IMG/VR virus record: IMGVR_UViG_2645727604_000022
Length of the DNA stretch: 31,466 nucleotides
Strand: one strand, 5' to 3'
From: a virus
Taxonomy: Duplodnaviria > Heunggongvirae > Uroviricota > Caudoviricetes
Part shown: piece after piece, positions 1-31,466 of the stretch
How the letters are laid out: the number at the start of each line of letters is the position of its first letter
Position numbering within the stretch: position 1 is the first letter of the stretch
The notes under the pieces: model-generated
The model's database searches: none
The model's input: only the letters and a program-made list of their open reading frames with translations
What the model was told of the DNA's origin: nothing
Translations under genes and position numbers: made by a program

Positions 1-1335
1 ATGCGTTACAATCAATTTTCACATTACAAACGCTCCGACACTTTAGCCGGGGAGTTTATGAGATACAAGCCCAATCAATACATAATCTGTGATTCTTACG
101 GTAACTACTATTTAAGGATCACGCTGCCTGTGTATATGCAGCCCTTTTTTGAAGGAAAAAGGACGTTTGTCAGAAGTCTACACACAAGTAATCTTCGTGT
201 TGCACGTAGAAAGCGTGATCAGATTGCAGATGAATACCATTGTCTACGGGAGAGTGTCGCCCCTGTAAACAGCACAATAGAGAACACGCTGGAACTGTTA
301 CGCAGTAAGGCTAAATACGCCAAAACAGCTACCAGAATGCAAGATACAGCGTCTTCGTGTCCGTCATTGCTTAAAATTCTTGAAATCTACCTGACAATTA
401 ACAGCACGAAGAAGAAGCCAGCCACTTTAGCTAAGGCAAGAAAAGCGGTAGAGATGTTTCTCTCCTACCGTAAAAAGCCTGATATTGCATTGCAAGATGT
501 AAGCCGCACCACTGTTACAGGCTGGATTGAACACATGCAAAAAACCCTTTCACAACAATCAATTGCAAATTATATCAGCCCAATGGCCCAGCTATGGGAA
601 TTAGCTTCATCACGTTACCACGATGCGCCAGAAAGGGCGCTCTCCCCCTGGCGAGGGCATAGGCTTGATGTGGCACAAAGTAGAGAGAGCTACGAGGCAT
701 TTTCTAACAAAGAGCTATTGCAGGTGTTGCAAGTATTTTCCGGTGATTCAGCAGAAAACAAAGAAATGATGGCTTTGTGTCTTATCGGTTTATATACAGG
801 TATGCGGATCAATGAGATAGCAAGTCTCACAATAGACGATGTGAAAGAGATCGAAGGTGTGCTGTGTTTTGAAATCACACAGGGAAAGACGAAAGCTGCG
901 GCACGTGTTGTGCCTGTACATAGCCTTATCACTCCGTTGGTGTTGTCGCTGCGTGAAAAGCCTCACAATGGCTTTTTGTTCTATCACGCCAGCATTACAG
1001 AGCGTGCTGATGGTAAACGTTCCACGTGGCACACGCAGAGATTTACAAGAGCTAAACGAAAGGCTTTAGGGGAAAAGGGAACAGAAAGGAAGGTGTTTCA
1101 TTCTCTGAGACACGGAGTAGCACAGCTTCTTGATCGAAATCAAATTCCAGAAGACAGGATCGCCCTTCTCCTGGGCCATACACGCGGCAATACAGAAACA
1201 TTCCGCACATATAGCAAGAATGCAGCTTCTCCGGTAGAGCTTAAAAACTATATTGAGCTTCTACGCTACCCTGAAATAGAGAAAGGCTTATCAATCAATA
1301 AAAAATCAAATTTAAGGCGTAAAACAACACCATAG
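1..1335 (+). CDS. int: Tyrosine site-specific recombinase / integrase (444 aa; may extend upstream of the window)
   Basis: Catalytic-type motifs GMRINEIASL (Arg box), HSLRHGVAQLL (HxxR) and LLGHTRGNTETFRTYSK (Tyr) in the C-terminal half; ORF starts exactly at the window edge. Confidence 0.8.
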   Translation: MRYNQFSHYKRSDTLAGEFMRYKPNQYIICDSYGNYYLRITLPVYMQPFFEGKRTFVRSLHTSNLRVARRKRDQIADEYHCLRESVAPVNSTIENTLELLRSKAKYAKTATRMQDTASSCPSLLKILEIYLTINSTKKKPATLAKARKAVEMFLSYRKKPDIALQDVSRTTVTGWIEHMQKTLSQQSIANYISPMAQLWELASSRYHDAPERALSPWRGHRLDVAQSRESYEAFSNKELLQVLQVFSGDSAENKEMMALCLIGLYTGMRINEIASLTIDDVKEIEGVLCFEITQGKTKAAARVVPVHSLITPLVLSLREKPHNGFLFYHASITERADGKRSTWHTQRFTRAKRKALGEKGTERKVFHSLRHGVAQLLDRNQIPEDRIALLLGHTRGNTETFRTYSKNAASPVELKNYIELLRYPEIEKGLSINKKSNLRRKTTP

Positions 1336-1342
1336 ACGCAAT

Positions 1343-1380
1343 AAAGAGGCTTCAACATATATTAGTAGCCTCTTTTATAA
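1343..1380. terminator. Putative bidirectional intrinsic terminator between the convergent integrase and 237-aa genes
   Basis: 9-bp stem AAAGAGGCT / AGCCTCTTT with 15-nt loop, A-run on the left and T-rich tract on the right. Confidence 0.45.
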
Positions 1381-1416
1381 TTACATCGTTACAGAGCGTT
1401 TTAGAGGCGTTTACGG

Positions 1417-2130
1417 CTATTCCTGTTTAAAGGCAGGAGTAATAGTGTCTTCACCTTCACTACTTGATTTTTCAGTGTTAACACGTTTTTTCATATTAGC
1501 CCCGATGTTCTTAGATGGCTGTGTTTTGATAGCTACAGTGTTTACAGTGCCATAAGAAACTAATCTGATTTGCTCAAAGCTAAGATCAAATACCAGGGAT
1601 TCGCTTGCCTCTTCTGTGTATTCGATGCCTGTTAAAACAACGTTCTCAAAAGTTTTATTTTCTGTAACAAGAAGAAAAGGCTGTCTACTGTCCATAATCT
1701 GATTCAGGTAATCTATAGCCAATGATCTTCTGTTCCCTGTCACCCCTGCACTCTTTAACAAGCCAGGATCGCTTTTAATCGGTGTTTCAGTGATCCTCCC
1801 TTTAAGAGAAAACTTATTATTCTTCACTTGAACGTGATCCGATACAGTAGCCCCATTCTCTACGGGGTAGCTTGTAACATCTGCCGAACGTCTTACGTTC
1901 ACATCGTCTACACTGTCAAAAGCCAGTGCCATATAATTTTCATAAACGTCATTACCAGAAGATGCCAGCCCACTGGTAACAATAGCAAAACCATTTTCTC
2001 CTTTTGTTTTATTGGCTTTGCTATTTTCGTTTTTTGTAGAGTTTATATCTTGTTCTGCTTTGTAAACAGCCTGAACGTGTTGTTCTGGAGTATTTGCTGC
2101 ACGTATGGTTAAAATCCCGGCGGTCGCCAT
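1417..2130 (-). CDS. Hypothetical protein (237 aa), last gene of the structural-like operon
   Basis: Long ORF in AT-rich DNA; no recognisable motif; SD is 15 nt from the ATG so the true start is uncertain. Confidence 0.55.
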   Translation of the reverse strand: MATAGILTIRAANTPEQHVQAVYKAEQDINSTKNENSKANKTKGENGFAIVTSGLASSGNDVYENYMALAFDSVDDVNVRRSADVTSYPVENGATVSDHVQVKNNKFSLKGRITETPIKSDPGLLKSAGVTGNRRSLAIDYLNQIMDSRQPFLLVTENKTFENVVLTGIEYTEEASESLVFDLSFEQIRLVSYGTVNTVAIKTQPSKNIGANMKKRVNTEKSSSEGEDTITPAFKQE

Positions 2131-2164
2131 AATAATAATTTTCCTTGCAATGTTATGGCGGGAA

Positions 2165-3991
2165 TTACCCGCCGTTAGATTGTCCTGATAAGCTGGTTAA
2201 TGTTAATGATTTCAAGAAGCTATCCCGACTTGCTCTCGCTGTAAAATCCACATAATCGCTTAATCTTGATGTGTCACTATTAATAGTAAGAGGAACCTCT
2301 GTTACCACTTCAAATGTAGGATTCAGATTGAATACAGGAGATAAATTATAAGCCGGAGTTGTCATTGCAAGATTATTTAAAGCACCCTGTTTGAGATTGG
2401 TTATCGGTGCTTCACTAACTGACATTTTTACATCTGACACAGAAGAATTATCATCGAAAAGCAATCCCTTAATCGTGTTAAAGAGAGAATGACTATTATC
2501 AGGTGTAGTTGTTGCAGTGCCAGCGCCTTTATATTGATCAGGAACGAGATTATCTAAATTCTTCTTCATCCCTTCATTGCTTAATGGCGGTGCATCACCC
2601 ATATTTTTTTGAATAGCATCTGTCTTATCATCATTACGATTAAACCAGTTTACAATCTTCATAATAGCTTCAAAGAGACTTCCTATAGCTTCTCCCAGCT
2701 TCGTAAAATACGGAGTGAGATTAGAAAGGTTTTTCATAAACTCTTCCGTTACTTTTGGATCGAGAGATTTCATAAACCCGTCTACGAATGCTACTTGCCT
2801 TGCATCAGAAAGCTGTGAAAGCTGTCTGTTTAGTTCTCTGAATTTAACGATAGATTCTTGCTGTGTTTCTGTTAGCCATTTTCCAGAGGCTTTTTGCTGA
2901 TTAATACTTTCTTGTACATCTTTAACGGAACGTTGCCAATATTTTGATGTAAGCATCAAATCATCGCCCAGATCTTCTAAACGTTGTCCAATTTGAGAAT
3001 CTGAAAACCCTTTTTTCATCATTCCATTAACAGCCTTAGAAATTAATCCGGCTGGATTATCAGCAAATTTTTTAAGGTCGCTTTTGTTAATAACACCGAT
3101 GTTTAGAAGTTCATTAATAGCGTTATCACCGCCTTTCCATTCAGATTTTCCTTTCTTGTCTTTCACCAATTCAGCTTCACTATAGGATTTTGCGGCACGT
3201 TCACGCACATCTTTCATCTGATCCAGGTATTTCCTAGCCCCTTGATCACCCATCATAGAGTCAACGCCGTTTCTATACGCCCATTCTGTAATATTATACA
3301 TCTGGTTAACGTCTACACCGCCCAGCCTTGCACGTTGAATTAGCTCCCCTTGCGTTTCAGCATTCGCAAAGCTGTTAGCCATAAATTCAGAGGTTTTACT
3401 AACAGCCATCACGCCAGCAGCCGCCGTAGCGCCTCCAAATAACAGAGCGCCCATAGTGGCGGAATTCCCTGCTCCTCCCTTAACGGGGGCTAATTGAGCT
3501 TTTCTGTTGCCATTAATCTTACGTTGTTGCTGTTGTAAGCGTTTCATCTGACTATTCATACGTGCAAGCGAGATAGCCCCTTGCTCATATTGTTTTGCTA
3601 TCTCTCTAGCCTGTGCAATAGCTTTATATTGTTCAGCTACAGAGAGGCGGTGCATTGCACTGATAGAGCTTGACACATCAAGGAGCTTTAATTCTGCTTT
3701 CTCTTTACGTGCTGCTATTTGTTGCTGTTGCCTTGCCTGTGCTCTTGCTGCGGCAGCTTGTGCTCTTTGATTTTGCTTTTCTGTTTTGGCTTTTTGCTGG
3801 GTAATCTTGTCTACTTCACTTTGTGCTTTCTTATAGCCTTTAGTGACGCTATCAAATCTTAATTTAGCTGGCTTGATGTTTTCTGCGAATTCCTTTAAGC
3901 CTGTAATAGAGTCTTTCGCTTTTTTTAAGCTGTCTTTATCTACACTAAATGTAACTGTGTTCTTAATTTTAGAAGTGTTAATTTCTAACAT
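2165..3991 (-). CDS. Hypothetical coiled-coil / glycine-zipper protein (608 aa), tape-measure-like or ejection-protein-like
   Basis: Q/A/R-rich coiled-coil stretch (QRAQAAAARAQARQQQQIAARKEKAELK), hydrophobic Gly-rich segment GALLFGGATAAAGVMAVS; SD AAGGGG 7 nt before ATG. Confidence 0.7.
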   Translation of the reverse strand: MLEINTSKIKNTVTFSVDKDSLKKAKDSITGLKEFAENIKPAKLRFDSVTKGYKKAQSEVDKITQQKAKTEKQNQRAQAAAARAQARQQQQIAARKEKAELKLLDVSSSISAMHRLSVAEQYKAIAQAREIAKQYEQGAISLARMNSQMKRLQQQQRKINGNRKAQLAPVKGGAGNSATMGALLFGGATAAAGVMAVSKTSEFMANSFANAETQGELIQRARLGGVDVNQMYNITEWAYRNGVDSMMGDQGARKYLDQMKDVRERAAKSYSEAELVKDKKGKSEWKGGDNAINELLNIGVINKSDLKKFADNPAGLISKAVNGMMKKGFSDSQIGQRLEDLGDDLMLTSKYWQRSVKDVQESINQQKASGKWLTETQQESIVKFRELNRQLSQLSDARQVAFVDGFMKSLDPKVTEEFMKNLSNLTPYFTKLGEAIGSLFEAIMKIVNWFNRNDDKTDAIQKNMGDAPPLSNEGMKKNLDNLVPDQYKGAGTATTTPDNSHSLFNTIKGLLFDDNSSVSDVKMSVSEAPITNLKQGALNNLAMTTPAYNLSPVFNLNPTFEVVTEVPLTINSDTSRLSDYVDFTARASRDSFLKSLTLTSLSGQSNGG

Positions 3992-4002
3992 TTAAAATCC
4001 CC

Positions 4003-4206
4003 TTAATCATTTTTACCACCTTCTTTACTTAAGAAATGGTGTAGAGCCTGATCAATACTCTCGTTTAATCTGAACATACGGGCTTTTACTCCTTCATATG
4101 GAACATCTAAGAGAGAACAGAGATATTTCAGATTTAACAAGCCTCTAGAATCATTAGCATCTAAATGAACGTGTACACCATTTTTTGATTTCAGAATCAC
4201 TTCCAT
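4003..4206 (-). CDS. Hypothetical small protein (67 aa)
   Basis: ORF with SD GAGAGGTGA 7 nt upstream, sits directly after the terminator that follows the 342-aa gene. Confidence 0.45.
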   Translation of the reverse strand: MEVILKSKNGVHVHLDANDSRGLLNLKYLCSLLDVPYEGVKARMFRLNESIDQALHHFLSKEGGKND

Positions 4207-4227
4207 ATTTTAATCACCTCTCAAAAT

Positions 4228-4274
4228 TTAAAAAAAAAATAAAAAAAAGGCGAAGCGTGAATACACGCCACGCC
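4228..4274 (-). terminator. Intrinsic terminator downstream of the 342-aa gene
   Basis: On the minus strand: hairpin AGGCGTGGCGTG-TATT-CACGCTTCGCCT followed by a long U-run (plus-strand A-run 4228-4247). Confidence 0.5.
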
Positions 4275-4293
4275 TCTATTACACGTTAAAATA

Positions 4294-5322
4294 TTATTTA
4301 ACAGTGATTTGAACGGAGAAGCCTACACCGTGGTTTACAACCATCTGGCTATTCTCTGTAACAACGTTAACAGCATCACCACGAGAAGATTCATAGCTGT
4401 AGCTGTACACCTCAGCAGGAGCGGTATTAATCAGTTCAAAAGTGCTGGAAGCCGCCCCATAGATGGCCTGGTAGACGTTAGAGCCTTTAGCGAATTTAGG
4501 CACGGCTACAGCGTCAGCGGTCATATGTGCAAGGTGTAGCGGATCTACCAGTTTAATAACATCAATGTTAGTTCCTGGAATAGTGAACGCTGTCACCCCC
4601 GGTAGCAGGTCACGACGCTGATACACAACGTTTCCCTCTTCCAGTGGGCTTACATACTGGAATGCGTTTGCCATACCAGCAGAGAATCGAATTGCAGAGA
4701 AGGCTTCCGGCTTACAGAAAACAACAATACGCTCTACAGCAGCCGCCTGGCTTTGTGCTTTTTCGATAATGTCAGTAGCAATCTGATCAAATTCTTTAAA
4801 AATCTTCGTGGTGTCAGTGCTGGAAGCGTTCACAGTGGCTTTCATAGCTGATACGTTAAACAGCTTGCCCCATTCGATAAGAACATCATCAGTTTTAGGC
4901 GTGTAAGTTTTACCGCTAAACAGAGATGCAGCCAACACGCTCTCTTTTGTACGCTGATACGCTACGTGGTGTTTAGCAACATAGTCAGCATAGATATCAG
5001 TGAGTGTTTCCTGAAAATCAGTGCCTGGCTTACGTTTGCCTTGAACATCAGAAGGACGGATCACATCTTCACGAAGAAAATACGGGATTTCAATCAGCCA
5101 TTCTTTACCTTGTTCTCGCTTAGTAACATTGTGTTCAGAAGAGAAACGAGAGGTTTCTTTGTTGAACAGAGATTCGTTGCTTTCGACAAGCTGGGAAACA
5201 GCTACTTTATGAGAACTAACGCCCACCGGATCAGTGAAGTCGAGGGTAGAGAGCAGATAGTTTCTAGTGCTATGCGCAGAGAACAAAGGGGCTAAATCAA
5301 CGTAATCATTACCTAGAATCAT
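4294..5322 (-). CDS. Hypothetical protein (342 aa), probably an abundant structural protein (capsid-like guess only)
   Basis: Long ORF; helical N-terminal half and beta-rich C-terminal half; followed by a strong terminator as is common for highly expressed structural genes; no diagnostic motif. Confidence 0.7.
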   Translation of the reverse strand: MILGNDYVDLAPLFSAHSTRNYLLSTLDFTDPVGVSSHKVAVSQLVESNESLFNKETSRFSSEHNVTKREQGKEWLIEIPYFLREDVIRPSDVQGKRKPGTDFQETLTDIYADYVAKHHVAYQRTKESVLAASLFSGKTYTPKTDDVLIEWGKLFNVSAMKATVNASSTDTTKIFKEFDQIATDIIEKAQSQAAAVERIVVFCKPEAFSAIRFSAGMANAFQYVSPLEEGNVVYQRRDLLPGVTAFTIPGTNIDVIKLVDPLHLAHMTADAVAVPKFAKGSNVYQAIYGAASSTFELINTAPAEVYSYSYESSRGDAVNVVTENSQMVVNHGVGFSVQITVK

Positions 5323-5340
5323 TTATTATTATTCCTTTTA

Positions 5341-5703
5341 TTAAGAAGTGAAAACCGTATTAAAGCCTTCAAGCTGGAAGCCTTTTTTAATTAATGCTGT
5401 TTTTGCTGCTTCACTTACAGCATTCAGGGCATCAGCTTTGATGCATACAAGCCCAGCATTGCTACGTAGCACATCTACAGGCTTGTTGTCTCCAGCCGTT
5501 ACAAATTCACTCATAACAACATAGATATCATCTCCTGATTCATATTTAGCGCCAGTGCTGGTGATCAAGTCTCCGCATTCAACATCAGCAGGAAGAGAAG
5601 CAAAAACCTTGCTTTCTACAGAGGCAAACGGATCAGTACAATAAGCCACCAGATCTGTAAACGTCTTTCGACTTGGAAAAAGAGCGTCTAAATCAATAAT
5701 CAT
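5341..5703 (-). CDS. Hypothetical protein (120 aa), immediately upstream of the 342-aa gene
   Basis: Strong SD TAAGGAG 8 nt before ATG; start overlaps the stop of the upstream 70-aa ORF. Confidence 0.6.
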   Translation of the reverse strand: MIIDLDALFPSRKTFTDLVAYCTDPFASVESKVFASLPADVECGDLITSTGAKYESGDDIYVVMSEFVTAGDNKPVDVLRSNAGLVCIKADALNAVSEAAKTALIKKGFQLEGFNTVFTS

Positions 5704-5912
5704 TTAGTAATCTCCTTAGCTTTTAATTTGATTAATTCATTAAGGGAAGGTGTAGACGGAGAAGAAGGAGAAAAATATTTTTCAACACATCTTTCTACTT
5801 CCTCTACAGAACACCCAGCGTATTTAGCTACCATTTCGGTAATTTGTGGATTAATTTTCAGCATTTCATCTTTATACTTGATGATTTGCTCTTTATCATT
5901 TAAGAACAACAT
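5700..5912 (-). CDS. Hypothetical small protein (70 aa) with SPSSPSTPS linker
   Basis: ORF translationally coupled to the next gene; weak SD. Confidence 0.45.
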   Translation of the reverse strand: MLFLNDKEQIIKYKDEMLKINPQITEMVAKYAGCSVEEVERCVEKYFSPSSPSTPSLNELIKLKAKEITK

Positions 5913-6035
5913 TTATATAAACCTTGTTACCTTGTTTAAAGTAAGAAATACAACTTTTAAGTTGCATAACGGGCAAAATAAAAGGCAGCATTTAAAGCCG
6001 CCTTTTATTAACTCATACCTATGTAATTACCCTAT

Positions 6036-6065
6036 GTTATGCATACTCCAAGATGTATGCATAAC
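6036..6065. promoter_or_regulatory. Perfect 11-bp inverted repeat GTTATGCATAC-N8-GTATGCATAAC (candidate operator upstream of the structural-like operon)
   Basis: Read directly from the sequence; lies in the 343-bp gap between the 6256-6621 gene and the 5912 start. Confidence 0.35.
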
Positions 6066-6255
6066 AAAGGAAAAAAGAGGTAATAATGACACTTAAGGAG
6101 GAGGAGAAGCGGGGAGCGGAGATTTTACTCCCCTTTAATGACAGGAAGAATTTTTAATATCGAACCAACAAAGGAAAAATAATCACCCTATATAATTATA
6201 TTAACATACAATAGATGAAATGTCAAGATATTTTACAACTTTTTTGTTGCTTTTT

Positions 6256-6621
6256 TTATTCTTCTGTGATAGCAGCGCCTAAGCGTTGAGCTAGTTCAAC
6301 AAGTCCGTCTCCTACATAGCGAACGTCCGAGTAAATACCTTCTATCCAGTTTGATAGCTCCCATATCTGATCCGCTGTCAGATATGCGTTCTCACTCTTA
6401 CAGAGCATCTCTACACGCTTACAGAGCATCTCAAAGGCATTCACAGCTAAATCCCAGTGTTTAAACGCCTCATTTAGTGCCGCTGGCGTGTTTTCTTTGT
6501 ATGCTTCAAGTTCAGCACGGTTTAAAGGCAGGAGGTAATCATCCTCATAATAATTAATTAGTGAGTAAATTGTGTCATACGTGTTTTTGTTCATATTAAA
6601 AGTCTCCATAGTGATCAACAT
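6256..6621 (-). CDS. Hypothetical protein (121 aa by ORF; likely start at the third Met, 6594)
   Basis: GGAG 9 nt before the ATG at 6594; contains an in-frame 21-bp tandem duplication (EMLCK repeat). Confidence 0.55.
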   Translation of the reverse strand: MLITMETFNMNKNTYDTIYSLINYYEDDYLLPLNRAELEAYKENTPAALNEAFKHWDLAVNAFEMLCKRVEMLCKSENAYLTADQIWELSNWIEGIYSDVRYVGDGLVELAQRLGAAITEE

Positions 6622-7006
6622 TATCCAGAATCTGGAATTCAGGAACTAAATTATTTAGGCCATTGGTGGCGAGATAACCAACGTAGTGATTATAATCTTC
6701 AAATCCTAAAATCTGGTATTTGCGTAAATCAGAGCTATCAACAATATACTCTTTTCTTTTTCTAGGTTTCCAGAATACGCCAGGTGTTGAAGATAAGATT
6801 TCTTGTAATGCGATATATTCATCTCCACAAGGCACAGAGGGAGAATGTTCTATGATCTCTGTTTTCCATTCGCCAGGGGCGCTATTATGCTTGGTGAGCG
6901 TAACTAGCTCTTTAAAGTCTTTACGTCTTAGAATAGATTTAGGTTTACTTAGAAGAGAAGCTGAATCACCGATCTTCTTAACAACATTGTTTTTTCTTTT
7001 TGCCAT
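6596..7006 (-). CDS. Hypothetical protein (136 aa) with basic N-terminus
   Basis: ORF in the minus-strand replication/regulation operon; N-terminus MAKRKNNVVKK. Confidence 0.55.
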   Translation of the reverse strand: MAKRKNNVVKKIGDSASLLSKPKSILRRKDFKELVTLTKHNSAPGEWKTEIIEHSPSVPCGDEYIALQEILSSTPGVFWKPRKRKEYIVDSSDLRKYQILGFEDYNHYVGYLATNGLNNLVPEFQILDNVDHYGDF

Positions 7007-7135
7007 TTATTTTTCCTTTTCTTTTAAAGGAAAACACCCCGAAATATGTTTCTAACGTGAGAAAGAACAATAACCAATACATAGCTACTATCATAATAAT
7101 GTTTTCCTTTTATATTTTAATTACATAGAGAGATT

Positions 7136-7414
7136 TTAGAGAGTGGAATAGATGAATTCTATTTCTTTATCTAGTCTTTTGAGATTGAATGTAGAGAAAG
7201 ATAATTCTTTAATTTCTATAACACCGAAGTTTGATAGCTGTTTAAGCCAGAATTTTAAACCATCTTCAGAGCACCCTGCTCGATGTAACACATCGCTATA
7301 TTTTAGCGGTGTTGGCTTTCCTTTATAGAGGTAAGCAAGTGTTTCGTAGATGCGTTTTCCTGTGTCATTACACTGAATTCTGTCTACTTGATTTTTTACT
7401 AAATATTGAATCAT
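7136..7414 (-). CDS. Hypothetical protein (92 aa)
   Basis: ORF directly downstream of the HTH replication-like gene. Confidence 0.5.
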   Translation of the reverse strand: MIQYLVKNQVDRIQCNDTGKRIYETLAYLYKGKPTPLKYSDVLHRAGCSEDGLKFWLKQLSNFGVIEIKELSFSTFNLKRLDKEIEFIYSTL

Positions 7415-7425
7415 AACCCTCCTTA

Positions 7426-8115
7426 TTAAAATGGAATATCAAAGTCATCATACACATTTGGGTAATTCTTAGAAAAATATGCCTCAATACCATTTGGTAG
7501 CTTTAACCTGTGCTTATAGGCTAACGATGTTGCAAATTCTATAAATGATGCTCCTCCTGTTCTGGTATTCTTCTGCTTGATAATAAGAGATGCAAAATTC
7601 TCTAACACATCCTCCTCATTATCATTAGCTACCTTTTCACTTGATGAAACAGGTGTTTCTTCCGTCTCCCACGGCAAAGGCGCATCCCAATCATCAAGAA
7701 CATCAAAAGAAGGCTGTTTATGGCCTTTAGGTTGTTCCTGTGCTTCTTCTGCCTCAGAAAGATCAGAGAGTGATGATTCTCCTGGGGGAGTAATATGTGC
7801 ATCTGTGAGAGGGAGAGCATTGTAAATCAAAGATGAAATATACGGATCAGGATGTGGGGATGTTTCTAATAATCCCATCTCTTTAAGATCGTTTATCTTA
7901 CGTTTAATTGTTGACGCTGAAGACTTAAAAATCTTAGCTAATGTTTCGTGACTTTCATAACAATTAAGGTTGTTTTCCTGATAACTAAGGAATCGAAAAT
8001 AAAGCACAATATGTAATAGATCTAAATCTTTTCCTTGAGGGAATTTATCAGAATAAATCTTTGATACATTATCAAACGTGTCATAGTGTTTTGTAAAAGT
8101 TAGTTGATTAATCAT
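7426..8115 (-). CDS. Putative replication initiator / replisome-organizer-like HTH protein with SSB-like C-terminal tip (229 aa)
   Basis: HTH-like segment HETLAKIFKSSASTIKRKINDLKEMGLLE, acidic disordered middle, extreme C-terminus YDDFDIPF (E. coli SSB ends DFDDDIPF). Confidence 0.6.
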   Translation of the reverse strand: MINQLTFTKHYDTFDNVSKIYSDKFPQGKDLDLLHIVLYFRFLSYQENNLNCYESHETLAKIFKSSASTIKRKINDLKEMGLLETSPHPDPYISSLIYNALPLTDAHITPPGESSLSDLSEAEEAQEQPKGHKQPSFDVLDDWDAPLPWETEETPVSSSEKVANDNEEDVLENFASLIIKQKNTRTGGASFIEFATSLAYKHRLKLPNGIEAYFSKNYPNVYDDFDIPF

Positions 8116-8166
8116 TAAAAATCTCCTTATAAATCACGCTTAATGCGCTACTAAAGTGAATGAGGA

Positions 8167-8334
8167 TCACTTACCCTTTTTTTGTTTGATGTTCTCTGCT
8201 GCTTCAGTAATGATTTCTAACATCAAATCACTGACCATAATTTGCCTTTTCTTGGCTTCAGCAAATAAAACCTTGAAGATTTCAGGGTCAACGTGTAGGT
8301 AAGTGCGCGGAATTGGTTTCTTAGTTTCGCTCAT
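8167..8334 (-). CDS. Small ribbon-helix-helix-like (CopG/Arc-type) putative regulator, 55 aa; not in the ORF track
   Basis: Hand translation MSETKKPIPRTYLHVDPEIFKVLFAEAKKRQIMVSDLMLEIITEAAENIKQKKGK; SD AAGGAG 7 nt upstream of the ATG at 8334. Confidence 0.45.
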   Translation of the reverse strand: MSETKKPIPRTYLHVDPEIFKVLFAEAKKRQIMVSDLMLEIITEAAENIKQKKGK

Positions 8335-8353
8335 AGTTTTCTCCTTCTATTCT

Positions 8354-8542
8354 TTACTCTGTTTCAGATTCTTTTTCATTTTTTCTTAGTTCATCAATAA
8401 TCTTGAGTGCTTCATTGAAGCAAGCTGCTCGCTCTGGATAACCTCGACTCCTTGCCATATTACGATTCATTACTACTTGATGGCGTGTAAGCTCACCTTT
8501 TTTAAATGCCTCTACGACGTGTTTCGGTGTAAACCATTTCAT
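8354..8542 (-). CDS. Hypothetical small protein (62 aa), first gene of the minus-strand operon
   Basis: ORF with a candidate sigma70 promoter about 100 bp upstream. Confidence 0.45.
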   Translation of the reverse strand: MKWFTPKHVVEAFKKGELTRHQVVMNRNMARSRGYPERAACFNEALKIIDELRKNEKESETE

Positions 8543-8652
8543 AAAAAACTCCTTATTCAGTTAAAAGAAAAAACACCTTGCAAGCCTGACGGCTTCAAAG
8601 TGCATTGATTTTGATTATTTAGAGAAGAATGTTTTCTGTCCCTCTAATACCT

Positions 8653-8681
8653 ATTATTACATATAAAGAAACATTTGTCAA
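8653..8681 (-). promoter_or_regulatory. Candidate sigma70 promoter for the 8542-to-6256 operon
   Basis: On the minus strand TTGACA, 17-bp spacer, AATAAT. Confidence 0.3.
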
Positions 8682-9240
8682 TACCTTTTCACAAAAAATC
8701 TGATCTTTTTCATGCACTTACATTTTTTCTTAGCAATTCGTGCTCTCCTGTGTGGTGCTATTCTTCATTATCCGCTAAAACGCTCTAAAACGCGTTCTAA
8801 CGAGGTTTTGATAAAAGCAATACATTCCCTTATGTAATGGCTGTTTAGCTCGCCAGAGGCTTATTTAAGGGGCTTATTTTGTATTTGTTAGGTATATGAA
8901 AAGGTAATGGTAGATATAAGATAGAGAGTCACTTTATAAAACGCCCTGTAAAGCCCTGTAGTGAGTTTATTATATGTAGGCAATGCGTTTCCATTCCCTA
9001 CCCTGCTTAATGCTATTAGAGAAGCATTTAGACCCCTTATTTTTAATTAATTAAAGTATCCTCTATACATTCCTGTTATGAAACACCTCTGAATCCTTCA
9101 TAAAACACATTATGACGCAAAGAACACTTTTCTAAGGTGATTCCCTTCCTGAATGCTGTTTCTTGCGTCAAAGAGCTACACAGAGCTTATAAAGCTATTA
9201 TTAATAATAAAGTAGATAAGTAAGATAACTAAGATAGATA

Positions 9241-9660
9241 AGATTAATAAGATCAGAATTCTCTTTCGGTGTCGCCTCTGGCTTTTCCACCGAAAACAAT
9301 TACACAACTACAGAGAATAACGAGAGTTATTAAATGTAGAAAGTGGAATTGTATTGAGGCTTAGTGAAATTACACGAGGAAAGCAGAGTGTAATTGAGCT
9401 TTAGCCGCTCTCTCTTCGAGTAATTACACAACTACAGAATGTAGAAGTGGAATTAAGAGTTAGAGTTAACACATAAGCAATCAGTATGATTGGTTAGGTG
9501 ATTACTCTTCTGCGCACAGCGCAATAGATTTCTTCGTGGGCGTTATCGCCAACGAAGTTACACGAAGAAAGTAACGCTTTGCTTTCGGTGTGAGCGGAAC
9601 GGGCCAGCCACGAAGCCCAAAGGTAGCGGAGTAAGGCTGCTTGCCAGAGAGTGAAGCTAA
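9241..9660. other. Structured, relatively GC-richer non-coding block with nested hairpins and TGTGTAAT/AATTACACA motifs (possible regulatory RNA or protein-binding array)
   Basis: Hairpins TTTCGGTG...CACCGAAA, AATTACAC-N12-GTGTAATT, CTTCGTGGGCG-TTAT-CGCCAACGAAG; direct repeats AATTACACAACTACAGA at 9297 and 9422; no ORF of 60 aa or more. Confidence 0.3.
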
Positions 9661-9769
9661 CGCCGGAAGGCAAAAGATCATATATATATATAGATATAAA
9701 GAATATTATTATTATGATCTAATTAATAATCTAATATAGTTTTATTAATAGTCTTATTGTAGTTCACAG

Positions 9770-9845
9770 TGACCTACCCCCTAGCTCACTATGACCTACC
9801 CCCTAGCTCATAGTGAACTACCCCCTAGCTCATAGTGAACTACCG
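9770..9845. repeat. Iteron array: about 3.5 tandem copies of a 22-bp unit TGA(C/A)CTACCCCCTAGCTCA, next to an AT-rich tract (9660-9760); candidate replication origin
   Basis: Units start at 9770, 9792, 9814 and 9836 (22-bp period); the preceding tract is almost pure A/T including ATATATATATATAGATATAAAG. Confidence 0.6.
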
Positions 9846-10318
9846 TTACTACCAATCATCACATAGCACTCTGTGTAATGCCTTTCTATGTGTGTGCCAT
9901 AATCCCCTATATTCCCTGTGTAAATCATAGAATATCCCTAACTTATTCCTGTGTAATTCCATACTAAAAATTCAATGAAAAGTAGCTTAAAAGTGCAATT
10001 CTTACTTTCTTCACTTTTACATCACTTTCGCAAAGCCTTGTGTAGTGCGGCTTACAGAGCACCATCAGAAATTGTTGGCTAAAAATTGTTCTGCTTGTTT
10101 CTGAATGAGTTTTCTCGTTTGTGCAAATTTTAAAATTTATTTTGTTTTTACAGCCTTATTTCGTGTAATGCGTGGCATAGCAAGCCCTTTTCTTGTGTTG
10201 TCAAGACATTTGGCAACGTTCAAACATCTGTTTAGAAATGCCAAATTGTTGATCTAACAAATAAACCTGTATAAACAGAACACTATTTAATCTATTCCCC
10301 TGTGTATCCATTAGGCAT

Positions 10319-10426
10319 ACCAAATGAATACATCTAAATCGTGTAATATTCCGTACCTATAAGGCTTGAAACAGACCAAATGAATACGATATACTCATTT
10401 GCATTGGAGTAGTGCCAAATCGATAC
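10319..10426. promoter_or_regulatory. res-like recombination / autoregulatory site upstream of the serine recombinase gene
   Basis: Three direct copies of ACCAAATGAATAC-like 13-mer (10319, 10375, 10414); the middle one forms a 25-bp palindrome CAAATGAATACGATATACTCATTTG. Confidence 0.45.
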
Positions 10427-10440
10427 ATTAAGGGGATTTT

Positions 10441-10980
10441 ATGAGCAATATCGGTTATAAGCGTGTGAGCACTGTAGATCAGAACACTGATCGCCAGCTT
10501 GCAGGAGTAACGCTTGATAAAGTCTTTGAAGATAAGCTGTCAGGTAAAGACACTAACCGTCCAGGATTGCAGGCGTGTTTATCCTATCTGAGAGAAGGCG
10601 ACACCTTACACGTGCACTCTCTCGACCGTTTAGGGCGTAACACCTTAGACATTCTTGCCTTAGTGGAACAACTTAATAATCGAGGTGTAATTGTTCGATT
10701 TCATAAAGAAGGGATCATTGCAGACATTACAAGCGCGATGGGAAAAATGATGCTTACGATGTTGTCGGCAGTTGCAACGTGTGAACGTGAACTGATGTTA
10801 GAGCGTAAACGAGAAGCGCAAGCCGTCAATCCTACAAAGCGTGGTAATGGAAAAGCAGTAGATAGAGAAGGTATAAAGAAAGCCCTTTCTGATGGCCTGT
10901 CAGTGCGTAAAACCGCCGAGAGCTTTAATGTTGCTCCTTCAACGGTACAGCGAATTAAGAAGGAAGAAGAGGAGGCGTAA
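10441..10980 (+). CDS. Small serine recombinase (resolvase/invertase family), 179 aa
   Basis: N-terminus MSNIGYKRVSTVDQNTDRQ with catalytic-Ser context, FEDKLSGKDTNRPGL and GDTLHVHSLDRLGRN match the Hin/resolvase family pattern; SD AAGGGGA upstream. Confidence 0.9.
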   Translation: MSNIGYKRVSTVDQNTDRQLAGVTLDKVFEDKLSGKDTNRPGLQACLSYLREGDTLHVHSLDRLGRNTLDILALVEQLNNRGVIVRFHKEGIIADITSAMGKMMLTMLSAVATCERELMLERKREAQAVNPTKRGNGKAVDREGIKKALSDGLSVRKTAESFNVAPSTVQRIKKEEEEA

Positions 10981-10996
10981 TGCCTCCTTGATATTT
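10970..10996 (+). terminator. Putative intrinsic terminator overlapping the recombinase stop codon
   Basis: Hairpin AGGAGGC-GTAAT-GCCTCCT followed by a T-rich tract. Confidence 0.45.
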
Positions 10997-11421
10997 GGGG
11001 ATTCTGGATTTTCCAGATCGGGGGGCGCTGAAAATCGCGTTAAGCACCTCTCGCAATCTAGCCATAAGGGAGGGGATTCATATGTATTTAGATGTATTTA
11101 TAGCTATTTATGGCTATTTATGGCTATTTATTTTTTATTTATCTTTATTTAAAAATAACCTTATAAATCAATAAGATACAGAACTATCTGTTTATATTTT
11201 AATCAATTAAATCAAGTTTAATACCCTTAAATACCCTAAAAATAGCCTTAAATACCCCAATAATTAATTTTAAGGCTTTCCGTGTTCTCTTCTGCATTAT
11301 GAAAATGCAAAATAAGGCACAAAACAAGCTCACAGACGCATTAAACACACATCACCTATACACCCCTATACCAAGCAATGAAAACAGCGTTAGAATGCGT
11401 CCTGTTGCGTTCTGGAGATTT

Positions 11422-11580
11422 TCAGAAATCCTCTCTAAGCCATTTCAACTCACTAAGGAGTTTTCTTTCTTCGTTCTCTCTCTGTTTACGCTCTAACCAG
11501 GCTTTTCCTTCTGGCGTAGACAGGAACTTACGAGCGTGAATCTTGCGGTTATTACGTTTTATAGCTGCAATGTTTTTCAT
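11422..11580 (-). CDS. Possible small basic protein (52 aa); not in the ORF track
   Basis: Hand translation MKNIAAIKRNNRKIHARKFLSTPEGKAWLERKQRENEERKLLSELKWLREDF; AGAGG 6 nt before the ATG. Confidence 0.25.
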   Translation of the reverse strand: MKNIAAIKRNNRKIHARKFLSTPEGKAWLERKQRENEERKLLSELKWLREDF

Positions 11581-12183
11581 CGTGTGCCTCTGTATTCATA
11601 TGAAAATTAACAAGTTACATACTACACAGGGAGACTACGCATAAAACACAATACAAGTAAAGATACATTTTCAAGACAATAGGAGCCATAAAGCGCCTTT
11701 GATGGTTATACCAAAAAATAAGCGCCGTAGGCGTATCCACTAAAAAGGGCTTTTTCACAAAAGCTATGAAGTCTTAGCAGTTCTTCTCTTATCAGGCACC
11801 CGTTGTACTCCGGTGGACGAAACCGTGCTAGAGCTTGATTCTTTCCCGATCAAGTTAGGTTTTGAAGAGGTGGGCTTTAATCCACTATTGCACTTAAAAC
11901 TCTTCCCATCATTTAGCCTGTTTATCCTCTGCAACGTCTCACGACGTGTGGCATCATTGGACACCGCGCCAGGTGTGGAACATCTTGCTAAGAGTTTTGG
12001 TAGAAGGTTTAGAGACGGTGGCACGTCTTCCAGCTTCAAAGGAACTTGTTACGAGGTTGAGCCTGGGAACTACTCGCCCATACGTGTTACACTACCAAAG
12101 CCCATAACAACGTATAGGCGTTTGTAAGTGATAACAGAAGATACAATTTCTTAGAGAAGTTAAGCTAAGTTATTGATTTTCTT

Positions 12184-12202
12184 AATGGTGCCGATAATAG
12201 GA
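12184..12202. repeat. attL: 19-bp copy of the tRNA-Thr 3' end
   Basis: Identical to 30021-30039. Confidence 0.6.
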
Positions 12203-12263
12203 ACAATACACATAGGCGATAAGCTTTGTTTTTGTTGCCTTTTTTATTGTTCATTTTTTATAG

Positions 12264-12288
12264 ATACCCCCAAAAGTACCCCCATATC
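12264..12288. repeat. Tandem TACCCCCA half-site motif ATACCCCCAAAAGTACCCCCATATC, left-end copy (candidate integrase arm-type site)
   Basis: Near-identical copy (21 of 22 positions) at 29889-29913 in the same orientation. Confidence 0.4.
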
Positions 12289-12313
12289 TTTTTCCGCCCC
12301 TGAAATTTGGTTG

Positions 12314-12725
12314 TTATTCATACAGCATATCAGGCGGTAACGCTCTCCCTTTAACCCACTTATTGTATGATAGTGCTATCCCACAATAAGGAATCAGCCA
12401 GCCATGAGAATGACCAGCCGCAAAAAAGAGATACTTAGCTACTTTGAACCGGATAACCTCGAATGGGTGACTGGTGAGATTGGTGCGCCGCCCATAGTGG
12501 CGTGATTGCCGCGTTACCCATGCTTTCATCCTCACCCCATACGCGATACTCGCTACCTGGATCACCTTTACGCCCTTTCTCGAACATATACAGGTGTTCG
12601 TCATTCCAGCCAAAAGCTAACTGGATCACGGCATGAAGTTTACTAAAGGGGATTTGCTCTGGAACCAGCACACGCCGCCATATAGGTGGTTTGCTGTCTC
12701 GGATGGTTATCTTTAGCTGGTACAT
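12314..12725 (-). pseudogene. Frameshifted gene resembling the pRiA4b ORF-3-like family
   Basis: N-terminal frame MYQLKITIRDSKPPIWRRVLVP...AFGWNDEHLYMF continues in a second overlapping frame carrying YLFFAAGHSHGWLI; family assignment is from memory. Confidence 0.45.
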
Positions 12726-12845
12726 GCAAATCCTGAATAAATGCGAATCGGAAGGATAACGATACTGACGTACTCACAATTCTGTAAAGGTGAATAAAGG
12801 AAATTTGCTTAATACGCATAAGTTACATGTGGAATAATCCCATAT

Positions 12846-13031
12846 CTACCTGCGCGGCGCTGGCTTCTTCCACTGGTAGGCAGGTGCTCGCATCATTTCG
12901 CGGAACCTGTCGCGCCGGGCTATATCGGCATTAACTGATCGTTCTATCTCCCGTTGATCTGCCTGTGTAAGCTGATGGCCTCCGTGCTCAAGTTTGGCGA
13001 TGGTCAATAAGGCTATTTCGCGTGGTGTCAT
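12846..13031 (-). CDS. Hypothetical small protein (61 aa)
   Basis: ORF with SD AGAGGG 8 nt upstream. Confidence 0.35.
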   Translation of the reverse strand: MTPREIALLTIAKLEHGGHQLTQADQREIERSVNADIARRDRFREMMRAPAYQWKKPAPRR

Positions 13032-13328
13032 ACGTCATACCCTCTGGAAGAATGAAACACGCCCGGATTAAATTTCATTTTTCGCGGGTATAAAAAAACG
13101 ATGGGGCGGGCAGTCCCGGATAGTCAGGGCTGTAGAGATTTGACTACCCCCTCCCCACTGGATTCAGGTTACTGCTATTCCGTTAAGCGCTGCTTACGGG
13201 GATAGCTGCGTTGTGATTTTGACCATTCAGGTCGCCGCTATTTCCTCACCGATTGGGTGCTACGCGCGCGCGTACTTGTCCCGAAATACCAGAAACCGCC
13301 AGCCAGAGGATGATTTCCCTCTGGTGGT

Positions 13329-13610
13329 CTACCTTTGCCTCTTGCCGCCATTTAACCGGAAGGCGTTACCGTTCGGTTGCGCTATCCCCATGCGGTGTTG
13401 CGTTTCGGTAACAGCTTTATGCAGGTCGCCAAATTCCTCAACCTTCACGGGCGGGCGCTTCACGTTCTCCAGACACGTTTCACGGCGGCGCTTTATCCAT
13501 TCCCGATCATCGTCCTCGGTGCATAACAGCATGACTTCCATCCATCGTGCGGCAGCTCTCCGGTATAGCCCTTTTGACTCCAGCTCTTCAGCTTTCCTGT
13601 CCCTTATCAT
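13329..13610 (-). CDS. PerC-family-like small transcriptional regulator (93 aa)
   Basis: N-terminus MIRDRKAEELESKGLYRRAAARW resembles the PerC/Pch family as recalled; SD GAGAGG 7 nt upstream. Confidence 0.5.
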   Translation of the reverse strand: MIRDRKAEELESKGLYRRAAARWMEVMLLCTEDDDREWIKRRRETCLENVKRPPVKVEEFGDLHKAVTETQHRMGIAQPNGNAFRLNGGKRQR

Positions 13611-13640
13611 TTCTGCCTCTCAGATTATATAGATAAGCAA

Positions 13641-13770
13641 AAAGGTGTTGGTTCAGTTGGTTCAGTTGGTTCAATTTGTAAAGATTGTTGTTTTTATTGT
13701 GTTTTTTCTGAAATATTGAACCAACATCAACTCATTTTGAACCAACACAGCCCAGCTCTGAACCAACAAC
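13641..13770. repeat. Iteron cluster IR-L: three tight GTTGGTTCA repeats then three spaced TGAACCAAC repeats
   Basis: Reverse complement matches cluster 20679-20799, including a 43-bp perfect terminal match. Confidence 0.65.
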
Positions 13771-13869
13771 ACAGCGATAGATTTGTGATTGGTCCGTTAT
13801 TTTCTGGCTGATATTTGAGCGTATAACAGTGTTATACAGTGGTATACTGTATGGATATTACTCACTGAT

Positions 13870-14325
13870 ATGGTCTTTGCAATGAGCAAATCTAATCTGG
13901 TCGCGTTCCGCATCCCATCTGAATTGCAGGATGAGTTTAATCGGTCTGTTCTCGCTTCTGGAGGAGATAAAACCTCCTGGCTTGTTGATGCGATTCGCAT
14001 GAAGCTGGGGCAGCCGGAAAAGTCTATTGATTCACGAATGCTTGGGCTGGTGGAGCGCATGGAAAAAGCCGCTGCGTCGCTTATTGCCGGAAAGCCGAAC
14101 ATCCCACCAAAACCATATAACGAAACGGCAGTTATAAAGATCATTGCCGATACCATCCAACAGGGATTTGATAATGGGCGTGTGATAGCTGAACGGATCA
14201 ATGAAGCAGGCTATCAAACAAAAGCTGGTAAAGCGTGGGATAAAGATATTTACAGCGCGTGGAAGCGTCAGGGAAGCAATGCTGAAAAGCTAAAAGCAGT
14301 GATTGATTGTAAGGTCAGCGTATAA
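13870..14325 (+). CDS. Mnt/Arc-like ribbon-helix-helix domain protein with C-terminal extension (151 aa)
   Basis: RHH-like N-terminus SNLVAFRIPSELQDEFNRSVLASGGDKTSWLVDAIRMKLG; no clear SD. Confidence 0.55.
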   Translation: MVFAMSKSNLVAFRIPSELQDEFNRSVLASGGDKTSWLVDAIRMKLGQPEKSIDSRMLGLVERMEKAAASLIAGKPNIPPKPYNETAVIKIIADTIQQGFDNGRVIAERINEAGYQTKAGKAWDKDIYSAWKRQGSNAEKLKAVIDCKVSV

Positions 14326-14404
14326 ACATGAGTGCCCATTGGAAAGTTGCTTGGGCCAATACCTTTATACACCAGCAGGTAGTGACGATAGGTGAGGATC
14401 AGAT

Positions 14405-14626
14405 ATGAAAGGCAGAACGCCACACATTGAACATCAAGCCAACCACTTCCCTGATGTTCGCAATGAGATGATTGCCATTCGCGGTGATATGCACGGATTG
14501 GAGCGTCGAATTATTGATAAGATTGATGAAAATAGAGATAAGGCCAGTGAAAATCAAAAGTGGATCATCGGCCTGTTGATTTTATCAATTCTTATCCCGC
14601 TACTTATCGCATTGGTCACAAAATGA
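14405..14626 (+). CDS. Small protein with C-terminal transmembrane anchor (73 aa)
   Basis: SD GAGGA 9 nt upstream; C-terminus KWIIGLLILSILIPLLIALVTK. Confidence 0.5.
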   Translation: MKGRTPHIEHQANHFPDVRNEMIAIRGDMHGLERRIIDKIDENRDKASENQKWIIGLLILSILIPLLIALVTK

Positions 14627-15146
14627 ATATCCAATGTGTATGCTGTCGATGCTACGCGCGCGTACTTGTCGCAAAATATCAGGCAAAGGCCAGATTCAGA
14701 AAGTCGTGATAATCACCAGCACAACATGAGATGTCATGTAACGCGATTGATCACACCAGATACATGTGATGGTGTACCCGCATAAAACATCGTCATAGCG
14801 CGTCCTGTGCGCACATACGCCGATAATCAACACATCACCACCACTCTGTCTCGTGTAGAGAACAGTTTCATGGTATCCCCCGCCATCGTGTGCGTACTGG
14901 TCGGACGTGGTTGCAAAATTTTTGCAACTGATACCCCTCGCGCGCGTACTGGTCACGAAATTGGTGTTTTGCTGTGGCAGTGATATCAGAAAAATCTTCC
15001 TGTTTCACATAAAGCGGATATGCGCGTACTGTAACGACCCCATCAACGGGATCGGATTTGAAATCCTGACCCAAGCTATGTACCAAATGCCATGTCTTGG
15101 ATATATGATGATTGCCATTCTAAACAAAGCTAAAGGGAGGGTTGGT

Positions 15147-15503
15147 GTGAGGGGGCAGGCAGTTATAATTATTTTGTTGGGTTTAATTGTCGCAAAGTTA
15201 TACCCGACTTTATCGATGGTGTTTTTTGCCATTATTGGCGCAGCCATCTTTACTTATATCATTAAACATACCGCCTTGTGGTTCTATAAAATTGATATAG
15301 TTCAGAAGTTTGTACGTCCTGTGTCGATGTTATTACTAGCATTAATACCAATTGGTGTTGCTTATGTAATTGATGTTTTTTACCCTTCGGACACTGAAAG
15401 GTGGTTGATAGTTTTGTATTGTTATATTGGTGTAGCTCTCTTTTGTGGATTTCATTGGTGTTTCGAAAAGATCAATGACTCTATTTCAAAGAATAAAGAT
15501 TGA
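15147..15503 (+). CDS. AT-rich small integral membrane protein with four predicted TM helices; candidate immunity / superinfection-exclusion protein (ORF track frame opens at 14907; start here assigned to GTG 15147)
   Basis: SD GGAGGG 6 nt before GTG; four hydrophobic helices; about 37% GC on sampled lines versus about 63% in the adjacent 705-aa gene. Confidence 0.6.
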   Translation: MRGQAVIIILLGLIVAKLYPTLSMVFFAIIGAAIFTYIIKHTALWFYKIDIVQKFVRPVSMLLLALIPIGVAYVIDVFYPSDTERWLIVLYCYIGVALFCGFHWCFEKINDSISKNKD

Positions 15504-15517
15504 GGCCATCCGTGGCC
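15504..15517. terminator. Short hairpin between the convergent membrane-protein and 705-aa genes
   Basis: GGCCA-TCCG-TGGCC hairpin; weak flanking U-runs. Confidence 0.3.
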
Positions 15518-15522
15518 ATTCA

Positions 15523-17640
15523 CTAGTCATTATCTGGATCATTAGATAGCCAAGTAATGATGCCCAGTCTGGCGATGGTCCGTTTTTCCTGTTCAGGAAG
15601 AGAGTTAAAAAAACTCTTCCATTGAGGGGAGCGCCTGATACGTGAATCAACAATGTGCCCAGGCGCTTTTCCGTGTAGATTTTTTACTGCGCTCTGGAAG
15701 GCTGGCGAGGCAATTAATTTATCCGCAGCATCAGCCGCCCCTGCTCCACCAGCTAATCGAGCTTTACTCGCCAATCTTGCTCCAATATCAGCCCCAGCAA
15801 TGGCTCCAAGCGATCCAAAATGAGCGCCTACCATCGTGCCTATTTTTTGAATGTGTTTTGCTGCTAGTTCGTATGGAGCTGTTACCCGATTAAATCTGTT
15901 TACAAACTCATTCAGCTTACCAGTAGATATTTCATGCGCTTTAGCATTTTTTATTGCTCTGGCAACTTTGTATACATCATATAGTCCGCTCATTGTTTCT
16001 TTTGGCAAATGTTCAGCCAAAGTCTTTAGCTGTCCACTGTGTTGCAAGTTTTGCCACCAATCTGCAAAGCCAGATGGATTAAAGTCGGCCCCACGCTTCC
16101 CAGAGGAAAGCATATCTCTTAATGCTGTTCCTACTAGCTCCCTTCGCAATGTTCTTGATGGAGTATTTTGCATAATCTCACGAAACCCTCTCGCATCACC
16201 TTTTGCCATAGATTGAAGAGAATTCGTTACTTTATACGCTATATCCCCATTAAGTGTTTTCCCGCGAAGATTTACCATTTGCCTTTCTAAGTTTTTTCTC
16301 ATAGCTACAAGGCGTTGTGCGACTTCGAAATCTCGCAAGTATCCAGTATTGGATAAGACAGATTTTTGGTCTTCAGCTAAAGCTCCATATAGTCTTGATA
16401 GCGCTTCTTTATCAGCATCTTTGTATGGCCCCTGCTTTTTATTTAGGGCATCACCAACTAAACGCCTTTGCCTGTTTAAATTTGCATACGTTAGGATTCT
16501 ATCTGGGCCGGGGTTTATTGCTGTAAAAACTCGCTTTTCTATTGGGTCAAGATTATCCCACCCTCCTAAATCATCAGCGATTTTTTCCAGCATAGTGCTT
16601 GTGTTATTTGCTTCGACTTTTGTTCTTGGTGATAGAGCGGAATCAACACGTTTATATAACTGATCACTACGGTTTTTTAGTGCTTCCATTCTACTATTTA
16701 TCTGATAAATATATTTTTCGCTCATAGCTAACGCATCTGGCGCACCAGCAACATCATCGATTATCTTGCCAGCACTAGAGGCTAATTCGCTTATTGCTTT
16801 ATCTTCTTGAGCTTTTAACGCTGATCCTGTCCGTGACTTTAGGGCTTGCTCTACAGCTTGGTATTGCTCATTTCCTGATAAATGAGAAGGAAGAACTGAA
16901 TCAACATGAAGCCTATTTGCAGCCTCAACAATTTCTTTCTGAGGTTTTAGATCTAGCCCTTCAAGCGAAGAGGCAAGATTTGGGTTGCCTTGTGCAGATA
17001 ACTTACGAATTTTCTCTTCGGCAGGAGTAATCCCCTCAATATCTGGAATCGAAGAAACATTCTTCTTGGTTAATTTCCCAGCTATTTTATTAATTGCAGG
17101 GCCAGCAAGTTCGGCTACAGGGCCAGCCACAGCGCCAATAGCAGCGCCGGAAGCAACATCGCTATTTGTTCCATTGGCTACAATAGCCCCTTCTCCAGCA
17201 CCAAGCCCTGCGGCGGCAGCCAGTCTTGCCGCCCCTTTGGGAACCTGAGAAATAATCCCACCACCACTAACAAATGGCGCTGCTTGTCCAACGAACTCAC
17301 CAACATCTTGTGCGGTTGATGGTTTTGCCGCTAACTTCTGCTGTAGAGACTGAATTGCGGCTTGCTCTTCTGGTGTCATATCCTGAAACAGGCCAACACC
17401 TTTACCAACATCCATCAATCCACTGAGAACGCCATACATAAAACGGTCGAAACCGTTAGCATTATTAACAACATTTTCCTGTCTGGAATTTTCCTCTGGT
17501 GAAACCAAAGGTGATTGCTGCTGTTCTGGTTGGGCATCAAGCACAAAACCATCAGGAAGCTGTGAACTATCAGGAAACTGTGAGTTATCAGGTTGTTCAT
17601 CGAGCACAAAACCTTCCGGTAAGATTACATTTGCTGCCAT
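15523..17640 (-). CDS. Hypothetical large Gly/Ala-rich coiled-coil protein (705 aa), last gene of the LexA-box operon
   Basis: N-terminal repeats PEGFVLDEQP / PDGFVLDAQP, long Gly/Ala zipper segments, no P-loop or nuclease motif found. Confidence 0.75.
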   Translation of the reverse strand: MAANVILPEGFVLDEQPDNSQFPDSSQLPDGFVLDAQPEQQQSPLVSPEENSRQENVVNNANGFDRFMYGVLSGLMDVGKGVGLFQDMTPEEQAAIQSLQQKLAAKPSTAQDVGEFVGQAAPFVSGGGIISQVPKGAARLAAAAGLGAGEGAIVANGTNSDVASGAAIGAVAGPVAELAGPAINKIAGKLTKKNVSSIPDIEGITPAEEKIRKLSAQGNPNLASSLEGLDLKPQKEIVEAANRLHVDSVLPSHLSGNEQYQAVEQALKSRTGSALKAQEDKAISELASSAGKIIDDVAGAPDALAMSEKYIYQINSRMEALKNRSDQLYKRVDSALSPRTKVEANNTSTMLEKIADDLGGWDNLDPIEKRVFTAINPGPDRILTYANLNRQRRLVGDALNKKQGPYKDADKEALSRLYGALAEDQKSVLSNTGYLRDFEVAQRLVAMRKNLERQMVNLRGKTLNGDIAYKVTNSLQSMAKGDARGFREIMQNTPSRTLRRELVGTALRDMLSSGKRGADFNPSGFADWWQNLQHSGQLKTLAEHLPKETMSGLYDVYKVARAIKNAKAHEISTGKLNEFVNRFNRVTAPYELAAKHIQKIGTMVGAHFGSLGAIAGADIGARLASKARLAGGAGAADAADKLIASPAFQSAVKNLHGKAPGHIVDSRIRRSPQWKSFFNSLPEQEKRTIARLGIITWLSNDPDND

Positions 17641-18923
17641 TTTCCGTTCCTGTAAATGATTTTCTGACCAGTTTTAGGGTTGGTTGCCGTTGCGCCTTCT
17701 GATATTCCTCCGGTTGCCGCTTTTGCCTGTCCAGTGCCAGCCTGTGATGTAGGCTGCCCGGAAACATCGTCAAATAGCTTCGCTTTCCTTCTTTCAAGGC
17801 TTTTTCTTAGCCCCTGAGGAATAGTTTCTCCATATGTATCGAGATACTCGTCAACCTGCTGGTTAAACTGCTGCCCCATAGCATTGGCGTTGATTTTTGC
17901 GGCGTTAACAATGTTATCCTTTGCCTCCTGCGACAGGCCGTTTCCAGCATTAAGCTGGTCTATGTATCCTTTGATTTGTCCCCATATGCCATCAGACCGC
18001 ATTACCTGAACCTGTTCGCCTTCACGAACGACTGACTGCGGGTCAAGAGATTTCATGTAGTTGAAGATAATCCCAAGTTGGGCAGCGCCAGTATTTACCT
18101 TGCTAAGGGCTTGCAGAGAGTTTGCCGCCGCTCTGACAGAGTTATAATTTTTGCCAAAATTGGTAATGTCAGAATTTAATCCCTTAATTAAGTCTGCTGA
18201 CGGCTTACCTTTTTGCCCCAGCTCCATTAGCTTCAATCCCATCTCATCTGAGTGAATTTGTGCTCGCTGAGCCCTGTCTAGTTGAGCGTTCTGGATATTT
18301 GCCCATCCTCTCGCGTTCTCCATGTCAGCCTGACGCATACTTTCATCCAGTCGCCCTTGCTCAAGTCGACGACCTTCCATTTGATCTTTGATATCGAAAT
18401 ACTTCTCATGACCGAGAGAAAACAGTGCCATACTACCAGCAAGCCGCTGGAACCCCTGTGGATCATTAACATGCATTTCGGCAACAGACTCAGGAGAAAT
18501 TCCCAAGCGACGCATTTCATCTTCGTTATCTGCTATGAATTTTCCAAATGCCCCAGTTCCGAGCGAAGATGCGATTTGAGCACTAGTCGCAAGATGACCA
18601 ATAGAATTTCTCTGGTCGTCATCAATAAAGCCCATCCCTTTCTGAACGCTTTCAAATTCTTCTGGATACTCAGAAATAAGACTGCGCATTTTGTTTCTGT
18701 CTCCAGACTCAAAAGCCCCGGCATATGCTTTCTGAAACTCTGCTTTACGCTGTTGTTGACGTGCCTGCTGATTAATCTCAGCAACGCCTCTTAGCCCCTG
18801 TAGCGCCATTAAACCTACGTTTGGCTGCTGCTGATACTGCACAGGCTGAGGAACGGAAGAACGAGGAGCATTATCATTTTGCGGTGCCATGCTAGGCAGC
18901 CCGCCAAGTTGCCATGTCGCCAT
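17625..18923 (-). CDS. Hypothetical coiled-coil protein (432 aa)
   Basis: Q-rich N-terminus; overlaps neighbouring genes by a few nt (translational coupling). Confidence 0.75.
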   Translation of the reverse strand: MATWQLGGLPSMAPQNDNAPRSSVPQPVQYQQQPNVGLMALQGLRGVAEINQQARQQQRKAEFQKAYAGAFESGDRNKMRSLISEYPEEFESVQKGMGFIDDDQRNSIGHLATSAQIASSLGTGAFGKFIADNEDEMRRLGISPESVAEMHVNDPQGFQRLAGSMALFSLGHEKYFDIKDQMEGRRLEQGRLDESMRQADMENARGWANIQNAQLDRAQRAQIHSDEMGLKLMELGQKGKPSADLIKGLNSDITNFGKNYNSVRAAANSLQALSKVNTGAAQLGIIFNYMKSLDPQSVVREGEQVQVMRSDGIWGQIKGYIDQLNAGNGLSQEAKDNIVNAAKINANAMGQQFNQQVDEYLDTYGETIPQGLRKSLERRKAKLFDDVSGQPTSQAGTGQAKAATGGISEGATATNPKTGQKIIYRNGKWQQM

Positions 18924-19600
18924 TAGAATCCAAGCCCCCCAACAAGACCAATAAGCCCACCACCAATAGCGCCGGCCGCAGTTCCTATTCCAGGAACAAC
19001 GGAACCAAGTTGCGCACCCGCTAAAGCGCCTGATGCTGCCCCACCAATACCACGCGCAAGACTGGATGGCTGCTGCGCCTGACCTGCACGAATAGCGCCA
19101 AGCCCCTGCAAGAGTTGTCCGGTATTATTGGCGTAGTTTTGCCCTGCCGTTGCCTGCCCTGATGCCGCATTCATCCCGACATTTAGCAGGTTTCCATAAT
19201 TTTGCATTTGCCCACTAAGCCAATTGTTATAAAGCATGGGCGCAATGGAAGATAACTGGTTACTGGTAGCTGTTGAGCCAAGCCCCCCGGTAGCTTCTGC
19301 TGAGACAAGGTTCTGATAACGGGCCTGATCTGCCTGTGTTTTATATAAACCAGAACCAAAGAAATCATTCGCGGCTTTATTCTGCCCTTCCAGAGTCATC
19401 AGTCCTTGTAGTTGTTGTAAAGCAGGCAATCCGACTTCTGCATACGGCTTGAGATTATTCATCACCGTATTCCACTGCTCGCGCTGCAAATCAATTGCCT
19501 GCTGCTGGGCCTTCGCCTGAGCTTTAGAGGCACCACCATCACCGCCTTTTTCGTATACGGCACGATTGAGATGTTTATGAGCTATATGGGTAATTAACAT
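18923..19600 (-). CDS. Hypothetical protein with extremely Gly-rich hydrophobic C-terminus (225 aa)
   Basis: C-terminus GIGGAASGALAGAQLGSVVPGIGTAAGAIGGGLIGLVGGLGF. Confidence 0.7.
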   Translation of the reverse strand: MLITHIAHKHLNRAVYEKGGDGGASKAQAKAQQQAIDLQREQWNTVMNNLKPYAEVGLPALQQLQGLMTLEGQNKAANDFFGSGLYKTQADQARYQNLVSAEATGGLGSTATSNQLSSIAPMLYNNWLSGQMQNYGNLLNVGMNAASGQATAGQNYANNTGQLLQGLGAIRAGQAQQPSSLARGIGGAASGALAGAQLGSVVPGIGTAAGAIGGGLIGLVGGLGF

Positions 19601-20055
19601 TCGCTGAATTCCTTATATTGTTGCCGAGTTAACTGATAAAGCGTTACGCCGACGGGTTTACCACATCTGATATAAGCATCATCAAGGTGACCAACACGGG
19701 TAGCGCCAAGCAAACGGATAATTGCCCGTCCGTATTTCGTGGTGTCAGGAACCATAGTGATGCTGTTAAGGAATGGTGAGTTTTCGAGAAGCCATTTGCA
19801 GAATAATCGATGTCCTTGCAGTGCATATTCACCACGGAATCCGGGGTCGTACACCGCATGGCATTCAACAACGCTATGCCAGAAGTTACGCACTTCATGA
19901 ACGCCAGCCAGCACTAATCCTTCGTAGATGCCGAGATATACCGCATCAGGCTTGATGTAGTACGTGTGCCCCGGCTCAACAATATTTTCGGTATTGCCTG
20001 GCTCGTTAAGAAAGGCCTGTAATCGCACAGGGTTATCAATAAATTTTAGTTCCAT
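19594..20055 (-). CDS. Hypothetical protein (153 aa)
   Basis: ORF coupled to downstream genes; no diagnostic motif (GNAT motif looked for and not found). Confidence 0.7.
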   Translation of the reverse strand: MELKFIDNPVRLQAFLNEPGNTENIVEPGHTYYIKPDAVYLGIYEGLVLAGVHEVRNFWHSVVECHAVYDPGFRGEYALQGHRLFCKWLLENSPFLNSITMVPDTTKYGRAIIRLLGATRVGHLDDAYIRCGKPVGVTLYQLTRQQYKEFSEC

Positions 20056-20071
20056 GCGATGCCATCCATTT

Positions 20072-20233
20072 TCACATACAGCCTGCCAGCGCCTTATCTA
20101 TTAACCCTCGTGCAATTTCATGCAGAGTTGGCGCTACTCCAATTCCTGATTTTTTACGCTGCTCTTCCTGAATTTTCTTTATCGCTTCCATTTGCTTCTC
20201 ACTTATCAATACCGGCTTTACTGAAATAGCCAT
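20072..20233 (-). CDS. Small RHH-like putative regulator (53 aa), first gene of the operon; not in the ORF track
   Basis: Hand translation MAISVKPVLISEKQMEAIKKIQEEQRKKSGIGVAPTLHEIARGLIDKALAGCM; GGGGG 5 nt before ATG. Confidence 0.45.
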   Translation of the reverse strand: MAISVKPVLISEKQMEAIKKIQEEQRKKSGIGVAPTLHEIARGLIDKALAGCM

Positions 20234-20248
20234 AACGCCCCCTTAGAA

Positions 20249-20264
20249 CTGTATAAAACAACAG
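20249..20264. promoter_or_regulatory. LexA-type SOS box CTGTATAAAACAACAG, immediately downstream of a perfect TATAAT (20267-20272, minus strand)
   Basis: Matches CTGT-N8-ACAG with an AT-rich spacer; sits 16-31 bp upstream of the RHH start codon; only such box found in the window. Confidence 0.45.
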
Positions 20265-20678
20265 TTATTATAGTTTCACAAATCGCAATATTCATCATCG
20301 TAATTGCAAAATATGAAACAAATAGCACAAAAAAATGCCACCGCTCAGTAGCTGGTGGCATCGTTCTGTGTGTCAGGTTTTGACAGGTTTTTTATGGACT
20401 CTAAAAACTATATTTATGGTGTCGCATTACTCTTCACGGCAGGCGCTTTTCAGTTCTGCCCTTGCTTCTGGCTCCATTGGTAATTTGATTCGCGATCAGC
20501 TATGCGGATGGTTTGCTGAACAGGCATAACAACTTCTCAGAGGCTGTTTTCTGAACTACGAAAATTTCGTAGTGCTCACTTTCAAAAACGTCACGCCCTT
20601 GTACACAGGATTTTACGAAAGTCTCGTAAAACACTCTCTGATGCCAGCCAGGTGTTGTGCGCATCAATTCAGTCACAT

Positions 20679-20799
20679 TGTGTTGGTTCAAAATACCGTG
20701 TTGTTGGTTCAGTGTTGGTTCAATAAAAAGAATAAAATCCTTATAAAACAATACTCTTTACAAATTGAACCAACTGAACCAACTGAACCAACACCTTTT
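20679..20799. repeat. Iteron cluster IR-R: inverted partner of 13641-13770, 19 bp downstream of the primase-helicase stop
   Basis: Three spaced GTTGGTTCA then TGAACCAACTGAACCAACTGAACCAAC. Confidence 0.65.
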
Positions 20800-20817
20800 C
20801 TACGCACATGAAGAAGC

Positions 20818-23577
20818 TCATTCTTCAGATGAGTTATAATCTCCTGGCTGGTAATTGAGTACATAAACGTTTATTTGTCGTCCCTGAATACGTGGTGATT
20901 TTCTTTGGTATCCACGACCGCTGTTTGGTGGGGTTAGCATCCCGGCTTTTTTCAACACTTCAGCAAACTGTTTTGCGTTGAAACCACATGCGATCTCCTT
21001 TTCAAATGTGGCCGGGAATGTGTAGAAAATCATTGGGCTTTCGTCATGTTCTCCACGCTGACGGTATCCGGCTAAATCTTTGATGGGCAAATCTGCCGGG
21101 CTGTATGGAAATGGTGCAAAACGGCTAAGCCCATAGGCATTAAGAAATGCCTCCGTTTGTTCAATAATCTGCTGATGCTCTTTGTTACCTGTGCCGAACT
21201 CGCGCAACCATGCGTTATAGCTGTGCTGTATCGCATCACGGCATGTCTGAGCATCCCAGCCTGTTACAACCTCGCCTAACAACAATGCGGCCTCCAGAAT
21301 GGCAAATCGCGCGGCTACACGGTGAACCTGCTCACCATAATCGGATGGGATCAGGCTTCTCCATCTGCTTTCGCAGTCACGAACGGTTTTAATAGCCTGT
21401 TGCTGGTGGTCTGCCAGCCATTTAATCCACTCACGCCCGGACGCGCCGTGGTGATGCTGGTAAGCGTCTTTCAGTGCGTCTGCGTGCTGTTTTCCGTTCT
21501 GGTAATCGTGAAAGCGTACTGCTTTACTCAACGGAATATTCAGCAGTCGCACCAGTTGCCCGGCTTTGGTTTTTCGCCCGGAAGTAGCGATAAATGTTTC
21601 TAAATCCATTTCTCCGGTGCTGATTGCCACTGTACGCCAGCGTTTTAGATCCCGGTTTCCACCATCTTTAGCGCCTTGCAGTTTCCCTACACCGTTAAAT
21701 AACGCATAGGCAGACTGTGAGACGCTGACAGGATCAGCGCCCTGACCAACTTCATCAAGCGGCATTAGTCCGTCATTGTGGGCGGCGGCCTCATTTGCCA
21801 GCCCCAGCGCGGTTCCGTACCACGTCAGCCGCAGTAAATCAGGGTTGCCGTATAAGCTGCTCGCCACGTTTGCCGTGGTGGTCTTACCTGCGCTCGACTG
21901 CTCATAGAAATGAATGCCGAACCCGTCAGCGCCCACCAGCCCAATCAATGGCGCTGCCAGTGCTGCGCCGATCCCGGTCATCATTGAATAGTTACCAAAG
22001 GACAGACGCGCCACGTTATCACGCCAGCTTTTCTCGCTCCCTGAGACGGTATATCCGGCTGCGGCTGAGCTTCTCCCGCTGAACAGCACAGGATTTTCAG
22101 GTGTTCCGATGATTTCCCCATCAGGCATGATGTACGCTCCGCATTGCCAGCCAGTGGCATGAGCAACACGCCACAATTCACGAGAGCCACTGCGTTGTAG
22201 CCAGTCTGCCAGTATTGCTCTGAGGCTGCTTTTGGTCGTGACATTTACCCCACCAGCTTTAAGTGTGCGCCATCCTTCACGTTCACCAATATCAGCCAGT
22301 GGAATGGCAGCGGTTGTCGGCGTTTCAGAACCAAACGACAGCCAGCGAAGAATGAGATACTGGTCTTTATCGTCTCTGCCAGTACCGATAACGCTTAACG
22401 GAGAACATAACCAGCTTTCGTTATTGATGATTTCTCCACTCTGGCTGTCAGCTCTCGGAGATACCCAATAAATACCATCCTCGCGGCTTTCTATTCTTGG
22501 TTTCAGTGGATCGGTATCCATAACCTTAAAATCGCTTCCCTCAATGGTCTGTGGCTCCTGTTTCACGCCATTACCCTGTGGTTGGTACATTGACTTATTG
22601 AACGCTTCTGTGGCGCATTTAATGCCGTGTTTTTGGTGGTAATCATTCCAGTCTGCTTTGTGATCTGTCGGGGGTAATGCCACCCATCCAGAAACAGATA
22701 AAGCTGCTTTTTCTGCTGCTATTCTCCCCGTGTTTTGTCTTCCTTCGCTGTGGTCGTTATCCGCAGCAATGATGATTTGTGCTGAAGGAAATTTATCCCG
22801 CAGTACCTGGGCGACATATAACAGGTTCCCGGCATCAATCGCCGCCACTGTCAGCGCCTCTGGACGCATTAAATGGGCAGATAATGCCGTTGCCAGCCCT
22901 TCTGCGATTAAGATGCTCTGTGTTGTTTCTGGTGCGTTTATGGCGTGATATGCCCCTCGCTTTGCTGAACCTGTCAGGAGTCTTTTTTCACCATGTGAGG
23001 TAATAGTCTGTGCTGCTGTTACTGCGCCGGATTTATCCACCAGCGCCAGCAACAGAGATCCATCGGGCAACACGGGGAATGTAAAATCACCTACCCCTTT
23101 CGCAACCAGATAATCAGATTTGCCGTTTACAGCCTTTCTGCGCATGTCATCAAACTGACGGGAAAACGTATCCCGTCTTTGTTGTTCGTCCTTCTCTGCC
23201 CTTTTCAGGCGCTCCTGTTCGCGTCGCTGGCGCTCGGTTTCCAGTTGTTCCCGTTTCTGGCTGGTGGCTTCTGGTGTTTCCGTTGTCCGGTAATCAATAC
23301 CCAGAACATCAGCGGCAAGAAGCGCCGCCTCTGTTGTGTCGCAGTTATTTACGCGTTTAATTAAATCCAGCCCATCACCAGCGCCGCACTGATTACAGAT
23401 GAAGCTACCGCGCCCGTTGTCATCGAACCGGAATCGATCTTTGCCCCCACATGCAGGGCAGGGAGCATGACGGCGCGGAGAGTCAGGGACATTTATGTTC
23501 AGGCAGCCCAGCACATGAGGCCAGTTGTTTTCAGACGCACTGATAACCTGACGGATAAGATCAATGTTTCGCATCAC
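20818..23577 (-). CDS. P4 alpha-like primase-helicase (919 aa)
   Basis: N-terminal zinc-ribbon CPACGG...CNQCG, P-loop YEQSSAGKTTT; size and context typical of satellite/island replication proteins. Confidence 0.85.
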   Translation of the reverse strand: MMRNIDLIRQVISASENNWPHVLGCLNINVPDSPRRHAPCPACGGKDRFRFDDNGRGSFICNQCGAGDGLDLIKRVNNCDTTEAALLAADVLGIDYRTTETPEATSQKREQLETERQRREQERLKRAEKDEQQRRDTFSRQFDDMRRKAVNGKSDYLVAKGVGDFTFPVLPDGSLLLALVDKSGAVTAAQTITSHGEKRLLTGSAKRGAYHAINAPETTQSILIAEGLATALSAHLMRPEALTVAAIDAGNLLYVAQVLRDKFPSAQIIIAADNDHSEGRQNTGRIAAEKAALSVSGWVALPPTDHKADWNDYHQKHGIKCATEAFNKSMYQPQGNGVKQEPQTIEGSDFKVMDTDPLKPRIESREDGIYWVSPRADSQSGEIINNESWLCSPLSVIGTGRDDKDQYLILRWLSFGSETPTTAAIPLADIGEREGWRTLKAGGVNVTTKSSLRAILADWLQRSGSRELWRVAHATGWQCGAYIMPDGEIIGTPENPVLFSGRSSAAAGYTVSGSEKSWRDNVARLSFGNYSMMTGIGAALAAPLIGLVGADGFGIHFYEQSSAGKTTTANVASSLYGNPDLLRLTWYGTALGLANEAAAHNDGLMPLDEVGQGADPVSVSQSAYALFNGVGKLQGAKDGGNRDLKRWRTVAISTGEMDLETFIATSGRKTKAGQLVRLLNIPLSKAVRFHDYQNGKQHADALKDAYQHHHGASGREWIKWLADHQQQAIKTVRDCESRWRSLIPSDYGEQVHRVAARFAILEAALLLGEVVTGWDAQTCRDAIQHSYNAWLREFGTGNKEHQQIIEQTEAFLNAYGLSRFAPFPYSPADLPIKDLAGYRQRGEHDESPMIFYTFPATFEKEIACGFNAKQFAEVLKKAGMLTPPNSGRGYQRKSPRIQGRQINVYVLNYQPGDYNSSEE

Positions 23578-23932
23578 CGTACCCCACGTGGTCTATAGCG
23601 TTTGCGATATGGCTAACTAGCATCTGCCACTTGGTTATTCCGTAATCAGTCAGCATGCCATCATTGTTTAGCCACATATCAAATTCAGCGGTTGTCGCAA
23701 GTTTCCACTTATCGCCGTGGACAGTCCTCATTGCTGGGTACATGAATGCGCAAATCAGATCACAAACATCTGACGGCTTCAGAGATGTAGTAATGGTGCG
23801 TCCCTCTGGCGTCTGAATTGCCATTTTCTCTTCACCAGTAGAATGAAGGTTATGAATCCACACAGCACCAGCAATCTTTGCCACCTGCTCTCCGATTGCG
23901 GAGCTAAGCGCCATTTCTACATTTTCACGCAT
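23561..23932 (-). CDS. Hypothetical protein (123 aa)
   Basis: ORF overlapping the primase start (coupled). Confidence 0.55.
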   Translation of the reverse strand: MRENVEMALSSAIGEQVAKIAGAVWIHNLHSTGEEKMAIQTPEGRTITTSLKPSDVCDLICAFMYPAMRTVHGDKWKLATTAEFDMWLNNDGMLTDYGITKWQMLVSHIANAIDHVGYGDAKH

Positions 23933-24266
23933 GAGAACCTCCCGCTACAGTTGCGCCCATGTCATTAACCATGCTTTGCCATATCTCACGCCCGACGTCA
24001 GTCAATCTGTCCTTAGTGACGCAACGATCAAGAAGCTCGATCCCCACGGTTTCCCACTGCGGGTAGAACACTTTCATGGCTGCCAGTGCGTAACTATCGA
24101 TCAGGCTGCGAACGCCTTTTACTCCATTGACGATTTCCACACGGACGGCCTCTCCGTCCGCATCAATCATGAAATAGTCCCCGCCGCTGGTGGAGGTAAT
24201 GTGGTTATACAGTGCTGACGCATACTTATTTGCCAGCGCATTCAGTCGGAAATTTTTAGTAATCAT
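23925..24266 (-). CDS. Hypothetical protein (113 aa)
   Basis: ORF in the coupled gene chain. Confidence 0.55.
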   Translation of the reverse strand: MITKNFRLNALANKYASALYNHITSTSGGDYFMIDADGEAVRVEIVNGVKGVRSLIDSYALAAMKVFYPQWETVGIELLDRCVTKDRLTDVGREIWQSMVNDMGATVAGGSHA

Positions 24267-24276
24267 GGCTCCATCC

Positions 24277-24879
24277 TCAGTGCGTCACTGGTTCCGCTGG
24301 CATGCCGTTTTCATTCAGTTCAGCTATAAAGCTGTTGTGAAGTTCAGCAAGCGTTTCACGACCAAATGGAGTCAGTGCTCCTTGTTCCACATCCATCATG
24401 GCTCTGTAGAAAATGATGGCGCGTTCTGTGCCAGACTCGATGCCAAAACGTTCTATCATCGCGCCCTCAATGTTGTTTGCCATAGCGAGGCGCTCTGCTA
24501 CTGGATACAGCGGCATGGCGACGATGCCGTTGGAATAAACAGCCACTTCGGAAGGATTGCCAGTATCATCAATGATGCTGACAGTGCCGTTTTCCTTTCT
24601 CATTTCATTGATGAATGCTGTTGCTATCAGCCAGCGCCACATAATCACGTGATGCTGTGATGTGTAATCGAAATATCCCTGGTTGCCGCCACTGGCAATA
24701 GCGAGATGTATAAACATGCCTTCATCTGGTTTATCGTCATAATCCCCGGCATCCAGACGATTTACGGCATCAATATATGAGACGGTCTCAACGCGTTCTG
24801 TCATGCCATCGTTGCTGCGGTACATGATGTTTACGCCGTCAGGCGTTGCTTCTGCATGGAAAGTTAAGAAATTATTCAT
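24277..24879 (-). CDS. Hypothetical protein (about 200 aa; start assigned to internal ATG 24879 rather than ORF-track 24984)
   Basis: GAGG 6 nt before ATG 24879; 8-nt overlap with the upstream gene. Confidence 0.5.
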   Translation of the reverse strand: MNNFLTFHAEATPDGVNIMYRSNDGMTERVETVSYIDAVNRLDAGDYDDKPDEGMFIHLAIASGGNQGYFDYTSQHHVIMWRWLIATAFINEMRKENGTVSIIDDTGNPSEVAVYSNGIVAMPLYPVAERLAMANNIEGAMIERFGIESGTERAIIFYRAMMDVEQGALTPFGRETLAELHNSFIAELNENGMPAEPVTH

Positions 24880-25093
24880 GTTTCGCCTCGCCTGAATGAT
24901 TCTGTAACTCATATTTGCCCAACAATTCGTCTGCTTCCTGAATAGCTTCTGGTACGCCATTGAGCAGTGACATAACCGCGCCAATCATTAACTTGTCTCT
25001 GTTGCTGGGGCTGGCCCCTTCAAGCCAGAACCCTAAAACAGTCTGAACCTGTTCGATGCGACATTGCGCTTCAATGAGCTGGATGTTGGTCAT
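24872..25093 (-). CDS. Hypothetical small protein (73 aa)
   Basis: ORF in the coupled gene chain. Confidence 0.45.
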   Translation of the reverse strand: MTNIQLIEAQCRIEQVQTVLGFWLEGASPSNRDKLMIGAVMSLLNGVPEAIQEADELLGKYELQNHSGEAKHE

Positions 25094-25353
25094 TTCGCAC
25101 TCTCCACATCGATTAAACCGATATCTATCAGGGAGGTAACTTTTTGTAGCCAGCTATTGATTACTGTCGCCTGTTCCCCTCCCACCGAGGGAACAATCTC
25201 ATTCATCACATGAACCAGACCTGTGCGCGCTCTGGTAAGCCGTTCAGTCGCGCAATCTGCGGGAGTGAATGTGTCTGGATATGGCTCTTCGCGCCCCAGC
25301 AATGATTCAATTTCCAGCTCACACGGATGACGATAAATTAAGTTGATATTCAT
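25090..25353 (-). CDS. Hypothetical small protein (87 aa)
   Basis: ORF in the coupled gene chain. Confidence 0.45.
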   Translation of the reverse strand: MNINLIYRHPCELEIESLLGREEPYPDTFTPADCATERLTRARTGLVHVMNEIVPSVGGEQATVINSWLQKVTSLIDIGLIDVESAK

Positions 25354-25544
25354 TTTTCACCCCCAAGAATTACCAGCTCGGCACGGGCATCGTTAACCAA
25401 AGATGAGCACGCTTTAATCGCATCCACGACATCAGCAGCGTCCATTTCTTCAGCCGAAAGACTGACAGCAACCAGGACAGCCGCTGCTTGCTCGATTAAT
25501 TGAAGTGCGGACGTAAGGCGAGGGGTATTAATTGAGTTATTCAT
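25350..25544 (-). CDS. Hypothetical small protein (64 aa from ATG 25544)
   Basis: GGGGG 6 nt before ATG; 8-nt overlap with the upstream gene. Confidence 0.45.
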   Translation of the reverse strand: MNNSINTPRLTSALQLIEQAAAVLVAVSLSAEEMDAADVVDAIKACSSLVNDARAELVILGGEK

Positions 25545-25755
25545 TGGTTGCCCCCGTTTTGCATGGCATTTGTCCACCTTCCAGCAGGAAATGAACGTCA
25601 CGAACGGCGAGATCCAATATCGCGAGTAACGCCTTCAGTCTTTCGTCTCGTGAGGGAGAGTTGCTCACCAGAATGTCGTTAATCACTTCTGTCAGTGTGA
25701 TGATCTGGCTTGTGCGTTCGAGGGGATCCATATGCACATCGTAGGTTTTAATCAT
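25537..25755 (-). CDS. Hypothetical small protein (72 aa)
   Basis: SD GGAGG 6 nt before ATG 25755; lies in the C-terminal frame of the 342-aa track ORF. Confidence 0.45.
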   Translation of the reverse strand: MIKTYDVHMDPLERTSQIITLTEVINDILVSNSPSRDERLKALLAILDLAVRDVHFLLEGGQMPCKTGATNE

Positions 25756-25942
25756 GTGCCACCTCCATGCGGATACGACCAGCAAAAAAGCAGATGTGAT
25801 CGCGCACCAGAGAACGGCGAGCATCGCGTTCAGACTCGGCAGCAATATGATGAATTTTGGCGGTAATTGTCGGGCAATCGCGGCGAACTGCGGCGATAAT
25901 CCAGATAAATTGCGGTTTTTGGGTAGGGGTAGTAGCCAGCAT
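25748..25942 (-). CDS. Hypothetical small protein (64 aa), first gene of the coupled chain leading to the primase
   Basis: Strong SD AAGGAGG 7 nt before ATG. Confidence 0.5.
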   Translation of the reverse strand: MLATTPTQKPQFIWIIAAVRRDCPTITAKIHHIAAESERDARRSLVRDHICFFAGRIRMEVAHD

Positions 25943-26099
25943 GTGGCAGCCTCCTTGATTGATGTTTTATAGCCACCGCCGGAGGTCCTAAGCTCGCTGG
26001 CGGTGGACTGTACAGGGTTAGGACTACTGGCAATCAAGGAAACCAGCCTGACCGAAGTCAGCCCCATACAGCCCACCATTGATAAGGTGTGCGTGTGCG

Positions 26100-26230
26100 C
26101 CGATACAAAAAAAGACGCTGGCGCGTCATGTATCGCCTCGATTGCCTGCGGGGTCCTAATCCCGGCACCCGTTTTATGAGGTGCCTTATAACCATAAACC
26201 GTGTTGCCGCATAACGGCAAGCTCTTTTTT
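26100..26230 (+). ncRNA. Candidate structured small RNA ending in an intrinsic terminator
   Basis: Hairpins GACGC-TGGC-GCGTC (26114-26127), GGCACC-N10-GGTGCC (26164-26185), terminator TTGCCG-CATAA-CGGCAA followed by CTCTTTTTT (26204-26230). Confidence 0.3.
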
Positions 26231-26565
26231 ATGGACTCCGAAAACTCACTATTGGAAGAACCAGAGGCACAGTACATCGCGCTCATTTCGTTAACGTCGC
26301 GCGTGCGGACGAAGATTTTTGTGGAGTCACTACGCGAGCAGAACAGGTCATCTACGACCAGAAATTCTCTGGCGCAGCCGCTGACCTTCTCAACGCTAAC
26401 ACCATCGACCGTAATTTCTGACATAGTTAAGGCATCCGCTCCTACCACCATAAAATGATAAGCTTTGCTTGTATCTGCTGTATTAATGCCAGACTTTGCT
26501 GTCATATTGCTGGATTTTTGCGACATAGCAGTCAGTGAAAATATCTTCTTCTGGACGGTTAGCAT
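26170..26565 (-). CDS. Protein-like N-terminal part of the ORF starting at 26565; 3' end unresolved (frame stays open to 25537)
   Basis: SD GGAGG 7 nt before ATG 26565, coupled to the upstream gene; the first ~130 codons look protein-like, the following codons read like translated structured RNA; the 26170 end is arbitrary. Confidence 0.3.
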
Positions 26566-26741
26566 TTGTTAACCTCCGCGAACTCCTTCATGAAGCGCGC
26601 CAGCGGTTGTACGCATGGCGATTGATACCCGTCGCGATAAAACGTCACTCGGTTGTGAGACACGCTTTCGACAGTAACGAGTGCTCCGTGGGCATCTTTG
26701 TAGCGTTTTTGAGGTTGTGGTGTTCCTGTCGGCTTAAACAT
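26559..26741 (-). CDS. Hypothetical small protein (60 aa from ATG 26741)
   Basis: SD GGAGG 6 nt before ATG; start overlaps the AntA-like stop. Confidence 0.4.
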   Translation of the reverse strand: MFKPTGTPQPQKRYKDAHGALVTVESVSHNRVTFYRDGYQSPCVQPLARFMKEFAEVNKC

Positions 26742-27567
26742 GGACCGCCTCCAGACGCTTGGCGAGCCAGCGTTGCGACAGGCGGGTGAGTTCTCCTTTG
26801 CGCTGCTCATATTCCATGCCCATATCAATTAACGTGATATTGGTGCTTTCGAGATATGAGAGGTGCTCAAGCTGTTCTGCGTTCATATGGTCGCGAGGTT
26901 CGCCAGAATAGCCATTTATCCGCGCCCACTGCTTAGCAGTTAGCCCTCCAAGAACGATACGAGAAATCATATTGCTCTCGTTTGTGTAGTGGTGTTGCTG
27001 CGTCGTTTTCCCCTGCTCGGCACGGGCCATATTCAGCGCATCGCACATTGGCTTAAAGTTGTTTGCGGCACTGATACGGGCTTTTAGCTGGCGACGATAG
27101 CGGGCGGCGATTTCAGGCACGCTACGCTGTAATTCTTCCTCGCACTGGATGAAATAACGACGGATAGCGCGACCCTGATCATTGCGTTCGATCATTGCCA
27201 GCTCTTTCGCCATTCCGACACTTAACAGATAGTCTTTGCCGGGTCTGCCAGACTGCTTAATCTTGCTGTAAGCCGTGCCATTCGGGCTTTTCCCCAAATT
27301 TGGGGAAATTGTTTTATGGACTGAGTAATCGTGCCCAATGGTGAAGTCATATTCAGAGATGCGATCAGTGATCCATGTAGAGAAGTCTTTTCCCACGCCC
27401 AACGCTTTGTGTAACGCTTTTGCGCTAACAATATTGGTTTCACGCCCACCGATGTGACCAGGAATAACCGGGACAATTGCGGCAAATTCATTACCGTTAA
27501 TTGTGCCCAGAGAGGCGTTCAGATGAGGGGCGGCCTCAGAAATTAATCTGCTTTTTTCGATGTTCAT
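26734..27567 (-). CDS. AntA/AntB-type antirepressor-like protein (277 aa)
   Basis: N-terminal segment SAKALHKALGVGKDFSTWITDRISEYDFTIGHDY matches the AntA domain pattern as recalled. Confidence 0.6.
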   Translation of the reverse strand: MNIEKSRLISEAAPHLNASLGTINGNEFAAIVPVIPGHIGGRETNIVSAKALHKALGVGKDFSTWITDRISEYDFTIGHDYSVHKTISPNLGKSPNGTAYSKIKQSGRPGKDYLLSVGMAKELAMIERNDQGRAIRRYFIQCEEELQRSVPEIAARYRRQLKARISAANNFKPMCDALNMARAEQGKTTQQHHYTNESNMISRIVLGGLTAKQWARINGYSGEPRDHMNAEQLEHLSYLESTNITLIDMGMEYEQRKGELTRLSQRWLAKRLEAVHV

Positions 27568-27579
27568 TTTCAGTCTCCG

Positions 27580-28011
27580 TTAGGCGGCGTTAAACGCGTC
27601 CGGGTAGAGTTTCAGAATGTCGGCAATTTCCTGCTGAGAAAGTCCGTTGTGATCATTTATGTTCGCAAGATGGTTAATATGAGTGATCACTTTCAGAACA
27701 TCACCACGGCAGGAGAAACGGTAGCGAAGGTGTGTTCCGATACCATCAGGATTCTTTTCGTCGATACGCTCCAGAGTGATTCCAAGCTGGCGTTCTAACT
27801 CTGTTGCATAGTTACGACCAGAAGACAGACGGCAGTAGCGAAGAATGTCATTTTCTGTCCATCCCTCTATACCAGTACGCAGCATATAGACTCTGGCACG
27901 ATGCTTTTTCGGTGTGCGCTTTGGTGCTTGAAGGGATTTTGTAAGGGGCGTAACATCAGATACACGAATATCTGAATTAGCCGCCTGTAATGGGCGGTTT
28001 TTCTTTTCCAT
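27580..28011 (-). CDS. Hypothetical putative DNA-binding protein (143 aa)
   Basis: ORF coupled to alpA (ATGA overlap); basic N-terminus, HTH-like segment RLSSGRNYATELERQLGITL. Confidence 0.5.
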   Translation of the reverse strand: MEKKNRPLQAANSDIRVSDVTPLTKSLQAPKRTPKKHRARVYMLRTGIEGWTENDILRYCRLSSGRNYATELERQLGITLERIDEKNPDGIGTHLRYRFSCRGDVLKVITHINHLANINDHNGLSQQEIADILKLYPDAFNAA

Positions 28012-28214
28012 CAGGCCACCTCGTCTCTAGATTCTAATATACACTTCTCAATCCATTCATCTATTTCAGACTCAACAAAAGCAATTGCCCGACTTCCAAT
28101 TTTTACCTGTTTAGGGAACCTCCCCTGACTAATAAGACGATAAATCCATGCTTTGCTATAACCAGTTCGCCTTTGAACTTCAGAGAGACGAATTAATGAA
28201 TTGTAATTAGCCAT
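28011..28214 (-). CDS. alpA: AlpA-family excisionase / transcriptional regulator (67 aa)
   Basis: LIRLSEVQRRTGYSKAWIYRLISQGRFPKQVKIGSRAIAFVESEIDEWI matches the AlpA pattern. Confidence 0.8.
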   Translation of the reverse strand: MANYNSLIRLSEVQRRTGYSKAWIYRLISQGRFPKQVKIGSRAIAFVESEIDEWIEKCILESRDEVA

Positions 28215-28436
28215 TTATTAATATCCTGTACTAATGACGCAATAACCCCCTCCTGCAACGAATGGCGAGAGTTTTATTTGCGTCAAATGTCGAATACGCC
28301 AAAGACCACAATATGAAAAACATATTGCGGTCTTTTATAAAAGATAGTCAGATTGTTTTGGTTTGTTCGCTCCACAAGGGTAGAGCTACCCTGCATTTCG
28401 GCAGGATCACGCTATTAGGCGTGACATCCAGTAGTT

Positions 28437-28499
28437 TTAAAGAACAATTGCGCTTTGTCAGCGCCAAAGCCTGTTAAAGAACATTCCGCTTTGTCAGCG
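28437..28499. repeat. Two direct 26-27-bp repeats TTAAAGAACA(A/T)T(T/C)(G/C)CGCTTTGTCAGCG between int and alpA
   Basis: Copies at 28437-28463 and 28474-28499. Confidence 0.3.
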
Positions 28500-28642
28500 A
28501 CGTAGAAGGCTCAATACACCTTCGTTTATAAAAGAGCGATTGCCCTTCTCCAGGGCTAACTGTTAAATAGCAATCCTCTGTGAGTTTTTATCAATCTACT
28601 CCCCTATACTTTAGTAAACCTCTGTATACTTGTCCAGTTGTT

Positions 28643-29857
28643 TCATGCGTGTTTTTCAAACACCATATGCACCACATTTCCGCCATGCTCGAGAGAATCC
28701 ATATAGTCGGCATACCATTGAAGCATCTCCCGCCTTCCATCCAGATATTGCGCATGGTTGTATGTGCCACGAATTGAGTTCTTATCAACGTGAGCGAGCT
28801 GCGTTTCTATCCACGCGGTGTTATAGCCCTGCTCATGCAAAATCGTACTCATAGTGTGCCGGAACCCATGACCAGTTACACGTCCAGCGTAGCCAATGCG
28901 CTTAAACACTTGGTTTATGCTGGCCTCACTCATTGTTTTCCTTGGATCATTGCGCCCGGGAAACATAAGAGGGTAATTGCCTGTTATTTCTCTAATCTTC
29001 CCAATAAGCGAAAGAGCCTGATCAGACAATGGCACAATATGAGGCCGCCGCATTTTCATACGTGAAGCGGGTATCTCCCAGATAGCCTTGTTGAAATCAA
29101 TTTCATCCCATAATGCGCCACGTAGTTCGCCAGTCCGCAAGCCGGTGATAATCAGTAGACGAGCCGCCATAACAACCAATGCGCTTCCTGAGTAACTGGA
29201 CAATGCCTTGAAAAAATCAGGTAATTCTTTAGCTGTAAGGAAAGGGTAATGATTAGATTCATGGCCTTGCATCGCGCTAGTAAGGTCTGGTGCAGGGTTA
29301 TACTCTGCGCGACCAGTGACTATTGCATAGCGGAAAACTTCCCCGCACCGCTGCCTCACTTTTTTGGCTTTTTCTGTAGCACCGCGCCCCTCGATGCGCC
29401 GCAGCACATTCAGAAGTTCAAGTGGTTTGATTTCGGCGATTGGTTTTTTGCCAATGTAAGGGAACACATCTTTGTTGAAGGCTTCGAGGATGTCTGAAGC
29501 ATAACCAGCAGACCATTTTTTTAATTTGCTGCTGTGCCACTCAAGGGCAATATCTTTGAAGGTGTTGTTTAACTGCGTTTCCCGGGCAATCTTTTCCTCT
29601 CGTTTCGCTTCCATCGGATCGATACCACCAGCGATACCTCTTTTCGCATCTTCACGTTTTGCCCGAGCATCGGCTAGAGTAACCTCAGGATACACACCTA
29701 GTGCCAATAGCTTCTCTTTACCAGCTACACGATATTTAAGTCGCCAGTATTTACCTCCATTAGGTTTTACCAAGAGATACAAACCGCCACCATCGGCCAG
29801 CTTGTAAGCCTTCTCTTTTGGCTTGGCTGTGTCTATTTGACGGGCATTGAGTTTCAC
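28643..29857 (-). CDS. int: P4-type tyrosine integrase (404 aa)
   Basis: N-terminus MKLNARQIDTAKPKEKAYKLADGGGLYLLVKPNGGKYWRLKYR typical of tRNA-targeting P4-like integrases; catalytic HGFRHT and Tyr region near the C-terminus; adjacent to tRNA. Confidence 0.9.
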   Translation of the reverse strand: MKLNARQIDTAKPKEKAYKLADGGGLYLLVKPNGGKYWRLKYRVAGKEKLLALGVYPEVTLADARAKREDAKRGIAGGIDPMEAKREEKIARETQLNNTFKDIALEWHSSKLKKWSAGYASDILEAFNKDVFPYIGKKPIAEIKPLELLNVLRRIEGRGATEKAKKVRQRCGEVFRYAIVTGRAEYNPAPDLTSAMQGHESNHYPFLTAKELPDFFKALSSYSGSALVVMAARLLIITGLRTGELRGALWDEIDFNKAIWEIPASRMKMRRPHIVPLSDQALSLIGKIREITGNYPLMFPGRNDPRKTMSEASINQVFKRIGYAGRVTGHGFRHTMSTILHEQGYNTAWIETQLAHVDKNSIRGTYNHAQYLDGRREMLQWYADYMDSLEHGGNVVHMVFEKHA

Positions 29858-29888
29858 TTGGGGGTACCTCCACTAAACCGAACAGCAA

Positions 29889-29913
29889 ATACCCCCATAA
29901 GTACCCCCATCTG
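29889..29913. repeat. Tandem TACCCCCA motif ATACCCCCATAAGTACCCCCATCTG, right-end copy (candidate arm-type site)
   Basis: Partner of 12264-12288. Confidence 0.4.
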
Positions 29914-29922
29914 ACCGTAGAT

Positions 29923-30005
29923 TTTGAGGGACTTTAGTAGACGTCAAAAGACGAACGGGGCTTTAATACGCGGATTATAAGGGGTTTTGAAAGACTTTAG
30001 TAGAC
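29923..30005. repeat. Two direct 21-bp repeats TTTTGA(GG/AA)GACTTTAGTAGAC between int and attR
   Basis: Copies at 29923-29942 and 29985-30005. Confidence 0.4.
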
Positions 30006-30020
30006 TTGGGGAGATGTTTG

Positions 30021-30039
30021 AATGGTGCCGATAATAGGA
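30021..30039. repeat. attR: 19-bp core overlapping the 3' end of tRNA-Thr
   Basis: Identical to 12184-12202. Confidence 0.6.
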
Positions 30040-30098
30040 GTCGAACCTACGACCTTCGCATTACGAATGCGCTGCTCTACCAACTGAGCTATATCGGC
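30023..30098 (-). tRNA. thrW: tRNA-Thr (anticodon CGU)
   Basis: Reverse complement reads GCCGATATAGCTCAGTTGGTAGAGCAGCGCATTCGTAATGCGAAGGTCGTAGGTTCGACTCCTATTATCGGCACCA; 7-bp acceptor stem, anticodon loop TTCGTAA. Confidence 0.9.
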
Positions 30099-30212
30099 CC
30101 TGAAAGGACATGTTCACGAACGTGAATCACGGTGGACAAGGTTAAAACTAACCGGGCGATGCGTCAATGGCCTTGTGAATCAAATGGCTACTTTTGCATC
30201 ACCCGGTTTTAT

Positions 30213-31466
30213 TTACGCACGAATGGTGTAATCACCAATGCCGATCCACTTGTAAGTGGTCAGTGCTTCCAGCCCCATCGGGCCACGCGCGTGAAGTTTT
30301 TGTGTGCTTACCGCCACTTCCGCTCCCAGACCAAACTGGCCGCCATCGGTAAAACGCGTAGAGGCGTTAACGTAAACAGCGGACGAATCCACTTCGTTAA
30401 CAAAACGCTGGGCGTTGCGCATATCGCGGGTCAGGATCGCATCGGAGTGTTGTGTGCCGTGTTCACGAATATGGGCGATGGCATCGTCAAGATCGCTGAC
30501 GATTTTAACGTTCAAATCTAATGACAGAAACTCATCGTCATACTCTTCGGCTTTAACAGCCACCACCTTCGCGGGGCCTGCCTGCAACTGCGCCAGCGCA
30601 GCTACATCTGCGTGTAATGTCACGCTGCTTTCCGCCATTTGCTTGCTTAATGCGGGCAGGAAGCTATCGGCGATGTTTTTATTCACCAGCAACGTTTCTA
30701 CCGTATTACACGTGCTCGGACGCTGAGTTTTCGCGTTGACAATTACTTTCAGGGCTTCAGCGATCTCTGCGCTTTCATCAACGTAAATATGGCATACGCC
30801 TATACCGCCTGTGATCACCGGAATTGTCGACTGCTCGCGGCACAGTTTATGCAAACCAGCCCCACCGCGCGGGATCAGCATGTCGATGTATTTATCCATA
30901 CGCAGCATTTCACTGACCAGCGCACGGTCAGGATTATCAATTGCCTGCACGGCACCCGCCGGTAAGCCGCAGGATTTCAGGGCGTCCTGAATCACCGCTA
31001 CCGTTGCAGCGTTAGTGCGACAGGTTTCTTTGCCGCCGCGCAGGATCACCGCGTTACCGGTTTTCAGGCACAGGGAAGCAACATCAACCGTCACGTTCGG
31101 GCGCGCTTCATAAATCACGCCAATCACTCCCAGCGGTACGCGACGACGCTCAAGACGCAGGCCGCTGTCCAGTACGCCGCCATCGATTACCTGCCCCACC
31201 GGATCGGCGAGATTGCACACCTGGCGCACATCGTCGGCAATGCCTGTCAGCCGTGCGGGCGTCAGTGCCAGACGGTCAAGCATCGCTTCGCTAAGGCCAT
31301 TAGCACGCGCGTCTGCAACATCCTGTGCGTTAGCGTTGAGGATGCTTTCGCTTTGTGCTTCCAGTTCATCGGCGATTTTTTCCAGCACACGATTTTTTTC
31401 GCGGCTGGAGAGTTGCGCTAATTTATACGAGGCTTGCTTCGCGGCAATGCCCATTTGTTCCAGCAT
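30213..31466 (-). CDS. proA: Gamma-glutamyl phosphate reductase (417 aa, complete; start at window edge)
   Basis: Full-length match to E. coli ProA as recalled ([25 protein letters not shown] ... GDYTIRA). Confidence 0.95.

Follow-up and report, generated by a model that had tools for sequence, protein, structure and literature searches.

A P22-type ejection-protein operon with a LexA-type box in an EcCIMP1-family phage satellite

What could be the role of five coupled genes that follow an SOS-like promoter and face a small membrane protein gene, in a viral DNA stretch of 31,466 nucleotides (IMGVR_UViG_2645727604_000022; hereafter, the window)? The original prediction, made from the sequence alone, proposed either a captured P22-type ejection module put under DNA-damage control or an undescribed membrane-acting toxin, exclusion or anti-phage system. 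The coupled genes, the TATAAT hexamer, the CTGT-N8-ACAG palindrome and the convergent low-GC gene with four helices were all found where it had placed them. The five ORFs lie on the minus strand at 20233-20072 (53 aa), 20055-19594 (153 aa), 19600-18923 (225 aa), 18923-17625 (432 aa) and 17640-15523 (705 aa). A gap of 16 nt separates the first two, and the following junctions are overlaps of 7 nt (153/225), 1 nt (225/432) and 16 nt (432/705).

In P22-like podoviruses, ejection proteins enter the procapsids, leave upon infection and form a conduit across the cell envelope. The four large products of the operon were compared with such proteins. The 153-aa product is of the gp14 type, a head-morphogenesis protein: Pfam PF11039 (DUF2824) covers its residues 3-150 (1.5e-61), phrog_651 matches it and its identity with Kapi1_055 of the P22-like phage Kapi1 reaches 84%. 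The 225-aa product matches PF25688 (P22_gp7; 6.6e-73) and its composition (16% Gly, 15% Ala and 11% Gln) confirms the predicted richness in these residues. The 432-aa product is a gp20-type ejection protein (PF16928, Inj_translocase, 6e-48; phrog_917, 1e-101) with 68% identity to Kapi1 gp20, the C-terminal 230 aa being about 100% identical. At the P22 gene-16 position, the 705-aa product matches phrog_6704 over its full length (1e-174) and phrog_770, 'DNA transfer protein' (1.7e-50). Its full-length identity is 41-44% with Kapi1_058 and the E212 protein and 61.7% with the protein of a P22-like phage fragment (L023), and its N-terminal 160 aa are about 100% identical with Kapi1. No match to Pfam Phage_P22_gp16 was obtained for this protein, and its identity to P22 gp16 is only 21%; judged by phrog_770 and by the 41-62% identity to the Kapi1, E212 and L023 counterparts, it is a gene-16 homologue. 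Together the four proteins match PHROGs 651, 598, 917, 770 and 6704, and Kapi1 has the same gene order and the same 16-nt gp20/gp16 overlap. These matches identify the four large products as genuine homologues of gp14, gp7, gp20 and the ejection protein at the gene-16 position of P22. Homology over the full length was found with ejection proteins of intact phages. It settles the identity of the proteins, without reducing the locus to a simple remnant of a prophage.

The convergent gene (15147-15503, plus strand) starts with a GTG located 6 nt past a GGGAGG Shine-Dalgarno sequence and encodes a 118-aa membrane protein with about four hydrophobic segments. Its GC content is 35.0% versus 47.2% for the surrounding island, and it ends 19 nt, and not 20 nt as first counted, from the stop of the 705-aa gene. 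No Pfam, PHROG or PADLOC family was matched by the protein. It shares 47.5% identity over its full length with a protein encoded at the gene 16/immI position of the L023 phage fragment. There, the gene-16 homologue and the membrane gene form a pair lying between gene 20 and the Arc/antirepressor region, with the membrane gene on the Arc side. The SieA likeness that had been suggested is thus one of position, since the homologue of this multi-pass membrane protein is convergent directly past gene 16 in a P22-like phage, the sieA slot, but not one of sequence: BLASTP against P22 SieA gave E = 1.7 and the motif FnRYPnEAnnFNK, sought for SieA types A-C, is absent. The presence of such homologues in the sieA slot of genuine P22-like phages appears to be new here. 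Most likely, the protein has an exclusion or moron function and was inherited with the ejection block.

The operon belongs to an E. coli PICI, a phage satellite, of the EcCIMP1 family inserted at tRNA-Thr, and not to a phage. EcCIMP1 is the PICI of E. coli MP1; its excision, replication and transfer have been shown to depend on the P22-like helper Kapi1, which induces it (Pick, Stadel & Raivio, ISME J 2025; PMC11773190). In the window, the island measures 17.8 kb (12203-30029) and is bounded by two att cores, TCCTATTATC, the distal one at 12193-12202 (minus strand) forming its left end and the proximal one at 30030-30039 lying inside the tRNA-Thr (CGT) gene used as integration target (30023-30098, minus strand); exactly two copies occur in the window for 0.06 expected. 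Between them, all on the minus strand, are genes for a PerC-family regulator (13329-13610; Pfam PerC, 3.7e-30), a 919-aa Zn-ribbon/Toprim/DUF927 primase-replicase (20818-23577; Pfam, phrog_1139), an AlpA-type HTH regulator (28011-28214) and a 404-aa tyrosine integrase (28643-29857). The AlpA-type gene was assigned by its position and by the HTH annotation of the identical gene in two related islands (L001 and L002), where the integrase is annotated as well; its equivalent in a third (L007) matches Pfam Phage_AlpA, and the gene is named alpA in EcCIMP1 (PMC11773190). Directly downstream of the primase gene, at 20680-20794, lie ori-like iterons, GTTGGTTCA and TGAACCAAC, three per orientation. 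AntA and Ash are also encoded. The integrase next to a tRNA att site, the flanking direct repeats, the size of 17.8 kb, within the roughly 10-20 kb expected, the AlpA-type regulator and the primase-replicase with its adjacent ori are the features of a PICI. This satellite context (primase, iterons, AlpA-type gene, integrase and att repeats) had been missed by the original prediction. Its statement that capsid, portal, terminase and tail genes are missing holds for 12203-30029, which contains neither virion structural nor lysis genes; it fails for the separate element to the left (1-12192), in which a capsid-E-like and a Dit-like gene were found. No terS could be recognised in the island, and its DNA shows no similarity to the packaging region of Kapi1.

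On the minus strand, the operon promoter reads GAAAC-TATAAT(20272-20267)-AA-CTGTTGTTTTATACAG(20264-20249)-ttctaaGGGGGcgtt-ATG(20233), so that the gap between the -10 hexamer and the palindrome is 2 nt and not 3 nt. The hexamer is invariant in E. coli, Serratia and Citrobacter islands. The palindrome forms the core of a candidate LexA-type SOS box, AACTGTATAAAACAACAGTT (20247-20266), which covers the start region of the promoter, and CTGT-N8-ACAG occurs once in the window for 0.32 expected. A 20-mer matrix derived from 26 known SOS boxes of E. coli gave 19.2 bits, equal to the median of these sites, and a heterology index of 4.7; as the matrix is approximate, so are both values. The box is the best-scoring site of the window, and 0.5% of shuffles reached the same score. 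TATAAT-NN-CTGT-N8-ACAG is retained in the E. coli, Serratia and Citrobacter islands and in three more distant ones (L068/L070, L071): CTGT, ACAG and their spacing are constant whereas the eight spacer bases vary (TGTTTTAT, GTCTATAT, ATCGTTAT, ATAAAATA). In a large Klebsiella lineage, including an island with ejection proteins (L039), CTGTATAAATATCAG stands in its place and is shorter by one base than LexA requires (0-9 bits). Control by LexA thus does not extend to the whole family, and a different factor could use the palindrome. Such a box was found neither in Kapi1 nor in the P22 late region, L020 or L023. A box scoring like genuine E. coli SOS boxes, with its position held across islands, appears to be new, and its quality and conservation suggest that LexA binds it and that the operon is under apparent DNA-damage control.

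Other elements surround this promoter. A consensus promoter scan did not call it because its -35 region is poor, and an activator may therefore also be needed. Over that region lies an inverted pair of a 17-bp motif, ATTGCRNNNNRTGAAAC (20273-20289 minus, 20303-20319 plus); the two perfect matches of the window are both found there, the motif is conserved in other genera, and the pair is a candidate operator for an island regulator. At 20337-20352 (minus strand), a hairpin with a T-run resembling an intrinsic terminator, conserved in the E. coli islands, would insulate the ejection operon from the primase operon. A second, weaker LexA-like box (28620-28639; 14.2-14.7 bits) follows immediately the integrase stop; it was found at the same place in A20, AR202.2 and Serratia (22.7 bits in the latter) and is absent in EcCIMP1.

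The first gene of the operon (20072-20233, minus strand) encodes a conserved 53-aa leader protein, possibly a regulator, without family match in Pfam, PHROG or NCBIfam and absent from the phage records. In all the related islands it is the first gene of the post-primase operon whatever the cargo behind it, which consists of ejection proteins, tape measure proteins (as in L070) or SLT-domain virion proteins whose PHROG labels are tape measure, internal virion or injection. Its dN/dS is about 0.05, with saturated synonymous sites, and such a protein leading the operon family-wide appears to be new. It had been likened to Mnt and other RHH repressors. This assignment was not supported: no Pfam or NCBIfam match and no BLAST alignment to Arc were obtained, the hhalign probability was 0.2% and Foldseek against PDB and BFVD returned nothing below E = 1. 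Only the order of secondary structures is compatible, the AF2 monomer (pLDDT 76) showing an extended segment (residues 1-11) followed by two helices (12-29 and 37-52).

The promoter and the 53-aa gene were found in 504 of 5426 complete E. coli genomes, and their junction is also present in Serratia, Citrobacter and Salmonella. At every locus inspected the ORFs of the operon are intact, and with dN/dS of 0.05-0.07 between genera (0.07 for the gp14-type gene and 0.07 for the gp7-type gene against its Citrobacter island copy) its genes are under purifying selection. Exchange with phages was revealed by sequence comparisons. Kapi1 and the island share 89% nucleotide identity over 1.27 kb, the ejection module being the only DNA that they have in common, and between a phage (L020) and another island (L021) gp16 is 99.7% and the convergent membrane protein 100% identical. 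In the phages a needle gene lies upstream of the block, whereas in the island the satellite-specific promoter takes its place. Judged by these identities, the gp16 and membrane gene block is of phage origin. The mosaicism against Kapi1 cannot be reduced to a conserved procapsid-binding end and a diverged functional end, gp20 showing the reverse.

Taken together, the locus is probably a post-primase helper-exploitation operon of an EcCIMP1-family PICI, which provides the satellite with its own P22-type DNA-delivery kit, SOS-timed for helper capsids. The first alternative of the original prediction was thus essentially right, with the gp14, gp7, gp20 and gene-16 families behind a conserved box. 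The cassette and the membrane gene of the sieA slot would have been acquired from Lederbergvirus-type phages, with which recombination may be ongoing. LexA would hold the membrane-active proteins silent; DNA damage would induce a resident P22-like helper prophage and cleave LexA, so that the satellite ejection proteins would be made as the helper procapsids assemble and co-loaded into them. We infer that satellite-specified delivery proteins are supplied to helper capsids in this way. Particles containing satellite DNA would then inject it via the satellite-specified gp20 and gene-16 proteins. The satellite could plausibly benefit by entering cells in which ejection proteins of the helper type are excluded, since P22 escapes SieA through changes that map to gp16 and gp20 (PMC10461980). 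Very different ejection-protein sets are interchangeable in P22 virions (PMC10461980) and, with the mapping of SieA escape, this makes incorporation by co-loading plausible by analogy. Against the SOS timing, infection by a helper, unlike prophage induction, need not trigger SOS. Against the role of the operon, transfer of EcCIMP1 by Kapi1 is very low with unchanged helper titres, and a Kapi1-like prophage is present in only 2 of the 21 strains carrying EcCIMP1 (PMC11773190). We did not find a satellite carrying its own genome-delivery proteins described in the searchable literature. As a tentative extension, the whole PICI family might use the single slot behind the 53-aa gene for genome-delivery proteins matched to the helper morphotype, instead of capsid remodelling or packaging redirection; the leader gene is the same throughout, and in several lineages the slot also has the predicted LexA-gated promoter. 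If this reading is true, hijacked virions are re-equipped with the injection apparatus of the satellite itself, for example for entering excluding helper lysogens.

Two other readings keep the satellite and change the purpose or the switch, and both seem unlikely to us. In one, the ejection proteins would poison helper virions by forming mixed, faulty conduits or would occupy the membrane against P22-like phages. Interference with helpers is common among PICIs, lysogens with EcCIMP1 have added superinfection immunity against Kapi1 (PMC11773190) and the operon adjoins the sie-slot membrane gene; moreover, EcCIMP1 and its helper share only 23% identity in gp20 and 19% in gp16, so that mixed assemblies could be faulty. 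The unchanged Kapi1 titres argue against interference, as does the functioning of heterologous sets in P22 hybrids; a promoter predicted to be repressed by LexA hardly suits constitutive exclusion, and strong purifying selection on a gp14-type assembly factor fits productive assembly better than sabotage. In the other reading, the palindrome would be a LexA look-alike, the operator of an island regulator such as the 53-aa protein or AlpA, and the operon would be switched by the helper and not by damage. The retention across lineages of only the LexA-critical CTGT/ACAG and spacing, a score equal to that of genuine SOS boxes, the recurrence of a second LexA-like box past the integrase gene in several islands and the 17-bp inverted pair, a better and separate operator candidate just upstream, point to LexA instead. 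The strong conservation of the Klebsiella CTGTATAAATATCAG despite its misfit with LexA spacing is more compatible with an island operator, as are the high conservation of the 53-aa protein together with the promoter and the behaviour of AlpA, the master switch of PICIs, which the helper triggers but mitomycin C by itself does not (PMC11773190).

Readings that dispense with the satellite fare worse. The P22 late-operon order and spacing of the four proteins and the downstream membrane gene could be those of a decaying prophage remnant lying by chance beside a primase island, but the cassette is inside the att-bounded island between primase/ori and PerC, the same junction recurs in the 504 E. 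coli genomes and in three further genera, the ORFs are intact with low dN/dS and the needle gene has been replaced by a satellite-specific promoter; such a remnant is very improbable. Hardly any credit can be given to a pore-forming bacteriocin or toxin under SOS induction whose immunity protein is encoded convergently, even if a LexA-type box past the -10 hexamer, a small convergent membrane protein and glycine-rich hydrophobic segments resemble a colicin operon: no colicin, pore, lysis or nuclease domain was detected in the six proteins by Pfam and no defence match by PADLOC, all the proteins have specific ejection-protein homology and the membrane-gene homologues reside in P22-like phages. 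The second alternative of the original prediction, an undescribed toxin, bacteriocin/immunity pair or defence system, is thus left without support.

The delivery operon proposed here can be compared with known systems. With EcCIMP1, the island shares the tRNA-Thr site between proA and yagU, the att core, the backbone of integrase, alpA, AntA, Ash, DUF927 primase and PerC, an identical 53-aa protein, promoter and LexA box, and gp14 and gp7 (98-99% identical). It differs by gp20 (31% identity only), by a last ejection protein of another type (705 aa, against 906 aa with a lytic transglycosylase domain) and by its convergent gene for the four-helix membrane protein, whose place is taken in EcCIMP1 by a 232-aa gene on the same strand. 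The EcCIMP1 paper noted these genes as packaging candidates without giving a function and did not mention LexA (PMC11773190). The 14-7-20-16 block of P22 and other Lederbergvirus phages, followed by a convergent sieA, agrees with the island in its four families, in their order and in the overlap of their junctions, and a convergent inner-membrane-type gene 18-22 nt past the last stop is common to P22-like phages and the island. However, the P22 block is part of the phage late operon whereas the island block has its own promoter with a LexA box, the island lacks head, portal, terminase, needle and tailspike genes and its membrane protein is not a SieA homologue; with P22 itself the identities are 21-53%, the closest phages being Kapi1, E212, Sf101 and L023.

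In S. aureus, the SaPI operon I is a LexA-controlled morphogenesis and packaging operon, as shown experimentally (Ubeda et al. 2007, cited in PMC6092414). It serves the exploitation of helper virions under the host SOS repressor and fires upon helper prophage induction, as predicted for the present operon; the SaPI operon encodes capsid-size redirection and terS functions and not ejection proteins, in another phylum and with another LexA motif. Finally, according to the titles of Cumby et al. (2012, 2015; cited in PMC11364771), HK97 gp15 is an exclusion protein and the tape measure protein is tied to genome injection. Exclusion by SieA (against gp16/gp20) or HK97 gp15 (against the tape measure protein/PtsG) concerns the same class of virion components as the cargo of this satellite family, but these are phage-encoded blocks, whereas the satellite carries the targets and has a membrane protein of another kind in its sie slot.

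The five minus-strand open reading frames of the operon (20233 to 15523) were all recovered at the positions originally predicted, and they encode proteins of 53, 153, 225, 432 and 705 residues. The first junction is a 16-nt gap and the other three are overlaps of 7, 1 and 16 nt. The 153-residue protein matched Pfam DUF2824 (1.5e-61) and the PHROG 'head morphogenesis', corresponding to the P22 gene 14 family, the 225-residue protein matched P22_gp7 (6.6e-73) and the 432-residue protein matched Inj_translocase, the P22 gp20 family (6e-48). The 705-residue protein was matched end to end by phrog_6704 (1e-174) and also by phrog_770, 'DNA transfer protein' (1.7e-50); across its whole length it shares 41-44% identity with the gene-16-position proteins of the Lederbergviruses Kapi1 and E212, and over 500 residues it shares 63% with its Sf101 counterpart. 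In the P22-like phage Kapi1, the needle gene is followed by genes for a phrog_651 protein, for gp7-like and gp20-like proteins and for a 722-aa protein, the gp20 and gp16 genes overlap by 16 nt as in the window operon, and small convergent envelope genes and an Arc/antirepressor region come after the 722-aa protein gene. The P22 layout matches that of Kapi1, with sieA convergent and 22 nt beyond gene 16. Family matches and gene order thus confirm the P22 gp14-gp7-gp20-gp16 block that had been guessed from size and order, and the operon with its convergent neighbour forms a complete gp14-7-20-16 kit plus a gene in the sie slot, the position just past gene 16 in P22-like phages.

The 53-aa leader protein was modelled by AF2 as an extended N-terminus followed by two helices (pLDDT 76). 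Its proposed RHH character found no sequence, profile or fold match: BLAST to Arc, an hhalign comparison with an Arc/Mnt profile, a sequence-profile search of the PDB and Foldseek searches of PDB and BFVD were all negative for RHH proteins. No match to it was detected by tblastn among 50,697 phage records.

The operon lies in a satellite island and not in a prophage, a setting that the original prediction missed. The att core TCCTATTATC of EcCIMP1, the PICI of E. coli MP1, occurs exactly twice in the window, at 12193-12202 and at 30030-39, the latter inside tRNA-Thr, and the two copies bound a 17.8-kb island. The integrase of this island is followed along the minus strand by an AlpA-type HTH gene, AntA, Ash and several small ORFs, next by a Zn-ribbon/Toprim/DUF927 primase, ori-like iterons (20680-20794) and a hairpin resembling a terminator (20352-20337), and then by the operon with its promoter, the membrane gene convergent to it and PerC. 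The iterons lie just downstream of the primase gene as six copies of GTTGGTTCA / TGAACCAAC, of which three are direct and three inverted, and probably belong to the island's replication origin. A matching island with 98.9% identity is present in E. coli A20, the closest genome match (L001); its primase is frameshifted and its Abi-family gene is a pseudogene (L001 24300-27055), while the primase of the window is intact, and the A20 copy is probably immobile. A separate 12.2-kb element of 38.9% GC (1-12192) stands in tandem at the same tRNA-Thr site and, in other E. coli (L018), occupies thrW by itself. This element encodes an integrase (1-1335), a Dit-like tail protein (1417-2130), a 608-aa protein, a major-capsid-E-like protein (4294-5322), an HTH protein and a serine resolvase (10441-10980), and could be a further small satellite-like element, one that has a capsid gene of its own.

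EcCIMP1 has the same backbone as the window island, with an identical promoter and 53-aa gene. It excises only in the presence of its P22-like helper Kapi1 and requires alpA, its transfer is specific but of low frequency, and EcCIMP1_017-019 were likened to 'DNA transfer' and DUF2824 proteins with a suggested role in packaging; LexA goes unmentioned in that study (Pick et al., PMC11773190). The window island is therefore a further member of the published EcCIMP1 family, in which the gene set had been noticed and not explained.

On the minus strand ahead of the operon, the sequence reads GAAAC-TATAAT-AA-CTGTTGTTTTATACAG-ttctaaGGGGGcgtt-ATG. The TATAAT hexamer and the LexA-type palindrome described earlier are both present, but 2 nt apart and not 3. 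The window contains a single CTGT-N8-ACAG, for a chance expectation of 0.32. With a 20-position matrix of 26 E. coli SOS boxes, the scores of which are approximate, the operon box reached 19.2 bits, the median of real SOS sites, with a heterology index of roughly 4.7. No other site of the window scored higher, and only 0.5% of shuffled windows attained its score. The same matrix found the dinD box of the chromosome in two retrieved loci, which serves as a sanity check only because dinD is among the training boxes. The operon promoter was not called by a consensus promoter scan because its -35 is weak, and this poor -35 makes dual control by an activator and LexA plausible. A 17-bp motif, ATTGCRNNNNRTGAAAC, forms an inverted pair (20273-20319) which abuts the -10 hexamer and spans the -35 region; these are its only perfect matches in the window, the motif is conserved in Serratia and Citrobacter-type islands, and the pair is a likely candidate operator for an island regulator. 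A second LexA-like box was seen directly past the integrase stop, at 28620-28639 in the window (14.7 bits), at 32367 in L001, at 1493 in the island locus L004 and at 686-705 in L007, and it reaches 22.7 bits in the Serratia island. EcCIMP1, the one island whose alpA has been shown to be unresponsive to mitomycin C without helper (PMC11773190), is devoid of this box.

The promoters of relatives from other genera and from IMG/VR were compared with the 53-aa protein as unbiased anchor. The arrangement GAAAC-TATAAT-NN-CTGT-N8-ACAG was kept among relatives with differing spacers and boxes of 14-21 bits: CTGTGTCTATATACAG in the Serratia island, CTGTATCGTTATACAG in the Citrobacter-type island, CTGTATAAAATAACAG in L068 and L070 and CTGGGTAAATAAACAG in L071. 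Constant critical bases and spacing around a variable spacer are what a LexA operator would predict. In a large Klebsiella lineage (L039-L067, IMG/VR), the -10 is followed by an invariant CTGTATAAATATCAG some 26 nt ahead of the leader gene. This element lacks one base relative to a LexA box and reaches 0-9 bits, and LexA control has hence probably been lost there, or the element is used by another factor. No box of at least 13 bits was found in Kapi1, in the P22 late region or in the P22-like phage loci L020 and L023, so that the box is a satellite feature. As far as could be found, the predicted LexA gate is new, and it is directly testable.

The convergent gene (15147-15503) has the predicted low GC content (35.0%, versus 47.2% for its island) and about four hydrophobic segments. 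It begins with GTG, 6 nt past GGGAGG, and its stop lies 19 nt from that of the 705-aa gene. Its 118-aa product had no Pfam, PHROG or PADLOC family, no tblastn match among the 50,697 phage records and no similarity to P22 SieA. L023, a fragment of a true P22-like phage, encodes a co-linear 118-aa homologue (47.5% identical), convergent and 21 nt past a gene-16-type protein gene whose product is 61.7% identical to that of the window, and followed by five Arc-family genes and an antirepressor. This position is the sieA slot as described by Leavitt et al. (PMC10461980). The proposed SieA-like nature thus holds for position but not for homology, and the protein is therefore an analogue of SieA by position only, one that came along with the gene-16 block, and does not belong to the SieA family; this sie-slot origin is new to the extent that we could establish. 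A short conserved leader (15108-15146 in the window, with equivalents in L003, L004, L020 and L021) translates as MIAILNKAKGRVG, holds a strong Shine-Dalgarno and stands before this gene in the window and before unrelated envelope-protein genes in other islands and in phages; downstream of the gene-16 homologue, it behaves like a fixed expression slot for swappable cargo.

When the window was compared with the whole Kapi1 genome, the ejection module was the sole DNA in common (89% over 1.27 kb and 81% over 0.6 kb), and no shared pac or terS mimic was found. The gp14 and gp7 proteins are 84% and 58% identical to those of Kapi1. In gp20, the first 200 residues are diverged and the last 230 are nearly 100% identical; in the gene-16-type protein, the first 160 are nearly 100% identical, with 15-48% identity beyond. 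An expected pattern of helper-matched, procapsid-binding N-termini and diverged C-termini was rejected, as gp16 conforms to it but gp20 shows the reverse, so that the pattern is one of plain mosaicism. Between EcCIMP1 itself and its proven helper, identity is only 23% for gp20 and 19% for gp16. Between L020, a metagenomic P22-like phage with gp4, gp10 and needle genes upstream, and the satellite L021, the gene-16 protein is 99.7% and the convergent membrane protein 100% identical.

Islands with the same primase backbone carry differing cargo behind the leader gene. P22-type ejection proteins are found in L025-L039. L070 (6159-9638) encodes a 109-aa protein followed by a 1046-aa tape measure protein (Pfam TMP_3, 3e-57), and L060 (6168-10146) a 666-aa SLT-domain protein, matched end to end by the tape-measure PHROG phrog_2276, with a baseplate-hub-like protein. 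The large proteins of L044 (6487-10898), L046 (6581-11004) and L011 match PHROGs labelled head protein, endolysin, internal virion protein or tail injection transglycosylase, the Pfam SLT domain being present only in the 898-aa protein of L046. L009 (8198-13729) carries a baseplate-hub-like protein and a small terminase. Classes other than ejection and tape measure proteins rest on PHROG labels and are less certain. A tape measure protein is a virion component that leaves the particle and aids the DNA across the envelope. P22 ejection proteins are also virion components that leave the particle and aid DNA across the envelope (PMC8402733, PMC10461980), and work on HK97 tape measure and injection is titled among the references of PMC11364771. 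Across the family, the slot accommodates further virion proteins, of which at least some are for DNA delivery. No description of this cargo pattern was found in the literature, which is weak evidence as most subscription journals lay outside the scope; within that scope the pattern is new.

Taken together, we consider it fairly probable that the operon serves the satellite in exploiting its helper, being silenced by LexA and providing ejection proteins that are co-loaded into helper procapsids. LexA would silence the operon until DNA damage, which would also induce P22-like helper prophages; given this shared signal, the satellite ejection proteins and the gp14-type factor would be made while helper procapsids assemble, and then be co-loaded. 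In P22, the ejection proteins each bind the procapsid at a separate site (PMC8402733), and very different ejection-protein sets are interchangeable in P22 virions (PMC10461980). The originally proposed captured ejection-protein module under DNA-damage control is supported, the control being the LexA prediction. A conceivable, rather doubtful benefit would be access to cells in which helper-type conduits are excluded; escape from SieA maps to gp16 and gp20 (PMC10461980), and both are kept in every cassette variant.

A decaying prophage remnant is very improbable. The promoter and 53-aa gene occur in 504 of 5426 complete E. coli genomes (~9%), about half of these loci having the four-gene cassette and the remainder a two-gene form (gp20-type and gene-16-type only) followed by a convergent small envelope gene, and relatives are also present in Serratia, in Salmonella and in metagenome contigs with a leader protein named from Citrobacter. 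Every inspected ORF is intact and, between E. coli and Citrobacter- or Serratia-type copies, synonymous sites are saturated and dN/dS is 0.05 (53-aa gene), 0.07 (gp14) and 0.07 (gp7). The toxin alternative, a bacteriocin with its immunity gene, is the least credible and was rejected like the defective prophage, with no PADLOC match for any of the five operon proteins or the membrane protein. NCBIfam gave only sub-threshold noise, which included the membrane protein against the CBO0543 family (23 bits for a cut-off of 35 bits). A role of the operon in interference or exclusion is unlikely; that Kapi1 titres are not reduced by EcCIMP1 speaks against it, and that lysogens gain extra superinfection immunity speaks for it (PMC11773190). 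It is similarly doubtful that the palindrome serves an island regulator instead of LexA, a reading that bears on the regulatory claim only.

Theft of capsids, tails and packaging specificity by satellites is known, and the EcCIMP1 study left the role of the ejection-protein set unanswered. If satellite delivery proteins do enter helper particles, satellites could change how, and into which cells, hijacked virions inject their DNA, which would affect gene flow among E. coli, Salmonella, Klebsiella and Serratia. LexA control is a concrete and cheaply checked regulatory prediction, and it parallels that of the staphylococcal SaPI operon I, which is LexA-controlled (Ubeda 2007, as cited in PMC6092414).

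Follow-up and report, generated by a model that had tools for sequence, protein, structure and literature searches.

The question raised by this locus is what a small gene for a predicted membrane protein does at the end of a block of phage DNA-ejection genes, in the place where P22-like phages carry the exclusion gene sieA. The window, that is, the whole stretch of 31,466 nucleotides that was analysed, comes from an E. coli chromosomal island located between dinD and yicC. A sequence-only reading had drawn attention to the gene as lying convergently to a large gene, and this large gene can now be identified as an ejection gene of the P22 gene-16 type. The features on which the discussion below relies are the following:

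14627-15146, plus strand: 520-bp non-coding leader with direct repeats (repeat search and cross-genome comparison)
15136-15140, plus strand: Shine-Dalgarno (SD) sequence GGAGG, 6 nt ahead of the GTG at 15147
15147-15503, plus strand: coding sequence of a small predicted membrane protein of 118 aa, with a GTG start (ORF reading and family alignment)
15504-15522, no strand assigned: 19-bp gap between the convergent stops, with the hairpin GGCCA-TCCG-TGGCC at 15504-15517 (sequence)
15523-17640, minus strand: 705-aa ejection (DNA transfer) protein of the P22 gene-16 type (phrog_6704, 1e-174; phrog_770 'DNA transfer protein', 2e-50)
17625-18923, minus strand: gp20-type ejection protein (Pfam Inj_translocase, 6e-48; phrog_917)
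18923-19600, minus strand: gp7-type ejection protein (Pfam P22_gp7, 7e-73)
19594-20055, minus strand: gp14-type protein, DUF2824 (Pfam DUF2824, 1.5e-61; phrog_651)

The minus-strand neighbours of the 118-aa gene correspond to the P22-type genes 14, 7, 20 and 16, which encode head-completion and ejection proteins. By tblastn, the 705-aa protein shares 41-63% identity with its gene-16 counterparts in three Lederbergvirus phages (Sf101, E212 and Kapi1). The folding of positions 15490-15540 by RNAfold gave -10.4 kcal/mol for a structure that includes the 15504-15517 stem between the two convergent genes.

The frame of the 118-aa gene offers several possible starts. A long ORF of 198 aa extends from 14907 to 15503 on the plus strand, and the GTG at 15147 is internal to it, whereas RefSeq begins the same frame at an ATG at 15108, giving a 131-aa 'hypothetical protein' (WP_001406180.1, WP_001363070.1). 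In a DNA alignment of the E. coli gene with its Salmonella counterpart, the block GGAGGTTGGTGTG is invariant, and both the SD and the GTG are unchanged across the Salmonella orthologues. The similarity between loci ends ∼35 nt 5' of the GTG, even among the Salmonella loci, and the N-terminal extensions annotated in different assemblies are unrelated to one another. Moreover, two metagenome homologues (loci L017 and L018) have an ATG at the equivalent codon, preceded by AAGGAGG or AGGAGG, and one of them carries an in-frame TAA 15 nt 5' of its ATG. Both the 198-aa and the 131-aa frame were rejected in favour of GTG 15147 on the conserved SD and start, the limit of similarity and the metagenome starts. 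Because GTG 15147 is the start conserved across relatives, the RefSeq call is probably 13 codons too long. The strong SD that the earlier reading had placed before a GTG is therefore the GGAGG at 15136-15140, and its remark that the 5'-most 240 nt of this ORF (14907-15146) overlap repeats and are unlikely to be coding is confirmed as well.

The E. coli and Salmonella genes align without gaps at 52% identity in DNA and 46% in protein, with 46, 38 and 88 differences at codon positions 1, 2 and 3, respectively (pN 0.355, pS 0.94). In this alignment, the first transmembrane helix (TM1) is nearly invariant as protein despite many synonymous changes. These alignments show that the 118-aa gene is a real gene and that the family, whose relatives are 35-48% identical, is under purifying selection.

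The family is a small one. A word-indexed search of 5.8 billion proteins returned only the E. coli copies and one 45%-identical protein of Salmonella enterica. When 1.84 billion representative proteins were searched exhaustively with a family profile, only six matches appeared, all of them fragments or members of the same family; two new members, 118 aa and 147 aa long, came from metagenomes. Neither tblastn of the 118-aa protein against 50,697 phage genomes nor megablast of the region against phages gave a match. Among 5426 complete E. coli genomes, the gene is present in 87, in each as a single copy with the full 357 nt and at least 99% identity, and 86 of these copies are annotated as a gene; short or frameshifted variants are found in public assemblies (P0003-P0007). 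The gene-16 allele of the window is likewise present in 87 of the 5426 genomes at an identity of at least 99%, a comparison of counts and not of genome lists. The two genes are adjacent in all four of the island loci inspected (L001, L014, L015 and the window).

Every relative found lies directly after gene 16 and is convergent with it. Eight Salmonella loci (L006-L013) are complete P22-like prophages, from portal to tailspike, with the gene order portal, scaffold, coat, gp4, gp10, needle, 14, 7, 20, 16, the orthologue of the 118-aa gene, variable cargo, mnt/arc/ant and tailspike. L017 is a metagenome contig with a P22-like array of genes 10/26/14/7/20/16 followed by Arc and Ant genes, and its homologue comes after four Arc-family repressor genes on the same strand, with a gap of 42 bp. 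In L018, the homologue stands between the tailspike gene and a cut gene 16. A hairpin followed by a T-run (CCCGG-ttcagtg-CCGGG-TTTTGTT, L018:5860-5913) ends ∼15 nt before the SD of this last homologue, and there is therefore no space for a promoter between this terminator and the start.

The sequence-only reading had taken base composition as a sign of separate acquisition, setting an AT-rich gene of ∼37% GC beside a neighbour of ∼63%. The measured values are 35.0% for the 118-aa gene and 43.8% for the adjacent 705-aa gene; the contrast was overstated and has an ordinary explanation in the amino acids. The window has a mean GC of 44.3% (sd 6.3%, 357-nt windows), and 9% of the 357-nt windows are equally or more AT-rich. 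At codon positions 1, 2 and 3, GC is 37.8, 31.9 and 35.3% in the 118-aa gene, against 57.9, 43.1 and 30.5% in the 705-aa gene, so that at the third position it is higher in the former. The deficit is confined to codon positions 1 and 2 and therefore reflects amino-acid composition rather than synonymous sites. The GC predicted from the amino acids of the gene with the codon usage of its neighbours is 39.8%, and the Salmonella orthologue has 35.9% GC beside a gene 16 of 47.8%. These figures indicate that low GC is a trait of this hydrophobic protein family, coming mainly from its amino-acid composition. Since it is a family trait, since homologues in other hosts likewise adjoin gene 16, and since the gene and the gene-16 allele are found in equal numbers of E. 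coli genomes, separate acquisition is unsupported, and a foreign origin argued from GC was rejected.

Hydropathy gives the protein four hydrophobic segments, at about residues 5-19, 22-39, 58-78 and 86-105. Two AlphaFold2 runs place helices at 2-18, 20-46, 50-78 and 82-117, with a pLDDT of only 59; the tertiary model is therefore unusable and fold comparison meaningless (a Foldseek search of the BFVD viral models with this query gave nothing below E 1.6). As a prediction from hydropathy and modelled secondary structure, the four-helix membrane protein of the earlier reading holds. Each of the four family members has an acidic loop 3, whereas K and R abound in its loop 2 and C-terminus; the C-terminus of the 118-aa protein is FHWCFEKINDSISKNKD. 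This charge pattern fits a topology of four transmembrane helices with both ends cytoplasmic (N-in/C-in), and from these predictions we infer the membrane location and orientation of the protein. The mean pairwise identity among the four members is ∼75% in TM1 and the KLYP turn of loop 1 and 58% in the FYPSxTERW stretch of loop 3, and is lowest, at ∼25%, in TM2 and the cytoplasmic loop 2. In the predicted topology, the best-conserved parts, namely helix 1 with its KLYP turn and the FYPSxTERW loop, face the periplasm.

Searches of family collections gave no match in PHROGs at E up to 0.01 and none among the anti-phage defence models of PADLOC-DB at E up to 1. With the E. coli protein, two matches fell short of their cut-offs: Bax1-I in Pfam (PF01027; E 0.0015, 18.8 bits for a cut-off of 34.1) and CBO0543 in NCBIfam (NF041644; E 4e-5, 23.7 bits for a cut-off of 35). 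The first is absent from the Salmonella orthologue, the sole other member scanned against Pfam, and the second from the other three family members, all four having been scanned. Both matches span the helices. Membership of either family was rejected, the matches being sub-threshold and not common to the family, and we regard them as matches of hydrophobic composition. GtrA-like, SMR, LrgA/CidA-type and holin families were considered for their size and four helices; none of them appeared in Pfam at E up to 10. As far as these profile searches go, no curated protein family of Pfam (searched in a copy without the SieA model PF26849), PHROGs, PADLOC or NCBIfam claims the 118-aa protein.

The known occupant of this slot is SieA. 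In P22, gene 16 (plus strand) and sieA (minus strand) are convergent, with 22 bp between their stops. SieA always lies between genes 16 and 9, is sufficient alone to block injection, and is escaped through changes in the C-terminal parts of gp16 and gp20 (PMC10883804). A fourth helix is present in its types B and C, which are also the longer ones, and the recognition by SieA of so varied a range of gp16 and gp20 proteins is a problem still to be solved (PMC10883804). The 118-aa gene (plus strand) is similarly convergent with gene 16 (minus strand), with a gap of 19 bp, and it encodes a small protein predicted to lie in the inner membrane with four helices, for three to four in SieA. Like sieA, its relatives sit between gene 16 and the tailspike/antirepressor region (L006-L013, L017 and L018), and the order in L017 recalls that of mnt, orf59a and sieA in P22. 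Local tblastn found no SieA homologue of type A or B in the window or at the locus of any relative, in a run where types A and B matched each other at ∼1e-19 as a positive control. At its loci, the 118-aa gene is thus present in place of sieA of these two types.

However, the likeness does not extend to sequence. The comparison covered types A and B, represented by SieA of P22 (type A) and of the E. coli HS prophage HS1 (type B), against which BLASTP gave E 1.7 and E 64, respectively. The comparison by hhalign of the family profile with a combined alignment of type A and type B SieA gave probabilities of 2.3% and 9.2%. SieA has a conserved C-terminal cytoplasmic motif, FxRYPxEAxxFNK (Leavitt et al. 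2024, PMC10883804), which the SieA alignment shows and the 118-aa protein lacks. The proteins also differ in size (118 aa against 162-212 aa) and in what is conserved, which is TM1 and a periplasmic loop in the one and a cytoplasmic motif in the other. Because there is no similarity to types A and B and the motif is absent, the 118-aa protein is not a member of the SieA family, and homology was rejected. By these comparisons, the protein family is unannotated and unrelated in sequence to the known occupant of its slot.

HK97 gp15 and T4 Imm are further small phage proteins of the inner membrane that stop DNA entry, the HK97 gene being carried as a moron; they belong to different phage groups and have fewer helices. 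By library searches (tblastn of phage genomes, PHROGs and Pfam), which gave no hit above threshold for the 118-aa protein, they share no sequence relationship with it. HK97 gp15 is cited in the work on SieA (PMC10883804, reference 8).

In E. coli, the gene is preceded by the 520-bp leader. The core of its direct repeats, GYGCGTACTKGTC, has plus-strand copies at 13268 (13268-13280), 14658, 14890 and 14942, and a weaker plus-strand copy is seen near 15025 by alignment. As a pattern, GYGCGTACTKGTC has five matches in the window for 0.72 expected, a number reached in none of 100 shuffles, the fifth being a match with two mismatches on the other strand at 25218. Rfam gave nothing relevant on 12800-15700 and no match to the leader, the promoter scan found no sigma-70 consensus site on the plus strand of the leader, and the terminator scan scored no T-run terminator. 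The leader is present in 545 of the 5426 complete E. coli genomes (∼10%), compared with 87 for the 118-aa gene; most of the 545 have it at 95-99% conservation, and the genes for small envelope proteins that follow it are of at least three unrelated kinds. Directly upstream of it, at 14405-14626 on the plus strand, is a gene for a 73-aa protein with a C-terminal membrane anchor (phrog_6324, 5e-11; a weak match to the holin phrog_689, E 0.003). This gene occurs in E. coli islands only and does not accompany the relatives of the 118-aa gene at their Salmonella and metagenome loci.

One of the other genes behind the same leader defines a second family with four predicted transmembrane helices. Its 116-aa product is annotated as 'hypothetical protein' (WP_000560496.1 / WP_001330364.1), and the family is found in 228 complete E. 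coli genomes (L019:7506-7856; L021:5898-6287). It shares with the 118-aa gene the leader, the SD, the GTG, an almost identical first helix (AQAVIMVFLGLIVAKLYP) and four hydrophobic segments, and it likewise converges on a gene-16 'injection protein', in a degraded P22-like prophage as well as in an island. However, past residue 20 there is no significant similarity between the two proteins, and the second family pairs with a different, 701-aa type of gene 16. Another gene with the same leader and start encodes a signal-peptide protein of ∼132 aa (L020:7522-7920, E. coli CP53) and is present in 126 genomes. The gene 16 on which it converges, of 701 aa, shows no detectable similarity to that of the window (E 0.25). 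The signal-peptide protein is ∼30% identical to the product of a gene beside the repressor gene in 434, Sf6 (gene 38) and HK446, annotated in 434 as 'repressor protection protein'. Its identity is likewise ∼30% with the product of a gene that the P22-like phages Emek and ST-35 carry at 11.6-14.4 kb, which lies, by coordinates only, about where gene 16 ends in P22.

The slot after gene 16 is a recurrent home for small envelope proteins, and for other genes too. Phage Sf101 has an Arc/Mnt-like protein in the sieA slot, and because the slot also holds such genes unrelated to exclusion, position alone is weak evidence. The sieA slot of phage E212 (MZ043897) is occupied by a 75-aa ORF that lacks annotation and encodes two hydrophobic helices (L003:6121-6348, minus strand); it lies on the strand opposite to gene 16 and overlaps the stop of that gene.

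The island between dinD and yicC consists of an integrase, regulators and a DUF5906 primase, followed by ejection-protein genes only. Inspection of its annotation found no capsid, portal or tail genes, and there is no tailspike gene in the window because the island holds only genes 14, 7, 20 and 16. It resembles a satellite-type element that supplies its own ejection proteins; a literature search returned no relevant paper on satellites with ejection proteins or on such islands. Islands of this type (window 13000-31466; L001, L014, L015, L020 and L021) have an integrase, an HTH regulator, AntA/AntB, Ash and PerC, together with a primase of the DUF5906 or TOPRIM-DUF927 type. Their virion genes are those of P22-type ejection only, 20 and 16 always and 14 and 7 sometimes, and they occur at several integration sites (yicC and the pao/ykgL region). 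Positions 1-12200 of the window belong to a separate element adjoining the island, which encodes a tyrosine integrase, a resolvase and an HTH protein, as well as a Dit-like tail protein and a major capsid protein E. In 137 E. coli genomes, at least 80% of this element is present; it may represent another satellite-like element, one that encodes a capsid, in tandem with the first.

What, then, could the 118-aa protein do? The explanation that we tentatively favour, while giving it somewhat less than an even chance, is that it is a functional analogue of SieA, which would exclude phages at the step of DNA entry. We infer this analogy from the position of the gene, the predicted topology of its product, the pattern of conservation and the replacement of sieA. 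The protein would be made from the resident element, presumably through expression outside the virion operon, and would sit in the inner membrane with four helices and both ends in the cytoplasm. There it would interfere with the gp20/gp16 DNA-delivery conduit of incoming P22-like phages, the surface of contact probably being the conserved periplasm-facing KLYP turn together with FYPSxTERW. The earlier reading had called such genes typical of immunity, superinfection-exclusion or abortive-infection factors, and the slot in which P22-like phages carry sieA makes exclusion a plausible fit. The slot itself, the family-wide adjacency to gene 16, the absence of sieA, the topology, the periplasm-facing conservation and the other envelope proteins that occupy the slot all speak for exclusion. 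Against it stand the lack of sequence or profile similarity to SieA, of its motif and of any match to a defence family, the failure of the leader scan to find an upstream promoter, and the pLDDT of 59 of the models. In addition, there are phages with related gene-16 proteins that are without the 118-aa gene.

The protein could also be a moron envelope protein that brings its prophage host some other benefit, such as a change in a transporter, stress tolerance or resistance to agents other than P22-like phages, in a region that tolerates insertions. The cargo of the region between genes 16 and 9 is indeed varied (YafO toxin, P63C, DUF1902, ClpP, Arc proteins and the relative of the 434/Sf6 gene), and that no defence family matches the protein would also be in keeping with such a role. 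However, the gene directly abuts gene 16 in four diverged lineages while the other cargo of the region varies, and its conserved parts are the periplasm-facing ones. We consider this explanation unlikely, although it is the one that best withstands the evidence after exclusion.

It is improbable that the protein is a membrane-damaging effector, either an abortive-infection or toxin pore or a holin/antiholin-like protein; in that case, infection or induction would lead to death or depolarisation of the cell, without a block to entry. Its small size and four helices would suit such an effector, as would the weak holin similarity of the anchored 73-aa protein encoded upstream on the same strand. 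However, none of the Salmonella or metagenome loci has the 73-aa gene, which is therefore not a conserved partner, and no holin, RexB-like or toxin family matches the 118-aa protein itself. Moreover, 87 genomes carry the gene intact and almost unchanged although no antitoxin can be recognised, and the lysis cassettes of P22-like phages are located elsewhere.

A role with the ejection proteins of its own element, as a receptor or chaperone for the gp16/gp20 conduit or in protecting the producer cell from its own gp16, would account for all homologues adjoining gene 16 and for the 118-aa gene and the gene-16 allele each being found in 87 E. coli genomes. However, the gene is on the strand opposite to the late operon and is therefore not co-expressed with gene 16, and E212, Kapi1 and Sf101, which have the same type of gene 16, are without a copy. 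Moreover, gp16 acts in the newly infected cell, before a gene on the incoming DNA is expressed, and such a role appears very improbable. As for protection against the neighbouring operon, which the earlier reading put forward as a check, no evidence for it came to light. Least probable of all is a functionless remnant decaying in the E. coli island along with leftover ejection genes, for although the island is without capsid, portal and tail genes and some copies of gene 16 are interrupted by IS elements, all 87 copies of the 118-aa gene are of full length and nearly identical, 86 of them annotated, and purifying selection across genera and a conserved SD and start codon argue against decay.

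Exclusion by a SieA analogue can be joined with the leader and the islands into a wider reading, which we regard as doubtful. The 118-aa gene would found a fourth class of injection blockers for P22-like phages, unrelated in sequence to SieA. Among E. coli strains, the gene would represent one of several exchangeable alleles of a cassette for small envelope proteins, all driven by the 520-bp leader, the SD and the GTG. The cassette is carried by islands with an integrase and a primase, in about 10% of complete E. coli genomes, in which ejection genes are the sole virion genes. These islands could be satellites of P22-like phages that bring both ejection and exclusion proteins. If this were true, it would represent a previously undescribed way of contesting the DNA-entry step. 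An unrelated and smaller protein in the sieA slot would offer another and independent means of probing the gp20/gp16 conduit where it meets the inner membrane, and would add to the prophage exclusion genes that escape defence finders based on homology. The E. coli setting also raises the question of why primase-bearing islands keep only ejection genes and an exchangeable envelope-protein cassette. Should the gene have no exclusion phenotype, it would be one more uncharacterised membrane moron, of little consequence.

Finally, the region upstream of these genes contains further repeats. Between the divergent PerC gene and a gene for a 151-aa protein, at 13644-13760, three tandem GTTGGTTCA units are followed by three reverse-complement copies (TGAACCAAC), and the palindrome TACAGTGGTATACTGTA stands just before the start of the 151-aa gene. 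By eye, the 151-aa protein was suspected to be a ribbon-helix-helix protein (Mnt-like); its PHROG match is only weak, and Pfam does not support the assignment. The GTTGGTTCA and TGAACCAAC arrays, together with the palindrome, look like operators.

Follow-up and report, generated by a model that had tools for sequence, protein, structure and literature searches.

Does host LexA directly control an operon of a phage satellite in Escherichia coli? In Gram-negative phage-inducible chromosomal islands (PICIs) the known switch is AlpA, which is turned on by the helper phage, and to our knowledge direct control of satellites by host LexA has been shown only in staphylococcal islands. The question is raised by one palindrome, CTGTATAAAACAACAG, at positions 20249–20264 of the window, as we call the whole 31,466-nucleotide stretch of DNA analyzed here. 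Judging from its strength, its position and the conservation of its half-sites, this palindrome is probably a LexA operator. It would lie on the sigma-70 promoter that serves the post-primase operon in an EcCIMP1-like PICI.

The satellite and its LexA-type box

The window comes from the proA/tRNA-Thr locus of E. coli and contains two tandem islands. The island that carries the box is an EcCIMP1-like PICI at tRNA-Thr. It has an integrase at a tRNA att site, AlpA, and a primase with an adjacent origin, and it agrees with the general plan of such islands, which lack a complete set of phage structural or lysis genes and measure about 17–20 kb. An AntA/AntB protein, DUF4222 and Ash are also encoded. 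The features of the island outside the operon of interest are as follows.

28643–29857: integrase
28011–28214: AlpA (Pfam 7e-20)
20818–23577, minus strand: primase with zinc ribbon, Toprim and DUF927 domains, its stop at 20818
20680–20794, no strand: origin-like iterons, three copies of GTTGGTTCA facing three of TGAACCAAC, with an AT-rich core, just past the primase gene
20614–20628 and 20557–20571: 15-nt palindromes of the TACGAAAATTTCGTA type

The iteron array consists of six 9-bp iterons in inverted groups and looks like a replication origin. An Rfam search of 20000–20900 returned only spurious miRNA-like matches on the inverted iterons. The two 15-nt palindromes, TACGAAAATTTCGTA and TACGAAAGTCTCGTA, are 57 nt apart and lie between the origin and the terminator described below. 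The second tandem island, at 1–10980 of the window, has its own integrase (1–1335), a Dit-like tail protein (1417–2130), a 608-aa protein, an E-type major capsid protein (4294–5322) and a resolvase (10441–10980); it is possibly a satellite that forms capsids, or else what remains of a prophage.

EcCIMP1 is a PICI of E. coli MP1 that is mobilized by the P22-like phage Kapi1 (Pick, Stadel, Raivio 2025; PMC11773190). The window island resembles it in its integration at tRNA-Thr next to proA, in its gene order and in the 53-aa first protein of the operon, which is identical in the two elements (one RefSeq entry); the two are unlike in their last cargo gene and at the accessory end. Helper-dependent excision and transfer have been established for EcCIMP1 with Kapi1, not for the copy in the window (PMC11773190). 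The same layout is shared by EcCIMP1 and by the islands of strains RM10386 and cq9. The accessory end varies among copies, with a PerC-type regulator located there in cq9, RM10386 and MP1. Among 5426 complete E. coli genomes, about 330 have most of the box region.

The sequence-only reading had claimed a single LexA-type box in the window and had proposed scoring it against a LexA position weight matrix. The palindrome is indeed the sole match to CTGT-N8-ACAG in 31.5 kb. Its spacer is AT-rich, and the extended arms AACTGT...ACAGTT of the 20-mer are likewise symmetric. The bare pattern alone carries little weight, as at least one match turns up in 26 of 100 shuffles of the window (expectation, 0.32 per window); the looser pattern CTG-N10-CAG occurs 10 times against 6.6 expected. 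The score of the full 20-mer, AACTGTATAAAACAACAGTT, was more informative. On an E. coli LexA matrix built from 28 literature sites, not from a curated file, it reached 19.4 bits, a score that would place it about 15th among these training sites and thus mid-range for real sites. The list of sites reportedly goes back to Lewis in 1994 and Fernandez de Henestrosa in 2000. Its heterology index, 4.85, is likewise one that real E. coli sites show. The 20-mer is the best LexA match in the window, 5 bits ahead of the next, and its score was reached in just 2 of 1000 windows simulated with a first-order Markov model (0.2%) and by no site in 2 Mb of random sequence at the composition of the 40% GC intergenic region. 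When the corresponding locus of strain cq9 (L001) was scanned with the same matrix, the known dinD SOS box ranked first and the 20-mer second. The dinD site is among the 28 training sites, so this control validates the sequence listed for that site more than it does the matrix.

The next-best LexA-like site in the window, at 28620–28639, scores 14.1 bits. Its counterpart in EcCIMP1 is weaker still, at 11.9 bits, and the claim of a single box therefore holds. We considered this site as a second operator and rejected it on account of these scores and since no gene lies behind it; a published alpA reporter that contains the site was also unresponsive to mitomycin without helper. The site sits 3 nt past the integrase stop and may be the decayed remnant of a box. 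Elsewhere, a 16.2-bit LexA-like sequence, CCCTGTATGCAAATCCAGCA, lies within the gp20-like gene of related islands (L001:18055, L002:27693) and is not in the window. It belongs to the commonest allele of the island and recurs 15 times among the fetched loci; in coding sequence, it is probably a chance match carried by descent.

Promoter, operon and flanking sequence

All genes around the box are on the minus strand. The elements listed here run from upstream to downstream in the direction of transcription; the −10 hexamer, the −35-like element and the Shine-Dalgarno were read directly from the sequence.

20329–20360, minus strand: intrinsic terminator, a GC-rich hairpin (about 20337–20359) followed by T7, which closes the primase operon and insulates the promoter of the RHH-like gene
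20303–20319, no strand: O1, an operator-like 17-bp palindrome of the TTKCR-N5-TGMAA type, 30 bp upstream of O2
20290–20295, minus strand: weak −35-like ATGAAT with 3/6 consensus matches and a 17-nt spacer
20273–20289, no strand: O2, an operator-like 17-bp palindrome of the same type, forming an inverted pair and filling the −35/−10 spacer exactly
20267–20272, minus strand: perfect −10 hexamer TATAAT, 2 nt upstream of the box
20247–20266, no strand: LexA-type SOS box, the 20-mer AACTGTATAAAACAACAGTT, identified by its unique pattern, matrix score and core invariance
20238–20242, minus strand: Shine-Dalgarno GGGGG, 4 nt ahead of the ATG at 20233
20072–20233, minus strand: 53-aa first gene, RHH-like by its strand-helix-helix pattern, fold unconfirmed
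19594–20055, minus strand: DUF2824, P22 gp14-like (Pfam 1.5e-61; 84% identical to Kapi1_055)
18923–19600, minus strand: P22 gp7-type ejection protein (Pfam P22_gp7 6.6e-73)
17625–18923, minus strand: P22 gp20-type ejection protein (Pfam Inj_translocase 6.1e-48)
15523–17640, minus strand: DNA transfer protein of 705 aa in the gp16 position (phrog_6704 and phrog_770, 'DNA transfer protein')

Starting 2 nt past TATAAT and lying 16 nt ahead of the first gene's ATG, the box covers the expected start site, which is predicted about 7 nt beyond the hexamer. Both the promoter and the start site are predicted, not mapped, positions. This placement agrees with the sequence-only reading, which had put the box exactly at the predicted transcription start of an RHH-led operon, and a tightly packed operon does follow: three junctions among the five genes overlap, and a 16-nt gap comes after the first gene. 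Identities of the four cargo proteins to Kapi1_055–058 are 84, 58, 66 and 41%, and the gene order is the same in both. A consensus promoter scan called no promoter near the box on either strand; it missed the predicted operon promoter because the −35 element matches only 3/6 positions. The promoter lies about 55 nt beyond the terminator of the primase operon, and this terminator directly upstream rules out simple readthrough into the operon from the AlpA-controlled early operon.

We fetched EcCIMP1 from the MP1 chromosome and compared it with the window over this region. From O1 through the leader, including TATAAT and the box, the two are identical. Between the terminator and the leader only two bases differ, both upstream of O1 and one of them in the terminator loop. 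The O1 and O2 palindromes are conserved from Escherichia to Pantoea. On sequence grounds they are likely an operator pair for a second regulator, perhaps the 53-aa protein, and this regulator could dominate. The genome of the helper-type phage Kapi1 yielded neither LexA boxes nor O1/O2-like operators: its best LexA score was 8.0 bits, and its only palindrome matches fell outside regulatory regions.

For the first gene, the label 'RHH' is compatible with the data and no more. An AlphaFold2 model of the 53-aa protein (pLDDT 76) shows two helices after an extended N-terminus, and this predicted order of extended segment, helix and helix is compatible with a ribbon-helix-helix monomer. On the other hand, no significant match to an RHH (Arc/MetJ/CopG) family was found in sequence or fold. 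The protein had no match in Pfam or PHROGs, its best values in a PDB profile search (E = 1.2) and in Foldseek (E = 8) were not significant, hhalign against CopG gave a probability of 1%, and no similarity to the Arc proteins of Kapi1 was detected. The family of this protein is confined to Enterobacterales, and its N-terminal SVKPVLL segment is conserved as strongly as O1 and O2.

Because the box is palindromic, the sequence-only reading had also suggested that it could gate the divergent side (20335–20500), with a terminator-like hairpin and a 29-codon open reading frame (ORF) for a hydrophobic peptide. The hairpin and the ORF (20395–20484, plus strand) are both present in the sequence, a weak plus-strand TTAGAA-17 nt-TATTAT can be read around the symmetric box, and most close copies have kept the ORF whole. 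The regulatory claim built on them did not survive, and we now consider divergent gating very improbable. The run of seven T that follows the hairpin is found on the minus strand only, and the hairpin therefore terminates the primase operon, which shares its strand with the operon of the RHH-like gene. The ORF has no Shine-Dalgarno, 8/45 close copies carry it in truncated form or not at all, and the changes observed in it are nearly all non-synonymous. Among close relatives the divergent stretch carries indels that are not multiples of three, and across genera there is no similarity upstream of the terminator. Nothing is annotated in this stretch in three RefSeq genomes, and Rfam finds nothing in it. 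A 64-aa plus-strand ORF at 20335–20529 was likewise discarded, as its start falls within the terminator and several copies have frameshifts in it.

Conservation of the box across satellite lineages

Three sets of promoters were collected: one via the 53-aa protein with one genome per species (18 loci, 13 genera), one via the same protein in IMG/VR (49 loci), and one via the O1/O2/−10 pattern in metagenomes and IMG/VR (81 loci). The architecture was kept throughout, with the terminator followed by O1, O2, a TATAAT-like −10 and then CTGTAT, but the box itself was not. Among 19 aligned promoters from 13 genera, TATAAT was present in most (variants such as TAAAAT and TATACT were found in five), and CTGTAT right after the −10 was nearly invariant.

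The 66 distinct promoter haplotypes comprised 26 with CTG-N10-CAG, 36 with CTG-N9-CAG and 4 with neither. The N9 form, which is one base short, occupies the same position in 36/66 haplotypes and in most genera (CTGTATAAATATCAGG), including Klebsiella, Raoultella, Enterobacter, Cedecea and several Serratia and Pantoea. Its scores run only from about −0.4 to 9 bits (CTGTATAAATATCAGGRGG), and its CAGGAGG doubles as the Shine-Dalgarno; a one-base insertion would turn this common form into a strong box. Since most other genera carry CTG-N9-CAG, which LexA should not bind, the predicted LexA control is lineage-specific and not universal in the satellite family. CTGTAT is kept after the −10 even in the N9 forms, and there is therefore some reason other than LexA for its presence.

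The N10 alleles were of four kinds: CTGTTGTTTTATACAG in Escherichia (18–21 bits), CTGTATCGTTATACAG in Leclercia-like elements (five haplotypes, 12.5–17 bits), CTGTATAAAATAACAG in Lonsdalea-like elements (three haplotypes, 20 bits) and CTGTATAAATAAACAG in Pantoea coffeiphila (20.5 bits). Across these four alleles CTGT and ACAG are constant while 8/8 spacer columns and every flanking column vary, although the N10 class was sorted by CTG and CAG themselves, so that only core positions 4 and 13 provide an independent test. A clade defined by protein alone, which is free of this circularity (RHH-like protein at least 82% identical to that of the window) has CTGT-N8-ACAG in all members but L005, which has lost both half-sites. 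Among the 29 Escherichia-type haplotypes, 0/16 box columns were variable versus 20/51 free intergenic columns, the latter being the remaining intergenic columns not fixed by the search pattern (one-sided Fisher p = 0.0013, an optimistic value given that the haplotypes are related). In the N9 class, CTGT changes occur sporadically (CTTCAT, CTGTGT, TTGTAT), as expected if LexA imposes no constraint there; no such change was found in any N10 haplotype.

These patterns bear on two other explanations of the palindrome. It could be a chance match with no regulatory role, and AT-rich promoters are prone to matches of the bare pattern, which the shuffles described above recovered in 26% of cases. We find this highly unlikely, given that the score of the full 20-mer arose in so few simulated windows, that the core is invariant in 29 haplotypes whose neighboring columns vary, and that the box sits right on the −10/+1 of a promoter that is itself conserved. 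A better account, though still an unlikely one, takes the box to be the local version of a family-wide element after the −10 (CTGTAT...CAGG) that is conserved for a reason other than LexA, with the fit to LexA as a by-product. Such an element could serve as start-site, 5' leader or ribosome-binding context, or it could be bound by the RHH-like protein or by a satellite or helper factor. The near invariance of CTGTAT in the 19 promoters favors this explanation, as do the low scores of the commonest form and the Shine-Dalgarno embedded in it; moreover, the whole promoter is conserved, including O1 and O2, and conservation of the box region is thus not specific. What it does not readily explain is the long-leader clade, in which the box stands apart from the Shine-Dalgarno and the half-sites are held at exactly N8 while the spacer and flanks change. 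The restriction of CTGT changes to the N9 class also speaks against it, and scores of 18–21 bits in three or four lineages would be unexpected by accident. Overall, a working LexA operator is most likely in the Escherichia type, in agreement with the strength of the box, its place over the start site and conservation that is specific to the half-sites.

A predicted LexA switch among known systems and related cassettes

The SOS boxes of E. coli chromosomal and colicin genes (dinD, umuDC, cea) have the form CTGT-N8-ACAG with an AT-rich spacer. As in colicin-type SOS promoters, the window box lies at or just after the −10 and scores within the range of verified sites. It differs from the chromosomal and colicin boxes in that it is single, of middling strength, located on a mobile element and accompanied by two operator-like palindromes. 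LexA switches are also found in temperate phages and satellites of Gram-negative bacteria, at the tum promoter of coliphage 186, the Gifsy antirepressors and PrstA of CTX phage. There, as proposed here, a mobile element uses host LexA to sense DNA damage. However, the sites in 186, Gifsy and CTX govern antirepressors or early lytic promoters and thus the induction decision, whereas in the window the predicted targets are virion-internal proteins, and induction is decided through alpA, which depends on the helper.

[quoted passage not shown] It too is a satellite operon that follows the replication module, has its own promoter and acts on helper virions; host LexA represses it directly, and its induction by SOS is independent of the satellite master regulator. 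LexA control was reportedly shown by experiment for operon I and is predicted in the window. The two also differ in host, which is Gram-positive for the SaPIs, in the LexA motif, which is of the CGAAC-N4-GTTCG type there, and in cargo, with a small terminase and capsid-size remodelling genes in operon I and ejection proteins in the window. The window has an architecture of the operon I type (a post-replication promoter, a box and helper-virion genes), and its genes have no homology to SaPI genes. The Tai tail-assembly-interference system (PMC11364771) was also considered and is unrelated. An SOS box on a mobile-element operon is of a known kind, and the EcCIMP1 family has previously been described without this feature.

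Related satellites place the operon in a broader setting. The cassette head, consisting of the promoter and the RHH-like gene after the primase, is conserved, and the cargo changes with lineage but in every case is a genome-delivery protein. The cargo types comprise the P22-type set gp14/7/20/16, a set of gp20 and gp16 alone, T7-type internal virion proteins that include a transglycosylase domain, tape-measure proteins, and a baseplate hub (compared regions: window 15523–20233, and L005, L006, L008, L010, L011, L013, L014, L017 and L051 at about 4000–8000). This variation suggests an injection apparatus that is supplied by the satellites themselves and suited to the type of helper. A literature search for satellites with lineage-swapped injection cargo found no paper.

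The scan with the LexA matrix covered all 1.2 Mb of fetched DNA and revealed further boxes. Tandem LexA-type boxes, 22 nt apart and colicin-like, lie at L084:4782–4823 (20.9–23.7 and 16.3–19.0 bits across copies), and the same pair occurs at L080:1986–2027, L052:262–303 and L070:359–400. The pair precedes a cassette of 349-aa and 169-aa membrane proteins that match A and B of the PADLOC candidate defence system PDC-M18; in Klebsiella-type satellites this cassette is inserted between the SSB gene and the RHH promoter. A single strong box, GACTGTATGAATAGACAGTA (20 bits), is found just past the integrase stop at L080:8568–8587, L028:2090 and L061:12096, about 45 nt ahead of a 337-aa gene. The site at 28620–28639 of the window occupies the same slot. 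The presence of strong SOS-type boxes before cargo genes in related satellites indicates that this predicted LexA wiring recurs in the family. A wider proposal, which we advance tentatively and hold to be somewhat doubtful, is that a conserved cassette of Enterobacterales satellites (terminator, two palindromic operators, TATAAT and the small RHH-like gene) drives interchangeable delivery proteins matched to the helper morphotype and re-equips helper virions, with several lineages having independently brought it and neighboring defence cargo under direct LexA control. If it is true, host SOS, not helper late-gene control, would time the cassette and the neighboring defence cargo.

For the window and EcCIMP1, we infer the following course of events. 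In an undamaged cell, a LexA dimer on the box would block RNA polymerase. Upon DNA damage, active RecA would promote self-cleavage of LexA and the operon would be released. This release would coincide with the induction of an SOS-inducible P22-like helper prophage, so that the satellite's own ejection proteins could be available during assembly of helper procapsids. O1 and O2 may add a second layer of control, possibly through the RHH-like protein itself. One published result weighs against a LexA switch: without helper, neither alpA nor excision responded to mitomycin C (Pick et al.; PMC11773190). Both lie outside this operon. The word LexA occurs nowhere in the EcCIMP1 paper (PMC11773190), which makes no mention of the box or of this promoter either, and an RNA-seq paper on MP1 has no SOS condition among its conditions. 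Our literature search for ChIP, EMSA or SOS transcriptome data from a strain that carries the element found none.

EcCIMP1 and Kapi1 form an established laboratory system with lux reporters, in which the prediction could be tested quickly. Should the box be functional, DNA damage would free the ejection-protein operon of the EcCIMP1 family through a second input, independent of the helper. This input would help to explain how a satellite with no recognizable packaging genes prepares for transfer, and it may also explain the effect of the satellite on superinfection by the helper.

Follow-up and report, generated by a model that had tools for sequence, protein, structure and literature searches.

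The eight small genes that precede the primase-helicase on the minus strand of the 31,466-nt viral DNA analysed here (referred to as the window) are likely to form the distal part of a single long early operon, which runs from alpA to the primase and is gated by RNA according to the logic of the P4 left operon and of P1 immI. The element that carries them is an EcCIMP1-type phage-inducible chromosomal island (PICI) already described in E. coli and not a new island. The architecture of the chain is ordinary, and seven of its eight proteins (g2–g8) are without known function.

Organisation of the eight-gene chain

The eight ORFs (referred to as g1–g8) are read from 25942 down to 23561, all at the coordinates given in the preliminary description, and lead into the primase-helicase, which is the last gene of the chain. 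g1 (25942–25748; minus strand, as are all genes and RNAs described below; 64 aa) is Kil/Icd-like, is the first cistron past the immunity RNA and is basic (pI 9.5), whereas the other small proteins of the chain are acidic (pI 4.2–5.6). g2 (25755–25537, 72 aa), g3 (25544–25350, 64 aa, helical-looking) and g4 (25353–25090, 87 aa), all acidic, are without a family; the likewise acidic g5 (25093–24872, 73 aa) and g6 (24879–24277, 200 aa) belong to phrog_20558 and phrog_1515, and g7 (24266–23925, 113 aa) belongs to phrog_37628, all three of unknown function. g8 (23932–23561, 123 aa) is a member of a very small family. The primase-helicase (20818–23577, phrog_1139) combines the Pfam domains Zn_Ribbon_Prim, Toprim_3 and DUF927, and starts at either GTG 23577 or ATG 23574.

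The earlier reading of these genes as translationally coupled, through overlapping junctions that feed into the primase-helicase, agrees with the sequence: g1/g2, g2/g3, g5/g6 and g7/g8 overlap by 8 nt, g3/g4 and g4/g5 by 4 nt and g8/primase by 17 nt (14 nt with the ATG start), with a 10-nt gap at g6/g7. Strong Shine-Dalgarno-like runs, also reported earlier for several of the genes, are found at g1 (AAGGAGG), g2 (GGAGGTGG), g7 (GAGGATGGAG) and g8 (GGGAGG), and those ahead of the other genes are weaker. Across 26 related loci from other Enterobacterales, the junctions between called genes are nearly all −1, −4, −8 or −11 nt. The eight-gene arrangement exceeds chance.

The same ORFs are annotated by NCBI PGAP in other E. 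coli genomes, and g1–g8 are under purifying selection in relatives, with pN/pS values of 0–0.7 wherever synonymous changes occur among the 5 or 6 independent copies. It is very improbable that some of the eight are not genes but frames of a leader region that happen to be open. g3 and g8 do have very few relatives, and PGAP leaves out g1 or g2 in some genomes because an overlapping Eta-like ORF (see below) competes with them, but none of the eight is disrupted in any of the copies compared, pN/pS stays below 1, and each ORF has at least one relative in another genus, at 40–65% identity, that is open at the same position.

Upstream part of the chain

While the coupling of the eight genes stands, the chain does not begin at g1, as had been proposed, but reaches upstream to alpA. 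This gene (28011–28214), which encodes an AlpA/Vis-type HTH protein 100% identical to AlpA of EcCIMP1 and 39% identical to P4 ORF88/Vis, is the first of a long co-oriented chain. It is followed by a Bro zone (26559–28011) made up of a 143-aa ORF (27580–28011, taken from the ORF list) and of two genes whose PGAP product names are AntA/AntB antirepressor (26734–27567) and DUF4222 protein (26559–26741). The members of the zone are coupled to one another and to an Eta-like ORF (25537–26565, 342 aa), which PGAP names ‘ash family protein’ and which matches Phage_ASH (PF10554) over residues 124–207 with an E value of 1.5e-11. From the Eta-like ORF up to alpA, successive genes overlap by 7 nt and by 8 nt, are then 12 nt apart, and finally overlap by 1 nt; the Eta-like ATG overlaps the DUF4222 stop (ATGCTAA).

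The Eta-like ORF extends across isrK, C4 and, in a different frame, g1, and stops at the g2 stop, with g2 nested in frame at its C-terminal end. Kil is in frame with the long ORF in 32 of 40 related loci, an arrangement from which that of g1 in the window differs. The Eta-like frame that overlaps Kil is stop-free in 8/8 loci of the window's configuration, and in the other configuration that frame contains at least one stop across Kil in 29 of 32 loci.

isrK and C4 RNAs and the g1 leader

The P4-like nature of the element recognised in the preliminary description is confirmed for its regulatory architecture. Two RNAs just ahead of the chain, isrK and C4, had been overlooked and explain its coupling. 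The isrK-type RNA (26108–26184), an analogue of P4 seqA, scores 63 bits against Rfam RF01394 (gathering score 50) and has an intrinsic terminator at 26127–26114. The C4/P4-CI-type antisense (immunity) RNA lies at 25996–26083 and matches RF01695 over its full length with 80.2 bits (gathering score 45). A promoter-like element, TTGCCG-18-TATGGT (26191–26220), can be read from the sequence 7 nt upstream of the isrK 5′ end; the motif is conserved in the majority of the 26 related loci and was not picked up by a consensus promoter scan. We infer that this candidate promoter may be the analogue of P4 PLE.

Both targets of a P4-type immunity RNA are found, one upstream (isrK/seqA) and one at the g1 ribosome-binding site (seqC). 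The isrK RNA carries CAAUCGAGG, which is complementary to the C4 loop over 9 nt, including one G-U. The second target, CAAUCAAGGAGG (25950–25961), covers the g1 Shine-Dalgarno, and 10 nt of it are Watson-Crick complementary to C4 positions 44–53, the C4 loop being 12 nt long. Loop and target co-vary in 25/25 related loci, which between them have 14 different loop sequences. In each of these 25 loci, 8 or more Watson-Crick pairs are possible between the loop and the Kil leader of the same locus, compared with 0.3% of foreign loop/leader combinations that reach 8 pairs; for loop and own isrK the median is 8 pairs, and foreign loops never reach 7.

Proposed control of the operon

In P1, when translation of icd is repressed, the gene coupled to it downstream is shut off as well. 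By analogy, we infer that a single contact between RNA and ribosome-binding site would, via coupling, silence the whole operon including the primase. The promoter, RNA processing, Rho-dependent termination and read-through in this scheme are postulated purely by analogy. As the P4 and P1 precedents suggest, isrK and C4 would be made in the resident state from a weak constitutive promoter before isrK, and C4 would occlude the g1 ribosome-binding site. Since g2–g8 and the primase would need ribosomes passed on from upstream, the untranslated RNA would lie open to Rho-dependent termination and the primase would stay silent.

Upon induction of a helper (e.g. Kapi1), AlpA would drive transcription from upstream, and ribosomes that are already translating the Eta-like ORF, thanks to its coupling to DUF4222, would read across isrK, C4 and g1. 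Translation of the Eta-like ORF would in this way bypass the C4 block and bring ribosomes in the g2 frame, allowing the chain and the primase to be expressed. Kil is here not in frame with the Eta-like ORF, unlike in P4, and the details of the bypass may therefore not be the same.

Comparison with P4, P1/P7 and other PICIs

In the P4 left operon, which also includes vis, eta/kil is followed by epsilon, orf151, cnr and alpha; 8-nt overlaps occur at the first two of these junctions and small gaps at the other two. The window follows the same functional order as this left (alpha) operon: it has an AlpA/Vis homologue, an Ash/Eta-like ORF that encloses the immunity RNA, a Kil homologue as the first gene past the RNA, an RNA loop that pairs with the leader, small coupled ORFs, and a primase with an alpha-like N-terminus (33% identity to P4 alpha over the N-terminal 360 aa). 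However, epsilon, orf151 and cnr are without homologues here and g2–g8 are without homologues in P4, the helicase half of the primase is of DUF927 and not of P4 type, and Kil lies out of the Eta-like frame, whereas P4 Kil is nested in frame in eta. The island in the window also lacks sid, delta and psu, and has P22-type ejection-protein genes instead. A tblastn search of all P4 proteins against the window matched only Int, the alpha N-terminus and Kil; a strict P4-like satellite was rejected, as tblastn and blastp reveal no counterpart in the window to sid, delta, psu, epsilon, orf151 or cnr.

The likeness to P1/P7 immI consists of a C4-family RNA (RF01695) followed by an Icd-like first cistron with a complementary ribosome-binding site. 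In contrast to immI, the icd-like gene is followed here by seven unrelated small ORFs and a primase, and not by ant. A P1 immI module proper (c4, icd and a coupled ant) was likewise rejected, the AntA gene being located here upstream of the RNA, at 26734–27567.

[quoted passage not shown] 2023, PMC10111431). The window resembles them in carrying int and alpA, a Bro zone (Ant, Ash) with C4 and isrK, a primase and then late genes. It differs in its block of eight small genes (2.4 kb), no small-ORF block between immunity RNA and primase being singled out in that study.

Identity of the element

The element had been taken for an unknown P4-like island, which is not borne out: positions 18763–31466 have 98% DNA identity to EcCIMP1, a published PICI. 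Compared with E. coli MP1, identity is 98.1% over 7.3 kb and 98.1% over a further 5.4 kb, with proteins 91–100% identical. EcCIMP1 is described as a satellite at tRNA-Thr of E. coli MP1 that is mobilised by phage Kapi1 (Pick, Stadel & Raivio, ISME J 2025, PMC11773190). That report gives its att core as TCCTATTATC, and shows experimentally that it excises, replicates and is transferred only upon Kapi1 induction, with helper-induced alpA as the master regulator required for excision and transfer.

The island in the window shares with EcCIMP1 integration at tRNA-Thr beside proA and an identical att core. One copy of the core (30030–30039, minus strand) marks the int-proximal PICI end inside tRNA-Thr (30023–30098) and the second (12193–12202, minus strand) the far end, giving an element of ~17.8 kb; these are 2 matches in the window against 0.06 expected. 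Also shared are int, alpA, the 143-aa ORF, Ant, DUF4222, g1–g8 and the primase; of the ejection genes, the DUF2824 and gp7-like ones at least are common to both. The cargo at ~13.7–18.7 kb is not the same, and a different element makes up the island next to it. In the EcCIMP1 report g2–g8 are listed as hypothetical proteins, and the passages of it used here hold no discussion of isrK/C4 immunity (PMC11773190).

Protein families and possible roles

That no member of the chain carries a recognisable motif, as previously stated, holds for g2–g8, which are without an assignable family, but is wrong for g1, a P4 Kil/Icd-like homologue. g1 matches NCBIfam NF033153 (Icd-like) with an E value of 9.8e-20 as well as phrog_1743, is 41% identical to P4 Kil over 58 aa, and is probably a cell-division inhibitor or killer. 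g2–g8 have no match in Pfam, NCBIfam, PADLOC or PDB sequences, and no blastp alignment of them with P4 epsilon, orf151 or cnr has an E value under 0.2. No significant match to PADLOC models was obtained for any of g1–g8, g3 reaching only E ~0.008 to CARF models over 40–53 residues.

g6 is the most widespread member of the chain, carried by 21 loci, and in 16 of these it is adjacent to g7. One genome has a natural g6–g7 fusion (336 aa) ahead of a DUF927 primase. The AlphaFold2 model of g6 (pLDDT 69) has no fold match and the confident model of g7 has no similar solved structure; the two models have the same topology, and profile-profile alignment of the two is colinear (E 0.015). g6 and g7 are best explained as a functionally linked pair predicted to share a helix/β-hairpin/three-helix module. 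As for their role, our best guess is either modulation of the primase or a function as protein-binding adaptors similar to those of the Bro network. An assignment of g6 or g7 to DUF5375 (PF17345), the family of P4 Cnr, was rejected: neither g6 nor 40 relatives gave a hit at E values up to 1, whereas P4 Cnr itself scores 2.9e-63, and hhalign probabilities are 1.6% for g6 and 0.3% for g7. Three g6 relatives have faint precomputed DUF5375 hits, which a fresh Pfam scan of 40 members fails to reproduce.

A tentative alternative is that the small proteins, chiefly g6 and g7 together with g8 in E. coli, are replication accessory factors analogous to P4 Cnr, which is encoded directly ahead of alpha and tunes alpha origin binding and copy number. 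In 16 of 26 loci g7 directly precedes the primase and overlaps it by 11 nt (g8 intervenes here), and in locus L085 it precedes a P4-family primase with an 8-nt overlap. The slot ahead of the primase is also taken by the g6–g7 fusion and by an ORF6N + g7-like protein, and one short contig encodes a g7-like domain fused to the Zn-ribbon of a primase; the faint DUF5375 hits would point the same way, but are not reproducible. Many loci with the same primase type lack g6, g7 or both. In addition, g6 and g7 adjoin three primase types with unrelated C-terminal domains, and g6 also occurs far from any primase in temperate phages, which argues against a specific primase partner. The g6 relatives in phiP27 and CharmingMan are located near int/xis in the early region and not alongside replication genes.

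Interference with the helper or its regulation was the role first proposed for the small proteins; such action on the helper, which could also be derepression like that by P4 epsilon, is unlikely. Their genes lie where P4 has epsilon and orf151, the proteins are acidic and of small size, their set varies among lineages as expected of helper-specific factors, and EcCIMP1 is reported to raise superinfection immunity against its helper Kapi1 (PMC11773190). Yet they have no similarity to epsilon or any antirepressor. The idea is weakened by the g6 relatives in autonomous, helper-free temperate phages and by the finding, in the same report, that EcCIMP1 leaves Kapi1 titre and CI expression unchanged; a Kapi1-like prophage is present in just 2/21 EcCIMP1-carrying strains (PMC11773190).

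The region between immunity RNA and primase might instead be an accessory region for host-takeover or anti-defence proteins unrelated to replication or helper, which is rather doubtful. The slot is modular, with ~17 families shuffled among 26 loci at 2 to 9 genes each and the same small genes ahead of three primase types, and this reading would suit small acidic proteins, the g7 model without a solved counterpart and the sharing of g6 with int/xis-adjoining early regions of phiP27, Klebsiella and Stx phages. On the other hand, Pfam, NCBIfam, PADLOC and PDB sequences yield no match to a known anti-restriction, anti-CRISPR or defence family, PADLOC being a weak test because it holds defence and not anti-defence proteins, and gene order in the slot is fairly colinear and not freely shuffled.

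Within the RNA-gated operon, g2–g5 and g8 are best explained as interchangeable acidic accessory proteins. g2 is present in 4 of ~54 related loci with a full-length primase, g3 is rare (2 loci), and g4 and g5 are present in 18 and 19 related loci respectively. The g8 family comprises 21 clusters from Enterobacterales including Serratia, and in the E. coli lineage g8 is an insertion that separates g7 from the primase.

The satellite and its cargo

The right end of the window carries proA and tRNA-Thr(CGT), which are followed, all on the minus strand, by an integrase, an AlpA-type regulator, a 143-aa ORF, an AntA/AntB antirepressor and a DUF4222 protein, and then by a chain of eight small genes (g1–g8), the primase and P22-type ejection-protein genes. 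The insertion site and the att core TCCTATTATC (30030–30039 and 12193–12202) are the same as those of EcCIMP1, the published PICI of Escherichia coli MP1. Positions 18763–31466 are 98% identical to the MP1 copy, which contains all eight small genes, and the window element is a copy of EcCIMP1. Pick et al. (PMC11773190) showed that Kapi1, a P22-like phage, induces and transfers this island under alpA control; the accessible text of that paper leaves the eight small genes as hypothetical proteins and mentions the ejection-protein genes only as ‘DNA transfer’ genes.

The ejection-protein genes, located just downstream of the primase (15523–20055, minus strand), encode DUF2824, P22_gp7 and Inj_translocase (gp20-like) proteins and a 705-aa protein at the gp16 position, and they prompted the alternative that the element is a defective P22-like prophage. 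This was rejected because att repeats bound a 17.8-kb element that has PICI organisation and is 98% identical to EcCIMP1. In the satellite, an ejection-gene set of its own is unusual PICI cargo and fits the podovirus helper Kapi1.

The cargo at 12435–15503 is unlike that of EcCIMP1 and includes a fragment of a pRiA4b ORF-3-like gene (12435–12725) and a plus-strand 198-aa ORF (14907–15503) with a weak, sub-threshold match to Bax1-I, a membrane protein; in an E. coli O26 relative this place is taken by one Abi-family and one PerC-family gene. Residues 165–266 of the AntA/AntB antirepressor (26734–27567) match the PADLOC candidate defence model PDC-S22 (E 1e-10).

The eight-gene chain

Eight tightly packed minus-strand ORFs ahead of the primase had been put forward in the preliminary description, and the ORFs and junctions of the window bear these out: g1 (25942–25748), g2 (25755–25537), g3 (25544–25350), g4 (25353–25090), g5 (25093–24872), g6 (24879–24277), g7 (24266–23925) and g8 (23932–23561). 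The chain leads into a 919-aa primase-helicase on the same strand, which starts at GTG 23577 or ATG 23574 and contains Zn_Ribbon_Prim, Toprim_3 and DUF927 domains (Pfam). From g1 to the primase, successive genes overlap by 8, 8, 4, 4 and 8 nt, are then separated by a 10-nt gap, and overlap again by 8 and 17 nt.

All eight are real genes, since they are annotated by NCBI PGAP in other genomes, are intact in every compared copy (with pN/pS of 0–0.7 where synonymous changes exist), and each is matched in another genus by a diverged relative that remains an ORF at the same place. Of 5,426 complete E. coli genomes, 254 carry the whole chain and 568 carry parts of it. In strain M15 the chain is broken by an IS3 element, and in E. 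coli O26 RM10386 (locus L003, 35098–36351) a 1-nt indel in g2 creates a 417-aa ‘ash family protein’ ORF that runs through g3. Several RefSeq E. coli records (H5, H7–H9, H13; H92) title a chain gene ‘nicotinic acetylcholine receptor subunit beta’ or ‘ubiquinol-cytochrome C reductase’; such names look like inherited misannotations.

C4 RNA and the g1 ribosome-binding site

Directly before g1, an Rfam scan places an isrK-type RNA (26184–26108, minus strand, 63 bits), with an intrinsic terminator at its end, and a C4 antisense RNA (26083–25996, minus strand, 80 bits). The two families are related to P4 seqA and to the CI immunity RNA of P4, respectively, and are recorded in Gram-negative PICIs (PMC10111431). 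In the second C4 hairpin, the loop sequence UCCUUGAUUG is an exact complement of CAAUCAAGGA (25961–25952), which spans the g1 Shine-Dalgarno sequence, and the same target of the C4 loop recurs within isrK as CAAUCGAGG, with one G-U pair.

This pairing was compared across related loci, 77 of which were fetched via the primase and 54, including the window, analysed; both RNAs are present in 26 of the 54. The 25 loci with a delimitable loop (L007–L070, upstream of the primase) contain 14 different C4 loop sequences. Watson-Crick complementarity between a loop and its own first-cistron leader is never below 8 pairs (25/25) and always lies just before GGAGGCUGCC..AUG; between a loop and its own isrK the median is 8 pairs. 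Among foreign combinations of loop and leader only 0.3% have 8 pairs, and a foreign loop never reaches 7 pairs with isrK. The co-variation of loop and target is strong comparative evidence that C4 acts at the g1 ribosome-binding site, and the 14 loop sequences, each with matching targets, amount to a repertoire of putative immunity specificities among Enterobacterales satellites.

Many Stx2a-converting and related phages have a Rha/Ant regulatory region that is 87–91% identical to the isrK-C4 region (25921–26184), which is also recognisably related to phiP27, SfV, P1-like phages and APSE; Kapi1 is absent among the phage matches listed as sharing it. Shared loop sequences could lead to cross-immunity between satellites and lambdoid phages.

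g1 and the overlapping Eta-like ORF

The preliminary description held that no member of the chain carries a recognisable motif, which is wrong for g1. This first protein is homologous to P4 Kil, with 41% identity across 58 residues, and it also hits the Icd-like model of NCBIfam at E 1e-19. g1 is embedded in a longer minus-strand frame, an Eta-like ORF of 342 aa with a Phage_ASH domain (25537–26565), which starts on the stop codon of the DUF4222 gene (ATGCTAA), crosses isrK, C4 and g1, and ends at the g2 stop, in frame with g2. All of g1 is overprinted in its +1 frame.

In contrast to P4, Kil is out of frame with the long ORF in the window and in seven other loci, as determined by locating Kil with tblastn for the frame comparison. 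The +1 frame across Kil is free of stops in all eight out-of-frame loci, whereas of the 32 loci arranged as in P4, 29 have at least one stop there; the overlap of the Eta-like ORF and Kil therefore appears to be maintained. In PGAP annotation, the long ORF and the Icd-like gene plus g2 are alternatives that never occur together.

Comparison with P4 and a proposed mode of control

The P4 left operon has the order vis, eta/kil (enclosing CI), epsilon, orf151, cnr and alpha, with 8-nt overlaps at the first two junctions and small gaps at the later two. Translation of P4 kil is blocked by CI, so that the untranslated transcript ends at a Rho-dependent site; transcripts that come from the late promoter upstream escape this fate, since eta-translating ribosomes pass through the site (general background and the summary in PMC10111431, citing Forti et al. 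1999). When the window was searched against all P4 proteins with blastp and tblastn, only Kil, Vis, the alpha N-terminus and Int matched. The parts of the P4 control system are present in the window, among them the long Phage_ASH ORF across the RNAs and g1 and a promoter-like motif 7 nt before isrK (TTGCCG-18-TATGGT), which is conserved in relatives and was not flagged by a consensus scan.

Given the same parts as in P4, translational coupling would silence the whole chain: a single contact between the upstream RNA and the g1 ribosome-binding site could shut off all eight genes and the primase. Once a helper is induced, transcription driven by AlpA would bypass the C4 block. The preliminary interpretation is right in part: the control logic is P4-like, and the proteins are uncharacterised with the exception of g1.

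Families and distribution of g2–g8

The remaining seven proteins are acidic (pI 4.2–5.6) and have no match in Pfam, NCBIfam or PADLOC, nor to P4 epsilon, orf151 or cnr. A PHROGs scan of g2–g8 assigned only g5, g6 and g7 to families, all of unknown function, and a search of PDB sequences with the eight proteins as one concatenated query returned nothing.

Across about 54 Enterobacterales loci whose primase is full-length, g6 is found in 33, g7 in 21, g5 in 19, g4 in 18, g2 in four, and g3 and g8 in two each. The small-gene set is modular: about 17 families supply the stretch from C4 to the primase, where each locus has 2 to 9 genes and the order is roughly colinear. In E. coli, g1–g6 also precede a DUF5906 primase and g7 a P4-family primase. 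Relatives of g6 occur in temperate phages such as phiP27, in early regions adjoining int/xis, and the g8 family comprises only 21 clusters among 5.8 billion sequences.

The g6/g7 pair

Comparison of the g6 and g7 profiles gives a colinear alignment (E 0.015) that includes an LTxxGRE motif, and in the predicted structures residues 74–191 of g6 share the element order of g7, a helix and a β-hairpin followed by three helices. This suggests, and does not prove, that the two proteins share a domain; the g6 prediction is the weaker (pLDDT 69), and it too has no structural neighbour. The g7 profile has only 59 matches among 1.84 billion representative proteins, one of which is a hybrid of a g6 N-terminus and a g7 C-terminus. 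Another of the 59, a natural g6-g7 fusion of 336 aa, lies directly before a DUF927 primase in the complete genome CP033893.1 (L087, 6001–7011), and a further one, in the same slot of another element, joins ORF6N to a g7-like module (L089, 5001–5945). The fusion, the ORF6N protein and the hybrid together argue that g6 and g7 are functionally linked, and the g7-like module behaves like a shuffled Bro-network domain.

In P4 the Cnr protein, encoded before alpha, acts on the primase, and the g6/g7 pair might do likewise. A relationship between g6 and Cnr was considered owing to faint precomputed PF17345 (DUF5375) matches on three g6 relatives; these were not reproducible and the assignment was rejected. 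The same test of g7 against the Cnr family (PF17345) was negative.

Implications

The chain is an operon of an ordinary kind, described before, and belongs to a satellite that is itself already published; since its architecture follows textbook P4/P1 logic, it does not amount to a new kind of system. The analysis contributes the explicit predicted pairing of C4 with the g1 ribosome-binding site and its co-variation over 14 putative specificities, together with the maintained Eta-like ORF/Kil overlap, the modular gene set and the g6-g7 linkage. This gives a concrete, testable account of how replication genes would be silenced in an abundant E. coli satellite family, and marks seven conserved proteins, including the widespread g6/g7 pair without similar solved structure, as the uncharacterised part of the element. 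If any of the seven is a helper- or defence-directed effector, the list of satellite-encoded modulators would lengthen, and EcCIMP1 already has a genetic system in MP1 with Kapi1.

A broader reading, which we put forward tentatively and consider rather unlikely to hold as a whole, is that the stretch from immunity RNA to primase in EcCIMP1-type and related PICIs is a dedicated, fast-exchanging slot for small acidic effectors, shared with the early operons of temperate phages, whose targets could lie in the host or helper (anti-defence, takeover or helper-tuning). Under this reading g6/g7 would represent a new domain without similar solved structure, one that is also seen joined to ORF6N, and would control the primase or a different partner; the 14 C4 loops would be a satellite immunity code, with the 87–91% identity of the loop region to Stx phages allowing lambdoid cross-talk.

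A second island in tandem

Beyond the PICI att repeat, positions 1–12192 form a separate second island in tandem, with a tyrosine integrase (1–1335, plus strand), a Dit-like tail protein (1417–2130), a Phage_cap_E capsid gene (4294–5322), a serine resolvase (10441–10980), a 608-aa ORF and an HTH protein. It may be another satellite, and MP1 has a different island at this position.

Follow-up and report, generated by a model that had tools for sequence, protein, structure and literature searches.

Results

The window analysed here, a stretch of 31,466 nucleotides from a virus of the Caudoviricetes (IMG/VR record IMGVR_UViG_2645727604_000022), contains a series of hairpins at positions 25990-26250 that is crossed by a long reading frame. 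The locus raises the question of what these hairpins are, on which strand they are transcribed and whether the reading frame is coding. An initial annotation, made from the sequence alone, had proposed a plus-strand RNA antisense to the long minus-strand operon, ending in a canonical terminator and duplicated in part at 20337-20401.

The host element and its immunity cassette

The locus lies in a phage-inducible chromosomal island (PICI). The att core TCCTATTATC was found at positions 12193 and 30030, adjoining tRNA-Thr, in agreement with the published EcCIMP1 site, and the island genes in the window comprise int, AlpA, AntA, DUF4222, Icd and a TOPRIM/DUF927 primase. Features of Gram-negative PICIs of the EcCIMP1 type were all present, i.e. 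int and alpA, a Bro-zone gene, the primase, a late zone and att repeats bounding the island at a tRNA gene. The hairpins at 25990-26250 are part of the immunity cassette of this island, the counterpart of PLE-seqA-CI-kil of P4. Its components are the isrK and C4 RNAs, a promoter resembling PLE of P4 and a gene of the icd/kil type, all on the minus strand, which is the operon's own strand. Matches to C4 and isrK in the Bro zones of PICIs have been reported previously (PMC10111431). The identity of the cassette is thus already known, and a 22-nucleotide repeat, described below, may be the only new part.

12193-30039: EcCIMP1-type PICI, inserted at tRNA-Thr
26191-26220, minus strand: putative constitutive promoter (P4 PLE equivalent), from geometry relative to P4 and conservation
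26108-26184, minus strand: isrK / P4-seqA-type RNA (Rfam RF01394)
26107-26127, minus strand: intrinsic terminator of the short isrK RNA, GACGCGCCAGCGUC then U7 (terminator scan, Rfam alignment)
25996-26083, minus strand: C4 / P4-CI-type antisense (immunity) RNA (Rfam RF01695, covariation)
25945-25995, minus strand: probable target leader (P4 seqC / P1 a2b2 equivalent), from sequence reading, duplex energies and co-variation
25748-25942, minus strand: icd / P4-kil-like gene encoding 64 aa, first of the genes under C4 (NCBIfam NF033153, 70.4 bits; PGAP annotation of homologues)
20818-23577: primase, replication gene downstream of the immunity cassette

Two RNA genes on the operon strand

The Rfam scan and the covariation analysis that the initial annotation had suggested were decisive; the former identified the isrK and C4 families and the latter supports both RNA structures. 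The isrK model was covered in full with a score of 63 bits (gathering score 50). The RNA is laid out as a 5′ hairpin, a second hairpin presenting the a1 site UUAGGAC (26153-26159), the b1 site CAAUCGAGG (26136-26144) and its own terminator, whose hairpin was located by the terminator scan at 26127-26114, followed by U7. Hairpins 1 and 2 were 95% paired, with compensatory changes in 9 of 12 pairs, and their score was reached by none of 500 shuffles. A score above the threshold and an intrinsic terminator of its own place the RNA in the isrK / P4 seqA / c4-a1b1 group (RF01394, RF03163). P4 seqA was also matched by the RF01394 model, and structural homology between IsrK and P4 seqA has been described; Hfq binding and trans action on its own read-through mRNA have been reported for Gifsy-1 IsrK only (PMC4825925).

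The C4 model (RF01695) matched the minus strand over model positions 1-87 with 80.2 bits (gathering score 45), and also matched the P4 cI RNA. The fold, a long closing stem with two hairpins, paired in 99.8% of cells, while slid controls paired in 31-50% only; 16 of 27 pairs showed compensatory changes, and none of 500 shuffles reached the score.

The hairpin series itself is real, and the plus strand indeed folds better than shuffled sequence (z = -2.9); folding of the minus strand at 25945-26184 gave z = -4.6. The strand assignment had to be reversed, however. The covariance models matched the minus strand only, so that the RNAs are co-directional with the operon and not antisense to it, and C4 pairing fell to 83.2% of cells on the plus strand because 189 G·U pairs turn into A·C.

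The putative promoter is composed of a -35 hexamer TTGCCG (26215-26220), an 18-nt spacer and a -10 hexamer TATGGT (26191-26196), with a predicted +1 at about 26184, and AAAAAAGAG lies directly upstream. Its geometry is the same as in P4 (TTGCCT - 18 nt - TATAGT - 6 nt - seqA). CTTGC(C/G) and TATGGT were conserved across 81 upstream variants, and the segment 26184-26246 had no variable sites among 15 close relatives, compared with 17-19% in the flanks. A simple promoter scan did not flag this site.

26204-26230, plus strand: terminator of the initial annotation, corresponding to the -35 hexamer, 11 nt of the spacer and the complement of the upstream A-tract

A hairpin followed by a T-run does exist here (26204-26220, a 6-bp stem with 4 GC pairs, then GCTCTTTTTT), but it coincides with the minus-strand promoter, and its dyad lacks conservation among relatives, occurring in some promoter variants only. 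What resembles a plus-strand terminator is a by-product of the promoter. Neither a plus-strand gene nor a plus-strand promoter feeding the hairpin was found in the ORF list or by the promoter scan.

The second site at 20337-20401

20337-20365, minus strand: intrinsic terminator closing the replication operon, GCCACCAGCUACUGAGCGGUGGC then U7; read initially as a second hairpin containing GCCACCGC

The supposed partial duplication is a 22-mer alone and not a duplicated RNA, because the two loci, aligned by eye, have no similarity outside it. The motif had been described as following a terminator hairpin at both sites. At the second site, however, the terminator at 20337-20365 belongs to the minus strand and not to the plus strand, and the motif itself is directly preceded by a hairpin of only some 5 weak pairs, as judged by eye. 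The 8-mer GCCACCGC, taken as an element common to both sites, is at chance level; it occurs twice, and two or more occurrences were obtained in 9 of 100 shuffles. An Rfam search of 20000-20900 at E ≤ 5 yielded no family, only noise from plant and animal miRNA models on the AT-rich iteron region. Nothing connects the two operons through RNA. A plus-strand antisense RNA that ends at 26204-26230, is partly duplicated at the second site and links the operons would account for the folding of the plus strand, the hairpin with its T-run and the 22-mer, a genuine repeat. It is already contradicted by the strand of the covariance matches, the lost G·U pairs, the lack of a plus-strand promoter-like site, the variable dyad and the findings at the second site, and retains practically no probability.

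Target sites of C4

C4 presents a b′ loop UCCUUGAUUG (26031-26040) and an a′ site GUCCUAA (26018-26024). In the leader, the a2 site UUAGGAC (25985-25991) lies in the loop of an alternative hairpin, 25972-26007, which is formed with the 3′ arm of C4 and is the other hairpin noted initially for GCCACCGC. The b2 site CAAUCAAGGA (25952-25961) overlaps the icd Shine-Dalgarno sequence AAGGAGG (25950-25956). By sequence, UCCUUGAUUG pairs with CAAUCAAGGA over the Shine-Dalgarno sequence, and GUCCUAA with UUAGGAC in both the leader and isrK. The complementarity expected of an RF01695 RNA, to a downstream target covering the icd ribosome-binding site and to an upstream target, was thus found.

Predicted duplexes of C4 with cognate leaders averaged -37.1 kcal/mol, compared with -28.4 for non-cognate ones, the cognate partner ranking best in 22 of 54 cases; for isrK the means were -37.0 and -25.0, with the cognate partner best in 36 of 54. 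In 66 of 87 cassettes the C4 3′ arm had an exact complement of at least 7 nt, usually 18 nt further downstream, which co-varied with it. The window and EcCIMP1 share a common backbone, yet their a′/a1/a2 and b′/b1/b2 sites all differ in a coordinated manner.

The long reading frame

25537-26565, minus strand: P4-eta-like ORF of 342 codons (ORF342), annotated as 'ash family protein' (Pfam, frame conservation)

The open reading frame was confirmed to run straight through the hairpin region. Its ATG at 26565 overlaps the stop codon of DUF4222 (ATGCTAA) and is preceded by GGAGG 7 nt upstream. The frame reads through a pac fragment, the promoter, isrK, C4 and, in another frame, icd, and ends in frame with a 72-aa gene. 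Residues 124-219 (window 25909-26196) matched Phage_ASH (PF10554) with 55.4 bits (cut-off 26), and the P4 eta frame matched the same family with 82.3 bits. ORF342 resembles P4 eta in starting upstream of the promoter, in being arranged in a coupled manner with the preceding gene and in reading through both RNA genes. A Kil/Icd-like C-terminus in the ORF frame was not found in the window, where icd (start at 25942) is in another frame; icd is in frame with the long ORF in P4 and in the elements L017, L035 and L082.

The frame was open from isrK to C4 in 83 of 87 distinct cassettes, the two alternative frames being open in 1 and 4 of 87; the cassettes are related by descent and do not represent 83 independent events, the spacer-length classes being more independent. 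In 84 of 87 cassettes the isrK-to-C4 distance (98, 101, 125, 128, 131, 140, 143, 146 or 185) leaves a remainder of 2 when divided by 3; the differences in length are multiples of three, which would be expected of an ORF resembling P4 eta. A cassette exchange that adds 39 nt leaves the frame intact. Non-homologous upstream regions of 80-440 nt were likewise all open in the ORF342 frame, and GGAGG with a start codon overlapping the end of DUF4222 was conserved among the non-homologous N-termini.

It had been argued initially that part of the ORF is non-coding since it crosses the RNA region, and third-position wobble had been named as the sign that would speak for a protein. No such bias was observed among variable sites (21:14:23 in the N-terminal third of ORF342), so that there is no sign of selection on the protein product, only on the open frame. 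ORF342 is indeed no ordinary protein gene, but the argument from its crossing an RNA gene fails, the frame being under selection. A pure annotation artefact, never translated and open only since the conserved RNA happens to lack stop codons, would agree with the missing third-position bias, with a Phage_ASH match that coincides exactly with isrK, C4 and the leader, with an N-terminus that is partly the antisense of a P22 gene fragment and with the PGAP calls of the same ORF as a pseudogene in other genomes, despite an intact frame there. This explanation is improbable in view of the single phase kept over lengths of 98-185 nt, the open upstream regions, each with GGAGG and a start at the end of DUF4222, and the function reported for P4 eta, the translation of which lets transcripts from the upstream promoter escape termination (PMC10111431). 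ORF342 is not simply spurious, and its frame, as judged from the sequence comparisons, is maintained by selection.

The 22-mer and terS-like units

26223-26246, minus strand: repeat unit copy 1, sense strand AGTTTTCGGAGTCCATAAAAAAGA, at -62 to -39 relative to the isrK start
20386-20409, minus strand: repeat unit copy 2, AGTTTTTAGAGTCCATAAAAAACC, outside any ORF
14943-14962, minus strand: Sf6-type terS-like unit AATTTCGTGACCAGTACGCG, in a small array at about 14870-15050
13269-13288: weaker copy of the Sf6-type unit
26311-26417, plus strand: 107-bp fragment of P22 gene 3 (small terminase), beginning exactly at pac, antisense within ORF342

The recurrence of a motif noted initially was borne out by a 22-mer, TTTTTTATGGACTCYRAAAACT, that occurs exactly twice, at 20388-20409 and 26225-26246; none of 100 shuffles contained such a repeat, even with 3 mismatches allowed. 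Copy 2 is flanked by the replication module on one side and by the late-zone terminator and LexA-box promoter on the other. It is conserved in the elements A20, L090 and L106 and carries one SNP in EcCIMP1 itself. Several other origins of the motif were considered and rejected. Plus-strand small ORFs starting from it (MDSEN..., 75 aa, and MDSKNYIYGVALLF..., 29 aa) had no Shine-Dalgarno sequence, Pfam match or similarity past the motif. Copy 2 does not form the C-terminal end of a minus-strand gene (there are stop codons 1 and 3 codons ahead of it), nor is it a degenerate second promoter-isrK module (no -10 and, by eye, no similarity after the motif), nor a module junction, the break in L053 being a coincidental IS insertion 5 nt away.

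Copy 1 is identical to the F-S-E-S-I-K-K codons of a small-terminase (terS) family of the 'MARPTKYQ...' type, in which the synonymous sites of these codons are conserved. Among 19 terS lineages with less than 60% flank identity, gathered with degenerate DNA patterns as alignment-based retrieval gave only sequences of 99-100% identity, the codons were TTT in 19/19, TCG in 14/18, GAG in 17/19, TCC in 16/17, ATA in 16/19, AAA in 19/19 and AAG in 15/19, while the next codon, for Gly, was random. In the regions upstream of isrK, 74 terS-like units were found in 102 sequences, compared with none in control regions; 32 were of the Sf6 type, 34 of the third terS type and 8 of the P22 type. In many relatives such units form arrays of a single orientation; they occur within the eta-like ORF, directly ahead of the immunity promoter, as well as close to the late zone. 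In Sf6, pac lies within the DNA encoding the DNA-binding domain of TerS.

The gene 3 fragment is 92.5% identical to P22, and a pac feature is annotated under the match in AF527608.1. The pac variant of the window, GAAGATTTTTGTGGAGTCACTA, is identical to GAAGATTTATCTGAAGTCGTTA of P22 at 17 of 22 positions, with 3 differences in the next 85 bp. The P22 pac site is itself one type of terS-like unit (PMC8022706). In the helper phage Kapi1, terS contains GATTTTCGCGACAAGTACGCG; Kapi1 was rejected as the source of the 22-mer and of the P22 pac fragment, as it has neither.

The 22-mer is a cis-acting DNA unit, not an RNA, and is also embedded in small-terminase genes. The chances are about even that it is a TerS recognition (pac-like) site, a packaging-site mimic that the island copies for packaging by a helper. 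We give equal weight to the case for and against the wider proposal that the 22-mer and its sister units are pac-type sites and that the terminase-less islands of the EcCIMP1 family copy the cis site from at least three terS families of P22-like phages. Evenly balanced, too, is the assignment of the sources as the P22 gp3 type, the Sf6 gp1 type and a third, 'MARPTKYQ...' type without a Pfam model, in each case from codons of the DNA-binding domain. Against the packaging reading stand the SNP of copy 2 in EcCIMP1 and the Sf6-type terS of the proven helper Kapi1, which has neither the 22-mer nor the P22 pac. Furthermore, the equivalent position of the units in the three terS types was judged by eye, because BLASTP does not align their N-terminal domains; between the three types it found only a C-terminal tail common to two of them. 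The AAAAAAG half of copy 1 also fits an UP-like promoter element and is common to relatives without GAGTCCAT.

The latter point bears on a different explanation, in which the 22-mer acts in transcription, as an UP element or as the operator of a helper or island regulator, or else encodes a conserved peptide motif of Ash/Eta, EFSESIKK. It would fit the fixed position at -62 to -39 in every type-A relative, the invariance of 26184-26246, the presence of AAAAAAGRG directly upstream of the -35 also in relatives without the rest of the motif, and the in-frame location of the 22-mer in ORF342. It appears doubtful nonetheless, as copy 2 lies outside ORFs, upstream of a terminator and with no recognisable promoter after it, the sister units of the arrays keep the DNA but shift the frame (AGT TTC GAG ACC versus GAG TTT TCG GAG), and the same 21 nt are conserved at synonymous sites in terS genes, far from such promoters.

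Discussion

Taken together, the parts very probably constitute an island immunity switch on the minus strand, in which isrK and C4 silence the replication genes, the eta-like ORF overrides them and the 22-mer is a DNA unit. By analogy with P4 and P1, the constitutive promoter would start transcription at about 26184, most transcripts would end at the isrK terminator, and those reading through would carry C4, which would be processed by RNase P into a stable antisense RNA conferring immunity. The a′/b′ sites of C4 pair, by their complementarity, with a2/b2 of the leader, covering the icd ribosome-binding site, and with a1/b1 of isrK. Left untranslated, icd would allow early termination of transcription, which would silence the replication genes down to the primase; the Rho dependence of this step is carried over from P4 and P1. 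Upon helper induction, transcripts from upstream (alpA-antA-DUF4222) would be translated through ORF342, as suggested by P4 eta and by the conserved frame, Shine-Dalgarno sequence and start codon. ORF342 would be translationally coupled to DUF4222, and ribosomes crossing isrK and C4 would override termination.

The main feature matters mostly for annotation: in hundreds of E. coli genomes, a CDS labelled 'ash family protein' or 'pseudogene' conceals two curated RNA families that switch a mobile island on and off. The frame conservation indicates that this RNA cassette generally follows the P4 plan, with its RNA genes placed within an ORF and overridden when that ORF is translated. The only lead that merits pursuit is the 22-mer. 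Were it a packaging mimic, it would explain how a terminase-less island is packaged, which was left open by the EcCIMP1 study, and would provide a simple sequence rule for predicting matches between helpers and islands. If the units are of the pac type, one island could serve helpers of differing packaging specificity as a substrate or as a decoy, and the pac sites of two terS families, as yet unmapped, would be pinpointed.

Comparison with known systems

The order of parts and the promoter geometry are those of the P4 immunity region (PLE - seqA - cI RNA - seqC - kil, nested in eta). In both, an Icd/Kil-like first gene is followed by the primase operon, and a long ORF, to which Phage_ASH maps, begins ahead of the promoter and continues across both RNAs. 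isrK and C4 are separated by 24 nt here and by about 108 nt in P4. While kil shares the frame of eta in P4, icd and the long ORF are in different frames in the window, and the long ORF is coupled to DUF4222 instead of an alpA homologue. The island belongs to the PICIs and has P22-like late genes; P4 is a P2-dependent, cos-packaged satellite.

The immI region of P1 and P7 (C4, a1b1/a2b2, icd, ant; RF01695, RF03163) has the same C4 fold, with a′/b′ complementary to upstream and downstream sites, the latter covering the icd ribosome-binding site, and heteroimmune variants likewise arise by coordinated change of all sites. In contrast to immI, the antirepressor-family gene is located upstream of the cassette and not downstream of icd, and the controlled unit is a replication operon.

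Salmonella Gifsy-1 (IsrK - orf45/STnc1160 - anrP; PMC4825925) carries the same isrK family, with a short terminated RNA alongside a read-through transcript. The predicted lowest-energy fold of the locus pairs the middle of isrK in cis with a downstream C4-like segment, resembling 'structure A' of Gifsy-1. Short IsrK of Gifsy-1 activates orf45-anrP translation in trans, whereas in the window icd and then the replication genes lie downstream.

The backbone of the island is about 98% identical to that of EcCIMP1, the PICI of E. coli MP1 mobilised by Kapi1 (PMC11773190), with the same att core, tRNA-Thr site and gene order from int to the ejection-protein genes. The island of E. coli A20 is 99.9% identical to the one described here. 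Compared with EcCIMP1, the immunity cassette differs in specificity and is 39 nt shorter. In the EcCIMP1 paper the 'Ash family protein' was taken as a conserved protein, no RNAs were reported and the packaging mechanism was left open (PMC11773190).

A short cis site within terS coding sequence also has its precedent in pac of P22 gene 3 and in the packaging mimicry of satellites (cos of P4 and of EcCICFT073-type PICIs). The satellite copy in the window is a 107-bp gene 3 fragment starting at pac and differing from P22 at 5 of 22 pac positions. Unlike P22 pac, the 22-mer belongs to a terS family without a mapped pac, and several unit types occur together as arrays.

Identity and strand of the structured RNA

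The structured RNA between 25990 and 26250 is the known Rfam pair isrK and C4, which form a P4-type immunity switch in a published family of phage-inducible chromosomal islands (PICIs); it is real, but already known. An Rfam scan, as suggested in the initial annotation, found these two families, both matching over the full model and both on the minus strand.

25996-26083, minus strand: C4 antisense RNA (80.2 bits; gathering score 45)
26108-26184, minus strand: isrK (63 bits; gathering score 50)

Both models also matched RNAs of satellite P4, namely cI (its immunity RNA) and seqA. The seqA RNA has already been equated with IsrK (PMC4825925), and for Gram-negative PICIs, C4 and isrK matches within the 'Bro zone' have been reported (PMC10111431). 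Both RNAs are annotated in some GenBank phage records, in a segment about 90% identical to 25921-26184; they were absent from all three E. coli annotations checked.

A series of hairpins had been assigned to the plus strand. The folding was real, but runs of hairpins were present on both strands (plus strand, 25990-26250, z = -2.9; minus strand, 25945-26184, z = -4.6). The strand was settled by pairing support in 87 distinct isrK-C4 cassettes, obtained from 118 loci that were gathered via the neighbouring Icd-like protein. Among 42 distinct C4 sequences, 99.8% of cells were paired in the Rfam structure and 16 of 27 pairs showed compensatory changes, with shuffles and slid controls nowhere near these values; for hairpins 1 and 2 of isrK, 95% of cells were paired and 9/12 pairs were compensatory. 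Since 189 of the 1134 paired C4 cells were G.U, which become A.C on the plus strand, pairing dropped to 83.2% in that reading, and the proposal of a plus-strand RNA was abandoned.

Genomic context

Gene order along the minus strand was derived from the PGAP annotation of close relatives, Pfam and NCBIfam.

30023-30098: tRNA-Thr
28643-29857, minus strand: integrase
28011-28214, minus strand: AlpA
27580-28011, minus strand: 143-aa protein
26734-27567, minus strand: AntA-family protein
26559-26741, minus strand: DUF4222
about 25945-26246, minus strand: immunity cassette
25748-25942, minus strand: Icd-like protein
23561-25755, minus strand: six small genes
20818-23577, minus strand: TOPRIM/DUF927 primase
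about 15523-20300, minus strand: LexA-box promoter, then P22-like ejection-protein genes

The published att core of EcCIMP1, TCCTATTATC, was found as direct repeats at 12193-12202 and 30030-30039, which bound the island, and the island of E. coli MP1, which carries EcCIMP1, aligned to the window with about 98% identity. Gene order, att core and this identity together indicate that the window holds an EcCIMP1-type PICI. The right-hand TCCTATTATC repeat falls within tRNA-Thr (CGT), and the sequence left of 12193 is part of a different island. A LexA-box-like CTGTATAAAACAACAG at 20249-20264 overlaps the promoter TATAAT ahead of the captured P22-like genes (15523-20233, minus strand). These are a 53-aa ORF and the genes for DUF2824/gp14-like and gp7-like products, for the gp20-like 'DNA ejection protein' and for a gp16-like protein of 705 aa; in parts of the region, identity to phage Kapi1 is 81-89%.

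Antisense pairing within the cassette

Inspection of the sequence shows that CAAUCAAGGA, at a site overlapping the Shine-Dalgarno sequence of icd, is complementary to the C4 loop UCCUUGAUUG. A second C4 sequence, GUCCUAA, is complementary to UUAGGAC, of which the leader and hairpin 2 of isrK have one copy each; CAAUCGAGG is also part of isrK. The leader copy of UUAGGAC forms the loop of a hairpin made with the C4 3' arm, which is the GCCACCGC hairpin pointed out in the initial annotation. This hairpin is genuine, because a stretch of at least 7 nt that is perfectly complementary to the C4 3' arm lay downstream in 66/87 cassettes, mostly 18 nt away, and co-varied with the arm. Across 54 C4 types, predicted duplexes were much stronger for cognate than for non-cognate partners, both with the leader (-37 vs -28 kcal/mol) and with isrK (-37 vs -25 kcal/mol), and the cognate partner was usually top-ranked.

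The most clear-cut example came from comparing 25958-26160 with 18650-18900 of the MP1 locus (L126), which revealed the same backbone with an exchanged immunity cassette. The C4 pairing site a' and its targets in isrK (a1) and in the icd leader (a2) were all altered together (UUAGGAC to UUCGCAG), as were b', b1 and b2 (AUUG/CAAU to GUAC). The two cassettes thus appear to be heteroimmune versions of one switch in one PICI. By analogy with P4, P1 and Gifsy-1, C4 would be processed from the transcript, icd translation would be blocked and transcription would end prematurely ahead of the primase operon.

Predicted immunity promoter and the plus-strand hairpin

Alignment with P4 placed the predicted immunity promoter directly upstream of isrK, with an 18-nt spacer and 6 nt between the -10 hexamer and the first base of isrK.

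26215-26220, minus strand: -35 hexamer TTGCCG
26191-26196, minus strand: -10 hexamer TATGGT

CTTGC(C/G) and TATGGT were kept across 81 distinct upstream variants, and 15 close relatives were invariant throughout the block 26184-26246, as against 17-19% variable sites in its flanks. The terminator claimed at 26204-26230 on the plus strand was recovered in a consensus scan as a hairpin (26204-26220) with a T-run; a stronger terminator was found on the minus strand (26127-26114, followed by T7). The -35 hexamer and the adjoining 11 nt of spacer make up the plus-strand stem, and the T-run is complementary to AAAAAAGAG directly upstream of the -35. The dyad was present in some relatives and absent in others, and no plus-strand gene or promoter reading into 26204-26230 was found. 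We regard this 'terminator' as arising incidentally from the promoter sequence.

The long ORF crossing the RNAs

The minus-strand 'ash family' ORF (25537-26565) had been suspected to be partly non-coding where it crosses the RNA. The Pfam family Phage_ASH, from which it takes its name, covers residues 124-219 (25909-26196), i.e. exactly isrK, C4 and leader; the N-terminus is partly antisense of a P22 gene fragment, and within the first 319 nt, variable sites were distributed 21:14:23 by codon position, with no third-position bias. Therefore no sign of a conventional protein was seen, but the frame is clearly maintained. One sense frame stayed open from before isrK until past C4 in 83/87 cassettes, as against 1 and 4 for the other two frames; the ORF had a median length of 252 codons. 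The isrK-to-C4 distances were 98, 101, 125, 128, 131, 140, 143, 146 and 185, all 2 modulo 3, in 84/87 cassettes, and the cassette exchange in EcCIMP1 (+1 and +38 nt, i.e. 39 nt or 13 codons) left the ORF open. The start is an ATG or GTG overlapping the end of DUF4222 and preceded by GGAGG, an arrangement also found in variants in which the next 80-440 nt are unrelated. The most plausible reading of the ORF is an eta-like read-through frame, not noise.

PGAP was inconsistent on the intact frame (L001, L002 and L126): in strain A20, whose island is 99.9% identical, a full-length 'ash family protein' is annotated and the Icd-like and 72-aa genes are suppressed, and in MP1 and AH19B041 an 'ash family' pseudogene is annotated together with icd.

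A 22-mer shared with small terminase genes

The RNA had been reported as partly duplicated at 20337-20401. What recurs is the 22-mer TTTTTTATGGACTCYRAAAACT, present exactly twice in the window (26225-26246, copy 1; 20388-20409, copy 2) and never in shuffles, even with three mismatches allowed. The second locus matched no RNA family and had nothing else in common with the first; its supposed GCCACCGC hairpin (20337-20365) is a minus-strand terminator, and at least two copies of GCCACCGC occurred in 9/100 shuffles, i.e. at chance level. In one relative (locus L053), copy 2 has an IS3-family insertion 5 nt away, at about position 8042, equivalent to window 20414. A 29-codon plus-strand ORF starting within copy 2 (20394-20483; hydrophobic peptide MDSKNYIYGVALLFTAGAFQFCPCFWLHW, no Shine-Dalgarno sequence) is probably meaningless.

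A scan of viral contigs found the motif at more than 120 loci in two settings: at a fixed position upstream of isrK (-62 to -39) in about 30 of 81 promoter variants, and, far more commonly, within small terminase (terS) genes. The terS copies code for (K/E)F(S/L)ESIKK, a stretch that closely follows a helix-turn-helix-like segment. No Pfam model exists for this terS type, which in its C-terminal tail is similar to Sf6 gp1. The search was repeated with a fully degenerate codon pattern, avoiding selection on the nucleotide sequence. In 19 terS lineages with flank identity below 60%, codons were nearly fixed (TTT 19/19, TCG 14/18, GAG 17/19, TCC 16/17, ATA 16/19, AAA 19/19, AAG 15/19), the following Gly codon was random and flanking synonymous sites were mixed; the same amino acid used the identical codon in 73.6% of comparisons in the motif vs 40.7% in the flanks. 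This argues that TTTTCGGAGTCCATAAAAAAG is a cis-acting nucleotide element within terS genes.

Several findings point to packaging. At 26311-26417 (plus strand), 65 nt from copy 1, lies a 107-bp fragment of the small terminase gene of P22 (gene 3; 92.5% identity), antisense within the 'ash family' ORF of an island without a terminase gene. The match begins exactly at the annotated pac site (PMC8022706, PMC9611059), and 5 of its 8 mismatches fall within that 22-bp site. In related islands, 2-5 units in one orientation fill the stretch from DUF4222 to the promoter as an array; they resemble AGTTTCGNGACNAGTACGCG, the P22-pac-like GAAGATTT...ACGCGAG and the 22-mer. Same-orientation arrays were noted in loci L022, L035, L179, L243, L379 and L390, with units that copy codons just after the helix-turn-helix of three terS families, those of Sf6 type, of P22 type and of a third type. 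The AGTTTCGNGACNAGTACGCG unit corresponds to the E-F-R-D-Q-Y-A segment of Sf6-type genes, where synonymous sites are also conserved (GAC 19/20, TAC 20/20, GCG 16/20; identical codons 63.8% vs 36.5% in flanks). The count of such units was 74 across 102 upstream regions, with none in control regions. Sf6-type units also occur in the distal part of the island.

14943-14962, minus strand: Sf6-type unit, in a small array (about 14870-15050)
13269-13288, minus strand: single Sf6-type unit

Kapi1, the proven helper of EcCIMP1, has an Sf6-type terS with GATTTTCGCGACAAGTACGCG, and the EcCIMP1 paper describes an island without a terminase gene whose packaging mechanism was stated as unknown. Against a packaging site stand the N-terminal domains of the three terS types, which BLASTP left unaligned, so that positional equivalence was judged by eye, one SNP in copy 2 of EcCIMP1, and the A-tract half of copy 1, which is also used by the promoter or at least adjoins it. 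We give the 22-mer an even chance of being a packaging site. It may be the sole new part of the locus, being one of several terS-derived units with the look of packaging-signal mimics.

Comparison with P4 and EcCIMP1

The PLE promoter of P4 has exactly the same geometry as the immunity promoter (TTGCCT, 18 nt, TATAGT, 6 nt, seqA). The long ORF is arranged like eta of P4, which starts upstream of PLE, is translated only on transcripts from the induced promoter further upstream and, when translated, keeps immunity-dependent termination from occurring (PMC10111431). Phage_ASH falls on the eta frame of P4 as well; kil is the in-frame end of eta, whereas icd and the long ORF of the window are in different frames. 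Directly downstream of the primase gene, GGTTCA(G/A)TT iterons form an AT-rich cluster in inverted blocks (20680-20800), with a partial inverted copy about 7 kb away (13640-13749; 87% over 89 nt). This cluster and its distant copy recall ori and crr of P4, and EcCIMP1 differs from the window by one additional 10-nt repeat in the iteron region.
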